NCBI GenBank assembly: GCA_904063045.1
Contig: CAJFCJ010000036.1
Span: 1 to 64,000 of the forward strand
Source: Dimorphilus gyrociliatus
Lineage: Eukaryota; Animalia; Annelida
DNA: 64,000 bases
Reading direction: 5' to 3'
The stretch's first letter is position 1; the number at the start of each line of letters is the position of its first letter. Below are positions 1-64,000 of the stretch, in pieces. The translations under genes were made by a program, and so were the position numbers. The notes under the pieces were generated by a model. It was not told the DNA's origin. It searched no databases and was given only the letters and a program-made list of their open reading frames with translations.

Positions 1-224
1 ACAGCGTCATCTGACGGTATTTGTGGGTTTTTCTTTGATGTTTGTTGTTCCAAGAGAAATTTCTTTTTGCCTTTTGAATAAAAGTATTGATTCTATTGCA
101 GATTGCTGATTACGAAATTTCAAGATATTATTTTAAATGTAGGTTACGTAAGAAATTACATCATATTTTTGGTAGTAGCTTATATGATCCATAATCTGAT
201 ATATCATAAATCTAAATGAAAAAA

Positions 225-273
225 GAACCCAGGACATTCGCGTTGTTAGCACGATGCTCTAACCAACAAAGCT
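225..273 (-). pseudogene. tRNA-Ile-like relic (D-arm to start of T-arm) with anticodon AAC; acceptor stem missing
   Basis: Minus strand reads AGCTTTGTTGGTTAGAGCATCGTGCTAACAACGCGAATGTCCTGGGTTC, matching the eukaryotic tRNA-Ile(AAT) body (AGCTCAGTTGGTTAGAGC...TGCTAATAACGC...GGGTTC). Anticodon stem TCGTG/CGCGA pairs. The 3' T-arm and acceptor stem are absent. Confidence 0.6.
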
Positions 274-1595
274 TCTATGGAATTAATTTATTTTAAATGA
301 AAGACAAACTCAGCCCAAAGTTTTCTAATTAGACAGGTTGATGAACAATCTACAACACCAGCAGATTATATTCTTAATGCTACTGATAGTACTGGAAATT
401 TGATTAATTTGACAAATTTTACAGCAGGAAGCCAAAATATTCAAACTGTTTCTCTCATAATAAGTATATTTTTTGACAATGACGTCACAGAATAAATTCT
501 AATAAAAATAATAATGTAAAATTTACTATAGTACAATCAGGAGGTGGCACTCATATTAGTTAGGCAATTACTGATCCATATTATAAAGATATAATAGTCT
601 TTTCTCTGATGTTATAGGAAAATCGGGCCAGTATAATGAAATATTTACACATTCGACCTTAAACTTGAAGTTAATTGGCCAATTGCTGATGGAAAAATTT
701 TTCTAGCTAAAAAAGACAGAAGAAAAAATTCAGAATGTTTCAGAATGAATGTTGAAGATTTACTATATCAAAAAGAAGGAGAAGGAAAGAAAGTAGAATA
801 TATTAAAATTCATAAAAAGAATAATATGTATTTGCATCATTCAGCTGTTACTTAAACAGGTAATTATTAAAAATGTGAGTACAATCATGTGTTCATTTAA
901 ATAATCAATAATTGTTTGAATGAGAACCATGGTTATCATATTCTACTATATATATTGAAAATTAAATTTAAATCTTTAGTTAAAACATAGAATGGCACAG
1001 AAGGAAAGAGAAAATATTTTCTTCTGTTTGATGGTTTCTGAAGAGGATGGAGAAATTTTAAGAAAATTTTGTCAAGAAAAGAATTTAACCATTTTAGATC
1101 ATAAGAATTATCCAAAATTTGTTCATAAGACATACTTTCAAAGTAAAAAGAAGAAATTTTCCAGAATGACTACTCTTCAAGAGAAAGTATACGATTTTTT
1201 GCTAAGCTGAATTCTATTCTCTCTTTACTATCTCATTTCAATATTATAATAAATATATTTTTGTCATTATTTTCAATTTCTTTGTAATGGTCTGGTTCCT
1301 GGTGAATGGTATATAAGAATATTTTACTTTATTGATCATTTATAATAAATAACACCTAAAGTTAAGTTTGAAAAGAATGGGACATGTGTAATTGATTTTT
1401 TGAAAAAAAAATATTACATGAACTTGACCTTCTACTTGAAGAGAAGAGAAGATTTAGAAGGGAATATTGCCAAAACCATTTGTTACAATTCACATATTCT
1501 TCGTCTAAAGATGAATTTTAAAGAGGAGAGAGAATGTTAACCCAAATCTACTATATATTTCTAGAAAGTCACGTGATTATAAAAAATAAATGTTC

Positions 1596-2629
1596 CTAAA
1601 TAAAAATTTCATCCCTAATTTTATGTTTTATCTTATTACATATACAAATATTTAAAATTGTAAAGATTCTTTGTCTAAATGAAGGAAAGATAAAACTATA
1701 GATGAAAGTATTAAAAAAACTATTAAAAGTTGCTAACCAATAAGAATAGAAACTATAAATTAATGTTTTTTGTCTAAAACTGTCACTTATTGTACTTCCG
1801 ATAACCAAACAACAAAATGGAAATGTTAATGTATAAAATACAGAAATAGTTAAAATTAATAATTTTATAACTTTTAAATTTCTTTTTCTAGAAATTTCAT
1901 TTTGTTGATTTAATGAAGTTTTTAAGTTAAATTTTTGCTTTCTAAGGTGAAAAATGGTGTTAAATGTTGAAAAGAATAATACTGAAGATGTTAACAATGG
2001 TCCAGCATAAAGATAAACAAATACATGTAGAGTTATTACAAATTTTGGAGAACATATTAACTCAGTTTTAAGGAATACGAAACGAGATATTCCTAAACTA
2101 TCAATTAATGGTAAAAATCCAATTAAAAATAGAGATAACCATGAAAAACTGATAAGAAATATAACCCTCTGTTCAGTTACAATAGTTTTATATCTAAAAA
2201 TATAAAATTTTTCAAATTGTTATGAATTTTAAATTGAAAATTATCATTCATTTACCTGTTGAAGAATTTAACTGCAATATATCTATCTAAAGATATCATT
2301 GCTATACTCCATATTGACATCATACTGCTTGTAAGTGTAAATGTTCCATTTATATGACAAACTAAACTTCCGAATAAATACTTTCCAAGTATAGATGTTA
2401 GAAATGAAGTTGGTATTTGTGTAACACAGATTAAAATGTCAGAAATGGCAACACTTATTAATAGAATTTTAGATACTTTTGGTATGGTTTTAAGAAATGG
2501 AAGTAGAATTAAAGCCAATAATGATGAAAGTAATGATAAGACCAATGGAACACCAATTACAATCGATCTTAATGGATTGGAAATTGGATGATAAAAATTT
2601 ACAGAAATTGTAATACTTGTATTAGACAT
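1596..2629 (-). CDS. Class A (rhodopsin-like) GPCR, 2 exons (intron 2194-2255)
   Basis: N-terminal NTS sequon, TM2 AISD, TM3 C...SLDRY. A 62-nt GT-AG phase-2 intron joins the exons in frame (NR/YKTIVT). TM6 FTLTFPF and TM7 NSFFNTFIY are present. The start may be the ATG at 2644 instead. Confidence 0.85.
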
Positions 2630-3838
2630 GAAGATGGCAACCATGTAAGTCAATGTGACAAATTTTACCCATGAAGCTATATATATATATAATATTTAAT
2701 TAGCTTAATAAATAGTTCATTACCTCGATTAATTATCTTAAAATAAGTTCATGCAAAAAAAAATTGATTACTTATTATTCTTCCCAGCCAGATGACAAGG
2801 AAGAAAAATATGCCCCACAGCAAAAATGTATTTGATGAACTGAAATGCGTAAGTAATTAGTTTAGAAATCCATACTCTCTGCAAAAGTTCATTCACACGT
2901 AATATAACAAAACATTTTCCTTTTCCTTCTCTTTTTAGATAAATTTTGTCTGATATTTTCATTTCTAAAAGAAGATATTTCATATATCATGAGGATGATA
3001 CTCAATAATTCTTTCATAAGAATTGAGGTTTGACATATACAGAATAGTTTGAATTATTTCTATCATATTTTAATTATTAACAATTCCAATGTTTTAACTA
3101 TTAATCATCTTTATGATTAATTTTTTAGCTATTATTCTCTTCACAGCCATTTTCACATTTTCTATATGCTTTAGTAAAAAAACTAACCACTAAAAAATTC
3201 CAATCATCTTGATAGGCTAATTTTTTAAAAAAAACAATGAAAAGTTTTTTCTTTGTTCTAAATTTGTTTCTTTTTGTTTTGTCTACATTTATATTTAAAA
3301 ACTTTAAAACATTTCTTTCTTATATACAAAACATACCACAGACCAGTTTATTGGAAGTATTAAAATTGATGGATGAATATTTTCATTTTTGTTCAATTTT
3401 TAGTTTCCATAGCAATTTGTATTGTTTATCGGAATTTAATATGCTATTTGGGAAAAAGTGATGGATTACAGTATTACAAAGAGTTGTAGTAATATCATTG
3501 ACATATGTAATAGTATGGCTCCCTATCTTCCTTATATACTGTTGTTTTGAGTTTTTAAACATTTTAAGAACTCCTTTCAATGCTATTAAATATTCATATA
3601 TAAAAATTATTTTTTTAAATAAGAAACAATCACCACTCCGTATAAGAATATACCATGTCAGATCGTAGTAACTTCCCCCCTCTCCCTCCTCCTTTATGTC
3701 GTGTTTATTATGTTTTGTTGGTGTTTTAAGCACTGTTGAGTGCTATCTAGAATAAATAAAAATGGCTGGACTGGGGATGATGAATGATTGTTTCGTTTTA
3801 CAATAATTGAGGATAGCAAAAGAAAATTAAAATCTTAC

Positions 3839-5077
3839 TTGAATCAACATGAAATTTAATGGAAAAGGTTCTAAATTGTTTAACACAACCGTATGAACAT
3901 TCTTGTAAGTCTATTATTTTTCCAATTTCAACATTTTCTTTTTGAATATTCATATTTACAGACTGAAACGTTAATTTGAATTTATAGCACTCATAACTTT
4001 AGCGATTGATTAGTACACTACTCACTGAAGCATCTCCGTATGAATTTCCAGCATTTGCTATGGCGTTACTTTTGCTATTATGATTGAGTATTAATGGAAT
4101 ATCATTTTCCTCTATAGGGATAGTATCATTTAATTCCACTGTTTGAACAGTTCCAATTGGACCATCAGGTAATGTAATTAGAGTAATTAATTTATATTTA
4201 ATTCCTGCTAAATCCGACATTTTTCGCCAAATGCCAATGTGACTTTTATCTGTTGTCTTTCTGTAGAATTCAATTTTTGTTAAATGTCCAGAGCAGACAA
4301 ATTTTAAGTCAACTAAAAAGGTTGCATGGTCTTGACCACCTTCATTTCTGTCAATTAGATCGTGTCCATACACATTTTGCTTGTTGGAACAATATGGATT
4401 TCTCTCTGCAAAAGTAGACTATTAATTTCAGAAGAAACCGGTAGGAGAATATTCTGTATATATTTACTATAGACATTTTTTGGGATAAATTCAAGGTTGA
4501 AAGCATAATATTTGTTATAAACATGTGAATTAAAATTAATATTTTTATAAACTGGTAGTTTCATAAAAAATTTAACAGCTGTAATTATCTAAAAAGACAT
4601 AGAATATAATTTTATAATTTGACATCCTATATATAAGAAAGTTCCAGTCACCTTATAAAATTGTGCATTTCCAGGATTATCTCCTTTATAGGATACAATA
4701 CCATGTTTTGAACCTTCAAGAAACTCAAATGCCAAATAATCAGTTGTTGAAATTTCCATTGGAATATCAAATTTTACAGTTCTTTGTTCGATTGCAGTAG
4801 TTTTTGTAATTGTTCTATAATCTTTCTTATTATATTTCAAGCCCAAAACATTTTTCCAAACTGCCAAATGAAATGGATAATCTTCACCAGTTGTTAGATA
4901 AGTTATAGATGTTATGTAGCCATTACAGGGAATAGTAAAATCTGTAAGCAAATTAATATGGTCCAATTGAGAAAAAATAAAACGTATAAGAGGAAATCCA
5001 AGAGTTGCATTGTGACAATTTTCACTTTGAAGTGTTACTGGAAAATTTAGTAGTAAGATAAAAATCTGGAAAAACAT
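3839..5077 (-). CDS. Secreted protein with two tandem uncharacterised beta-rich domains (DUF4082-like pattern); multi-exon, 3' end unresolved
   Basis: Signal peptide MFFQIFILLLNFPVTLQS. Two similar units: IPCNGYITSITY...HLAVWK and FVCSGHLTKIEFY...HIGIWR. Canonical donors lie near 4650, 4030 and 3838. Confidence 0.6.
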
Positions 5078-5344
5078 ACTACTAGATCAGACAAGCAAAT
5101 AAAACACACTCAAAACAATTCAAGGAAAATTCAATTATTTACTGATTTAGCTTTCCTTTCTTTTCATATATTGTATTTAATAGTGCTTTTTTTCATATTT
5201 CACGAGTTTTATTTTAATATTTATAAATTAAACACTTTGTTTATCAATTATTCTATGGAAACTTGATGAATTCTGTTATTTTTGGCGCATGAAAAATTTA
5301 GTCCATTTTGAATATTCAAAATGAATTTTAATCCTTTTATTATT

Positions 5345-6068
5345 ATGTTATATCTATGTATTTTACTTTTACTGATGAAGGTTGAGTATTTCATGTGAAG
5401 TAAGTGAAGATGCTCTAATTAATATAGCTGATGTTGAACTGGGAGCCACTTGTACCTATTCTTCTGTTGGAGCTACTGTTAAAAGATGTATACTATTGTC
5501 GATCCTGGATTCAACTTTTTCAATGATTATGCTAAACGTATGATTAATAATTCCATACCTTCACATTATATTTTCTCTATTTCTACCAGTTTTCCTTTCT
5601 GTTTTTCAGAGATGGACGGAAATATTTACAATGTACAATTTATGAATGACGTTGTCTATCACCTTCCTTCACATTTTCAAGGTCATTCAAGATCGATAAA
5701 GTTCAAGGTTAAAGGTTACAATTCTAGTCGTCAGCTTTAAAAATAAAACTACAAAGCAAATTGTATTAAAATTGGACATGCTCAACAATGATATTGAAAC
5801 TTCTTCCATTCAAGTTGAAGAAACTGTTGGAAAAGTGTTTGAATTCGGAAGATATACATCATTAATTCATTGCGACAGATGGAATGAATTTTGGCTTTTA
5901 TGGTCTGATAATGAAATCCAATTTGGATTTGATAAAGCATATGGAGAGAATCCATTAGCAAAAATACCAGTAACAACACCTTTAGATAACCCTGATATTG
6001 TTCAAAACAGTTTAGGAAACATCTTGAATCTAGTTCAACTGTCAGATGAAGGTTTCTTATCTTTTTGA
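5345..6068 (+). pseudogene. Secreted protein with a farnesoic-acid O-methyltransferase-like (Methyltransf_FA) domain, apparently frameshifted
   Basis: Signal-like MLYLCILLLLMK. SIKFKVKG and LIHCDRWNEFWLLWSDNEIQFG...PLAKIP fit the domain pattern. Coding pieces sit in different frames at short A/T runs. Confidence 0.45.
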
Positions 6069-6188
6069 TAATTAAAAACTATTTAATGTATAAAACTTTT
6101 GCAGAGGGAAAAAAATTGAATTCTAGAGATTGCAGTATTCATAAAGATTATGATATTTTGGATGGATTAACTAACTAAGGCAAAACAT

Positions 6189-6729
6189 TTTTCAACAAGA
6201 TGGGGCAAGATGTCATACATCAAAAATGTCCAAATTCTTCCTGAAAAGAAATAGAATAAAATATATTAAAGACTGGCCTGCCAACAGTCCGGATCTAAAC
6301 ATCATAGAGAATCTTTGGGCAGCCTTAAAGAAAAAGGTTAATGCAAAAATACCCAAAAATATGGATGAGTTAAAGTTGATAATATTTTGACGAATTTTTT
6401 TCAATTTTGGAAGAATATATAAAAAATTTATATAATTTATCAAAAAAAAGGGGTTGCCTTGTAATCCAAAATAAAGGTTACCCAATTAAGTACTAGATAA
6501 AAATTGAAATTTTTTAGGTTTTTTAAAAACATGACAGGAACTTACTCTCCTTCCTTTTGTTGAAAATTTTTAAATACAGATTACTGTATAGTGAGAAAAA
6601 TTTTTGAACAAGTTTTATCTATAAATTCGGTTATAAAAATATCTTATCGTTCATTCTAAACAAAAAGATTTAATTAAGCAAGTCCTGTTAGTTAAATAAT
6701 TCACTTTTTGCAATCTAAGAACAACCCTG
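6189..6729 (+). mobile_element. Tc1-family transposon relic: transposase C-terminus plus right terminal inverted repeat
   Basis: FQQDGARCHTSK...WPANSPDLNIIENLWAALKKK at 6189-6390. 6535-6729 closely matches 62652-62846 and ends ...AAGAACAACCCTG. Confidence 0.85.
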
Positions 6730-6990
6730 GCAGAGATTTCATATCAGGACGGTATATATACTGTATATATTATTTTTCAAATAATCCATGATATTGGCTA
6801 GCAACCCTAACACTCCATTGAGTCATTGTTTACTACATATTGAATAGTAAAGTAAGCAGTTGAGGAAAGCAGTAAAAAGGTAATATCTATGCTTCTCCCT
6901 CTTCTCTTCTTCCTCTCCTCTGTAAATACTAATATATATTTATATATACTGTATATTCTATATATTCAAGGAATTTGAAATAGTGACAAT

Positions 6991-8684
6991 ATGATTAGAC
7001 TTGAAGATATTATTCAGTTATTCATTTATGAAAATGCTGATAATTTGTTTAAGAAATGGTGCGAAAAAGGAATAAAAATACCTTCATTACTTTCAAACAA
7101 TATCTTAAATTTTATAACTGAAAGAAATTTTAATAGACAATCACAATATAAAATATTTTCCTGGTTAGATATGGATTTATTTGAGTGTAGTGAAATCAGA
7201 TTATATTGTATACCTTTTTATCAGCAGTTAACATTTACTGTTTTTAAAAAACATGCAATTAAAAAGTTGAATTTGTCAGTAATTTATAGTACTATTGAAC
7301 TTGATGAATTACTTGAACAGCTTAATTATAATCTACTGACTGAATTAACCATTTATAAAACTCAATTAGAATTTACAAACACTATTCAACAGTTGGCCTC
7401 ATTTCAAAATTTAAAAAAACTTTATCTACCATATTCATATTTGGATAATGAAATCTTTCAAAAAATCTTTAAATATTTACCACAATTAGAGAAAATTGAT
7501 TTGTCTGGAAATTATATTACTCAATTGGAAATGATTCAAGAATTTAAAAATTTAAAAGTTTTTAAATATTTAAATTTTCCTAGAGAATTGAATTTTACAA
7601 ATTTTTTAATTTTAAATATTAATTTAAATTTGAAAAAGTTGATTTTAACAAGAAAAGAAATACCACACATGAATTTATCGTTCAAATATGACGATAAGGA
7701 GTTTATAAGAAAAATCTATCTAAAGCAGTTGACCTATTTAAGATTGTGCTTTAATTATCAAATTGATGGCGAATTGTTAAAGTAAGTATAAAAAAGATGG
7801 CTACCAATATTTAAATATTATATTTACTTTAACCTAAATAGCCAAATGGTCGTAAGGCATAAAAATTTACAGTTTTTTCACACACCATTTTTTGAATATG
7901 TTCAAAAGAAAATTGTTATGGCAGAAAACTTAAAAGTGAATTATTTTTTTAAATTAAAAAGTAAAAGAAATTAAAAATTTGTATTCCTTTCTTTTCTAGA
8001 GAGATAATCCCATTGAAAAAATGAAAGAATGTATTGAAGGAAATATTAAAAATCATATTCTTATTGACCTAATTACTAATTTAATTGAATCGGTATCACC
8101 ACAAGTTTATAACATTAGTTTAAAAAATGAAAATGAAGAAGGAATATTTCTGCAGGTTATTCTTTCTTGTTTTGGTTTGCAATAGCTAAGTATCTTTTTT
8201 TAAATGTAATTATTAATTCTATTTTCAGATTGTTATAAGAACATTGGAAATATTTTTAAAGAATGGAATTTATCAAGAAAAATACCATATTAGAATATTA
8301 TATACAATTTTAAATATTGCCAAATCAATTAATTATAATCCTAAATTCCAATATGAATGGTTTCAAATTTGTATTAAAATATGTAGATACTCCAATCAAA
8401 TTAGACTTAATTCCTATATAGAATTCTGTATGTTGACAACAAAAAAATCATTAATGTCATTAATTTTCTTATCAATTTTGTTGTTGTTGTTTTTAAAATA
8501 GATAAGCCTATAGTTGAAGCTTGTTTTTGGATTTTTAAAAAATGTATTCATATTTTAAAAATAGTAAGAAAAGTTCAAAGTTTTTTTCTTTATTTAATTA
8601 AATACTTAAATCTTCTCATTAATTTCTGTTTTTTTCCATCTTTTACAGATTTCAAGAAACAAATATTTAATTTTAAATAATCAA
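6991..8684 (+). CDS. Intracellular LRR protein, ZYG-11/ZER1-like; multi-exon, 3' exons approximate
   Basis: 264-aa first exon with LRRs (LKKLYLPYSYL, LEKIDLSGNYI). The N-terminus resembles that of the fragment at 49996. GTAAGT donor near 7781 and further helical exons to ~8680. Family assignment is by resemblance only. Confidence 0.5.
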
Positions 8685-9675
8685 TGCAAAATGGTGAATT
8701 TTAACTGTTGGGATATGTTTGAGGAAGATGTTTTAACTGTTCACAGCTCACTAGCTTAAAAATCCCGCCTTTTTTTGATAAGAGCGGAAGGAGGAAGATT
8801 TCTCTGAACAAAGAGAAATCTTTGAATAAATTGATTTTGGTAGTAGTGCTCTCTCTTCCTTAAATATTTAAAGATTATTAAAGTTAAGTCAGCTTTTAGA
8901 ATGGATTTCGAGGAAACTTAAATAAATGGCAAATATGTCAAATGGGAAATGCCAATTGAAATGAGAAAGTAAACGCATTAAAGTTACCATTTTCCATTTA
9001 GAAAAACGAGTACTATACTATTGGTGTGAGGAAAATGACAGTTAAAACTGTAACATAAATGCTGTTGGTTTATAGATGGGGATGTAAAAAGACATGGTAC
9101 TGTAGCAAACTTAAGAAATGTTAGGATATGATAGATGGAGCCACTGTTTATTTGGCAAAGAAACAATGTTAAAACGATGTATGTCAAAAATGTTATAGTT
9201 TGATAGTGAAATATTATTGTCTTAAGTAGCTTTTGAGCATTTTTATTAATTTAATATTAATGTCAAGGTCAAATAGTATTAATATTGTTAAACTTTCACA
9301 ATATTTTACGCACAGTACTATTATATGACTATATCAATATCATTTAAAACGTACTTAAGAAAGAGCATCAATCTTAAGCAGAGGCAGTACAAAACATTTT
9401 CAATATATAAAATCAGAGGAATATGCACATGCGCAGTAGTTGTTTTCAGTGCTTTTGTAAAAAGGGTTGTATAAAGATGATAAATCAAAATCAAAAATGC
9501 ATAACACAGCACTAACAAGAATATATAATGAAAAGATTCCCTATTCCGCAAACACAACTTTAATTATTGAAATAGTCACGTGGCCTAGTGTTTTCTCCAA
9601 TAAACACTAGGAGAGGAAGGAGAGTAAGTTAAACAGTCAGAAATTTCTTAAAGGTAAGAATAAATAGATTTTATC

Positions 9676-9882
9676 AGGGTCAACAGAAAACGTCCACAAA
9701 TAATAAATTTCAAGACAAGATTTTCGATTGAGAGATGATTAGTAAGAAGAAGACAGCAACTGATTTGTACTTAGGAGGGTCTCCTTTAACGGTTAGGGGT
9801 AATGCAAAAGGTTAGGTACAGCCAAGGGCTGGGTTAGAGTTAGGGTAAAAGCACTCATTTGTGGACGTTTTCTGTCGCATCC
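9676..9882. mobile_element. ~207-bp MITE with 9-bp target-site duplication (Mutator-like)
   Basis: Perfect 19-bp inverted repeat ACAGAAAACGTCCACAAAT (9683-9701 / 9857-9875). Flanked by the direct repeat GATTTTATC at 9667-9675 and 9883-9891. Internal GGTTAG-type motifs. Confidence 0.85.
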
Positions 9883-10163
9883 GATTTTATCATTTGGTGT
9901 TTTTAGTTGTAATTTTCAGATTGAAATTTATTTAAATATTTAAATCTTCTTTAACCAAACTGATATTCTATTTCTATTGCTTTGGTAGAAGTATAGATAG
10001 TGTAGGGAAAGATGAATAATATATCATCCATTATCGTTTACCCAGAACAGAACTCAATTTTATATTGTTAATTTTAATTGGAAATTATCTTTCTTTAGGA
10101 GTCTTAGGTGAAAAAAAGACGAAAATTGAGAAAAGAAACACAGTCAACAATATCAAGAGAAAT

Positions 10164-11635
10164 ATGGATAAACTATTGATTTGTATCTTATTTATTAATA
10201 GATTTTCCCAGACTTCAACTGGTAATAATTTTAATTGTTTGTATTTAAATCAATTCTGAAGAGTAAAGAGGGCCATATTTTGCAGTTGAATTCATTTCTG
10301 CCCCAACTCGTGAAATTGCCAAACTTGGAGAAAAACTTGCAATAAACTATTATCTTAGTGGTAAGTTGCATGTCTTTCTCTTCATTTCTATATTCTACTT
10401 TCATAATAGAAACAAAGGGAATTAGATTGGAAAGAGTTTATAATCAAACTTATAAAAACATTTACGAAACTCCCAATTTTAATTCATACTACGAAAATAG
10501 ATGGAAAGTGACACCTAGCGGAGAAAGTTCATCTTATTCGTTTATTAATAACAACGTTCAAGAGGTAAGTTATAACAAAGGTCAAGTCAAATCACACATA
10601 CGTACATAAAGTATATTTATATTCCTATGCATCAGATTGATGGTTTTACAATAAACGCTACTATTATGGACGAAAATAGTACTGATTCGAGGATAACTGC
10701 AATAGTCATATATGGTAAAAATTTGTAAAATTTGTCATTCATTAAATATTACTAATTACTCGATTAATGATCTAAGATTCAAATCCAAGATTATTAACAT
10801 ATCCGAGAAATACTCTTATGGAAGGGGAGAAATTTAACGTTTACTGCAATTTTGATATATGGGGTTCAGCTCATATAAGTTTTGAAGTTTTTATGAATGA
10901 TAAACAGCTAAACTCTAATGCAATTATAGTATTTTCTGATGGACTTGTAACTTTGAAAAGTTCAATAATTGCAACTCCAGAAATGAATAATCAAAATTTA
11001 TATTGTCAAGTAAAATTGTTCAGGTCCACAGATGATGTTTTCTCTGCTTTTGAATCTGAAAAATCAGAAAAATTAAACATTGAATGTAAGATTAAAATTC
11101 TCTTGTTAGAAATCATTAAAACTATTAACAAAATAACTTGTAGACAAGGTACGAGATATAAAATTAGCATCCAATTTTAGCAAGTCGGATTCCCAGGCTA
11201 AAACTGGGGATGAAATTGCATGTTCAGCAACAGGAAATCCTATTCCAAAATATGAATGGAGAGAGGTATGGCAGCTCTCTAGCTTCATTATTATTTACTT
11301 TTTATTAAAAATCAATAAAAGTAGTATTATTCATTCTAAAGGCATCTTCATCAGCTATTTTAACAACTAATTCAAAACTTATAATTAAAGAGGAGTGGCA
11401 AGGTAAAAAATATTTTGTATGCACTGCTTGGAATATTGTTGATGGAGAAAGAAATTCCATAACAGAACGTATTTCTCTTACAATTCCAGAGAGTGGTAAG
11501 TTAAACGACAAAAATATCATCATATCCTGTCTAAATTTTCTTTTCAGATGGTGCACCAATCAATAATAGAGTAGAAATGATTCTTATCTATTCCATCCCT
11601 ATACTATTATCCATATTTTTCTGAGCGATGCATAG
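10164..11635 (+). CDS. Immunoglobulin-superfamily cell-surface or secreted protein (~3 Ig-like domains), multi-exon
   Basis: Signal-like MDKLLICILFINRFSQTS. Ig motifs FNVYCNF...LYCQV and IACSATGNPIPKYEW...YFVCTAWN. GT-AG introns of ~50-65 nt. Frame of the last exon is uncertain. Confidence 0.7.
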
Positions 11636-11852
11636 CTGTGACCTTCACCCTGGCCGTATATCCAAACAATATTGAGATTAATTACTTTTGAATACAATTT
11701 GTATTGAATGATCACATTTTAATACTATTTAAATAAAAAACAGGAAGAATATTACACAATAGCCTACTTGACATTCATTGTAACGTAAATAATATAATTG
11801 AAAAGTAATACATGATTAGATGAATTAATAATTGGTTCATTGTTTTTGTTTG

Positions 11853-11864
11853 CGCGCATGCGCG
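11853..11864. promoter_or_regulatory. Perfect palindrome CGCGCATGCGCG (NRF1/EWG-type site)
   Basis: GC palindrome in AT-rich intergenic DNA containing the GCGCATGCGC core. Function not shown. Confidence 0.35.
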
Positions 11865-12845
11865 ATCATCTTTTTATCTGTTTTTGTTGACTTTATTCGA
11901 AACTTTTATCTCATATTTGGACTAGATTTGTTGTATCCTCAACACCATTTTTCAATGTTATCTGTTTTTTCATTGAATAATTAATTAATAATTAAAGAGA
12001 TGAACAATACTTAAAGTTTTCAAAACTATTACCTTTATGACTACGAATTATGAATGTGAAGGTAATATAAATGTACTAATTAAAGTAATTTTTGGAATAA
12101 GCAGTATATTCCAAGAGACTTGGATTTGAATATTAGACAGTCTATAAATAGCCTCTATATCAAGACAGCTGCATTAACTACAGAATCTTCAAAAGTTAAT
12201 TGTTATATATGAATATGAATATTTGATAAAATTAAATCATTAACAAAATCATTCAATTTTCATCATATCTATAAAACTGATATTGTGTTAACCAAAGGCT
12301 ACAGCTGCTATAGATAGAGAATTTTGATAGAAAAAAATAACAATTGTTTGTTGATTCTTTAATAGAGCTATGCAAACATTATTTGGATTTATTCACTAGA
12401 GAAAGGATTTCCATTAAAAAATCACAATATATTTGTCGTTTGTTTGATTATCAATGTTGTAAAGAGGGTTTGTGAATATTTGATGGAGTATAGTACTTGA
12501 ATCTATTATGATAACAAAATCATATTTTTTTCATCTGAAATTTTACTCTAAATCAATTTTAAATATGAATTTTTTCATAAACAAAATAAAAAGCTCTAAA
12601 GGCCTATATAAAATATTTATGTCCTATTAAATTTATTCAGCGTTAGAGTTATTTAACTCTGAATACGAAATTTTATTCGTTCAATTTTTTTGAATAGATT
12701 TAGGCTTATATGTATAAATCTATTCAGTAAAGTAATAATACATTATTGAAATGTAAGTTAAGTATAAATGGTAACAGAAAAAAGTGGTGATAAACACCTG
12801 AGCAGTTCGAAAAAAGAGACAAGAAAAAGAGATCTAATTGAAAGA

Positions 12846-13762
12846 ATGTTGACAATAATTTTAGTAATTTTTTGTAAATTAATTTATTCATCAGAACTTG
12901 ATTGTAAAGATAGAAAAGTGATGATATCAGATCCAGTTAAATTTCCAAATAATAAATTTTCCCAGTATAGACAATATTACTTGGATCGGGGACATCTTAT
13001 GAGATTAACACCTGGAACTAATGCTTTTTTATGCGGTAATCCAAATACTTGCTGGGTTCAAGTGGATTTGAGTGAGTACTTGAACAAATTCTTTTTTTCT
13101 TTTTATTCAAATTTCAAATAATCTGATCCGCTTGTAGCCGATGTTTACATTATACATGGTTTTGACATGAGAGGAGGAAGGGGAAAGTATACTACAACTT
13201 TTAAGGTTGGTTATGGAATATCTTCTGTCCAGTGGATGAGAGATAATTCTAGTAATACTTTGGTAAGATGTTTATTTGAAATAATTCTAAAAATCAAGCA
13301 TTTAAAAATTGTTATTCAAAAATTAAAAAACAAAAGATTTTTCATGGTAATACCGATGCTAACAAATATTCAATTTTACATCATGAATTGCCAAATCCCG
13401 TTGAAACGAGATATTTCAGAATTTTTCCAATTACTGGTGCAGATCGTCCAGCTGTTGCTGTTGAACTTTACGGTTGTCGTAAGTATTTTTCAGTATGGTA
13501 TTTTTTATGTATTCAAACATTTCATCAATTCAAACAATCCATTGAAAAAGTATTTCCAATAATTACACACTTTTGGATTAAGAATTTATGAAACAATAGA
13601 TGTTTCTTGACATTTTTAACAGAAAAAAAGGTCTATTCACAATACGCATTGTTTATACATTTTGTGGTAAATAACCTATATGGAATAGAACTTAGGCCTA
13701 TATTGGAAAGTTTAAAATATTTAAAATCCCCTGCTTTCAGATTAAAAAGTACAAAGTTTTAA
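12846..13762 (+). CDS. Small secreted F5/8 type C (discoidin) domain protein, 3-4 exons
   Basis: Signal MLTIILVIFCKLIYS. CWVQVDL / TTTFKVGY / IFHGNTDA...TRYFRIFP...AVELYGC is the discoidin pattern. The last exon (13623-13762) is tentative. Confidence 0.75.
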
Positions 13763-14026
13763 GGCAGTGTAGAAATGAAACAATTCACTTGCAAAATGCA
13801 TTGTTTATCAGTTTTTATTATTAATATAGTTTTTAGGTTTTTATGTGATATTTTCATAAGGTTGTGGGACCTTACAATTAGCAAAAAAACAAAAGAATGG
13901 CATTCAATGAAAATGAATTTTCTATTTTTAACATGAATTGTTTAGTTGGAAGTCTTCTAAATATTTATTTGTTGTTTTCCAGCATTTTCTAATCAATTTT
14001 TAATTCAAAGCTTTTTTATAAGCCTA

Positions 14027-17000
14027 TCAAATTAAAAATACAAAAGTATTTTGAATGGTGATTTCAATACAGCAATAACAACAAAAATAAACAGTACCGC
14101 AATGAATTTCATCTTCATTATTAAGGCAATGATTAATACCATCGCATACAAGTTCTATAGATATACAAAACTTTCTCTGCCTGCATAAATATTCATCTTT
14201 CTTACAATAACTTTTCCGACAATCTTTCAATTCGAAAAGCGCGTTGCTCTAATTGATTATTATATTTCCAAGGGAATTATACTCTAAAAGGCAGGATTTA
14301 TCAATTTTCTTTTTCTTTATTCTTTTGGCGAAAGATTTATCAATTGCATTCTCATTTCCGCAAATTTTGTCAGAAGAATCGAAACAATGTCTTTCGTTGT
14401 CGCAAATGAAATTATTCTTTACGCACTGATTGTTTTTACATTGCCTTTTGTTTGGAAAATTCATCAAATTGTTGACAAACAAAACAAAAATGTCCCTATT
14501 TATTGTATTACTTGCTATCCGAAATGTTGCATATCTCTCTCTCTAAACAATCAAACATTGTATTGAAGATTTTATCCTCTTAAAGAAGAAGAAAATCAAT
14601 GCTTACTACAATTGACTTCATCGAGTCCGTAGGGGCAATCATTGACAAAATCGCATACCAATTTATAATTGATTGTCATATTTTCATATGGAAAACAATA
14701 GATACGCACTTCTATAGATTCGCATCCTCTTTCATCTTCTCCAAATGGACAATCACTATCTCCGTTGCAAGTATAAGTAATATTTGTAAATATTTCACTT
14801 TGGCAGCAATAGAAACTATTGATAGGAATATTTGTTTTATTGAATTCAGAGTCAAAATCATTTTTAGCCTTTACATCCGGATGACTGACTAATAAAATTC
14901 AAAAGAATTACCGTTACATAATCATTAAAAATATATATACTACTCAATCTTTGGCAAATATGAAATTTATTTGTTGCAGTTTTGCAGTGTATTCGAAATA
15001 TTAACCAGTCTATTTGAAATGACTTAGAAAAAAGTATTTGGAAATATAATCAACATACCGTATTGTATCAGTTTCTCGTTGTCTCGAAGTACCTGACAGA
15101 AATAGAGAAACAACTTGAACAGTTTGCACATGAACAAAAGAAAAAAAATGAAAAATTTTCCAACCGGTAAGAATTGTTAGCAGACGCTTTCCTGATACTC
15201 AACAATTCTACTATGTCTAATATGATATTTGAACTGTAATTCTACATCATATGCAGAATTCTGAAGCAATTTAATAATTTATTCATAATTGTTTGTTTGT
15301 TTGTTTGTTTGTTTGTTTATTTATTTATTACGTATGGTAAATTTTCATATAGATATTTTGGAAAAAAAGAAAATGGCACTTTTGTTAAATAATTTTATCA
15401 TTTTTTTTCCTTTTCATTAATACTTTAACATTTAAAAAAAAAGAAAAATATAAATAAAGAATGATTGTCACGTGATAAGTATATTACTATTGAATATTGG
15501 TAGGCCTATAAATTTTTCAATTTTCTCTAACATTAAAAGATTTATTTGTATAAATGATAAAGCTTGTACAAGATTTGTAGATGAAAATTCGGCCAAAGTT
15601 AAATTTCTCCTTTCGCAGTCTTCCTTTACTTTATAGATATCTAGATATTGATTATGATTGTAGATAAAATAGCACACGTGATCAAAATAGAAGTTATTCG
15701 TGTCGTTACAATCTTCGAATTCTGAAAAAGCGTTGAATAATTCAAAAAAATTTCAAATAAACGTTCCAAAACCTTGTGGAATGTTTGAACAATTGAATAA
15801 CAACGTAAATTGAGTTCTATAGAAATTTAAAATGTATAAATGAATAAAAAACAGTTGAATGGAAATGAAAATGATACTTGTCATCAAATTTATTTATCGA
15901 ACAATCAGTAAGAATTGAAGCGTTTTTTCTGCATTCAAGCAAGTATGAATTTGAAAATTGATAATTTACTTTTCATGTTTTAGATTGTAAATTAAAATGT
16001 TGAAAACCAAAACTTTTACAAATAATTTCAATTTCGTTTGAACTAAAATAAGTGAATGAATGAAATTGCATTCCTTTTAATAGTGAGATTTGTCCTGAAA
16101 AGTAATTAAGATGAACATGATCTAGATATGGTAAAAGAATAATATTTCCATCCAGTAGTAACAGAGATGGTTTTGCGTCTGCAATAGATAAGACTTGTAT
16201 CTTATTTGTATATTATGTCAAGTAATTATTGTCAATTATACTTCTTCTAAACCTATAAGCTTTAATCACGTGGAAATATTCAATGTCGCTCATTGGTTCA
16301 TACCGACAATTTGAAATTAACAAATTAGAGCTATTACAATAGAATTTATAGCTATTCTAAATATTTAAATGAATGAAAATATAAAATATAAAATTCTTTT
16401 CATTGAGAGAAGTGGTGTGAAACTTTTGATATTTGAAGGTCAAGTTCACTACCGACTTCTCTCTTATTTTTGTTATACTAAATATTTGAATTTTTACTTT
16501 AAAGCTAACTGTTTGAATTTCACAATGAGACGACCTAATTGTTGTCAGAAAATGAATAATGAGCCTGCAGAATGGAATACCATCAACTATCTGATTCAGA
16601 AGTGGAGGCTTAATCCCAAAAAGTTTTTGATATAAAATAATAATCCGTATACATTTCAAACATTTTTGAATAAGAAAATGTTCTTTGTTTATTAATTCCT
16701 ATCTTTTCAAAAGCTACATCTAAAACCATATATAACCATATTTAATATATTTATAAACAAACCAACATAGATGAATTATCATACCTCTAAATTGTTGATC
16801 TGTGCAAAGTAGAGTACTCATTTCAATTCCTATTTTCGTATCTTCAATTATCGTATTTTCATTTAGTACAACAAAACGGTCATTTGAAATATTTAAACTC
16901 TCCCTAGCCCTAGTTTCCTCCAAGTAGAATGAACTCTTATTGCAAAATATCAATAGAAATTCAGCTTTTCCAATAATTGGATAGATATTTTTTGGTGTTT

Positions 17001-17558
17001 TTAAAAATAATTTTAACATCATCGTCGTTTCCCTTAGAGCGATGATATTTAAATAAGAGAGAGGAAGAAAAGCGACAAACAATGAAAAGGTAAAAAAACT
17101 GTAAAGAATGTACAAACAATTGACATTCTTTTTAAAACATTTCAAACAAAGTCCCGTGTTAATTTCATGCTTTTCAATTAATGAACTATTTTGATTGGAT
17201 AATGAAAAATCAATATTATTTCTTTCTACATTTCTTTGAATATTATTTACATTTGAAAATTTGAATCAATTTTAGAGTTATTAACTCTATGATTAGTTGT
17301 AGGAACATAGTAATATCCGCAAGGATAGGAATTGGAATGAATTGAATCGTAATCAGCTTCTTTGCACAAAATATTACTTTGTTCAATAGATAATTGTTTA
17401 TAGGCAATGGAAAAGAATTCTCCGCCTTGAATGTCAAAAATTAATAATCCTTCAACATAACTCTCTTCTTCTTTCGTCAATCTTATATTCAATTTCGCTC
17501 CGACTCTATCGTTCAATAAAGAAGATAATAAAATGAATAGGTTAAAAAAAGTGAACAT
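14027..17558 (-). pseudogene. Disabled, truncated paralog of the giant receptors (signal, SRCR-like x3, CTLD, LDLa repeats; no LRR or 7TM seen)
   Basis: SRCR-like exons (ILCKEADY; ICKSFGF...LECRKNASILTDC), CTLD (CYFIYN...KEDCERRNLTLAEF) and LDLa repeats (VCDFVNDCPYGLDEVNC; VCDGINHCLNNEDEIHC). In-frame TGA at 15973-15975 inside an SRCR exon. Confidence 0.65.
15289..15329. repeat. Compound microsatellite (TTTG)n(TTTA)n
   Basis: Directly visible tandem tetranucleotide runs. Confidence 0.9.
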
Positions 17559-17725
17559 TTCGCCGTTTCTCTAATATTTAAAGATATTTTTCGCGTTTAA
17601 ATTGTATTAAAGTCATGGAATAGATAATGAATTCAATTTACAATAATTGAATTGTTATTTATTTGGCCAATCAGCGTCATTTCTATTCTTCGTGATGATA
17701 AAAAGGCCTAGTCTTACAATTTCTC

Positions 17726-18631
17726 CTATTTCGATTGTTTACGAGTAATCCTTCTAAAGAGATGAATGTAGAATTGTTTTGTTTGACTTCTTATAGATGC
17801 TTTAGTATAGCCGTGAACAAGAGGATTTATCATTGAATTTGAGAGAGTGATAGCGGCAAGTATATCTCCGAATTTGGTGTCTTTTAAACTCATGTTATTA
17901 TCCCTATGAAAATAGATAACAGTATTTGCAGATAGCATTGCCCAAAAGATAAAATTGATTACCAATAAAGAGGTTAGAACTCTTATATTACTACCTTGAG
18001 ATTTAAAATTTAATCCATTCGGTATATTAGAGACAATTTTTCTTCTATGCTTCCTTATCGCTCCCAGTATTGGAATATACAATAATAGACTAACAACAGA
18101 ATTCGGCAGGGCTACGGTAAACGTCCAAAAGTAGAGAAATGAAAAAGGAACAACACTTGTAATATAACACTCAAAAGTGGTGTTTTTTCTATTAAATGTA
18201 TTATATAGATTCCAACCCATACTTGGAAATGAACTAAACAGACACTCAATTAACCATAAGCTAATAATCAGGGCAAAAGCTTTCTTCATCGTCCACATTT
18301 GATTGAATTGTAAAGGTTTTACAACTGCCATAAAATTTTCGAATGTAATAAAAGTTAGCGTAAATGATGATATTGCAACTACCATCATAACAAATTGAGT
18401 TAAAATGAGACAACTATAGAAATTCTCTTCATTTCTTTGCAGTAGAAAGTAAGATGATAAGCTAATTGAGTACAAAACATCTGTAAAAGTCATTGCAGTT
18501 ACACCAAAGTTTTGTAATTTACGTATATCTTTATTTATTATACGAATGACAATTAAATTGCTGTTTAACGCCAAACCAAAAAATTGAATAAAACATTGAA
18601 GAAACAATACAACAGTTTTGCTAATATCCAT
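17726..18631 (-). CDS. Intronless class A GPCR, atypical subfamily (paralog of 51349 and 53384)
   Basis: 301-aa ORF with 7 hydrophobic segments, TM2 MTFTD, TM3 ITFENF, PSMGWN, TM7 NSMINPLVHGY. Confidence 0.9.
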   Translation of the reverse strand: MDISKTVVLFLQCFIQFFGLALNSNLIVIRIINKDIRKLQNFGVTAMTFTDVLYSISLSSYFLLQRNEENFYSCLILTQFVMMVVAISSFTLTFITFENFMAVVKPLQFNQMWTMKKAFALIISLWLIECLFSSFPSMGWNLYNTFNRKNTTFECYITSVVPFSFLYFWTFTVALPNSVVSLLLYIPILGAIRKHRRKIVSNIPNGLNFKSQGSNIRVLTSLLVINFIFWAMLSANTVIYFHRDNNMSLKDTKFGDILAAITLSNSMINPLVHGYTKASIRSQTKQFYIHLFRRITRKQSK

Positions 18632-19162
18632 ACTTAAACACTTCTATTGCAGTTGACTATTGGTGAAAAAATTATAAAATGTGCTGACAAATATTTACAT
18701 CTTCATTTATTATACATTAATTTTTTCCTGTATTACATTACGTAATTACTTTTCGGAGAATTTTTACAGTGTTTGCAGCGACATCTAAAGAATTTTTTGT
18801 CAATAAATAATTAGCCTTTATTGTAGCTGATAAAATAATCATGAAATTATTAGTGATTTAATGGACTAGTTAAAGGTAATTTAATATCAATTTTTACTTT
18901 AACATCTACGCGGTGAATTGACGTTTCCGACGCTCTAATGGACATGTCACTCATCAATAATTGTTAACTATATTTTATCAGTAATGGAATATTTAATGAA
19001 ACAGAGTGATAGAAGAGTTTTGATAGGCTATTGGTATTATTTTACAGTTGGTCATTATATTATTACCTCTACTCTGTATACTAATTTCATATAAGTAAGC
19101 TTTTAAGGTAATTGTTTGCCCTCTTTCGCCATTTTTTCTACTTTACCCTCGACGCATTTAGT

Positions 19163-22100
19163 ATGAAAATATTAATAAATGCAATATTCTTTTTCAAATA
19201 TGTTAATTTACAACATTTGATATCTTCCGATGAAGTTATATACAAGTTCTTTAATGAAAGTAAACTATGCAATGAATACTCTTGCAGAGGACATCTTAGA
19301 ATTCAATCAAAAGATGTTGTCTTTATACCATCTTTCATTGAGAGTAGAAAGAATAGAAACTCATTTGGATCAATTTGCATTAAAATGGGATACGATTATT
19401 TTAACGCATTCGCCTATGAATGTTCATATAAAAGTTTTAAAAAATATCAAAAATTTCAATTTGTATGTGTAAAACTCACGGAATGTTTTTTCCTTACTAA
19501 GGAATTTGGTCTTGATAAAAACCAATATTCATACTGTCTTCAATGCTTTAAAGTAAATAAAGTTTGTGAGTACAATAATTCAAATGATTCACATACATTT
19601 CAATCAATTTTGAAAAATTCTCTTCTATTTATTCAAGTATTATATACAACAATAGTTGAAAATGATATTCAACATAAACAAGATCAAATTTATACAAGAT
19701 TTAATAGAACATCTTACCTTTTTACATTAACAATTAAGGATAAATTAAGGGAATTATGCCTACAAGGATTTCATTCAAACAAGGCTAATTTTTTAAAAAA
19801 AGATGAAATAATTCATCCAAATGATACATTTATCTTTACAGATAAATTTGAAAGAATTGCTTTTAATAAGAGTCTTAACTACAATCTTAAATGTCCTAGA
19901 TTTACAAGATTCAATAGAAAATTTCAATTAATCAATTCATCAGTAGTTTATGAAGGATTTGTCAACAGTAGTGCTGTCTTATCTTGGATAAATCATACTC
20001 CCAAAATGATAACTCTTAATCTATATAAAACTCTTAATTCATCATTTATAAATTATGTAAGAGCAGGATGTGAACAATTTTCCCTCTCATTTCTAGGCAA
20101 TCCGTATTTAATAGCAAATAAAGAGTACTCTTCTCAAAGTGCCTTCTTAAAGCCTGAAAGTACATATTGCTTTGGAAAATCTCTAAAACTTTCCGAATGC
20201 TATTTCAAATACGAAGACAGTTATACTCCAGTTACAATGGTCTCTTTACAATGTTCAAAGAAAGTGAACATCACGAAATCTTCAATATCTTTAAAAACAA
20301 TTATTCACGGTTCCCTCTCTATCTTTTATAAATAATCCTTAAAAAATATTCCATTGTTAACTTTCTTTAGGCTATGAATTACATTTTTTGCAAATTGAGC
20401 CTATATACTCAATTAATGATGGTGAAATTTTTGGATTATTAATTACAAAACATAGAGGTGTTTGGTTTGATGTATCAGCACATAAATTTACAAGACATAC
20501 AGCAAATGTAAGTTTATATAATAGTCTTTACATATTAATAACTTTCAAATGCTATCAGACAATTTGCTCAACTTTTGGCTACACATCTGGATATTTGTCA
20601 TACTTCAAGAGCGATAAAATGGTATTAAGAGGACAGATATTTTCAATAGCCTGTAGTAGAAATGCAACGACGCTTCACGATTGCTCTTTTGAAAATTTCT
20701 TTCATAGAAAATTATATTATCATCTTTTTCGCAATTATATTCTTGAAACTAAGCTAAGATGTTCAATGGAGAAGCGTCTAGGTCGAATTATTTCAAGTTT
20801 ATTCCATAAATTAGAATAATAAACAAAAAAAAATATATTCATCTACAGATTGTACTGATATTGCAGAGGCAAAGACAGCATTTTCTATTGAATACAACTG
20901 TTACTATCTCTTTCAAACTAAAGAATTAGCAACTATAGATACTCAAAGAGAATATTGTAAAAATTATGATTTAAAACTGTTTTCACCATATTCAAATCTT
21001 GATATAATAAGAATTCACCATTTGAGTAGCACTGTCTGGTATAAACAATATTATTTTGGTATTATTCAAAGACTCTTTTGTAAATATCTCTCTTTTTTCA
21101 ATTAACAAAAGTTTTTTCAAGGTATTGGCATAAAGAAAAAAATGATACACAAATATTGGGAAATCGATATAAACGAGTACAACATACCAATAGCTTTAAT
21201 AGAAAAAATGTGGAATACTAACCAGTAAACCTGTCTAATTATTTTACTTGGTTTCATAAACTGTTCTAAATCAATACAAAGGGATTTTAGAGAGAAAGAC
21301 TCTTGCGTTTATTATAAAGCAGAGATAGATAAACTACAGTTTTTCTATAAAGACTGTGACAAATTCCAGAGTAAAACTTTCATCTGCAATAGTCATATTG
21401 GTTTGTCAAATATTGAAAGAATCTTAACCTTTACTACTCTATTTATCTTTTTAGATCCAACACCCAAAAGTCCAGAAATCAGATTATGCAATGACAATCA
21501 AATACAATCAGAAGGTGTTGTTTGTAACAATTACACCTTTCTCTGTAAAATTGACAAGATTTGCATCAGTGCAACTTTAAAATGTAACGGAAATATTGAT
21601 TGCTTTGATAAAACTGATGAAAACAATTGTTCATACCAATATAAAAAATTTATTCATCCAAAAACCAGAAATCTTATCAATTCTTTTTACCTGTGTGATT
21701 TTTTTCAAAATTATCCACTAGGAGAGGATGAAGAGTTTTGTTGTATAGATTAATAAATTCTATCTATGATTTTTCTATCTATATTAAAAATGTTATCTTA
21801 TCTATTTATAGCATTTCCAAACTGTAAAGATACTGAAAAGTAACTTATTCAATTGTATTTAAATTCTTTTGAAAAACAACAAAAAATAATTACAGGAAAT
21901 GCTCAAATTATGAATGTATCAATTCAGCAAAATTCTGTGATAATAACAGAGATTGTGTTGATTTTAGTGATGAAAATTGCTCTCAAGGTTTGTTTAAATG
22001 AATATCAAAAATTGAAAGGAAATATGTAGAATTGGATCTTTTTAAAAGGAATTTGTGGTGAACACCAATTCAAATGTTCAAGTAGCAAGTGTATTCCAAA

Positions 22101-24759
22101 ATTTTATAAATGTGATATGACAGCTGATTGTGAGAATTTAGATGATGAGAATAATTGTAAATTAATAAAAAATTTAAGGGATTCTGCTAATTATTCTTGT
22201 TTGATAAAATACAATTCTGCTAATCATTTTCTCACAAAAACACATTCCCCTTTTGATGGTTTGAAATCATGTCCTATTGAAAATACTTGCAAATGTGGAC
22301 AGTTGAAATGTAGAAAATATCATTACTGTGTTGAAATTGCACAAATTTGTGATGGTATTTGGCATTGTTTAGAAGGAGATGATGAAATATCTTGCAGTAA
22401 AAGATCTTTATTATAAAAAGAATGATAATACATTTATTTTTACAAAATAGATGAATTTAAACCTCAAGGATTTTTCAAGTGCAATCATCAAACTAAATTT
22501 CTACTTTTATCTCAAGTTTGCGATGGTATACTGGATTGTTTAACTGGTTGTGATGAAATTCTCTGTGAAAAAATTCAATGTCCTATTTCATGTAAATGTG
22601 AAACCCCAATTCAGATTGAATGCACTGATACAACACCAAAAAGTCTTCACCAAGTAAAACATTTAAAAATTCAAAATCCAATTGAAATTTTAGAAGAACA
22701 ACAAAGAAATAAAAGTATAAATTATAAATTGACAATTTTAAATTTAACATCCGGAAATTTAAATTTACAAAATACTTTATTAAAGAATTTTCAAAATTTA
22801 AAAATAGTTGATCTAAGTAGAAATAAGTTTAGTAGCTTCTCTTCAAATATATTTGGCAATTCATTAAATTTACATTATTTGGATTTAAATTGGAATTTTA
22901 TTAAGAAAATTTCTAGTTTGTCATTTAAAAATTTAAAAAATTTATTCTATTTAAAAATATCTTACAATGGTTTAAAAATATTAAAAAAGCATTCTTTCAA
23001 ATACAATCAATTACTATTTCATTTGGAATTAGTTGGAAATGAAATTGAATGGATAGAATATGATATTTTCTCATTTTCCAATAGTCTAGAAACAATGTCA
23101 ATATTTATGAAAAAATATTATTTACATAGATTGAAAAGAGATATTTTAAAAAATTTAAAAAATTTAAAATATTTACAAACAAGCCATAAACAATTTTGTA
23201 ATTATGCAAACAGTTTTAGTAGATTAGAAAGTTGTATTTGGAAATATTCAATAAGAGATTTTAATAGAAATAATATATTATTAACCATTATAAAATATCT
23301 TATATCAATAATATGCTTTCTCTCAATTACATTTCTAATTTTACATTTGTTTACAATTTTTAAATGTAAACATTTAAGAAAACACCAAATTATTTTAAAT
23401 ATTTGTCGTATCGTTACCGATTTTTTAATATTGTTACATTTAATAATTTCAACTTATTTAATTGATTTTGAAAATGGAGATGTTGGTAAATATTATGACT
23501 TGTGGATAAAATCAAAAATATGTGTCTTTTCTCATTTTTTAATCAATTTTTCAATATTATTTATATATTCTATCAATTTTCAAATATATATTTTGGAAGT
23601 TGTGTCTATAAATAGAAATATTCCAAAAAGTTTCTTTCAATTATCAATTACCTTACCATTTCTACCTTTCTTATTATCTATGATAATCAGTTTGGTGTTA
23701 TTACTACTTTTTGAGGTAAATATACCTTATGATATGAATATTATGTGCAAATTCTTTTAAAAAAATAGACTAGTTTCATAAACAATTACTATGAATGTTC
23801 AGTATTGTTTTTAACATATAGAAAAAATTTATCAATATATATCTACGCTACTTTGTCATTACTTGTCATTTTCTTACCAGTTTTCTTTACAAGTTTCCTA
23901 TTAATCGTTAAAACATTTAAAAAGTTGAAAACTACACAAAACGAAAGGATAATTATTTATCAGCCAATTGTGTTATTTTTCAATTTTCTATCATCACAAA
24001 TCTTTGGTAAACAATGGAAAAATAAAAAAAAAATTGAAATTTACCAAAAAAATGTCTATTTGTAGATGAAATTTTTGCAGAAGATAAATTAATTGAAATT
24101 AGATATATTAAAGTTTTAATATTTACAATTGCTTTATTCAACTTTACACATTTTTTTAAATTTCAAGAAATTAAATTATTTTATTATCAATATATGGAAT
24201 CTTATAAGTAAAGTATTTTTCTTTATTTTCTTCATTTACAATATATACTTTTTATAGAAAGGAATGTGAAATGTCTATATATAAAGAGCAAATTTTTCCT
24301 GGTATGAATCAACATACACACCTTTCTCTCTCTCTCTTTTGCATCTATTTAAATATTCTATTAATATTTACAGTGATAAATGGCTACCTTCATTGTATTT
24401 CTTGGGAAGAACAACTTCAATTCTCAGTTAACAACCTTTGTAAAAATCTTTTCCTACTGAAAGAAACAATTAAGAAAATTACTGATTTTATCATTTTTAT
24501 CAATGAAAGAAATATTTCCTTGAATGGTGATATGATTAATATCTTTGATATTAAATCTGTATGATACACACCAATATTGTTTGGGATGAAAAATTAAGAT
24601 AAAATACAAATTTTTCTTTTCCTTATTCAGGGTTATTCTAGAAATCTTTTGAAATATGTTTGTATCAATGATAAGAGAAAATGTAATGTAATTGATATAG
24701 GCCTACTAGCAAAAACCCTACTACAAAAATATCATACTATGAATTCTATCAGAAAATAA
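19163..24759 (+). CDS. Giant GRL101/LGR-type receptor A: SRCR-like x3, CTLD, LDLa repeats, LRRs, divergent 7TM, pseudokinase-like tail
   Basis: Signal peptide at 19163, SRCR cysteine patterns, CTLD exon near 20850-21050, LDLa repeats (CNGNIDCFDKTDENNC etc.), LRRs in ORF 22729, and ECL1 W-x2-S-x2-C. Tail exons at 24258-24301, 24374-24558 and 24631-24759 splice in frame. Confidence 0.8.
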
Positions 24760-24886
24760 TGAAATATGGAACTATTTCAATAAATATAAAGTTTTACACT
24801 AAATATGGCCAATTTTGTTCAATTTAATTAGGTCATTATTATACTATTAAGTTAGATTTGTTAGTTTACTATAAAGAACAATTATA

Positions 24887-25072
24887 TTTTTTTAATAACA
24901 TGCCGAAAATTTAAAAATTGAGTGGAAACTGGTATAAAGAGAATAAGATAGACCATTAGCAACAGTTGGGTTTATTTCTCAGGGTGATATTTAAAAAGAT
25001 TAGATAAAATTAAGGGCTAGGTTAGGGTTAGGGTAAAACCATAGATTTTTGTAGCTGTTTTCTGCCGCAACC
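24887..25072. mobile_element. Degenerate copy of the 9676 MITE family
   Basis: GGGCTAGGTTAGGGTTAGGGTAAAA followed by TTTTCTGCCGCAACC, resembling the 9676 right end. The left end is degraded and the possible TSD matches at only 8 of 9 bases. Confidence 0.5.
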
Positions 25073-25122
25073 GAATTATATACTGTTACAATTTTCATTA
25101 CATTTGCAAAAAAAATATAATC

Positions 25123-25144
25123 AAATTTGTCACGTGACAAATTT
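25123..25144. promoter_or_regulatory. 22-bp perfect palindrome centred on an E-box (GTCACGTGAC)
   Basis: AAATTTGTCACGTGACAAATTT, ~90 bp upstream of the receptor B ATG. Confidence 0.45.
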
Positions 25145-25230
25145 ATTTTATTGACAAAGGCAATATTTTGATTGTAATGAAATGTTTATGATAAACTAGT
25201 TTTCACTATCTTTAGGTGTAACAACTGAAA

Positions 25231-28200
25231 ATGAAAATTATTCAACTGAATGTTAATCTTATATTAAAGATAGTCATCTTTTCATTTTTCAAGTTTCATA
25301 GATGTAACAGTCAAGCAAAGGTAGTAAGATTTTGTCATTTTTGAAATATTTATCCATTTTACATATTTTTTTTTCAAGATTGTAATTAGTAATTTCTTTC
25401 TGAAATATTTAAATATTCACAATAGAACATGTTCAATGACTCATTGTTATGGTACATTATACATAGAAAATAGACAAATCTACAATACAATATCAATTGA
25501 GTCAAGGAAATTTTTGAATATTTTCTGCAAAAAAGCAGGATATGAAAATATCGATGTCGATGCATTTGTCTTTAAAACAAGCAATTCTAACAATGATTAT
25601 AATCCACATAATTTTCATTATGACGTAAATGAAGATAAGGTTTATGAGATGGTAGATTATCCTAAAATATTTCTTCCTATGTATATTAAATGTCCTTTAA
25701 TGAATACAACATGTAAAAACGTTCTTTATTTATCAATTTGAATATTCAAAAGAAAAAACGCTTTTGCAGATTATTACACTGCTTTTGAACAGATATCTAA
25801 CTTGAGTAAATTTATTCCAGTATTTAAAAGATCCAACAACACTTCAAATCCTTATTGTCTACTTCATAAATCAATTGAAAAATGTGATAATATTTTAAAA
25901 TTTTCTAAAAGTTTCTTCCATAAAGATGTTATGAATATTTTTGATTTTAATAATGAAACATTGCCAATCTGTTCTAATGACTTTTGTAAATCTGTGAATA
26001 GGCCTACTAATCAGTTTAAATGGATTAGAAAATGGCCAAATTTTAACGTTTCCTATTACACAAAACCAACAGATAGCGAAATGCTTATTCTGGTTGAATA
26101 TTCAAAACATTCTAATAGATATATACCAGTTATTTTTCAATTTAAAGACAAAGACGTTTTCTATAATAATTTAATAACAGTTTGCAAACATTATTCAAAA
26201 CATTTTATAAAACTTTATCAAGGAGAGAAGACTTTTGAATATTCAAAATTTTGGTCTCTTGAACAAAGTGAAACAATTTCAAAAGTTTTAACTTGTTTAA
26301 ATGTTGAAGAAAACTTGAATGAATGTAGAAAAGTTGAAGAGCAATTTAGATATTATGATCATATGATGCTAAGTGTGAAATGTTTTGATAAACCATTGAA
26401 AGAGTTAAAGAATTCTTCAAGTAATTTCATTGACATTGAAAAACCATTATTTAAAATTCAAATTTGCTTTTCTTTTCTAAGATTTGAAGTTTAGATTAAA
26501 ATCTAATGATGATAACAATTTTCTCGAATCAACAATGTCAATTGGAAATTTGTCTAGTTTTACAGGAAGTTTACAAGTTAAATACGATGGTTATTGGTAT
26601 TATATTTCAAATTTTGATATTGGCCAACACGAATTGAATGTTATTTGTAAATATTTCAATTTTAATAGTGGAACAATTTATAAACAGGAAAAAAATAAAG
26701 AGGATAATGACATTTACATATTTTCAATCAAATGCTCAAAAACTGTTCATAAATTAAATGAATGCAAGATGGAAAACTTTATGGAACTTTGGTTAGATGA
26801 AATAGTTGGATTAAGGGTAGCTTGTTTCAAAAATTTTCATACATGTCAAAAATCAATTAAAGGAGCTACAAAAGTTTTGAATTATTTAAATAGTTGCTAT
26901 TATATTTATAAATTCAATAAAGTAATAAATTATAATGATGGACAACAATTATGCAAAGATAATGGACAGGAATTGATTGGTATATCAAGTCAAGATGAAT
27001 CAAGATTCATTGAAAATAGTCTAATATCTATTTATTTTAATTCTACTAAGAAAACAATGAAAAATTTACTTTCATTTAAAAGAATTTGGAAAATTCCAGT
27101 TGGTTAGTTTAAATTTTACTTTCTTTATAATCATTTTGTTTAATATTAATTAGATAACATTTCCTTACAAAAGGTTTTTCATCAACTACAACCGAAAATA
27201 ATTTTGGTTTGATAAGGAATACAGATAATATTTCTCATAATTTTGTCGGAATGTGGTCAATTCAATATGAATTAGGGCAACAGTAAACATCCAATTTACT
27301 TTGATGTTACAATACTACACCTAAAACCTAAGATAGCTCTCTCTCTCTCCCTCTCTCTCTCTCTTATAACTTAAATAGGCCAACAAACAATTTTCACTTA
27401 CACCTCAAATGTAAAAATATAATTGATTTGTGCGTCTCAATTCAACAGATGTTTATTAAAAAATTCCGAACCCAGAACTGAATGGTATGACGAACCTTGC
27501 ACATATCTAAAGAAATATTTGCACTTGAACTATTATGAATTATTGTCAATAGAATGCAAAAAAATGTTATTCAACTACATTGTTTGCGAAAAGAAAACGG
27601 GTAGCAAAATATTTTCAATTTTTTAAAAGAAAATTAATAAGAGAAGACTGTTACACTAGATTTTTTGGATTTAAGAAAAATTCATAAAGTAAATATCAAG
27701 AAAGTGGTAAAGTTACAACCAATTGTTCAAAGCCGAATTGAATTTTATATGAAAGACTCCAGACTATTTTTTTGTAAATTTTCAAAAGAATTTATAAGTT
27801 ACTATTACAAATGTGATGGAAATTTAGATTGCGCTGATGGTTCAGATGAAGGAAACTGCCCTTTTGATAAATTTTCATTATTTCAATGTGATGGAGTTAA
27901 AAGTATTAGTATTAATTTAATTTGTAATCATATGCAAGATTGTTTAGATGGAAGTGATGAACATAACTGCTGTAAATATCAATAAGATATACATATTATA
28001 TATTCATTATCATCATCATGATCACTCTTTCTTTTTCTTTCCATAGATTTTCCTCCTTGTAAACTTGGGTTTGTATATTGAAATAACGAGTCTTTAAAGG
28101 GACTTTTTTTTCTAAAAAACTACTCTCATTCCAGAGAGAAACAATGTGAAAATCAACAATGTTTACCCAAAGATCTATTTTGTGATACAAAGTTTGATTG

Positions 28201-31200
28201 TTATGATAAAAGTGATGAAAAATTTTGTACCAAATCTGATATTTTTGACAAAGGTATTTAAAAACTAAAGATATATTTTTTTTTATTTAAATATTGTAAA
28301 CTAAACAAAAGATAAAATTGATATATGTGGATCAAAATTAATTTCTAAAAAACAACTATGTGATTTTAAACCTGATTGCATTGGTATGAATGATGAAAAT
28401 TTACCAACATGCAATTGTAAAGTTAATTTTTTTAAAAGTTACTTATCTATTAAAATTTACAAAAACTGAAACTAGCTGAAGAAACTGATTGGGGAAAATC
28501 TAAATGTCATAGTATCTACAATTATGATAAATTTGGAATATCAGTATCTAAATTTCATAGTTTGTATATTTATTCTATTTTTATTCATATTTTCATTGCT
28601 TTTTTTTTTAAAAACAAATAATTAAAGGAGAATTTGAAAAATATTTTTTTGAAAGTAAAACTTATGGTATGTTTCATTCTGTTGTTTTAGGACTATTGAG
28701 TTTATTACAGATTTTAAATTATGTATTTTTTAAACATAACAACCAACTCTTATTAAAATCATTCAGGAATTGTCTGCCATTTATTCTATAGAGGAACTTA
28801 TATACTTCAATTCCCAAGCACAAATCCACCATTTAATATATATAAATCGTGTAACATGAGGAAAAGTTCTTGTTTATATGGATATTATAAATGCGCCGTT
28901 TATGAGTATTGTATATTAAGCGAAAGTATTTGTAATGGAAAAAGTGATTGTATCTTGGGTGATGATGAAATGAATTGTGGTATGTTTTAAAGTAATTCAA
29001 CGACCTTTTCTTTAAAAAAGATCCACTGTCATAGATGATTTACACTTGGAATATTTCTATAAATGCCATAATTCAATAGTTTTTATTCCTCTGCATTTAG
29101 CTCTTATTGAACGTTACAACAATAAATTTATAAACCCTGCAAGTAGAGCTTGCCCAGAGAATGAAAATTTACAATCATGGATGCTTAGATCACATGATCC
29201 CTGTCCAGAAAATTGTATCTGCAATTCCATGTTCTCTATTAACTGTACAAATGATTTTGAAATGATGGCAAAGAAAAACTTTTATTTTTTCAATGCCATA
29301 AAATTATACAATTTGAAAAATCCTTTAGAAAAATCATTGAAATATTTAACAAATAACACAAATTCCAAACTATTTAAACTGTTTATCTATAATTCAAACT
29401 ATTCATTAGCAATCAACTTATCACAATACATAAATCTAAAATTTTTGCATATAGAAAATAATTTAATGTTTACAAAAATTATTAAATATACTTTTCATAA
29501 TTTCAAATATTTACTACATTTGAATTTAAGGAAAAATGAGATAGAAACAATTGATGAGAGATCATTCCATAACCTTCAATTCTTAATTTCTCTTGATTTA
29601 TCTTATAATAAATTCTCTTATCTTTCTAAAGATTTATTCAAATTTTCAAACAATTTGAAAATATTAATTATTGAGCATTTAACTTTGAAATATTTGAAGA
29701 CTAATTCATTTTTCTACTTGAAAAATCTTTATAGATTAGAGATGAATAAAACAAAAATCTCCTCACTAAATAATATAAAATCAAGTATTTTTAAATGGAA
29801 TTCAAATTTAAAAGTGCTAAGAAGTGATTTTAATACATTTTGCTGTTTTGCAAAAATGTTTAGAAAGATGACTCAGTGTCTACCAAAAGAGACAATCTAT
29901 TCATTTTGTGCAGAATTAATTTATTCATATACATTGAAAAGTTGGGTTTTATTGTTTGTTTCTTTTTTTAAAACATATTTACTACCAGTTTTTGTTTTTC
30001 CCTCTATTTTCTCTTCAATTAGTTATAGCTTATATATTAGCAGCTTTTGGCCTATTTAATAATTTTCTATCAATTATTATTCAAATTGTTAAGTTTAAAA
30101 GGCGATCTATGCTGTTCTATCTAATGTTGACATTATCCGATTTCTCATGTAATCTTTATCTGTTGGCAATTTGTATTGTGGATAGGATTTATGGGGAAAA
30201 CTATCAGGAAAACGACTATTACTGGCGGCATAGTAAATTCTGCTTTGTCTTGGGCTTAGTTAGTAGTTCTTCCTGTTTAATATCAATTTTTAGTTTGGTA
30301 TTAATAACTTTTGAAAAGTTTGCTGCAATAAAACAATATGATAAATTTTTGCATTTAAATTACTTATCCATATCTCTTGTAATAGGATTGATATTTGTAT
30401 TTTCAATTGGATTATCCGCCTTCCAATACTTGTATTTTGACGTAAATAGAAATTATTTGAATACCTGATAAATATCCCTAATGAAATATATATATTTTTA
30501 AAGGATTTTTCAGCTAGATATCCATTATGTTTCTCTCTTCATATTACAAATGAGAAAAAAATTGGTTGGATATCGGCCATATGCCTATTTTCAATATTAC
30601 CAACACTAGCTGTCTTTGTAATTCTTATCTTATATATTTTAATTTTTAAACAAGTTATTATATCTAGTAAAATATTATCCTATAATCAAATTACTGAAAG
30701 AATTAGGCAAATGTTTGCAAATGCATTTTTAATAGTTACAACAAACATTTTAACATGGATACCTATTCTTTTAATTAGTAAGAATTTTGCAGTTGTTCTT
30801 GTAGCAATTTTCTCATTTTTTTTAAACTAGGTATCATGGCTGCCTTTGGCAAAAGTCCATTAATAAAAGAAACTTATCAATGGATAATTATCATTATTAT
30901 TCCATTGAATTCATCGTTAAATCCGTTATTTCAAAATTGGTCAAATATACGTCGGCTATGGAGTAAGAGTAAGGCAGTTAAAAGGTTCTTTTTGTAAATG
31001 TAAATTTTCAATTTAAAATCTCGTTTTTTCTCGTTTGTTTAATCAGGCAAAAAATTCAAAAGGAAATGTTAATAACCAGCCGTCTAAGAGGTAAAATATT
31101 GTCACTAGAAATTTGGATCAGGTCTATCCAGTTTTAGTAAAATATAGATATTTAATTGCTACAGTTAAAGATCTATTTGAAAATGCCGCCAAATATGGTC

Positions 31201-31604
31201 TGTTTTTTAAAACTGGTAGAAAACAATACGAAAACTATCAAAACTCTTTAATCAATCATAAAATGATGAATAATTTTTATATAATTTTGAAATTTTCAAG
31301 AAATATTATGTATACAATCAAAAAACTTCATAATTTACATATATCTTTTCATCAATTGAATTTAGAATCTTTAAGATATCAGGTTAGACGAACAAACAAA
31401 AATTGAATTTTCAAGGTTTTGAATTGAATATTTTAGAGAAACGGCGAAAAAATATCATTTGTGATTTATATAAATCCCAAAGAGTTTTTATTAACTTTTC
31501 ACGAGATTAAATATAAAGAAGACATTGAAATTGTTGTCAAATTAATAAAAAACTATGTAAATAGACTATTAAAGTCATCTTTTGACTGGAACTTAAGAAT
31601 ATAA
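25231..31604 (+). CDS. Giant GRL101/LGR-type receptor B: SRCR-like x3, CTLD, LDLa repeats, LRRs, 7TM, pseudokinase-like tail
   Basis: Signal exon MKIIQLNVNLILKIVIFSFF. SRCR (GSLQVKYDGYW...NVICKYFNF), CTLD (NSCYYIY...QLCKDNGQELIGISS), LDLa (CDGNLDCADGSDEGNC), LRRs, WRHSKFC, FEKF, TNILTWIP, LNSSLNP. Tail exons at 31047-31090, 31138-31382 and 31437-31604. Confidence 0.85.
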
Positions 31605-31771
31605 AAGCACAGACTCTCAATCTATGATGTTTGTGTTAATTTTGTTACGTCTTTTTCAAAATAAACAATAATAAAAAACGCACAAAGTTAAAGACAATTA
31701 AATTTTTTTATTAATTAATATTTTTAAAGGCTCGCAGTGAATAATCAATTAAACTTTACCATTTACAATAT

Positions 31772-34700
31772 TCATTTCTTGTGTCTAAAAAAGATTTCTC
31801 TTTGAAGGAATTTTCTTAAAACTAATCCAAAATCTTTAATATTTGATTGAAAATCTCTTTCAGTTTCATATATTATAAATTTACTTGAAATGAAATACTC
31901 TTCTTCCTGCAAAGTATAGATTTTTTTTAAAAAAACAAAAGTATTTGATTATAATTACAATAAAAAAAAATAATTCTTCATCTTTGACCAAATGAACAAC
32001 ATAAGAATTTTTATGACAATAGGCAATAGCTGATGCCAATGATTTCATCAATTTTTGTATACCTATCAAGTCAGATGGTTGTTTATTTTTATCCATTGAA
32101 AATTCTAATAAATTTAACAAGCAGTTTGGTAAAATAAAATTTCTAGCTGCATTATTCATAAATTCTAATTCTAGATAAAAACATGGAAAATTTGAACAGG
32201 AACAAAATCTCTAGCAAACGATATACTTTCTCTTTGGATTTGATTGTTAAAAAGAGCTAGACTTTTATTTCTGAAAAACGAAAATTTTAGCCTATAAAAA
32301 TAAAATGAGGTGAAGAACCTTTTTTGAATTTGTATCGTTTGAAATCTTTTATATTTATTAATGATTTCTGATACTGTATACAATATTGGATTTATAACAG
32401 AATTAACTGGTAGAAGAAAAATTACAATCCAATTATAAACTTCATTTGTCAATTTGACAGTTGTTAGAATTGAAGCAAAACCTATTTTGATATGAAAATT
32501 GATACAATAGAGAAAAAAAAACTTTGGAGAAGGGATTAAGAGATTAGAACCTAATATTGAAATTGGTATCCAACATAATAGATTTGTTGAAACAATAACA
32601 ATTGCGCTAACTTTAACTTTATTGAATTTATATAATTTCGCTCTATTTGTATGAATCATGATACTTTCTTTCAACTTGACAACCATTAGAATGTATAGGA
32701 TCAATGTAGAAATTGAGAATAACATCATCCATACACCATAGATTATAAAAGAGAATATCCAGCCAACTGACCTTTCGCTTCTTACGTAGACAGTAAAACA
32801 TATTGGCATTTGATTGTAATATCTCTATTTATGAATAGAGTTTTTGAATTTATGCAAATGATATCTCTTTTCAACTTACGTCAAAAACGAATAGTGGAAT
32901 TATTGACATTAATATAGATAATGCAACTATGCATATTGCAATTATTGTTGTATTTAATAATGAAAAGAAACGATTTACTGGATAGGCTATAATCAGATAT
33001 CTTTCAATTGTAATAAAGAAGAGACTCAATGTTGAAAGTGATACTGAAAAACTGGATACAGATCCAATAAAAGTACATAGAGCACTTTGTCGCCAATCAA
33101 TATCATTCTCCATATAAACACCTCTATATTTTCTATCAACCGAAGCAATTAACATTACGTAAAGTGATGTAAGCAAATCGGAAAGTGCTAAACAGCAATA
33201 AAACAGCATCGATGTCCTTGAAAAGTGAATAATCCTATAGATTAACGATGAAAAATTACCCAATAAACCAACAATACCAATAATCCATACTAAAATTTGA
33301 AGGTGTTTCGATACTAATAAATCATTACAGGTAGAAAAATTCGATTTTTCAGGTATGCATTTGACATTTTCACCAAATAATTTATTCAAGAGACAACAAA
33401 TTAAAAAGTAATCACTTTCCATAAAACTAAGCTTTTTCAACAATTGAATATTACTTTTAATACCTTTATATGGTAATTTTGAACCCTTAAAATTTATCCT
33501 ATTAACGCTCTTTAATGATTTAAATGCGTCATTTTCAATATCAAATATTTCACAGTTAATTATTGTTAGATCATTCAAGTTTTTCAAATGTTTAAACATT
33601 ACACTACTCAAGTGAAATATCATCATTTTTTCAATATGAATACTAATTAATTGAGAAGGGAACGATACTATTACTAATTCCGTTGTGCTCTTTTTATTCG
33701 TTATATTTTTTAATATTAATATTTGAAGTAGATTCATTTTTTGGATTTTTGAATTTAAATTTATATTTGAATTTGATATGTTAATTAGTATTAAATTTGG
33801 AAAACAATTCAAAATATTTTCTTCAATTACGCTGCTAAACGTTATAGATAGGATAAGAAAATTGTGAAAAATCTTCATATTTGAATTTTTCAAATAGACA
33901 TATTCAAAAATCAATTTTTTATAATAATCACTTTCATAACTACTCAACTCTATTATCGCTCTATCATCATTACCATTTAAATTTTTTTGACAAACTATTG
34001 TAAATTCTCTTTTTAAATGTATACAATTTTTTAAACTTCTACCAATTTTACAATTCATTTCATCACTTCCATCTTCGCAGTCGAGTATTCTATTACAAAC
34101 CTCAAATAATGATATATACACACCGCTTTTACATTTGAAATTCATTTTCAGCGTAAAATTGGCTGTTGGTGAGCGATAATTAGATATTTGTGTGTGTGTG
34201 TGTTATAAATTATGACTGAATTTTCTATTAAACATACCTGAACAGTTGTTTTCATCGTCACCCTTTTCACAATCCCAAATTCCATTACAAACTTTGGTTA
34301 ATTTAACGCATTTCTTACTCCAATAGCATTGATATTCTCCGTAATTACATTTCTTCCTTTTACACATTCCGTCTCTTTGGGGTGTTTTGAACAGAAAAAA
34401 TGGCGTTTTGCAAGAATATGTTTTACTATTTGTACATTCTGTAAAAAACGTTTCAAATAAAGCCAATTTTTCATAAGTGAATGGACGAAGAAATGTGAAA
34501 ACCTCTCTTCAACATTTCAGTACAAAAACTGTAAATACTTGAATCGAATCTTGAACATCTTGAATTGTCAAAACATTGCGTTTCGTTGCGATGGCATAAG
34601 CCATTACAATAGTAATCTTGACAATAGTCTGGAAATTATTTTAAAGAAAGTAGAGCAGAAGAAAAATTCAAATTTTCAAATTATTTTACCTTCACTCCAA

Positions 34701-37700
34701 CCTTCTTCGTCGCTATTATCAAAGCAATGTTGATAATGATCAAATATATCTCTCTTTTCTATGCATTTCTGGTCTTTACATCTTGCAAAAAAGTTTTCAT
34801 TTTAAATATTCAAAAGAAAAGTTGATCTAGTTATCAACCAACCTGATGTTAGTCGGACATTTTTCGCGTTCTTTTACATTTGGACGTTACGTTATAAAAG
34901 ATATTTTGATTGTATCATACTTACCGCAAAATTCGTCTGCTCCAGACAAACAATTTTTCTTATAATCGCAAACAGAGAGAAAGTTAATTGTTTCGATTTT
35001 ACTACAAAAGAACATATGTCGTTCAAACAAACAATTCAATTCATCTTCCCCGCCAATGGGACAATCAATTTCTCCATCGCAAATGTAGATATAATTGATG
35101 AATATCTGAGAAATGACGCAATGGAACATATTGGTGTTATTATTAGAATTTGTCCAAATATTTAAAGATCCCGTTAATGATGTATCAATTTCTATTTAAA
35201 ATTGAATAAATAAGAAAAAGAAAAGAAGAGAAAAATCAATTATTAATCGATAATTACTTAATGATTGCTGACAAAAGAAAAGTTGAAATGTTCTATGACA
35301 ACTAACTTTTTCAATTGTTGAAATTGTTTGCTCTAGTCGATTTGTGTTTAATGCAAAACAATGAATTTCATCTTTTTTGAACAGATAGGTTTTTTCGTTA
35401 AAAGATAACTTTTTGCAGTCGTAAAGGTCGTTTTTAGACAGTAAACTAACTATATTTTCAATATAATCAATAGGATAGAGGGAGGAGGGAGCCGAAGTTG
35501 TATAAGTTTTATTAGAAATTTGGACGAGTCCATTTTCTAATGATAAATAAACACAAGATTTAGGTATTTAATATAGAAATAGATAAGATTAACTTGCGGC
35601 TTGGAACAATGAATTGATCTTGATAAGGATGATGCATTTGGAAAAATCTATAAATTGCTATGTGAATGTGATAAAAAGCAAAGTCAATTATCTCTAAATC
35701 TTTCTCTTTACAAATATTTCGAATGCTTTTTATAGATGTTTTATAATTCTTCGATTCAAACAAATAAAAACATCGATTATCGTAATAAAATGAAGATTTT
35801 GCACCAGTTTTCAATTCCTATTTTTATCCAATAGCATATATTTATAATCATTTGAACATTTTGTTCCAATTATCCCGCCCCCTTCCGCCCACTAAACCAA
35901 TAATTTAGAATTTAAAAGCTTTTTGGATAAAAATAGCAACAGATTTACAAATGTAATCATCCGTATTGTTCACTTTATTTGTTTTGTTCAATTTTGAAAA
36001 TGAAATGAATTTTTAAAGATTTAAAATGGCTTTTTTTTCATAAATTATTTAAATAAACTGTACTTTTGTCTTCTGCAATTGAAAAACACTTTATCCTGGA
36101 ATGTCCTGCAAAGAGAAGGCTTATTAAAGTCTTAGAGAGAGAGAGAGGCATTCACTTCGAGGATTATTGATTTCAAGAGAAGAGTAGAAAATTTCATTCT
36201 TGTCAATACAATCTTTATGTGTTTTTGCATTTGAATTACATTTAAATTTAATTATACGAAAAGTGTTTATGAACTCAAAGTTCAAATCTAAAGTTAATAA
36301 TCCAGTATTAAAACCAAAATATTGGCATAGCACCTTAATTTCTGTATAATTCAAATAAGCAGGGTAAATATTAAAAAAATAATGGTCATATGACATTTGA
36401 ACAACTCCACTTATAGACAAAGATTCTGTTTTATTTTGCCAAAGTCTCATGGAAAAATCTGAAAAGATTAAAAATAAAATTCTTTCTTTCTTCTTCTTCT
36501 TCTTTTTCTAACCTTTTGCATCATGCCTTTCTTCACACCTGAACTTTATAGTGTATATCATGTTAGCTTTTCTTAGGTAGCAATTGTTTGAGTCAACTTT
36601 TCCTTCTATACATTCCAAACCAATGAATTTAGTTGGATCAAATAACACGCAATCTCTCGTCGTTTGTTTCGAGTACAAAACTCTTGCTTCCATTGGTGAA
36701 AAAGTTTTTGATTGCAGGCTGCATATCAAATCAGCTGCTAATTCGGGGGACACAGTGGAAACAAAACTTCTAGGTATATTTCCAAACGTTCTAGAAGCAA
36801 AAGACTCTGGTTGCTTGAAAAAGAAATCAACATTTGAAAGTGATGGTGATAATGCTCATAGAAATCAAATATTTAGACAATTACCTTTGAAAATATATGA
36901 TTTTCTCGATAAAATGACTTTAAACTTAAATCTATTTTTTGAAAAATGGGATTATTGAAGATAATCAACTGTAATTATGATTTTGTTTTTTAACCATGTG
37001 TTTGTTTATAAGTACAAGAAGATGTATTAAATATTGTTTGTCCATAAATGAAACCATAGTGATATTGAACATTTGAAGAAACATCGATTTTCTCTGTAAT
37101 ATAAAATTCAGATTTAGAACAGATCTCCTCAGTTGAACTCTTGTTGTGAAAAATTTGATATAATGAGCCATTTTTTAAAATGGGAATATATCTTATAAAA
37201 TCATTTGTATATGTAAAAATATCTTGAATGTAACGAATTTAAATGAAAATAGTTAGTTTGTAAATATTTCAATTCAAAAACTTACAAACTGCATTGGTTT
37301 TATAACATTTTATACAGACGGCTTCAAATTTTCCGGCATAGACATGAAATATATGACTGAAAAAGAAAATAAATACAAGATGATAAACTTGAATTAAATT
37401 TGGACGGTCGCCATTTGTTTTTACATTTTACAACATTTTTTGCTTCTTTCCAAGGAAAATTTATGCAAAATACCTGAATAGCATTGAATTTACTGAAATA
37501 ATTATAAATGAAAACTGGTAATAACTTAACATACGGAAAGAAACCTTCTTCGGACAAGCTTCATAGTACATGTGTATATTGTTGCATGCTAATATCTCAT
37601 TGCTAAATGCTAGAAGTTGCTTATCGTAGTCTTCACAACCAGTATGCACAAGATATGGTTGTAAGCCCGATCGGGTCAAAATAGCTTTTATAGGACCATA

Positions 37701-37850
37701 GACAAAGGTGCTTGTTTCTTTATAGGTAATAATTTTAAAATGTTTAGGTTGCACCTTGATGGAATACAACTGATGAAATTGACAGTTGATTTTATTCAAA
37801 AGAAACACTGAAATATTGAAGAGGATTATCGCAATATTTTCACTTTTCAT
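31772..37850 (-). CDS. Giant GRL101/LGR-type receptor C: SRCR-like x3, CTLD, LDLa repeats, LRRs, 7TM, pseudokinase-like tail
   Basis: Signal MKSENIAIILFNISVFLL, SRCR and CTLD exons, LDLa (CDGEIDCPIGGEDELNC; CNRILDCEDGSDEMNC), LRRs, WRQSALC, IERY, TNLLCWIP, PVNSVINPILY. Tail exons at 32270-32227, 32170-31959 and 31906-31772. Confidence 0.88.
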
Positions 37851-39319
37851 TTCAATTTTTTCTGACTCTGATAAATTAAATTTGTGAAATATTTAACAAT
37901 TTCATATGTTATTGATATTTTTTGTTAAGCAAAATCTCGGATTTTAAATTAAAAAATTCATTTATTTATTAGTGCTAGTTGGCTGACTGACAGGTGTTTC
38001 ATTCCAATAGAAGTCAAAGATTACCAGATATATTTTCTCTTAATCTTAATTTATTTTTAACATAATAGTGTTTTATTTAATTGTTTTTCTACTTCAATTT
38101 TCCAAAAAAATTTTCATGCGGTTAAAATGTAATATTTGGTCATTTTTGTAAATTTTTAATTGGAAGCTAAAGATAGGAAATCGGGCATTTTTCAGGATTT
38201 TTTCAAGATACAAAAATTTTTTGTTATTAAAAGACTGAAATAAAAAAATTTAATTAGTTGAATATGTTAATTACAAAGAATACACTAAAAACTCTCTTTC
38301 AACTATTCTTTAGCTAAGAAGAACAAAGAGGAGAAAAAAGAAGGAAAGGAAGATGTTTGTACTTTGTTGTATAGTAATTATAGGAATTTCTGGTTTGTCA
38401 CAACTGTAGTCATCCTTTCCAATCATTTACCAATTTACCAAAGTACTGGTCCAATTAGAACCTTTCAAGTTCGTCCACAAATAGTTTAACAAATGTTATT
38501 TTGGTAGAAATGAATCAACAAAACACGAGTATTTCGTCCAAAGAATATGTATTGGATAAAATGAGCTTCTAGTTCTAAACAAGCTAGTTTAAACAACTAG
38601 CTTACCATTATAAAACTGAACTATCAACTGTTAATTTCACAGGGTTTATAAACTCTTTAAAAAAGTGATAGTTGACAAATTTGAATGTTCAAAACAACAA
38701 TAGTAACATTTTAAGACAAAGAAAAGTTCTAAATATGGTCATGTATTTTATTGTTTTCCTCTTTTAAATAATAGTTGAATTTCTCAGGTTGGAGAGTTGC
38801 ATAAGATGTAACAATTTGAATAGGACAAGTCCAACAATGAAGAAAACATGTGGATTGTATACTTGACCATTTTTATATTCTACTTTAATAATGATATTCA
38901 ATTGATTGAGTTAGTAAATTTAGCATCAGTATATAAGGAGGAATTATATCTGATTAATACTGTTGAATAGTGAATATAATCTAAGCTTAGAATTTAAGCA
39001 TAATTCATATTTAATTGAACTGCTGTTAGTTCAAAATCATAACTTTATAGATTAATAAATTATAATATTAATGCTAGGTTGGAAATATAGCAATATTCTG
39101 TCTGTAATTTAATAGGTTTTTTTGCCTCACATTGTATATGCACTGCCCTACACAAAACTAGGTCAATACTGCTTATCTTTATGAGTGTTATTTGTGTACT
39201 ACAATACTGGTTCAATACTACTTATCTATTTTGTAGAGTATAGCTGACAAATGTATGTTTACAATGTTACAATTTTTAACAACAAAAATACCTTTAAAAG
39301 TATCAGTTATATTCTAATA

Positions 39320-39480
39320 AAAATAGTAACAGGAGATGAATCTTGAGTTCATCTCTATGATCCTGAATCAAAGAGTTCTTCCCTAACCTACAAACACACA
39401 TCATTTCCACCTGCAAAAAAAAGGTAAACATGACTCAATCAGCTGAAAAACTGATGTATACAGTTTTCTGGGACTGTTCA
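39320..39480 (+). mobile_element. mariner transposase relic
   Basis: KIVTGDES*VHLYDPESK...SAEKLMYTVFWD matches the mariner IVTGDE(S)W.H.Y.PE.K and SAGKVM.TVFWD motifs, with a stop and a frameshift. Confidence 0.8.
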
Positions 39481-39625
39481 GAGTTAAATGGTTTTCAACC
39501 TGACAATTTTGTAGTTGATTTTGAATTAGATATATAGAGTGCTCTTAACTTAGTGTACAATATAATCATATTCAAGGTTGTGTCTTCCATTGGACACAAG
39601 CTGTCTACAGCAAAATTCAAGTGAG
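39481..39625 (+). mobile_element. MULE (Mutator-like) transposase relic, central part
   Basis: FQPDNFVVDFE...*SALN...QGCVFHWTQAVYSKIQ matches the MULE DFE...GC.FH..QA..RKIQ motif. Confidence 0.7.
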
Positions 39626-39952
39626 CTTTTATTTAAATTCATTTTTTTGCTTTATTATTAAATTATTATAGAATTTGAGATATTTTCAACAATATAATAT
39701 AACAACATTAATGATATAATTCATATTTGATATTCTTTATATAAAACAGTACAGTCCATGTTTTAGTAATACCTTTTAAAACCTTTCTCTATTTACAAAA
39801 TATAAAAAAATTTGTAGCTCCTCACTATAACAATATAATATATCATAAATTATTATTCATATGTTTGGAAAAAGTTGAAATATCAACAGATGAATAATAC
39901 AAGATAGAGCTACAATTGTAGAAAATAAGAATAAAAAAGTCCTGTATTCAAA

Positions 39953-41833
39953 ATGGCTGCCAAGTCATCTATCACATATGAAAAACAAATTAAATGTTCA
40001 AAATGCTTGGAATTGTTGGCAAAAAATGATCAAAAAATGCTACCTTGTCAACACACATGTTGTTTTCAAAGTATTCAACCATTAACAGAGGAAAATCATG
40101 AATTCTGCTGTCTTGACAAAAACAATACAAATCAATGTCAACATCAATCTTTGAAGAAAAAATGGGGAAACCAATTTTTGAAAATTTGTAATGGACTTCA
40201 AATGTCATCAAACACCTTGAAAAATCTTCATTTAGACCACTGTTATTTAAATCAAGAACAAAATAAAGAGATTGGAAATTTCCTGAAACATTGTTCCACA
40301 CTGGAAAGAATCAGTCTAACAGGAAATAAAAATATGGGAAATGGATTATTAAATATTTGTGAAGGACTTCAAATGTCATCGAACACTCTGAAGATTCTTC
40401 ATTTAGCTTGGTGTTATTTAAAAAAAGAACAATGTAAAGAGATTGGAAATATGCTGAAATGTTGTTCCATACTGGAAACAATCAATCTAGCATGGAATAG
40501 AAATATGGGAAATGGATTTATAAATATTTTTGAAGGACTTCAAATGTCATCAAACACTCTGAAGAATCTTTATTTTAATCAATGCGATTTAAATGAAGAA
40601 CAAAGTGCAGAGTTTGGAAATTTGCTGAAACATTGTTCCACACTGGAAACAATCAATCTAGCATATAACAGAAATATGGGGAATGAGTTTATAAATATTT
40701 GTGAAGGACTTCAAATGTCATCAAGCACCTTGAAAAATCTTCATTTAGAAGAGTGTGATTTAAAAGAAGAACAAAGTGCAGAGTTTGGAAATATGTTGAA
40801 ACATTGTTCCACACTGGAAACAATCAGTCTAGCAGGGAATAGAAATATGGGGAATGGATTATTAAGTATTTGTGAAGGACTTCAAATGTCATCAAACACC
40901 TTGAAAAATCTTCATTTAGGTTACTGTTATTTAAATGAAACACAATGTAAAGAGATTGGAAATATGTTGAAACATTGTTCCACACTGGAAACAATCAGTC
41001 TAGCAGGGAATAGAAATATGGGGAATGGATTATTAAGTATTTGTGAAGGACTTCAAATGTCATCAAGCACATTGAAAAAACTTCATTTAGATTACTGTGA
41101 TTTAAATATAGAACAAGGTAAAGAGATTGGAAATATGCTGAAACATTGTTCCACACTGGAAAGAATCAGTTTAACAGGGAATAGAAACATGGGAAATGGA
41201 TTATTAAATATTTGTGAAGGACTTCAAATGTCATCGAACACTCTGAAGATTCTTCATTTAGCTTGGTGTTATTTAAAAAAAGAACAATGTAAAGAGATTG
41301 GAAATATGCTGAAACGTTGTTCCATACTGGAAACAATCAATCTAGCATGGAATAGAAATATGGAAAATGGATTTATAAATATTTTTGAAGGACTTAAAAT
41401 GTCATCAAACACTCTGAAGAATCTTTATTTTAATCAATGCGATTTAAATGAAGAACAAGGTAAGGAGTTTGGAAATTTGCTGAAACATTGTTCCATACTG
41501 GAAACAATTAATCTAGCAAAGAATAGTAAAATAGGAATTGGATTTTTAAATATTTTTGAAGGACTTCAAATGTCATCAAACACCCTGAAGAAACTTGATT
41601 TTCATGAGTGTGGTTTAAATGAAGAACAAGGTAACGAGATTGGAAATTTGCTGAAACATTGTTTCACCCTGGAAAAAATCAATCTAGAATGGAATAGAAA
41701 AATAGGAAATGGATTTTCAAATATTTTTGAAGGACTTAAAATGTCATCAAAAACTCTGAAGATTCTTCATTTAAATAACTGTGATTTAAATGAAGAACAA
41801 ATTGCAGAGTTTAGAAATCTTTGCAATGGATAA
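39953..41833 (+). CDS. Intronless degenerate-RING plus ribonuclease-inhibitor-type LRR protein (626 aa)
   Basis: N-terminal CSKC...LPCQHTCC RING-like motif, followed by ten 57-aa units (28+29 LRR pairs, GLQMSSNTLKNLHL..C). Confidence 0.88.
   Translation: MAAKSSITYEKQIKCSKCLELLAKNDQKMLPCQHTCCFQSIQPLTEENHEFCCLDKNNTNQCQHQSLKKKWGNQFLKICNGLQMSSNTLKNLHLDHCYLNQEQNKEIGNFLKHCSTLERISLTGNKNMGNGLLNICEGLQMSSNTLKILHLAWCYLKKEQCKEIGNMLKCCSILETINLAWNRNMGNGFINIFEGLQMSSNTLKNLYFNQCDLNEEQSAEFGNLLKHCSTLETINLAYNRNMGNEFINICEGLQMSSSTLKNLHLEECDLKEEQSAEFGNMLKHCSTLETISLAGNRNMGNGLLSICEGLQMSSNTLKNLHLGYCYLNETQCKEIGNMLKHCSTLETISLAGNRNMGNGLLSICEGLQMSSSTLKKLHLDYCDLNIEQGKEIGNMLKHCSTLERISLTGNRNMGNGLLNICEGLQMSSNTLKILHLAWCYLKKEQCKEIGNMLKRCSILETINLAWNRNMENGFINIFEGLKMSSNTLKNLYFNQCDLNEEQGKEFGNLLKHCSILETINLAKNSKIGIGFLNIFEGLQMSSNTLKKLDFHECGLNEEQGNEIGNLLKHCFTLEKINLEWNRKIGNGFSNIFEGLKMSSKTLKILHLNNCDLNEEQIAEFRNLCNG
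40170..41825 (+). repeat. Coding tandem repeat, 171-bp unit, ~10 copies
   Basis: GGACTTCAAATGTCATC recurs with 171-bp periodicity and corresponds to the 57-aa LRR pair. Confidence 0.9.
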
Positions 41834-42014
41834 GACGAAAAATGTCCTAACCCTAACCTAGCCCTTGGCTGTATCTAACTTTTTCCATTACCCGTAACCC
41901 TTAGAGAAGACCCTTGTAAGTACAAATCAGTTGCTGTCTTCTTCTTCCTAACCATTTCTAAATCAGAAATCTGGTCTTGAAATTTCTCATTTGTGAACAT
42001 TTTCTGTCAACGTC
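41828..42014. mobile_element. MITE (9676 family, inverted orientation) with 9-bp TSD
   Basis: Reverse-complement match to 9676-9882. The direct repeat CTTTGCAAT flanks it at 41819-41827 and 42015-42023. Confidence 0.85.
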
Positions 42015-42779
42015 CTTTGCAATAAACAAGAGCTTCAACTTATGGTCACTTGCAAAAACTAACATTCTTTCTTTGCCAGAATAAATATTTTTCTTTGAAA
42101 AATTCAAATGGCACATAAAGGAAATTGATAGATTGAGGCAGTTCAATGATGAAACTGTTCAATGTTTTGTTAGAAGAAGTAAAGAACTTGTGGAAAAATT
42201 CCTTCCATTCAATACTACTGAAATCGCTTGTGTTACTGAAAGAGTGAAAGAGCTTCCTAAATGTTTTAAGGAATGGTTTTAAAGTAAAAATTGTTAATCA
42301 AGCAGAAAAAGATGGAAAGATTATCTCAGTTAACCACTATATTAAATTGGCAAAGGGAGCAGAAATATTTTTTGATAATGAACGAAAGGAAGTCAAAAAT
42401 GAGATGGGTTAGGTTAGGGTTCGAGGGAGGTCCTTTTTAATTGATTATTGGAATATGATTCTTGGAGCTTGCTTTTTATTTGTTAATAAAAATTTTTGTG
42501 TACTAGGCTATTAAACACATTGATATTGTCAATTGAAATATTAATTTTTTGAAGGTTTTGTTATTATTTTCCAACTTGAATATATTAATCAGCAAAAATA
42601 TTTTAAAGAAACTATATTAAAACTCTTTACATAAGAAGAAAAGAGAAAAATTATATAATAATGAAGATACTAGAACTTAAAACTGATTGCATTCTGAGAA
42701 ACACAGCATTTAGAGCAAAAAATTCTTAACTAGTTAATTGACTATATGGACATGCAGTTGATTTTTGGAGATTTCTTTG

Positions 42780-42880
42780 TTCCTAGTACTTGGTCAGTTT
42801 ACAAGAGAAATAGATAATTCTAACAATGACTTGGAGGGTTGGCATAATAGATTGAATAAAAATGCATCTGCTTCTTCTAT
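42780..42880 (+). mobile_element. MULE transposase relic, C-terminal part
   Basis: WSVY...NNDLEGWHNRLNK matches the MULE W.V....RTNN..EGWH..LN motif. Confidence 0.65.
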
Positions 42881-43344
42881 TTATTATAAAAGAGTTGAAA
42901 CAGATATTGTCAAATATTGAGATGAATTTGATGTTGAGGGAAAACAACTGCAAAGGTAATTATTCATTTTTTGTTAAAAACACATACATATTTACATAAG
43001 TACATATTATGAAACTATGATTAGTATTTAAGCAATGTAAGAACAGCAAGTCAAGTTACATCATGTATTTTGTCTTATGCATAAATAATTAGGTAATGAT
43101 GTGTTAACAATGCATCAGTCCTATTCGTGTTGATAAATTCTTTATATAATAGTTGTGAGGATAGGTGTGAGAATTGAAAATTCTTGTCAAATGTTATTCA
43201 ATGGTGGCGAGGAGTTCTTGTAGATGAAGATTCCCAAATTTTCATAGAATATCGAAATCATGAAAAATTTTTATTTCACAAACATTTTGATTAAGGAAAA
43301 TGCAATTTGAAGCAAAATCAATAAATCTTCTACTAGAAGAACCA

Positions 43345-46300
43345 TTACGAACAGTATCCTATACTATTAGCATCCTTTTTATATAAAATAACGAAATGTT
43401 GGTTAGTTGATTCTGTAAGATATTCTATTAAATTTGGAAGAATTGCAAAAGTGCTGAATTGACATTTCCTCAAAGTATCTGAATACATTATACTTTCGCA
43501 TTCATTTTCTTTGATACAAGCTTTTAAACACTCCATTAAATTTAAGTTCACTTTTGTTGAGAAGATATAGGCTGATTTGATTGATCTTCTGCCGTAATTC
43601 AAATGATGGTTGACTAAAAATAAAGAAATATACATTAATATTATAATTATCATCCTTATTATCGTTGTCAATATCATACTAGAATTACTCGTGATTATTT
43701 CTTTACTGATAACATAAAAATTACAAATGTAATATGACTCATTCACTAATAAAATTCTTAAATATTTTGCAACTATTTCCTGCCGACAAGAAAATGTAAA
43801 GAATGTCGGATTGATAACTTTCGAAATACTCTTGACACTTGTACAAAGTATGTTTGTTGATGAATATTTCACACCAAAAATTTCCATACCAGATGAAACA
43901 TTTAAAGTTTTAGCTATAGAAAATCCAACAGCAGTAATTTTATATTGAAATGGTAATTGAATATAGAATTCTTGACTAGCAATTAAGTAATTACAAAATG
44001 AGTTGGGATTTAATTGTAGAGTGTTTAATGAATATCTATATGAGGCATTTGAAAATGTGCCCAAGTCTAAAACAATATAAAATTTTCATATAAAAAGAGA
44101 AAATATAGGTCAATATAAAATAACAAACTGCTTATATTATAAGATTCTCTTCTACCAAGAACATATATTTCACAAACTTTCATTATATTATTTCCACCAA
44201 TTTTATAAAATGATACTCTATCACCAACAGATTTGCATTCATATAATAAATGCTCCCTTTGTGAATCATTTTTCAAAGAGCAAATTTGCCTTTGTAATAT
44301 TGTATTGAAAATTTCAACTGCAACTTGAACATTTTCAAAATTTTCTTTATTTTTTTTTATGAATAAAAGAAAAAAATTATTGAATTGACATACGCAAAAA
44401 CTAGAACAACTAGATTATTACCTTTAAGGAGAGGAAGCGAAAGAATAGTAACAACTTGATTTATCATATATAGATCATTCATATAAACGGTTATTCTTCC
44501 TTCTATGTTATCATTTGTTAAAGTTCCACTACACGAAAGAAATTGACCTAGTTTTTCAATATTTTCTGATAAACCATCTATGATTTTTAAAGGGAACTGT
44601 TCATTAGTATCTCTATTGGAAAAGCTGTTACTGTCAACTTTTCTATCACTTTTAATCAGAGGTAAAAGGGATAAATCATCATCAATAATTTCTTCACCAT
44701 AAGCTTCAGCTTCAAGAATATTAAAATATTGATCATCTGAATGAAGATATAATATAATAAAACGACCAATTGGATTTGGCTGCTGACAATCCCACAATCT
44801 ATATTCGCCACTTTCAAATTCGTCATTATTAATGAAACATATTTTGGAATAGTATAATTGATAATCAATACTAAAATCTTGATAGTTTGATACTAATCCT
44901 CTGATATATCTTGCTCTATTTGCAACTGAAATAAACAAAGGTCATAAGAGTTAATACAATTTCCTTATTTTTATGATTATTACTCATCATACATACAATT
45001 CTGATGTCTATTTGCTATAGCTATTCTAAACAATCTATATATTCCAAGCATATCTATCCTTGCCCAGGGTTTCTTTTTATTGAGCGTATGAAAATATGCC
45101 TCATAGAATCCATCTGTTAGTAAATAGGCGTAATAATGATTTAGAGTATCAGATGCCCATGTAGGCTTATGTAGTAAGATATTAGTATTTATTTGGTTAG
45201 AAGGTGCTAAATAATATCCAAATATTTTAATTTCTCCTATTACAACTTTCTCATAGGGCGTTTGTGTTGAACGAAATACAACAAATTGACCTTTTACACC
45301 TCCTTTTGAGCACATAAATGAATAGTAATCATCCAAACTTATTACATCAAAGATCTTTTTTGCGCACAGGGTAGATTTTGTTGAATTATAAACTAAAGCA
45401 GGATTTTCATTTGTCAATTCAATATAAAAGTTTTTAAAGTAAATTAAATTATATAAATTAGGTTTTACATCTAAACCAAAAACATTATAGTAGGATAAGA
45501 GATTAATAGCAATCCAATAGTTAATCCCTAATCTTATTTCTAGACTCGCAGTAGTAGAACCATCAACTAATGTTTGCATAGAACCAACTGTATATTTAGA
45601 TATAGCAGGCTTTAAATAAGCTATATTATCTATATAAAAAATAAACCAATATAAAACATTCATTAATTCAATTTTACATTTACTTGATAATATTTCTATT
45701 TCACAAAGATGGAGATGATTATCCAGTTTTGGTTCAATTGTCACGTGACTATGTTCTTTTATCTGTAAATTTTTACATAAAACTTCAGTTGATGAATCAT
45801 TGTTTACTTGAATATTGTCCGCGCATAAATTTTCAGGCCAATATACGTAAATTTTTAACAATTGATTGACTGGAAAAAATAAAATTGTATAAAGATTTTA
45901 GAAAATAAATTAGTATCTTTTAAAAAAGAATTACCATTTTCGTTCGTCGGCCATAAAATGACTTTATTAATAAAATGATAGCCTGACAATTTGATTGTAA
46001 GCTTAGTTTGTAATGAATTACTTGGTTTCAATATTACACAAGAACCTAATGATATATCATTGTTGAATATACCATCAACAACATTCTTTGGATTATATAG
46101 GTCACTATCATATTTTCCAACATAATAAACTTGGCTATTAAATGCCATATTCTTACTCCCACTAATATGCTGAAAGCATATCAGCCTATACAATTCTGAA
46201 TTTGAATTTCTTGCATATAAATTTTTAGCTAACTGAAATATTTCTCCAGCATAATTATTAAATTGTTTAATGGTCATTAATTTCTCATTTGAATCAGGTT

Positions 46301-46845
46301 TAAACAATTCTGTAAAGCAGCCATTTTCTAACCAAATTAAAGTATAACATTCTTCCATTGGTGGTGGTAAACTTGAATTTGAACCGCAAACTCCTAGTTT
46401 TTTGTCTAAACAACAACAAACATGCTCCATTTTACTTTTTATTATGCATTCTTACCTTTTCGAATAATTAATGTAGAATTTACATAGTCAGTTGACAATG
46501 GAAAAGATATCTCACTGTAAAGTTGACATTGAGAAATTCTTGATGAATTATCATATTTTAATAAAACTCCTACACAGTCCAATTGTTTATTTTCTATACA
46601 ATTTTTAAAGCATTGAATAATTGAAATATTGAGAATGATCATATTATGATGAGTAGTTTCAATACTTTTATATTTTCTTAGAATCAGATTCTTTCCTATT
46701 TTATAAATAATAAATAAAAAAACTATTAAAATATTAACTTTTTTGTCGTTTTGTTACTGTTGTTGCAAATTTCTTCTCCAAATTCCAATAGACATCTACA
46801 TTGACCCATTGTACAAGTTTCAAAATTTGAACAATGTTCTTCACT
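43345..46845 (-). CDS. Multidomain extracellular protein E: EGF-like, PAN, Cys module, ~5 F-type-lectin/F5/8-like domains, PAN; 5' end unresolved
   Basis: EGF-like CSSEEHCSNFETCTMGQCRC, PAN (CFKNCIENKQLDCVG...CQLY), repeated N.A..KP...DG...W..IDL...LCEIE units and a C-terminal PAN (ECLKACIKENECESIMY...CQF). Confidence 0.75.
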
Positions 46846-48162
46846 TGAACAGATCTTTTCTGCTCACAAAAGAAAGGTTTTCAAAGAAATTTTAAACCAA
46901 CTTATTTGAATACACTACTCTAAAATTTAAAGTTAATATACCTGAATTTTTGAATTTTAACAGTAGAAAAAGTAAAATTACTACTTTCAAGTTGGTCATG
47001 TTTAAAGCGGAAATAACTGTTTTTAATGAAATACCGAATTATTAATAATTATATTGAGATGTACACAAAAGATAAATGATTCATAACATAAATCTCCAAT
47101 AACTGGTAAAATATTTAATTTAGTAATTAACTAATTATTCATGTTTTCTTCATTAAACAAAACTTATTGTTTATCTGAAATTCAATATTATTAAGAATTC
47201 ATCATTTATAGATTATAAGTTTATATTTATCATTATGGATGAAAGATCATAGATCCACCTTCCCAAAATGTTTGTCTAAAATTAAGTGCTGAGAACTTTT
47301 TTTTCAAAATGTTTTTATTCTAAAAACTATATCTATCTATTGTAAATATTACGGTTAACAAGACGTCATTCATAACAAATTTCTCATCTTCTCTTCCATT
47401 TGTTCAAGTGAAAGTATAAGTGATTACTTAACTAATGCAAATTTCTTTGTTTATGCAGACATTAGAAAACTGGGAGAAAGCTTATTTAATAATTAGTAAT
47501 ATAAGTTTATTGATTGCCTTCAACTCATATCATATCTATTTGTCAACTTCATTTGTCAACATCTCTGATCTGCAGTATTCAATGTCATTAAATTAACTAA
47601 ACAAATATGACTTATGACATATATTTTATATAATACATATTTGAATAAGCATTAAATTTCAATATTAATTCATGTTTGTCATACTTGAATATTCAATTTC
47701 TATATTTTTATTTGTAGTTATAATTGAACATTAAACTTTAATTTTTATATAATCAATGTAATTATCAAGAACAGATCTCTACCATTTTTCATTCATGTAA
47801 TCTAGATTTTCTATGTTTTCTCTTCAAGTATATCTCCTTACAAGGAATCTATGTTTTTTTTAGTTTTCTTTTTACTGCAAGAGCAAATCATTGTTTATTT
47901 TTTGTTTCAAATTCTTTTTTGCAGTTTTTATCTCCTAAATTTAAATAATTAGAATTTGACGTTTATGATTTGAAAAAATTAGAAAATTTATTCAAAAGAA
48001 TACGTCATTTTTTCGAATTGATTGAATTATTTTCAATAATAAAATGTGTTGAATTTCTCATTTCAATTTTTCCATTTCCATTACCATTTGGAGATTGCAA
48101 TTCCAAATTTCAACATACACAATCTAATGATTCTTTGACATTTCTTAGATCTTGGGGCTAGA

Positions 48163-48172
48163 GCGCATGCGC
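48163..48172. promoter_or_regulatory. GCGCATGCGC palindrome (NRF1-type core)
   Basis: Exact motif is present. It may instead be coding sequence of an unidentified fragment. Confidence 0.2.
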
Positions 48173-48413
48173 CACACTTGAAATAATAATTTCCGATGAG
48201 ACGTCCTCTCTGAAAACAAACAAGCAATGAAAATTTAGCATTGTAGCAATATGATATAAAACAAAATAATGGTAGCTGAGACATACTTTCATTAGGGCTT
48301 CTTCCATTTTTTCATCGATAGCTCTTTTATTTACATCTTGGAATAAATTTTCATCATTAACCAAATCTTTTTCTTTTTCATGTGTGATCTAACTGTAAAG
48401 AAATTCAACATAA

Positions 48414-48640
48414 AATGGTGAAACTATCAGAAGATATAAATCATTTTCAAAGACCTTAAATGTTCATCTGAAAAATGGCTAAGATTTTTCAAAATGTAGC
48501 TTAATCACTGTTCAAAACATGAAAGAGAATTTTTGAAGAACGTTAAGACGGTAAAAGATAGACCAGGAGGTGATAGACCTAAAATTATGACACTAAAGAT
48601 GGAGAAGCAAATTACCACAACATCCAAGTCAAACCTTAAA
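48414..48640 (+). mobile_element. Highly degraded Tc1-like transposase N-terminal relic
   Basis: MVKLSEDI... then TVKDRPGGDRPKIMT, resembling the Tc1 GRPR linker. Multiple stops. Confidence 0.4.
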
Positions 48641-49068
48641 TGAACAGCCCGGTCAGATATTATATAACTGTGTTATCACGTTCACCGTTGAAAAATAAGC
48701 ATTTTTTCACAGTTTTCACTGAAGATGATGATACAGAAATTTTCCAGTATCACGGCGCTAATTGTCACAGTCACAAAAATAAAGCGCTACTTAAAGAGAA
48801 AAGTCATCAAAAGGTTGCAGCAGCGGCCAGCTGGCAGCCCAGACCTCTATATCATTTAGCCTATATGTTCAAAATGAACATTTTTTTGAAGCTCAGTTGT
48901 ACCCAACAGTAACTATGCTCTCGTCGAAAAAAGGCCTATCATATTAAAATATTGATATTTATGAGATAGATAAGAATCGTATAATATTTCCTCTCTAGAA
49001 TGATAAGAAGAATGGTGTGACAATGACCGCTGACCAGTACTGTATATATACTACAATATCATAATAAT

Positions 49069-49356
49069 CTACTTGATTTGGATAAAAGATTGATTTCTAT
49101 TATTCAAAAAGTATGGCATTAAACTTGAATGGAGGTAATCATATCCAAGAGAGGAGCATATTTGATTTGAAAATGAAAAGTATTGGTTCTCATATTTTAA
49201 ATTATAGGTTTTATTTGTTTTTAGAGATCTCATTCGAACAACTCCTTCAACGTAATTCACATCTTTCAATGATTTACTTGATAATTCAAGTATATCGTTA
49301 TCAGTTAAAACTCTGAAATCTGCAGAAAAAATACAACTTTTCTTTAACTTTTTCAT
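49069..49356 (-). pseudogene. Isolated SRCR-like exon of the giant-receptor family
   Basis: YVEGVVRMRS...NQICSSLGYDY parallels the first SRCR of the 17558 copy (YVEGLL...NILCKEADYD). No downstream exons were seen. Confidence 0.5.
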
Positions 49357-49399
49357 AAAAAACTGAAAGGAAATAAGACACCATTTAAAGATTTTTTAC

Positions 49400-49996
49400 A
49401 ACAGTCAGTGGAAATAAACATTCTTTTGCCCAATGTACTTGGATTGTCATCGAGTTGACAGATATTGATTTTACTATTATTTCTGGTACATCTTTTTAAA
49501 ATTGGATAAACTTCCTTTGAAAATGACTATATTCAAACTAAAATTAACAAGATCAAGATTTAATTTTATACCTTTGAATTGATGTTCAAGTTTTGGCAAG
49601 TAGTTTCTCCCAGTTTAAGATAGGTCTCTTTTTGAAATTTACATCCCTTCAACTCTATTATTTCTATTTGCGAGTTCAAAAAAATAGTTGGTACGGCATG
49701 AAAATATTTGATAAAGACAAAGAATTTATAGGATGATTTTTCAAAAAATCCAAATTTCCAAAATTTATAAACTGTGTTTGATGCAGAGAAAGGTTTGTTA
49801 ATTGTAAAATCTTACTTGAAAAAAAGTATTTATCATTTTTCAAAAAAGCTTTACCATCTGAACAGAGATATTTAAAGATTTTGTCACTAAATGATCTTGG
49901 TAAAGAAAAAGAATACTGCTCACAAATTTTACTTATCAAATATAAATTGTTTCTTAGGATATCCAATGAAATATTCTCCAAAGATTTCACAGGCAT
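49400..49996 (-). pseudogene. Truncated ZYG-11-like LRR gene
   Basis: MPVKSLENISLDILRNNL...SLPRSFSDKIF followed by LRR starts. The ORF stops at 49676, with degraded LRR-like sequence beyond. Confidence 0.5.
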
Positions 49997-50580
49997 AATT
50001 AGAGGGAATTATTATTGTCTCTGAATACAATAATATAATTAACTTGTCAGAGTTATATTGGATAGTATGAACTGGTTGTGTAATTTGACCGTGGTTATGG
50101 CAACTTCCTACAATAGTTACTCAACTGAGTAAGTGATCCACAGCACATAGCAAATAATAGTTTATGAGTCATTGCATGAAAAGCCTATCCATTTATTTGG
50201 TTTCTTTTTTTAAATGTTGAATAAGGCTAATTTTTTAATTAAAACAAATTACTAAAGACACAAACATTTTCTCAAAACAACCATTTTATACGACTAAACA
50301 TTTGTACTTTCATTTATATAACCACAACACAGGCCTACAGTGGTTCTTAAGAAATCTCGTCCATTTTCAAAAACCTTTAACTAAACAAGAAAAAGTTTTA
50401 AAATATACTTGAAAAAATATGTAGGTTGATAAAAACCAAAGAAAATGAATGATAAAGGATGATTCAAGGACAGAAATGAGGAAAAAAGACTTGAAAATGT
50501 CACTTTGAAGGTCAACTGGGAAAAGACATGTTTGTAACATAGTAGTTTTTCATTTATTCTAAAGGCAAAAACCTCTCAAA

Positions 50581-50601
50581 GGGGGTCGACAGAAAACGTC
50601 T
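50581..50601. mobile_element. Solo terminus of the 9676 MITE family
   Basis: GGGGGTCGACAGAAAACGTCT versus AGGGTCAACAGAAAACGTCC. Confidence 0.45.
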
Positions 50602-51348
50602 ATGATTTCACTCAAGTACGGTTTCACCCCGATACAGATTCAGCCCTATTCCTTTCAACTGAATGATTCGTTAGCTTCTTCAGCAGCCTCTTCACATTGC
50701 TGATTGGCTCTCTGAATCAATCTGATAATCTTATATATAACTGATTTTTTATATTTTACTTTTTCATCTTCTCCTATTGACTCTTCAACTATAATAGTGT
50801 CATGTTTATTAAGTTTTTTTTACACCGCATAGAGACTGAATGTCTTGAACTGACAGTAAATTTTCTTGTGTTGTATGTCTTATAATTAGGAATGTTGAAT
50901 GCTTATATTACAATCTTTTAGCAAAAGTGATTGTTTATAATATTTCATCATGAAAATTTTTTACATATTTATTCAAAAATTCAAATATATGATGAAGATA
51001 AAGAGAATACAAATGTAACAGGTTTTCATATCTAAAAGGAAGTAGCTGAAAAGTCATTTCTTATCCACACTATGATTCTTAATCATTGCAACAATCCCCA
51101 TTTCTAAATTTAGGAGCTGAAATCTCTTTAACTGTCTCTTTATTGAAAGTCTTTATTTCATATAAAACACTTGTCTCAGTTTCAGAAAATCATCAAAAGA
51201 ATATACAGGAATATGGAATGCTTTTAAGAAATTTTCTGCAAAATAAAGTGGAATTTATGAAAAATTAATGCCATACATCAATATGTTTGCCTGTGTGTAT
51301 TTAGTAAAAAAATTAATATAGTGGACAGACATTATCATTTTGGATCTA

Positions 51349-52257
51349 TTAAGTTTTACAGGTAATCCTTTTCATAATATTGCTATAAAGCTTCATAGTT
51401 CTTTGTCTTGTAGATAATTTTGTGTAGCCATGGACAACAGGATTTATTATTGCATTTGAGGCTACAATTACCGTAAGAAAGTCAAAAAGTATTCTCAAAT
51501 TATGTTCAGAGAGACCATATACTTTTTTCAATTGACTATAACTTGTAAGAGCTCCTGTAGTTGCAAAAGTCCATAATAGGCAATTAATTATTAATAAGCA
51601 GGCTAAAGTTCCAATATTGTTTCCTTCATATTCTATATTACTTGCATTTAATCTATCAGAAATTGCTTTTCTGTGCTTTCGTACTGCTCTTAGTATTGGA
51701 ATATATAATAGTAAACTGGTAATAGAGTTTGGAAAAACTGTGCTTAGTGACCAAAAGTACAGGTAAGAAGTAGGAAATACTCTGAAAAAATCACAAGTAA
51801 AGGTAGTATTCTGTTTGAAAATGACTTCATATTGGTTCCAGCCAAAAGTTGGTAGGAGGCAAATACCAATGCTAATTAACCATATAACAAAAAGTAGGAC
51901 ACAAGCACGCTTTCTTGTCCATATTTTGTAAAATTTTAAAGGTTTTATAACTGCCAGAAACTTTTCAAATGTAATTAAAGTCAATGTAAAAGCTGATACT
52001 GAAATTATTGTACAAACAGTTTGATTTAAAATTAAACAATTGTAATAATATTTTTCTTCTGTCTTAAGTACAAAGAAACATATGATGCAAATTGAGTATA
52101 AAACATCAGTAAACGTTAAAGCTGTTACTCCAAAACTATGTAATTGCCATAAATCTTTGTCAATTGTATGAATTAAAATTAAATTTCCATTCAATAATAG
52201 GCCAACAACTTGAATACAGCACGAAAAAAATAATATAGTTACTCTAGTATACACCAT
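51349..52257 (-). CDS. Intronless class A GPCR, atypical subfamily
   Basis: 302-aa ORF with LTFTD, ITFEKF, LPTFGWN and NAIINPVVHGY. Clear paralog of 17726 and 53384. Confidence 0.9.
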   Translation of the reverse strand: MVYTRVTILFFSCCIQVVGLLLNGNLILIHTIDKDLWQLHSFGVTALTFTDVLYSICIICFFVLKTEEKYYYNCLILNQTVCTIISVSAFTLTLITFEKFLAVIKPLKFYKIWTRKRACVLLFVIWLISIGICLLPTFGWNQYEVIFKQNTTFTCDFFRVFPTSYLYFWSLSTVFPNSITSLLLYIPILRAVRKHRKAISDRLNASNIEYEGNNIGTLACLLIINCLLWTFATTGALTSYSQLKKVYGLSEHNLRILFDFLTVIVASNAIINPVVHGYTKLSTRQRTMKLYSNIMKRITCKT

Positions 52258-52779
52258 CTTTCACCTCAAACATATTTTTAATGCAATGATACAAAATTAC
52301 TGAAGCATAAAATGCTAAACTCTACATATGACAAGAATAATTGATAATAATATCACCATGGCAACACTGCCTTCAAATGTTTATAAAAATAGGATAGATC
52401 AATATTTCCTATCTGGAATTTTTATTAAAAGTACTTAGATTACAAGTAATTTATCAAAAGCTAGATTATTCTAGATTATTCACAGAACAAGATAAAATTT
52501 TGAAATAGTTCAAAATAGATAGGCTTAAAGATAGATTGTAGATGCCATCATTAGTCAATTATTACTCAAATTTGTTGGTAGTAATATACCTATTGCAGAA
52601 ATTGTGTTAAATGTTACTTTGTAATGTTGGAATATTGAAATTGTAAAAAGTTTGTTTACTAATATTGTTTTTAGCAAACACTACAATTACAACTATTACA
52701 AATAAACTCTAATTTTATCAACTATTCGTTTATTAAAAATTAAAGTCCATTAGTCATGCAAGATAAATAAAGGTAAATC

Positions 52780-53110
52780 TATTTATTTAGAATGATAATC
52801 AGCAGGCCAAGCATTTTCCTCTTCCCTGTTGAATAGTCTTCTTGGTAGAATTTAGACTTTCTTAGTCTGCCCTGCAAAAATGAATTTTTTTTTGTATCTC
52901 TGTTTCTGAGATCTTTTTGGGGTGACCAGATCTGGGTCTGTCCCCCATCCATAAATATCCATAAATGTTCCACTTCTTTCTTTAGGTTGAACTGGACAGT
53001 ACTTTAGAGAACTTGTCTTAGCTCTCGTCTATCCAGTTCTACAATTTTCTCCCTCATTTCAAGGTTTATTTTCCCCATTGTAAAATATATTTTTAATAAT
53101 TAGCTGTTTT
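52780..53110 (-). mobile_element. Tc1-like transposase N-terminal relic
   Basis: MGKINLEMREKIVEL...DRPRSGHPKKISE is homologous to the 62530 copy (MVKISLEIREKIVDL...DKPRTGCPKKVSE). Contains stops and frameshifts. Confidence 0.7.
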
Positions 53111-53383
53111 AGGGTTTCAATATGATTGATATATAACTTCTTGGCACATCCATGAAGTTTCTAGATAACAGTTGCTTTTACCATGCCTTATCAGCTAACT
53201 TCCCTTAGATATGAAAATCAGTTTGTCTACAACTGATAGGGTCAAAACTTTACTTTTTATCCTATTAGTGACATTTATTTGTAATGTAATATTCTTTTTG
53301 TATTTATTTCTCTGTAGTATATTAAATAATGAACTAAAGGTGAAAGTGTTTTAGACTTGTTAAGACAATTAATTACAGATATT

Positions 53384-54292
53384 TTATTTACCAATAATCC
53401 TTTTGAAGAGGTTAGTATAAAATTTCTTTGTTTGATGTCTTATAGATGATTTTGTATAGCCATGAATAAGAGGATTAATTGTTGAATTTGAAAGAAAAAT
53501 TACTGTAAGTATAGAAGAAAGAAAAGCATAGTCGGATTGGGATAAAATATTTTCAGTAGCTATTCTACTATTATTTACAACAGTCATTGAAGTTAATAGA
53601 ATCCATAAGATGGCATTAAACACTAATAGACAAGTTAAAGCAGTTATACTACTCCCTTTCGATTGTGAATTATTGACATTTGATACAACAGATATCGCTT
53701 TTTTGTGCTTCCATACTGCTCTTAGAATAGGTATATATAATAATATACTACCTATTGTATTTGGCGAAATAGTGCTAAATGTCCAAAAGTATAGAAATGA
53801 AGAAGGAAGTATATCCAATGCGTTGCATATTAAAGTTAAATTATCTTTACTAACATTATGGTAACTATTCCAACCGACAATTGGAAGAAAACAAATGATA
53901 AAATTAAATGAATATATAGAAACAAGTAAGATAACTGCTCTTCTTGATGTCCATATTCTATGGAAAGTTAAAGGTTTTATAACAGCCATAAATTTTTCAA
54001 ATGTAATAAGTGTTAATGTAAAAGATGATACTCCAACAATAAAAAAAACACTCTGAAATATGCAAAGACAAGTGTAAAAGCTTCTTTCTGTAACAATAAG
54101 ATGAAAATAGCTTAAAATTGATATTGAGTATAGAACATCAGTAAAACTTAATGCAGTTACACCGAAATTCTCCAATTTCGAAACATCTTTATTGATTGTA
54201 CGAATGATTATTAAATTTGTATTCAAAATTAATCCCAAAATTTGATTGCAAGTCATAAAAGTTAATACAAAGACTCTATAGAAATAATCCAT
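53384..54292 (-). CDS. Intronless class A GPCR, atypical subfamily
   Basis: Probable start MDYFYRVF at 54292, within ORF 53384-54358. Motifs LSFTD, ITFEKF, LPIVGWN, NSTINPLIHGY. Confidence 0.9.
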   Translation of the reverse strand: MDYFYRVFVLTFMTCNQILGLILNTNLIIIRTINKDVSKLENFGVTALSFTDVLYSISILSYFHLIVTERSFYTCLCIFQSVFFIVGVSSFTLTLITFEKFMAVIKPLTFHRIWTSRRAVILLVSIYSFNFIICFLPIVGWNSYHNVSKDNLTLICNALDILPSSFLYFWTFSTISPNTIGSILLYIPILRAVWKHKKAISVVSNVNNSQSKGSSITALTCLLVFNAILWILLTSMTVVNNSRIATENILSQSDYAFLSSILTVIFLSNSTINPLIHGYTKSSIRHQTKKFYTNLFKRIIGK

Positions 54293-55485
54293 AAGAGTAG
54301 AAGATTTTTCTTCTCTTTTCCTTCTATAATCAGATAAAATATAATAATTTACAAACATGCTTCTTTCCTATAAATATATACAATGAATCTAGACCTTAAA
54401 TTATTCAACTATTATCACAATTTTATATTCACCTCTTTTATCTTTGTCTGATTCTTATATATTCAATTATTTATTAACAATATGTACTCTCCTTTGAAGA
54501 GATAAAATGGCAAGAAACAAGGAAGGCAATAATTTCTAACTATGTCCGCATTTTCTGTTATTAAATCAATCTGATAATCCACTAGAAGATTCTGTTTTCT
54601 TGCTTGGCTATTTGCTCAGTATTGCTATAGATTGCGTCATAGTTTAAACTGTAAAATATTATGAATTTGTTGTCGAGTTTCTCCTATTTTGTGTGAATAA
54701 GAGTGCTATCATTTTAGTTGAAAAAACTGGGTTAGGGATTATTTTTATAGAGTTTAACCCTAACCCTCTTAATAATTTTAGTAGTCACACTACCAAAACT
54801 GTTGGTAGTAGTACATTCATTATAATTATCTGTTTGGAAACAACCACAAAAATATCTGGGAAAAAAAAGATATTCAAGATTGAGAAAAATTAGATTTACA
54901 GTATGCACAGTTGGAAGACAATAGTGAAGTATACAGATTTGGGAATTCCGAATTTACGCAGTGTTCAGCATGCGGAAACAGAGTTGAACAGAACGTAATA
55001 TCTGGAATGCGGACAGTTAGAGACTATGACCTTGGTAGGAAGCAAGTTTTGCATGAATGATCAATTATAATCCTATTGGAATGACCGATAAGGATAAAGC
55101 CTATGATTTATAGTAAATCTATAAAGATATTGACAGTCAAATAAATAACTACTTGCTAACTTAACAGAGATGTTCCGGTCGCTGAACTTGAAAACAAAAA
55201 GAATTGATTTATCTACAATTGTATGTTGATAATTGATATGTTATCATTTTAGTGATAACAAAGGCATATATATGTATACATGAGAAATAGAGTAAAGTAT
55301 TTTATATCGTTTAAAAGTGCTCAACATGTAGGATAACCTTTAGCCTAATATAATTAGAACATTCCAGATAAGAATTATATTTGAATGCGTGTATTTTTCA
55401 TCTTGAATTACTAATAAACCGATTTACATTTAATAACACTAATGCTATTTTTCCTAAATTCATTACATGTCAATTATTGGTAGTT

Positions 55486-56381
55486 TTAAATTGCCTTCTC
55501 CATCTTGAAACTGGTCTGTTTGACAAGGAAATAATGTTATTTAGTGGAGAAAGGGTAAGGAGAAGGAAATATAATCACTTACCTTACTACCAAATGTTAG
55601 GTACTTTAAACCATGGAGTAGATGTGTTGTGACATACCCTTCACTTTCGTACAGTTTAACGGCTATTGGATTCGTTTCATGAACGACCAAAGATATTTTC
55701 TAAAGAATGGAAATTATTATTGTTCTTTTTTTTTAAATTGACTTATACTTTAGAGTTTCTCTGCTTAGCCATGCATTCAGCATATCTAAGAAGATTTCTC
55801 GCTATTCCTTGCTTTTTATAATTGTCGTGAACGGTAAGATATTCCACCACCTGTTCATCCTTAACAATCTGACTATTCACTTCGTCAAATGATAATATAG
55901 TCGTGATCATCCTAAAAGCTGTTCTGATTGATAGTGTTTTTAGTGTCTCTGAAAGTGATAGAGTTTTTTCCAATCTTGAAGAGAAAGAGAGGACAAATGA
56001 GATAAAATTTAATTTGAATTTTCAAAAATTATTATCTTACTTGTTCGAATCCCGTAATTTACAAATTCCAGCAATTTCTTTATTTTCTTTATTAACAGCA
56101 ACAATCACATCCTTTGTGTTATCTTCATCATGTTTGAGAGATTTCTCAAAAAACTGCTCAAGACTGGGAAATTCTTTCTTATCGCAAAAGTATGAAAAAT
56201 CATGTGAAAAACCATGAACTATGACTTTTGCAGCTTCACCTTCTTCACCCTTTTCCATACATCTAAAATGTATTTTTTTCATTTGGGGAAATTTGATATC
56301 ATCCTTCCCATCATTCTTGGCCTTGTTAACCACCGTTTCAATCCTTTTAATAGTGTAAAATGCTCCAACAATAATATTCAT
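55486..56381 (-). CDS. GNAT-family N-acetyltransferase, 4 exons
   Basis: Motif A (VEYLTVHDNYKKQGIARNLL), motif B (VHETNPIAVKLYESEGY) and terminal TSFKMEKAI*, joined by GT-AG introns. Confidence 0.85.
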
Positions 56382-56941
56382 TGTATATTGAACTTGGTAG
56401 ATACTTTATAAACTAGATGTATTACCTGTACAATAAAGTTTATTTGAATTTTAATAGAAGCAATATCACTTTATATCTCTCTTTTATCACTCTTGATCGC
56501 TAAGCTAATCCATTTAGGCATAAAGTATAATATTTTGCAATATAATATTAATCAGATATGCCTCTTCTTTATATATTTCTTTAAATACTAAAACTTTAAC
56601 CTTTACATTGTCCACATTGTAATCTTGTAGCATATGGTAGACAGAAGAGAAAATTTTATAGGCTATGCAATGATATTATCTATCCAGTTAAATCAGGCTA
56701 TGGGAGAAAATATCCTAATATATCCCTAATCCACAATTTAACAAGATTCTTTCAATTATGTTCTTACTAATCTTCAATTCAATCCTATATTCTTACCATT
56801 AAGTGATCTTTATTCACTAACAAAAAAGAATCTTAGCTTTTGAAACTATTTTATTCATCAATTTCAAATTAATTTTATTCCTAAGTGCAGTTTATTACCA
56901 TAATTACAATATACTCATTTTAATCAAAAACAGACTAACTT

Positions 56942-59900
56942 TCAATGTATATTGCAATCTTGTAAAAATCTATCATGACTTTTTTGCAAAATATAAAAGT
57001 AATTTGTACTTTCTTCAGTTAAAGATGTTTTTATATTTGATAAAACATCAAATTTACTAAATGAACAATTTCTTTCATTATCAGAATATGTTAAACTTTC
57101 ACATTCTTCTTGTTTGAGACAAAATAAATAACACTTCAGAATGTTTATATTACTAATTGTAAAATACGTATAACGTGATCTTATAAATCTTCTGCTATAT
57201 TCTAATCTGAAATTATCTTTTCAAATTTAAAAAAAAGAATATTAATTTTGGTATTTTTGTCAATATTCACCTTTAAATAGAATAATTTAATAATTACCTT
57301 TTAAATTCACTATCTCCTTTCCTATTACAAAATAGTTACAGATATGATGTAATTGATTTTGGAAGTTAATTCTCAAATATTTAGCAACTATTTCCTCAGT
57401 GCAGGAAAATGAAAATATAGTTGGATGAACAACTCTCAAAATCTGATTGATTTGAGTACAAAGTACTTCTGTTTCAAGGTATATACCAGAAATATTGAAA
57501 TTTAATAAATAATTTTCTGATTTTGATAGAGTAAATCCAACAGCATTAAATTTAAGATAAACTGGTAATTGGATATAAATATCTGATGTAGAATAATCGC
57601 AAATTGAATTAGGATACATTTCTAAAGTGTTTGTTGAATATGCAATTGTTCCATTAAATAAAGCATACGAATCTAAAAGACAATTTTTAGACTTAAAAAC
57701 ATCGAATAATTAAGAAAAATAGAAAAGTACATACTGTTTAAACTGGGAGATTCAATTTTACCCAAAATGTATACTTCACAAATGCTTATACCTGTGTTCA
57801 CACCACTCTGATATAATGATACTCTATCACCAATAAATTTACAACTGTATGGTATTACTTCATTTTCTATTGGATATTTAAGTAAGCAAATATGTCTTTG
57901 TAGCTGAAAATGCTGACTCTCAACTGCTACTTGAATACTTTGAAAATGATCTGTGGAGAGAAAGAATGTGAAGAGAGAATTAGAGAGGAAGAAAGAGATT
58001 GACACCTTTAACTAAAGGAAATGGAGCGAGTAGAATAACTTCCTCCATCAAATAATAGTCATCCAGATAAATGGTAATTCTCCCTTCAAGGTTGCTGTCG
58101 ATAAAAATTCCAGAACAAGATGAAAACTCTTCTCCTCCATGTTTGTTAAGTGCTAACTTATCAATTATTTTTACAGGGAATTGGTCTGCCGGATCTTCAT
58201 CAGAAAAAAATGAAGTGTGGAAATTTCTATCACTTTTAACCAATGGTAAAAGATGAAAGTCAAAATTATTTATTTCTTCACCATATGCTTCAAGTTCTCT
58301 AAGATTAATAATTTCTTCATCTGCCTGAAGATAGATAGTAATAAATCGTCCAATTGGATTGGGTTGTTGACATTTCCACATTCTATATTCCCCGCTTAAA
58401 AAGGTTTCAATATTAGTAAAACATAATTGAGAATATAAATCGTGTTCTTCAATATTAAATCGACTTTGATTTGTTGTAAAACCTCGAATGTATCTTGCTC
58501 TTTGATGAACTAAAAGAAAGTGAAAAAAAATTCAATAATTTTGAAAAAATGATCAAGAAAATTTTGTTTACATTCTTCATCTCTGTTTAAGATAGCCATT
58601 GAAAAAATTTGAAATATTCCAAGTAAATCTACTCTTGCCCAAGACTTTCTCTCCTTTGTAGTATGAAAAAGATCATTATATTTTCCATTAGTTAATCTGT
58701 AGCCAGTGTATAAATAACTTATATGATTAGAGGATGGCCATACTGGTTTGTTTAATAGTATATTATTGTTTTTCGGATCGGAAGGTTTTATATAATGTCC
58801 AAATATTTCAATTTCTTTAACAAATATAGTTTTATATGGACTATGAATACTACGAAATACAACAAATTGACCTTCGACACCTCTCTTTGTGCATAGTATT
58901 GAGTAAAACTCATTGGTGAGTGTTGGAATATCATTTATTCTGGCACATAGCTGATATTCTGAAGAATTATATTCCAAAGATGGATTTTCATTTGTTATTT
59001 CAATATAAACATTTTGTAATTTTGCTACATGTTTTTTGACGCATCTAAAATCTACACCAAAGACATTAAAATACCCTAAAAGGTTAATTGCAACCCAATA
59101 AGTAGTGCTTCCAACATATAAATGTGCAGCTTTAGAAGTATGTCTATTTGTTACTCTTTCTAGCCAATTTTTTGAAAATTTTGATATGGTTGGTTTAAAA
59201 AAGGCAATATTTTCTATATAAAATAAAGAATAAAAGGATATATGAAGAAAAGATAAATAGAATCATTTACCACTAAATACTTCTATTTCACATAGATGGA
59301 TGGAGCTGAGTAGTTTTGATTCAACTGATATTTTATTGCTTCTTTCATACTTCTGTTGTTTACAATAAATTTCAACTTTTGAACTATTTATTATTTGAAT
59401 ATTATCAGAGCAAATATTAGTTTTTGTTGATGTGTAGATTTTCAATAGTTGATTCACTAAAATATTTAAGGGATAATAAGAAAATTATTTCTTTATATTG
59501 GTCTTTTTCTTATTCTTTTCTACCTTTTTCATTTGTTGGCCATAAAATGACTTTCTTTATAATATTATATGATATAAATGAAATTTGGAGTTCGGGCTTT
59601 AAAGAATCTATAGGTTTTAATATTAAGCAGGAGCCTAATGAAATATCATTATGATGCAATCCATCTACTACATGGCTTGTATGGAGTAATGGACTGTCAA
59701 ATGTTCCTGTAGACGTAACAGGCCTATTAAATGCTATGTTCTGGTTATTGACTGCATTTTCAAAGCAAATTTGCCTATAAAATTCCGATTGTGAGTTTTT
59801 CTTAATTTTCGACTCAGCCAACATAAACATTTCTGAAGTGTAATTCTTAAACTCTGAAATAGTCAATGTTTCCTGATTGGAGGTAGGCTTAAAATTATCT

Positions 59901-60460
59901 GTGGAACAGCCGCCATCTATCCAAATAAAGGTATAACATTGTTGCAAAGGTGGTGGTACGTTTAAATCTGTCCCGCAAACTCCAAATTCTTTATCTGTTT
60001 TCAAGTAAATATATCTTTTTAATAGGGAAATGAACCATTTTTTCCCTACCTTTATGAATAATTAAAAATGAATGCTCCTTTTCCTCCAATGGGTAGGATA
60101 TTTCACTATAAAGTTGACATTGAAAATCAGATTGAGATAAGACAGTAATATTATTGTACGAAATTCCAACGCAGTCGTATTGTTTTGCAGCTAAACAATA
60201 CTGGTAGCATTGCTCAATTGAAGTAACTGAAATATTTTCTCTGCCAAAGTCTTTAGTCTCTTTATTACTTATTAAAATTAAATTATGACCTATTTTTTGA
60301 CAGATAAATGATAAATATTTTATTAAAAAAATAAGCTATGTTATTCTTACTATTTTCACAAATTCCTTTTCCATACTTTGAATCACATAAGCATCCATTT
60401 GGTGTACAATTCTCCAAATTTGAACAATCTCCATCATTTAAGCATATTATATCTTAAATT
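56942..60460 (-). CDS. Multidomain extracellular protein F, paralog of E (EGF-like, PAN, Cys module, ~5 F-type-lectin-like domains, PAN); 5' end unresolved
   Basis: Exon-by-exon similarity to E: CLNDGDCSNLENC...ICEN, VPPPLQQCYTFIWIDGGC, NILLNKPVWPS, WKCQQPNPIGRFI, and terminal PAN (KCYLFCLKQEECESLTY) ending ...DCNIH*. Confidence 0.75.
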
Positions 60461-61067
60461 TACAATTTTAATAAATTTTCACTATGTCAATTGGTTTTTT
60501 TATTACAATTTTTAATATGAAATTAATTTGCTAACCTGCTGTTGTTTTTGTTATAAATATAAAAACAGAGGTCATCAGAATCACTAAATCTATCATAGTC
60601 CAAAAGGCAACTTTTTGCATATTGTTCAAGTGAGGTAGTACTCTGTGCTATTCTACAGAATCTATCATAATTGACAGACAAAGGAAAATGTACGCTTAAT
60701 ATATTAACTAAGGCTATTAATTATTCAATAGAGTATCATTTACAATGCAACTTCTAAAAAGTTTATATTTGGGGAATCGCCTAGATAATTCGACACTCAA
60801 AAAAGCACAAACTAACAAAAACAAAAGATAAGGATTTTGTGATAATTTTCTATAGAAACAGAAATAATTTATGAAGTGTTAATTTGAAATTTTTGTATTT
60901 AAGCTATTGAACAGCAAAAGTTGAATAGCATAATATTATCTTGTTGCTGTTCTACCCTCTTTACCTTGCTAAATTATACATTTGAAAGTAATAGATAAAT
61001 AATCAGGAAGAGTGTAGTGAATGGAGATAGGTAAAAGATTGATTACACCACAGTAAATCAATGATGA

Positions 61068-61110
61068 GTAGTCTAGAGGGTTGGCACAACAGAATCAACA
61101 AAAAATTATT
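61068..61110 (+). mobile_element. Short MULE transposase C-terminal relic
   Basis: SSLEGWHNRINKK, the same motif as at 42780-42880. Confidence 0.45.
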
Positions 61111-61299
61111 TAGGATTGAGTACTGGGACATATGTTAATGGTATAAATCATAGAGTAACTAGTCAATTTCTCGGGTCGCAGGAAGTGGTGAAACTGAGGT
61201 ATTTTATCATGTACGTTTGACTAAAGGCCTTCTTTAGAATACCATACAAAATTTTCATAACCATCAAAAAAGGTTAAGGTTGGTAAGTTTGCAGACAAA

Positions 61300-61930
61300 G
61301 TAAGCCATGTATTTTTTACGATAGCATATGACTCATTCATTTAAAATTTCATGATTCATAAATCAGATCAAATTCAAAAATTTATAACCGTATTCTAAAG
61401 ACGTTAAAGCAAGGAATCAATAGATTTTACTGTATCACAATACCAGATCAAATACCAGTCTCCAAACCTTCCAAAATTAACTTAGATAGTATTGTCTTAT
61501 TCAGCCTAAAGCCAAGATTTTGATCTATTATCTTTTCTGGAAATAAAGAATCATCTTCATTGACCCAAAAAGTCCATTACACTATCTGTTTCGTCAGAAT
61601 GAATATTAGCAATTATAACATCCAAATGTTGCTCAACAATGGAATTTAGTATATTCTTTACTATAAATTCTTTAATCTAAAAGCGATGGTTACGCCTAAA
61701 TTTAGAGGAAGATAGGCTGAATCATTTTTTTATAGTAATAGAAATTTTTCCACTTTTTCTTGCAGTTTTGAAAGATTGAGGATTCCACTGAATAACGTTC
61801 TTATTCTACCAAACAATCTCATCTAGTTTGATCTGAAGGAGCTGTTCATCAATACCTAATTCCACCAAAAGCATATTTAAAAGTAAGATGATTAGACTAA
61901 ACTGATCAAATCTAGTCTTTCTAATTAGTT
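61300..61930 (-). mobile_element. Heavily degraded non-LTR reverse-transcriptase relic
   Basis: Scattered RT-like words in the expected order (PQSFKTA, KNDS..P.KFR, QNLGFR) with many stops. Confidence 0.4.
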
Positions 61931-62189
61931 TACCTAATTTTCTTTTGATTGTTTATTGTATTTAGAAGGCAGATGCTTTATAATATCAATAAGAGAGGGA
62001 ATGGAGCTACTCTCCTCTCGTTTAACCTAATTTAATTCAAATACAACTTATCAACTTTTTGTTAGATACAATAGAAAATCATTTAAATTGATTTAATTCA
62101 AAAATATTACTACTAGTTCTACTGCTGATGTATGTGAAAACATGATGGCAAACTATATGAATTTTTTGGTTTGTCATTTCAATTCCAAT

Positions 62190-62846
62190 TACAGTAAGAA
62201 AGATAGAATAATAATAACAATAAAAGTAAAACTGGAATTACAGGAATTGCCTGGAATGCTCCATTCACTGTATGTTTGTCTTGCAGAATAGAATGGGTTT
62301 TTTTGTATAATTACAAGATTCCTCTCATCTGATTCAGATACCTTTTTGGGACAACCAGTTCTAGGTTTGTCTTCCATGGAAGAACATTCCATTGCCTTCT
62401 TCAGGTTGTACCATACATACAGTACTATAGGCAATTTGAAACTGCTTCGATATTTTTACATCGCTTAGCCCTCTTTTACTTAAGTCAACAATTTTCTCCC
62501 TGATTTCAAGGCTTATCTTCACCATTTTATAACATTCTTCAAATTTTATGTTCTCTGATTGTGTAACACTTCTGAGTAAATGTCATAAAAAATTGTATTT
62601 GGGTTTCTGTCTGATTATTATCTATTTTTTTGATAGAAACAGGGAACATAGCAGGAACTTACTATCCTTCATTTTGTTGAAAACTTTTAAGTAAAGATTA
62701 CTGTGGAGTTAGAAAAATTTTGTAACAAGTTTTATCTATAAATTCGGTTGTATAAAGATCTTATCATTTAGTCTAAACAAAAAGATTTAATTAAGTATGT
62801 CCTGTTAGTTAAATATTCACTTTTTCCAATCTAAGAACAACCTCTG
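62190..62846 (-). mobile_element. Tc1-family left end: long TIR plus frameshifted transposase N-terminus, TA target site
   Basis: Minus strand starts TA-CAGAGGTTGTTCTTAG (TA at 62847-62848). ~195 bp match the 6535-6729 TIR. The HTH reads MVKISLEIREKIVDLSKRGLSDVKISKQFQIAYSTV, then DKPRTGCPKKVSE. Confidence 0.85.
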
Positions 62847-64000
62847 TAAATAATGATTTCACTATATTTTCAAAAACAAAATAAAAACAAATTAGGAAAC
62901 ATAATGAAAGGGAAATTGGTACATTTTCAAAATTTCATTGACCAATTAGTTTATATTCAAATAAATTTTTGTCTATAAAATTTCTTGTATTGTTTTATTG
63001 AAAATTGATGAAAAATCTATTGAGTTTGTAAACCAGAAATGTTTTCTAAAAAGCATTTTTGAGTAAGAGGAATTGCTTTGTTACTTCCTTTGTGTTTGGT
63101 AGTTAATGTTTATGAATTTTGAGTGAAAACTAAATCGAAGTTTTTGAATCAAACTTTGATTGAAAAGTCATTTTAGAGCTGTATTTTGCTTTAGATAGAG
63201 ATTGTATAAATTTCTGAGCAATATTTAGGCACTCTGAAGATCAATTCTAATGAAACATTCATTATTGATAGAGCTTTCATTGCAGCAGTTGGCATTGATA
63301 AAATTTTAAACGAATATTGTCTATCTGAACAATCTAGGAATGAACTGAAAATTACTAATACAATTTATAACAACTATACTGAAAAATGCACAGATATAGT
63401 GAAGAGAGGTCAGGACAGGTATTATACAGCTTAATTAGAGAACATGAAAGAAAAGAATCAAAATATGTACCTTGAAATGAGAAAAATTATTAAAAACTGG
63501 TACATTTTTTCTGAGTGAATGTGTAGTAAGTGTATAAATAAGGGGACGATTTAAATCCCTTATGGTTACGCTTTAACCCATGTACGGTTTCACCTGCTTC
63601 CTTCCCCCAACTGGATTGTAGTACTAATAACAATTTAAAAAAAATTTATTATAATACTAATATTTATTCATTTTCTGTCTAAAGCAGTTTTTTTTCTTAA
63701 GATGGTTCTAACTGGAAGTCCAAATGCAACAATATCAGTTTTTTCTTCTATATTAGTCTTTAATTTAATTGAAGTCAATTTTAAAAAGTATATTGCTGGT
63801 TCTGCACTTTTTTCTGTAACAGTAATGTGTTCTAAGTCAATATTTCCAGCTATTACAATTTTGAAAATATTAGAGTAAAAGTTTCAATAGACAGAACACT
63901 GTTTTGAAACACTAACCACAATCTATTTCATCTTTTCCATTATCACAGCCTTCTTTTAAATTGCATACATGCTGATAATATATTTGAGTATTTTAAGTAC

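What the first reader, a model, noticed from the sequence alone, without database searches (positions are those of the whole stretch)
19163..37850. Three LGR/GRL101-type GPCRs share a hidden, spliced pseudokinase-like cytoplasmic domain
Seen in sequence: after TM7, each receptor has three short GT-AG introns in identical phases (2, 1, 0). The first tail exon is exactly 44 nt in all three (A 24258-24301, B 31047-31090, C 32270-32227), and all exons join without stops. The tails align to protein-kinase C-lobe elements. Helix E/catalytic loop: C LMKSLASAIAYCHKNSYVVHLVKDEELF, B FSRNIMYTIKKLHNLHISFHQLNLESL, A IKKITDFIIFINERNISLNGDMINIF. Subdomain IX (consensus SDVWSFGVVL): C SNIKDFGLVL, A CNVIDIGLLA, B EDIEIVVKLI. 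Established: HRD, DFG and the N-lobe VAIK lysine are needed for catalysis, and none is recognisable here. Typical LGR tails are short. Inference: these are 7TM receptors fused to a catalytically dead kinase half-domain that could act as a built-in scaffold, comparable to pseudokinase adaptors in innate immunity. The ORF track splits the tails into unrelated fragments, so automated annotation may miss them.
Basis: partly seen in the sequence, partly recalled or inferred. Interest (0 to 1): 0.9.

Follow-up and report, generated by a model that had tools for sequence, protein, structure and literature searches.

The report
GRL101-type receptors with dead half-kinase tail
Three neighbouring hormone-receptor-like GPCR genes end in small spliced exons encoding a conserved, catalytically dead remnant of a protein kinase, a tail also found from corals to molluscs and spiders and not described in the papers I could search.

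Summary
Behind TM7, each of the three LDLa/LRR/7TM genes has three short GT-AG introns (phases 2, 1, 0), a 44-nt mini-exon, and open tail exons ending in a stop.

- A profile of about 115-residue tails from annotated GRL101-like receptors (molluscs, chelicerates, a hemichordate) hits only protein kinases in the PDB. The best hit is the pseudokinase VRK3, E 8e-8.
- AlphaFold models the tail at pLDDT 93. Two independent fold searches return only kinase or pseudokinase domains.
- Anthozoan relatives carry a full-length kinase-like domain without the HRD and DFG aspartates.

The window's tails match this tail family: C clearly, B weakly, A marginally. Jointly, hhalign gives 93.7% probability. Two of the three introns share position and phase with Patella and Priapulus genes.

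The tail is a truncated kinase C-lobe (alphaD to alphaF), with no N-lobe and no catalytic residues.

Caveats:
- RNA contigs cover only C's last two tail exons.
- Gene A has a frameshift upstream and has lost the GPCR switch motifs.
- Function is inferred only.
- First-stage notes of this scan flag the same idea at eight or more other loci of this genome.

I found no published description.

The parts
31772..37850 (-). Gene C, a GRL101-type LGR (LDLa + LRR + 7TM + tail). It is the canonical copy, with ERY, CWIP and NPILY motifs.
   Evidence: Pfam LDLa/LRR/7tm_1 on 32871-34145. Spliced RNA joints at 32478/32548, 32824/32880, 34162/34238 and 34438/34503. Motifs read.
32319..32478 (-). Gene C, TM7 exon (NPILY); ends in phase 2
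32227..32270 (-). Gene C, 44-nt mini-exon (linker)
   Evidence: no RNA cover; counterpart is the 52-nt mini-exon in Patella
31959..32170 (-). Gene C, core tail exon: remnant of alphaD, alphaE ('AYCH') and the catalytic loop ('VVHLVKDEELFF')
   Evidence: Pfam Pkinase E 0.063, profile positions 91-122; tail-HMM alignment; RNA contig 31958-32151
31772..31906 (-). Gene C, last exon: beta-strand plus alphaF remnant ('SNIKDFGLVL'); stop TGA at 31774-31772
   Evidence: Best open frame of the whole window against tail HMM A3 (16.7 bits); RNA contig 31757-31908
30831..30984 (+). Gene B, TM7 exon (NPLFQ in place of NPxxY)
31047..31090 (+). Gene B, 44-nt mini-exon
31165..31382 (+). Gene B, core tail exon ('KKLHNLHISFHQLNLESL')
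31437..31604 (+). Gene B, last exon ('KEDIEIVVKLIKNY'); stop TAA at 31602-31604
24066..24207 (+). Gene A, TM7-equivalent exon; degenerate, with no NPxxY
24258..24301 (+). Gene A, 44-nt mini-exon
24374..24558 (+). Gene A, core tail exon
24631..24759 (+). Gene A, last exon ('CNVIDIGLLAKTLLQKY'); stop TAA at 24757-24759
   Evidence: 11.7 bits against tail HMM A2 in the scan of all open frames
23803..23814 (+). Gene A, start of the TM5 exon. Under the splice phase shared with B and C it reads Y-C-F-stop, and the rest of the exon is open in the +2 frame. This is a 1-nt frameshift in a T5 run.
63671..63883 (-). Tail-like last exon of a fourth gene ('EEKTDIVAFGLPVRTIL'). The gene body runs off the right end of the window.
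   Evidence: 19.7 bits, E 3e-5 among 915 open frames

Best explanation
Genes A, B and C are tandem, fast-diverging members of the GRL101-type (LDLa + LRR) branch of the leucine-rich-repeat GPCRs. Behind TM7 and a linker of about 35-50 residues, three small exons encode a domain of about 90-115 residues that descends from the C-lobe of a eukaryotic protein kinase. It comprises alphaD, alphaE, the catalytic-loop and beta7/beta8 region, and alphaF. The activation segment is deleted, and the N-lobe and alphaG-alphaI are absent.

The domain was inherited, not invented in this lineage.
- The same tail, with two of the same intron positions and phases, closes GRL101-like receptors of molluscs, chelicerates, a centipede, a priapulid and hemichordates.
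- Anthozoan relatives still carry a full bilobal kinase-like domain that lacks the HRD and DFG aspartates.

So the likely history is an ancient LGR-pseudokinase fusion that bilaterians trimmed to a compact half-domain.

Shown: the domain cannot bind ATP or catalyse, because the sequence has no glycine loop, no VAIK lysine, no HRD and no DFG.

Inferred: it acts as a folded docking or regulatory module tethered to the receptor's cytoplasmic face. It would recruit a partner, mediate receptor pairing, or gate access of G protein or arrestin, as other pseudokinase modules do.

In this window C is intact and transcribed. B is transcribed but has softened GPCR switch motifs. A is probably a recent pseudogene, or carries a homopolymer assembly error.
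For: Gene models and phases.

Link from the window to the tail family:
- HMM of 10 non-window tails (A2): C 21.3, A 12.1 and B 9.9 bits, all above the best of 3000 composition-matched shuffles (8.0).
- 43-sequence HMM (A3): C 25.6 and B 11.6 bits, both above all shuffles.
- hhalign of the three-tail profile against A3: probability 93.7%, E 1.9e-7, 74 colinear columns.
- In a blind scan of all 915 open frames of the window, the tail exons of A, B and C lie among the top seven under both HMMs.

Link from the tail family to kinases:
- The A2 profile against PDB sequences gives 368 hits at E<=1. All 60 listed are kinases. The best is the VRK3 pseudokinase (8.4e-8), followed by GCN2 in the region I take to be its pseudokinase domain (residues 386-438), BRAF, PERK, DAPK and SYK. 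With Nematostella added, IRAK4 aligns over profile positions 14-99.
- AlphaFold2 on A3: pLDDT 93.2, pTM 0.84.
- Foldseek against the PDB: the top 50 are all kinases, TMq up to 0.58.
- VIA-align wide search: the top 50 are all kinase or pseudokinase domains, Z up to 9.9, about 100-111 of 123 residues aligned.

Full-length relatives:
- Nematostella P0081 tail: Pfam PK_Tyr_Ser-Thr E 3.4e-6, above the gathering score.
- Oculina and Porites homologues carry a precomputed PF07714 hit together with 7tm_1.
- In these proteins HRD reads HN[A/S/N] and DFG reads GGF.
- The model's C-lobe is confident. Foldseek gives at least 500 kinase hits, with IRAK4 and tyrosine kinases at the top at about 1e-8.

Gene structure: the Patella gene has TM7 exon | 52-nt mini-exon | core exon | last exon, phases 0, 1, 0. 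Priapulus has phases 1, 0. The window has 2, 1, 0.

Constraint: among chelicerate pairs, identity is 53-71% in the 7TM, 4-24% in the linker and 41-60% in the tail domain.

RNA: C's two last tail exons are transcribed.
Against: - Direct Pfam evidence on the window's own tails is sub-threshold: only C, E 0.063. B and A give no hit, and A's score against the larger HMM falls within the shuffle range (8.2 bits).
- Pairwise similarity among the three tails is not significant.
- No read-level junction joins TM7 to the tail exons in any of the three genes.
- One contig over C's last exon extends 2 nt into the predicted acceptor and then has 5 unmatched letters. I cannot explain this.
- Foldseek E-values for the 123-residue model are only about 0.01.
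- The structure was predicted for a Haliotis tail, not for the window's proteins.
- Gene A carries a frameshift and lacks DRY, CWxP and NPxxY.
- Nothing tested here bears on function.
Confidence: 0.8

Rival explanations
1. The tails are relics without present function in this genome. The kinase-derived domain is inherited, but in these fast-evolving tandem copies (certainly A, perhaps B) it is drifting, and the open frames only reflect recent decay.
For: - A has a frameshift and stop at 23803-23814 and lacks all three GPCR switch motifs. B has EKF, TWIP and NPLFQ.
- Tail-HMM scores fall in the same order, C > B > A.
- The tails are not significantly alike pairwise.
- The structural His/Asp pair is incomplete: C has N for D, and A lacks both.
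Against: - In a 26% GC genome, unconstrained sequence acquires stops quickly, yet all nine tail exons are open and all 18 splice sites are intact.
- C is canonical and transcribed through the tail.
- The domain is conserved far above the linker in other lineages.
Confidence: 0.12
2. The tail exons are not part of the receptor mRNAs. Transcripts end at the read-through stops just after TM7, and the downstream open frames are 3' UTR or separate small transcripts.
For: No RNA contig bridges TM7 to the mini-exon or the mini-exon to the core exon. There is no cover of 32152-32348 or of B's tail.
Against: - Annotated homologues in the other animals examined have the same domain contiguous with TM7 in one protein.
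- The mini-exon, core exon and last exon layout is conserved in Patella, and introns 2 and 3 also in Priapulus.
- C's core and last exons are transcribed with boundaries at the predicted splice sites.
- The phases fit only if the exons are joined to TM7.
Confidence: 0.05
3. The kinase likeness is a chance resemblance of an amphipathic, helix-rich, lineage-specific tail with no shared ancestry with kinases.
For: - Individual short tails do not reach Pfam thresholds.
- Foldseek E is about 0.01 for the short model.
- Mid-range Z scores are common for small domains (note).
Against: - Every listed hit of the tail profile in the PDB is a kinase, down to E 8e-8, even without the cnidarian sequence.
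- All 50 top hits in each of two independent fold searches are kinases.
- Cnidarian orthologues have the full domain, recognised by Pfam.
- The most conserved columns are the alphaE His and the alphaF Asp and Gly. From general knowledge of the kinase fold, not tested here, these are the residues that tie the C-lobe core together.
Confidence: 0.03

Closest known systems
GRL101 / type C LGRs (Lymnaea GRL101, arthropod LGR5, relaxin receptors RXFP1/2)
   Same: LDLa modules, an LRR ectodomain and a rhodopsin-type 7TM. The best sequence and feature matches of the window's exons are GRL101-like and relaxin-receptor clusters.
   Different: Many proteins named GRL101 match the Patella query over only about 64-72% of its region, which stops before the tail. 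These include Lymnaea, Biomphalaria and Aplysia entries and most echinoderm and Acropora entries. The GRL101 paper I read (Veenstra) discusses the ectodomain and the 7TM only. The window's genes also carry SRCR modules; a C-type lectin module is reported only in an earlier scan note (s1-081936) and was not checked here. The genes are extremely diverged (about 30-35% identity to the best hits).
GPCR-kinase 'bigrams': oomycete and amoebozoan GPCR-TKL and GPCR-PIPK, choanoflagellate GPCR-TKL/K, sponge and choanoflagellate GPCR-TK
   Same: A 7TM receptor with a kinase-fold module fused to its C-terminus.
   Different: Those proteins carry complete kinase domains detected by InterProScan, on 7TM domains that PMC12716839 did not find to be related across lineages. 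That paper reports GPCR-TKs in sponges but in no other metazoan lineage. Here the 7TM is a class A LGR, the module is catalytically dead, and in bilaterians it is cut to half a domain. The distribution is cnidarians plus bilaterians.
Pseudokinase modules of signalling proteins (VRK3, JAK JH2, IRAK3, NFR5, PEAK3, PAN3, RNase L, the kinase-homology domain of receptor guanylyl cyclases)
   Same: Kinase fold without catalytic residues, used elsewhere for docking or allosteric control. Several of these are the top sequence or structure matches.
   Different: Those are complete bilobal domains, many of which still bind nucleotide. The bilaterian tail has no N-lobe, no activation segment and no alphaG-alphaI, so an ATP pocket cannot exist.
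Minimal kinases with a reduced C-lobe (Bud32/PRPK, Rio2)
   Same: They appear among the Foldseek matches to the tail model and share the compact core of alphaE, beta-strands and alphaF.
   Different: They retain the N-lobe and are active enzymes.

Membership tests
GRL101-type / type C LGR | LDLa module(s) plus LRR ectodomain plus rhodopsin-type 7TM in one gene | tested here: met
   Pfam Ldl_recept_a, LRR_8 and 7tm_1 on C; LRR_8 and 7tm_1 on B; LRR_8 on A; SRCR on B. phmmer finds 1174 relatives at E<=1e-10, and those with names are called GRL101-like.
GRL101-type / type C LGR | Class A activation motifs (E/DRY, CWxP, NPxxY) | tested here: inconclusive
   C: ERY, CWIP, NPILY (met). B: EKF, TWIP, NPLFQ (partly met). 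A: none recognisable, plus a frameshift (not met).
Conserved C-terminal tail domain of GRL101-like receptors (unnamed, defined here) | Profile match to the ~115-residue domain, placed at the C-terminus behind a variable linker | tested here: met
   C scores 21-26 bits. B scores 10-12 bits, above all shuffles. A scores 8-12 bits, which is marginal. Joint hhalign probability 93.7%, E 1.9e-7. 59 of 263 fetched LGRs have the domain, in nearly all of them at the C-terminal end.
Conserved C-terminal tail domain of GRL101-like receptors (unnamed, defined here) | Shared intron positions: a phase-1 intron before the core exon, and a phase-0 intron 3-4 residues after the 'vFv' strand | tested here: met
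   Window phases 2, 1, 0. Patella 0, 1, 0 with a 52-nt mini-exon. Priapulus 1, 0.
Eukaryotic protein kinase fold (Pkinase / PK_Tyr_Ser-Thr) | Significant profile match to the kinase family | tested here: inconclusive
   Direct: C's core exon hits Pkinase at E 0.063, 13.1 bits, against a cut-off of 31.7; A and B give no hit. Indirect, through the tail family: VRK3 at 8.4e-8 with only kinases listed. The cnidarian orthologue is above the Pfam threshold.
Eukaryotic protein kinase fold (Pkinase / PK_Tyr_Ser-Thr) | N-lobe (glycine loop, beta3 lysine, alphaC glutamate) | tested here: not met
   Only about 35-50 linker residues lie between TM7 and alphaD in A, B and C. The N-lobe is present only in the anthozoan relatives.
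Eukaryotic protein kinase fold (Pkinase / PK_Tyr_Ser-Thr) | Catalytic HRD aspartate and DFG aspartate | tested here: not met
   Absent in A, B and C, in the family consensus, and in the anthozoan full-length domains, where they read HN[A/S/N] and GGF.
Eukaryotic protein kinase fold (Pkinase / PK_Tyr_Ser-Thr) | C-lobe core topology (alphaD, alphaE, beta-strands, alphaF) with the alphaE His and the alphaF Asp/Gly | tested here: met
   Family model at pLDDT 93.2, and all top fold matches are kinases. His and Gly are nearly invariant in the family, and Asp is in the 10-sequence set. In the window, B has His and Asp, C has His with Asn for Asp, and A has neither. The window's own tails were not folded.
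GPCR-kinase bigrams (GPCR-TKL/K, GPCR-TK, GPCR-PIPK) | Complete, presumably active kinase domain fused behind the 7TM | tested here: not met
   The window's tails are half-domains without catalytic residues. The cnidarian relatives have the complete fold but are also dead.

The most novel reading that the evidence does not exclude
A branch of the LGR family, old enough to be shared by cnidarians and bilaterians, is a GPCR-pseudokinase fusion receptor. Anthozoans keep a full TK/TKL-like pseudokinase behind TM7. Bilaterians keep a self-folding C-lobe mini-domain that works as a built-in signalling adaptor, giving these receptors an output or control route beside G proteins. This would be the first GPCR-kinase-fold fusion described in eumetazoans, and it has expanded and diversified in the window's genome.
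Probability: 0.5. Interest if true: 0.85.

Novelty: new variant of a known kind. Interest (0 to 1): 0.72.

Why it matters
- GRL101-type receptors are orphan receptors, widespread in invertebrates, and proposed by Veenstra to bind insulin/IGF-like peptides. A conserved, folded cytoplasmic module is a concrete handle on how they signal.
- It would extend GPCR-kinase-fold fusions to cnidarians and bilaterians. A 2025 survey found them, among animals, only in sponges.
- It would be an example of a pseudokinase trimmed to a stable half-domain.
- Practically, standard domain annotation misses it. None of the 120 listed GRL101-like proteins has a Pfam kinase hit. A dedicated profile would re-annotate many receptors.

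Tried and rejected
- A word-indexed homologue search with C's 424-residue exon found nothing, probably because of the length filter and the divergence. The exhaustive phmmer search then worked.
- Pfam on ten individual tails: only the Nematostella tail hit a kinase family. Pfam on the six window tail exons gave only the sub-threshold Pkinase hit on C and a spurious La hit on A.
- Pairwise local alignments of the three window tails against shuffles were not significant, so the claim that the tails align to one another was dropped as independent evidence.
- Contigs encoding the closest Logan relative (P0001) stop before TM7 and give no tail.
- The Nematostella gene locus is not on record, so its introns could not be compared.
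- The organism could not be identified. Run and organism names are coded, and the Atlas search gave only family names.
- I considered that +51083-51265 might be a fifth tail. No LGR lies upstream, and the neighbouring minus-strand genes are intronless class A GPCRs with short tails, so it is left as a weak, possibly relic, hit.
- The active-kinase reading was rejected: there is no N-lobe, HRD or DFG.
- Left out: AlphaFold, HHpred or Pfam on the window's own spliced tails as whole proteins. A spliced sequence has no reference form and I did not type long sequences. The spliced tails were scored only inside scripts.
- Literature: the two GRL101 searches (with 'kinase domain', and with 'pseudokinase') and two broader searches (LGR with kinase-like domain, C-terminal tail and LDLa; pseudokinase with G protein-coupled receptor, C-terminal, fusion and LGR) found no description. 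A further search on GRL101, 'intracellular', 'C-terminal' and 'expansion' also found none.

Full report
**What is in the window**

The window is 26% GC and is a eukaryote with very short introns. Between 19163 and 37850 lie three genes. A and B are on the plus strand and C is on the minus strand, tail to tail with B. Their large exons carry Ldl_recept_a, SRCR, LRR_8 and 7tm_1 matches. An exhaustive phmmer search with C's 424-residue exon found 2564 relatives (1174 at E<=1e-10). Those that carry names are 'G-protein coupled receptor GRL101(-like)' or relaxin-receptor-like proteins of molluscs, chelicerates, hemichordates and cnidarians. The Atlas feature search agrees.

**Checking the observation**

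I rebuilt the region behind TM7 from the sequence.
- Each gene has a TM7 exon, a 44-nt mini-exon, a core exon of 185-218 nt, and a last exon ending in a stop.
- All nine introns are GT-AG and 48-74 nt long.
- At this base composition about one random codon in twelve is a stop, so open core exons of 61-72 codons directly behind each TM7 exon are not expected by chance.

One RNA run (X1, Logan contigs, depth about 2-6) could be laid on 29000-34900.
- It confirms five introns in the bodies of B and C.
- It covers C's core tail exon (31958-32151) and C's last exon plus stop (31757-31908), with nothing in the intron between them.
- The contig ends fall within 0-2 nt of the predicted donor and acceptor.
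- No junction-spanning sequence was reported. The 44-nt exon of C and the whole tail of B have no cover. Gene A could not be included because of the 6000-letter limit.
- One contig runs 2 nt into the predicted acceptor and then has 5 unmatched letters. I cannot explain this.

So transcripts of C clearly extend beyond the read-through stop at 32171, but the nine junctions remain predictions.

**What the tail is**

The relatives gave the key. Among the 150 best phmmer hits, eleven full-length proteins continue 150-350 residues past NPxxY and share an alignable block of about 115 residues. Its pattern is 'PP-x-x-Y/S-L-x-x-y-L ... L-x-I-a ... L-H ... G ... v-F-v ... D-I-x-x-F-G-x-L-v-x-x-m-L'.

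A profile of ten of these tails, with no window sequence and no cnidarian, was searched against all PDB sequences.
- It returned 368 hits at E<=1, and all 60 listed are protein kinases.
- The best is the pseudokinase VRK3 at 8.4e-8.
- The next include GCN2 in the region I take to be its pseudokinase domain, then BRAF, PERK, DAPK and SYK.
- The matched region is alphaD, alphaE and the catalytic loop.

With Nematostella added, IRAK4 aligns over profile positions 14-99, that is, through subdomain IX.

A 43-sequence alignment gave an AlphaFold2 model of a Haliotis tail with mean pLDDT 93.2 and pTM 0.84. The model has a short helix, a 20-residue helix, two strands and a long terminal helix.
- Foldseek against the PDB returned only kinases among its top 50: ULK2, DCLK1, PRPK/Bud32, CK1, RET, PIM1 and Rio2. 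TMq reaches 0.58 and E is about 0.01.
- The Foldseek-independent VIA-align search of 48,161 chains also returned only kinase or pseudokinase domains among its top 50: RNase L, Rad53, TBK1, JAK, NFR5, PEAK3, PAN3 and IRAK3. Z reaches 9.9, with about 100-111 of 123 residues aligned.

The most conserved columns are the His of the alphaE 'LH' motif and the Asp and Gly of the 'D-x-x-x-x-G' motif of helix F. From general knowledge of kinase architecture, not tested here, these residues tie the C-lobe core together rather than act in catalysis.

**Full-length relatives**

The Nematostella protein P0081 has 361 residues after TM7. These reach Pfam's threshold for PK_Tyr_Ser-Thr (E 3.4e-6, 27 bits against a cut-off of 23.1) and also match Pkinase over profile positions 33-125. 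Two coral homologues (Oculina, Porites) share 36-38% identity over this domain, and their precomputed Pfam list holds PF07714 next to 7tm_1, LRR and LDLa. In all three, HRD reads HN[A/S/N] and DFG reads GGF.

The model of the Oculina domain has a poorly supported N-lobe, because only three sequences cover it, but a confident C-lobe and the full order of kinase secondary-structure elements. Foldseek gives at least 500 kinase hits, headed by IRAK4 and tyrosine kinases at about 1e-8.

The short bilaterian tails align colinearly with the C-lobe of these domains. The simplest history is one old LGR-pseudokinase fusion, later cut down in bilaterians to alphaD through alphaF, with the activation segment deleted.

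**Do the window's tails belong to this family?**

- Spliced in a script and scored with the ten-sequence HMM, C, A and B score 21.3, 12.1 and 9.9 bits. The best of 3000 composition-matched shuffles scores 8.0.
- With the 43-sequence HMM, C scores 25.6 and B 11.6, above all shuffles. A scores 8.2, inside the top seven of 3003.
- hhalign of the three-tail profile against the family alignment gives 93.7% probability and E 1.9e-7 over 74 columns.
- In a blind scan of all 915 open frames of at least 30 codons in the window, the tail exons of C, A and B are among the top seven hits under both HMMs.
- Pfam's only hit on C's core exon is Pkinase, profile positions 91-122, at E 0.063. This is sub-threshold but falls in the right place.

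Gene structure adds independent support.
- The Patella vulgata gene has the same layout: TM7 exon, 52-nt mini-exon, core exon, last exon, with phases 0, 1, 0.
- The Priapulus gene has the last two introns in the same phases and positions.
- The phase-0 intron sits 3-4 residues after the 'vFv' strand in all of them.

Pairwise, the three window tails are not significantly alike. Their common origin rests on structure and profiles, not on their mutual alignment.

**State of the three genes**

- C has ERY, CWIP and NPILY, and it is transcribed.
- B has EKF, TWIP and NPLFQ. Its body is transcribed and spliced.
- A has none of these motifs. Under the splice phase shared with B and C, its TM5 exon reads Y-C-F-stop at 23803-23814, with the rest of the exon open in the +2 frame. 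This is a 1-nt shift in a T5 run. A is therefore a recent pseudogene, or there is a homopolymer error in the assembly.
- The tail-HMM scores fall in the same order, C > B > A.

**Constraint elsewhere**

In chelicerate pairs, identity is 53-71% over the 7TM, 4-24% over the linker and 41-60% over the tail domain. This is the pattern of a folded, selected domain on a floppy tether.

**How it probably works**

Shown: the tail cannot be an enzyme and cannot hold ATP, because there is no N-lobe, no glycine loop, no beta3 lysine, and no HRD or DFG aspartate.

Inferred: it is a compact protein-interaction or regulatory module held about 35-60 residues from helix 8. By analogy with pseudokinase modules (JAK JH2, IRAK3, NFR5, the kinase-homology domain of guanylyl cyclases), it could recruit a cytoplasmic partner, mediate pairing of receptors, or control access to the receptor core. 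I rate the identity of the domain at about 0.8-0.85 for C and the family, lower for B and A. I rate any specific function at no more than 0.4.

**Comparison with what is known, and novelty**

- Full-text searches for GRL101 with 'pseudokinase' found nothing.
- The papers holding both GRL101 and 'kinase domain' include Veenstra's work. The one I read mentions kinase domains only for the insulin receptor tyrosine kinase, and describes GRL101 by its ectodomain and 7TM.
- Three broader searches found nothing relevant.
- The 2025 survey of GPCRs in the relatives of animals states that GPCR-kinase fusions are known from oomycetes, amoebozoans and choanoflagellates, and that among metazoans GPCR-TKs were recovered in sponges only.
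- None of the 120 listed GRL101-like proteins carries a Pfam kinase hit. Only the two coral proteins do.

I therefore rate this as a new variant of a known kind (GPCR-kinase-fold fusions, and pseudokinase signalling modules), not a new category. Subscription literature and database domain annotations (CDD, InterPro superfamily calls) could not be checked.

**Earlier notes of this scan**

First-stage notes on the same genome propose the same reading at eight or more other loci, and another note covers the ectodomains of this very stretch. They are unchecked notes of the same kind of reader. I list them, but they are not evidence.

**Verdict**

The function remains open.

Noticed in passing
window 23803-23814 (+), gene A: Under the splice phase shared with genes B and C, the TM5 exon reads Y-C-F and then TAA. 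The rest of the exon is open in the +2 frame, which implies a 1-nt shift in a T5 run. Gene A also lacks E/DRY, CWxP and NPxxY. It is probably a recent pseudogene, or the assembly has a homopolymer error.
   Followed up: partly
window 63671-63883 (-): A fourth tail-like last exon ('EEKTDIVAFGLPVRTIL') scores 19.7 bits against the GRL101-tail HMM. It is the best or second-best open frame of the whole window. The gene body runs off the right end of the window.
   Followed up: partly
window 51083-51265 (+): A weak tail-like open frame ('NIQEYGMLLRNFLQ', 8-12 bits) with no LGR gene upstream on that strand. It may be a relic exon or a chance match.
   Followed up: partly
window 51352-52260 (-) and 53387-54367 (-): Two intronless class A GPCR open frames of about 300-330 residues with complete 7TM and short tails. 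They are paralogous to each other and unrelated to the LGR tail.
   Followed up: no
window 30057 / 32666 and 32546-32742, 33728-33924: RNA run X1 has high-depth contigs (58-78, against 2-11 elsewhere) that fit only partly. One of them joins 32666 to 30057 with 20 foreign letters between. They probably come from transcripts of other, more strongly expressed paralogues of this family.
   Followed up: no
proteins P0081 (Nematostella), P0264 (Oculina), P0265 (Porites): Giant anthozoan LGRs (2200-3300 residues) with CUB, MAM, lectin, LDLa and LRR ectodomains. After TM7 they carry a full-length kinase-like domain lacking the HRD and DFG aspartates. Nearest folds are IRAK4 and tyrosine kinases.
   Followed up: partly
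window 31906-31908 (-), RNA contig 'record 3': The contig over C's last exon extends 2 nt (AG) into the predicted acceptor and then has 5 unmatched letters. This fits neither the predicted spliced form nor the unspliced form exactly.
   Followed up: no
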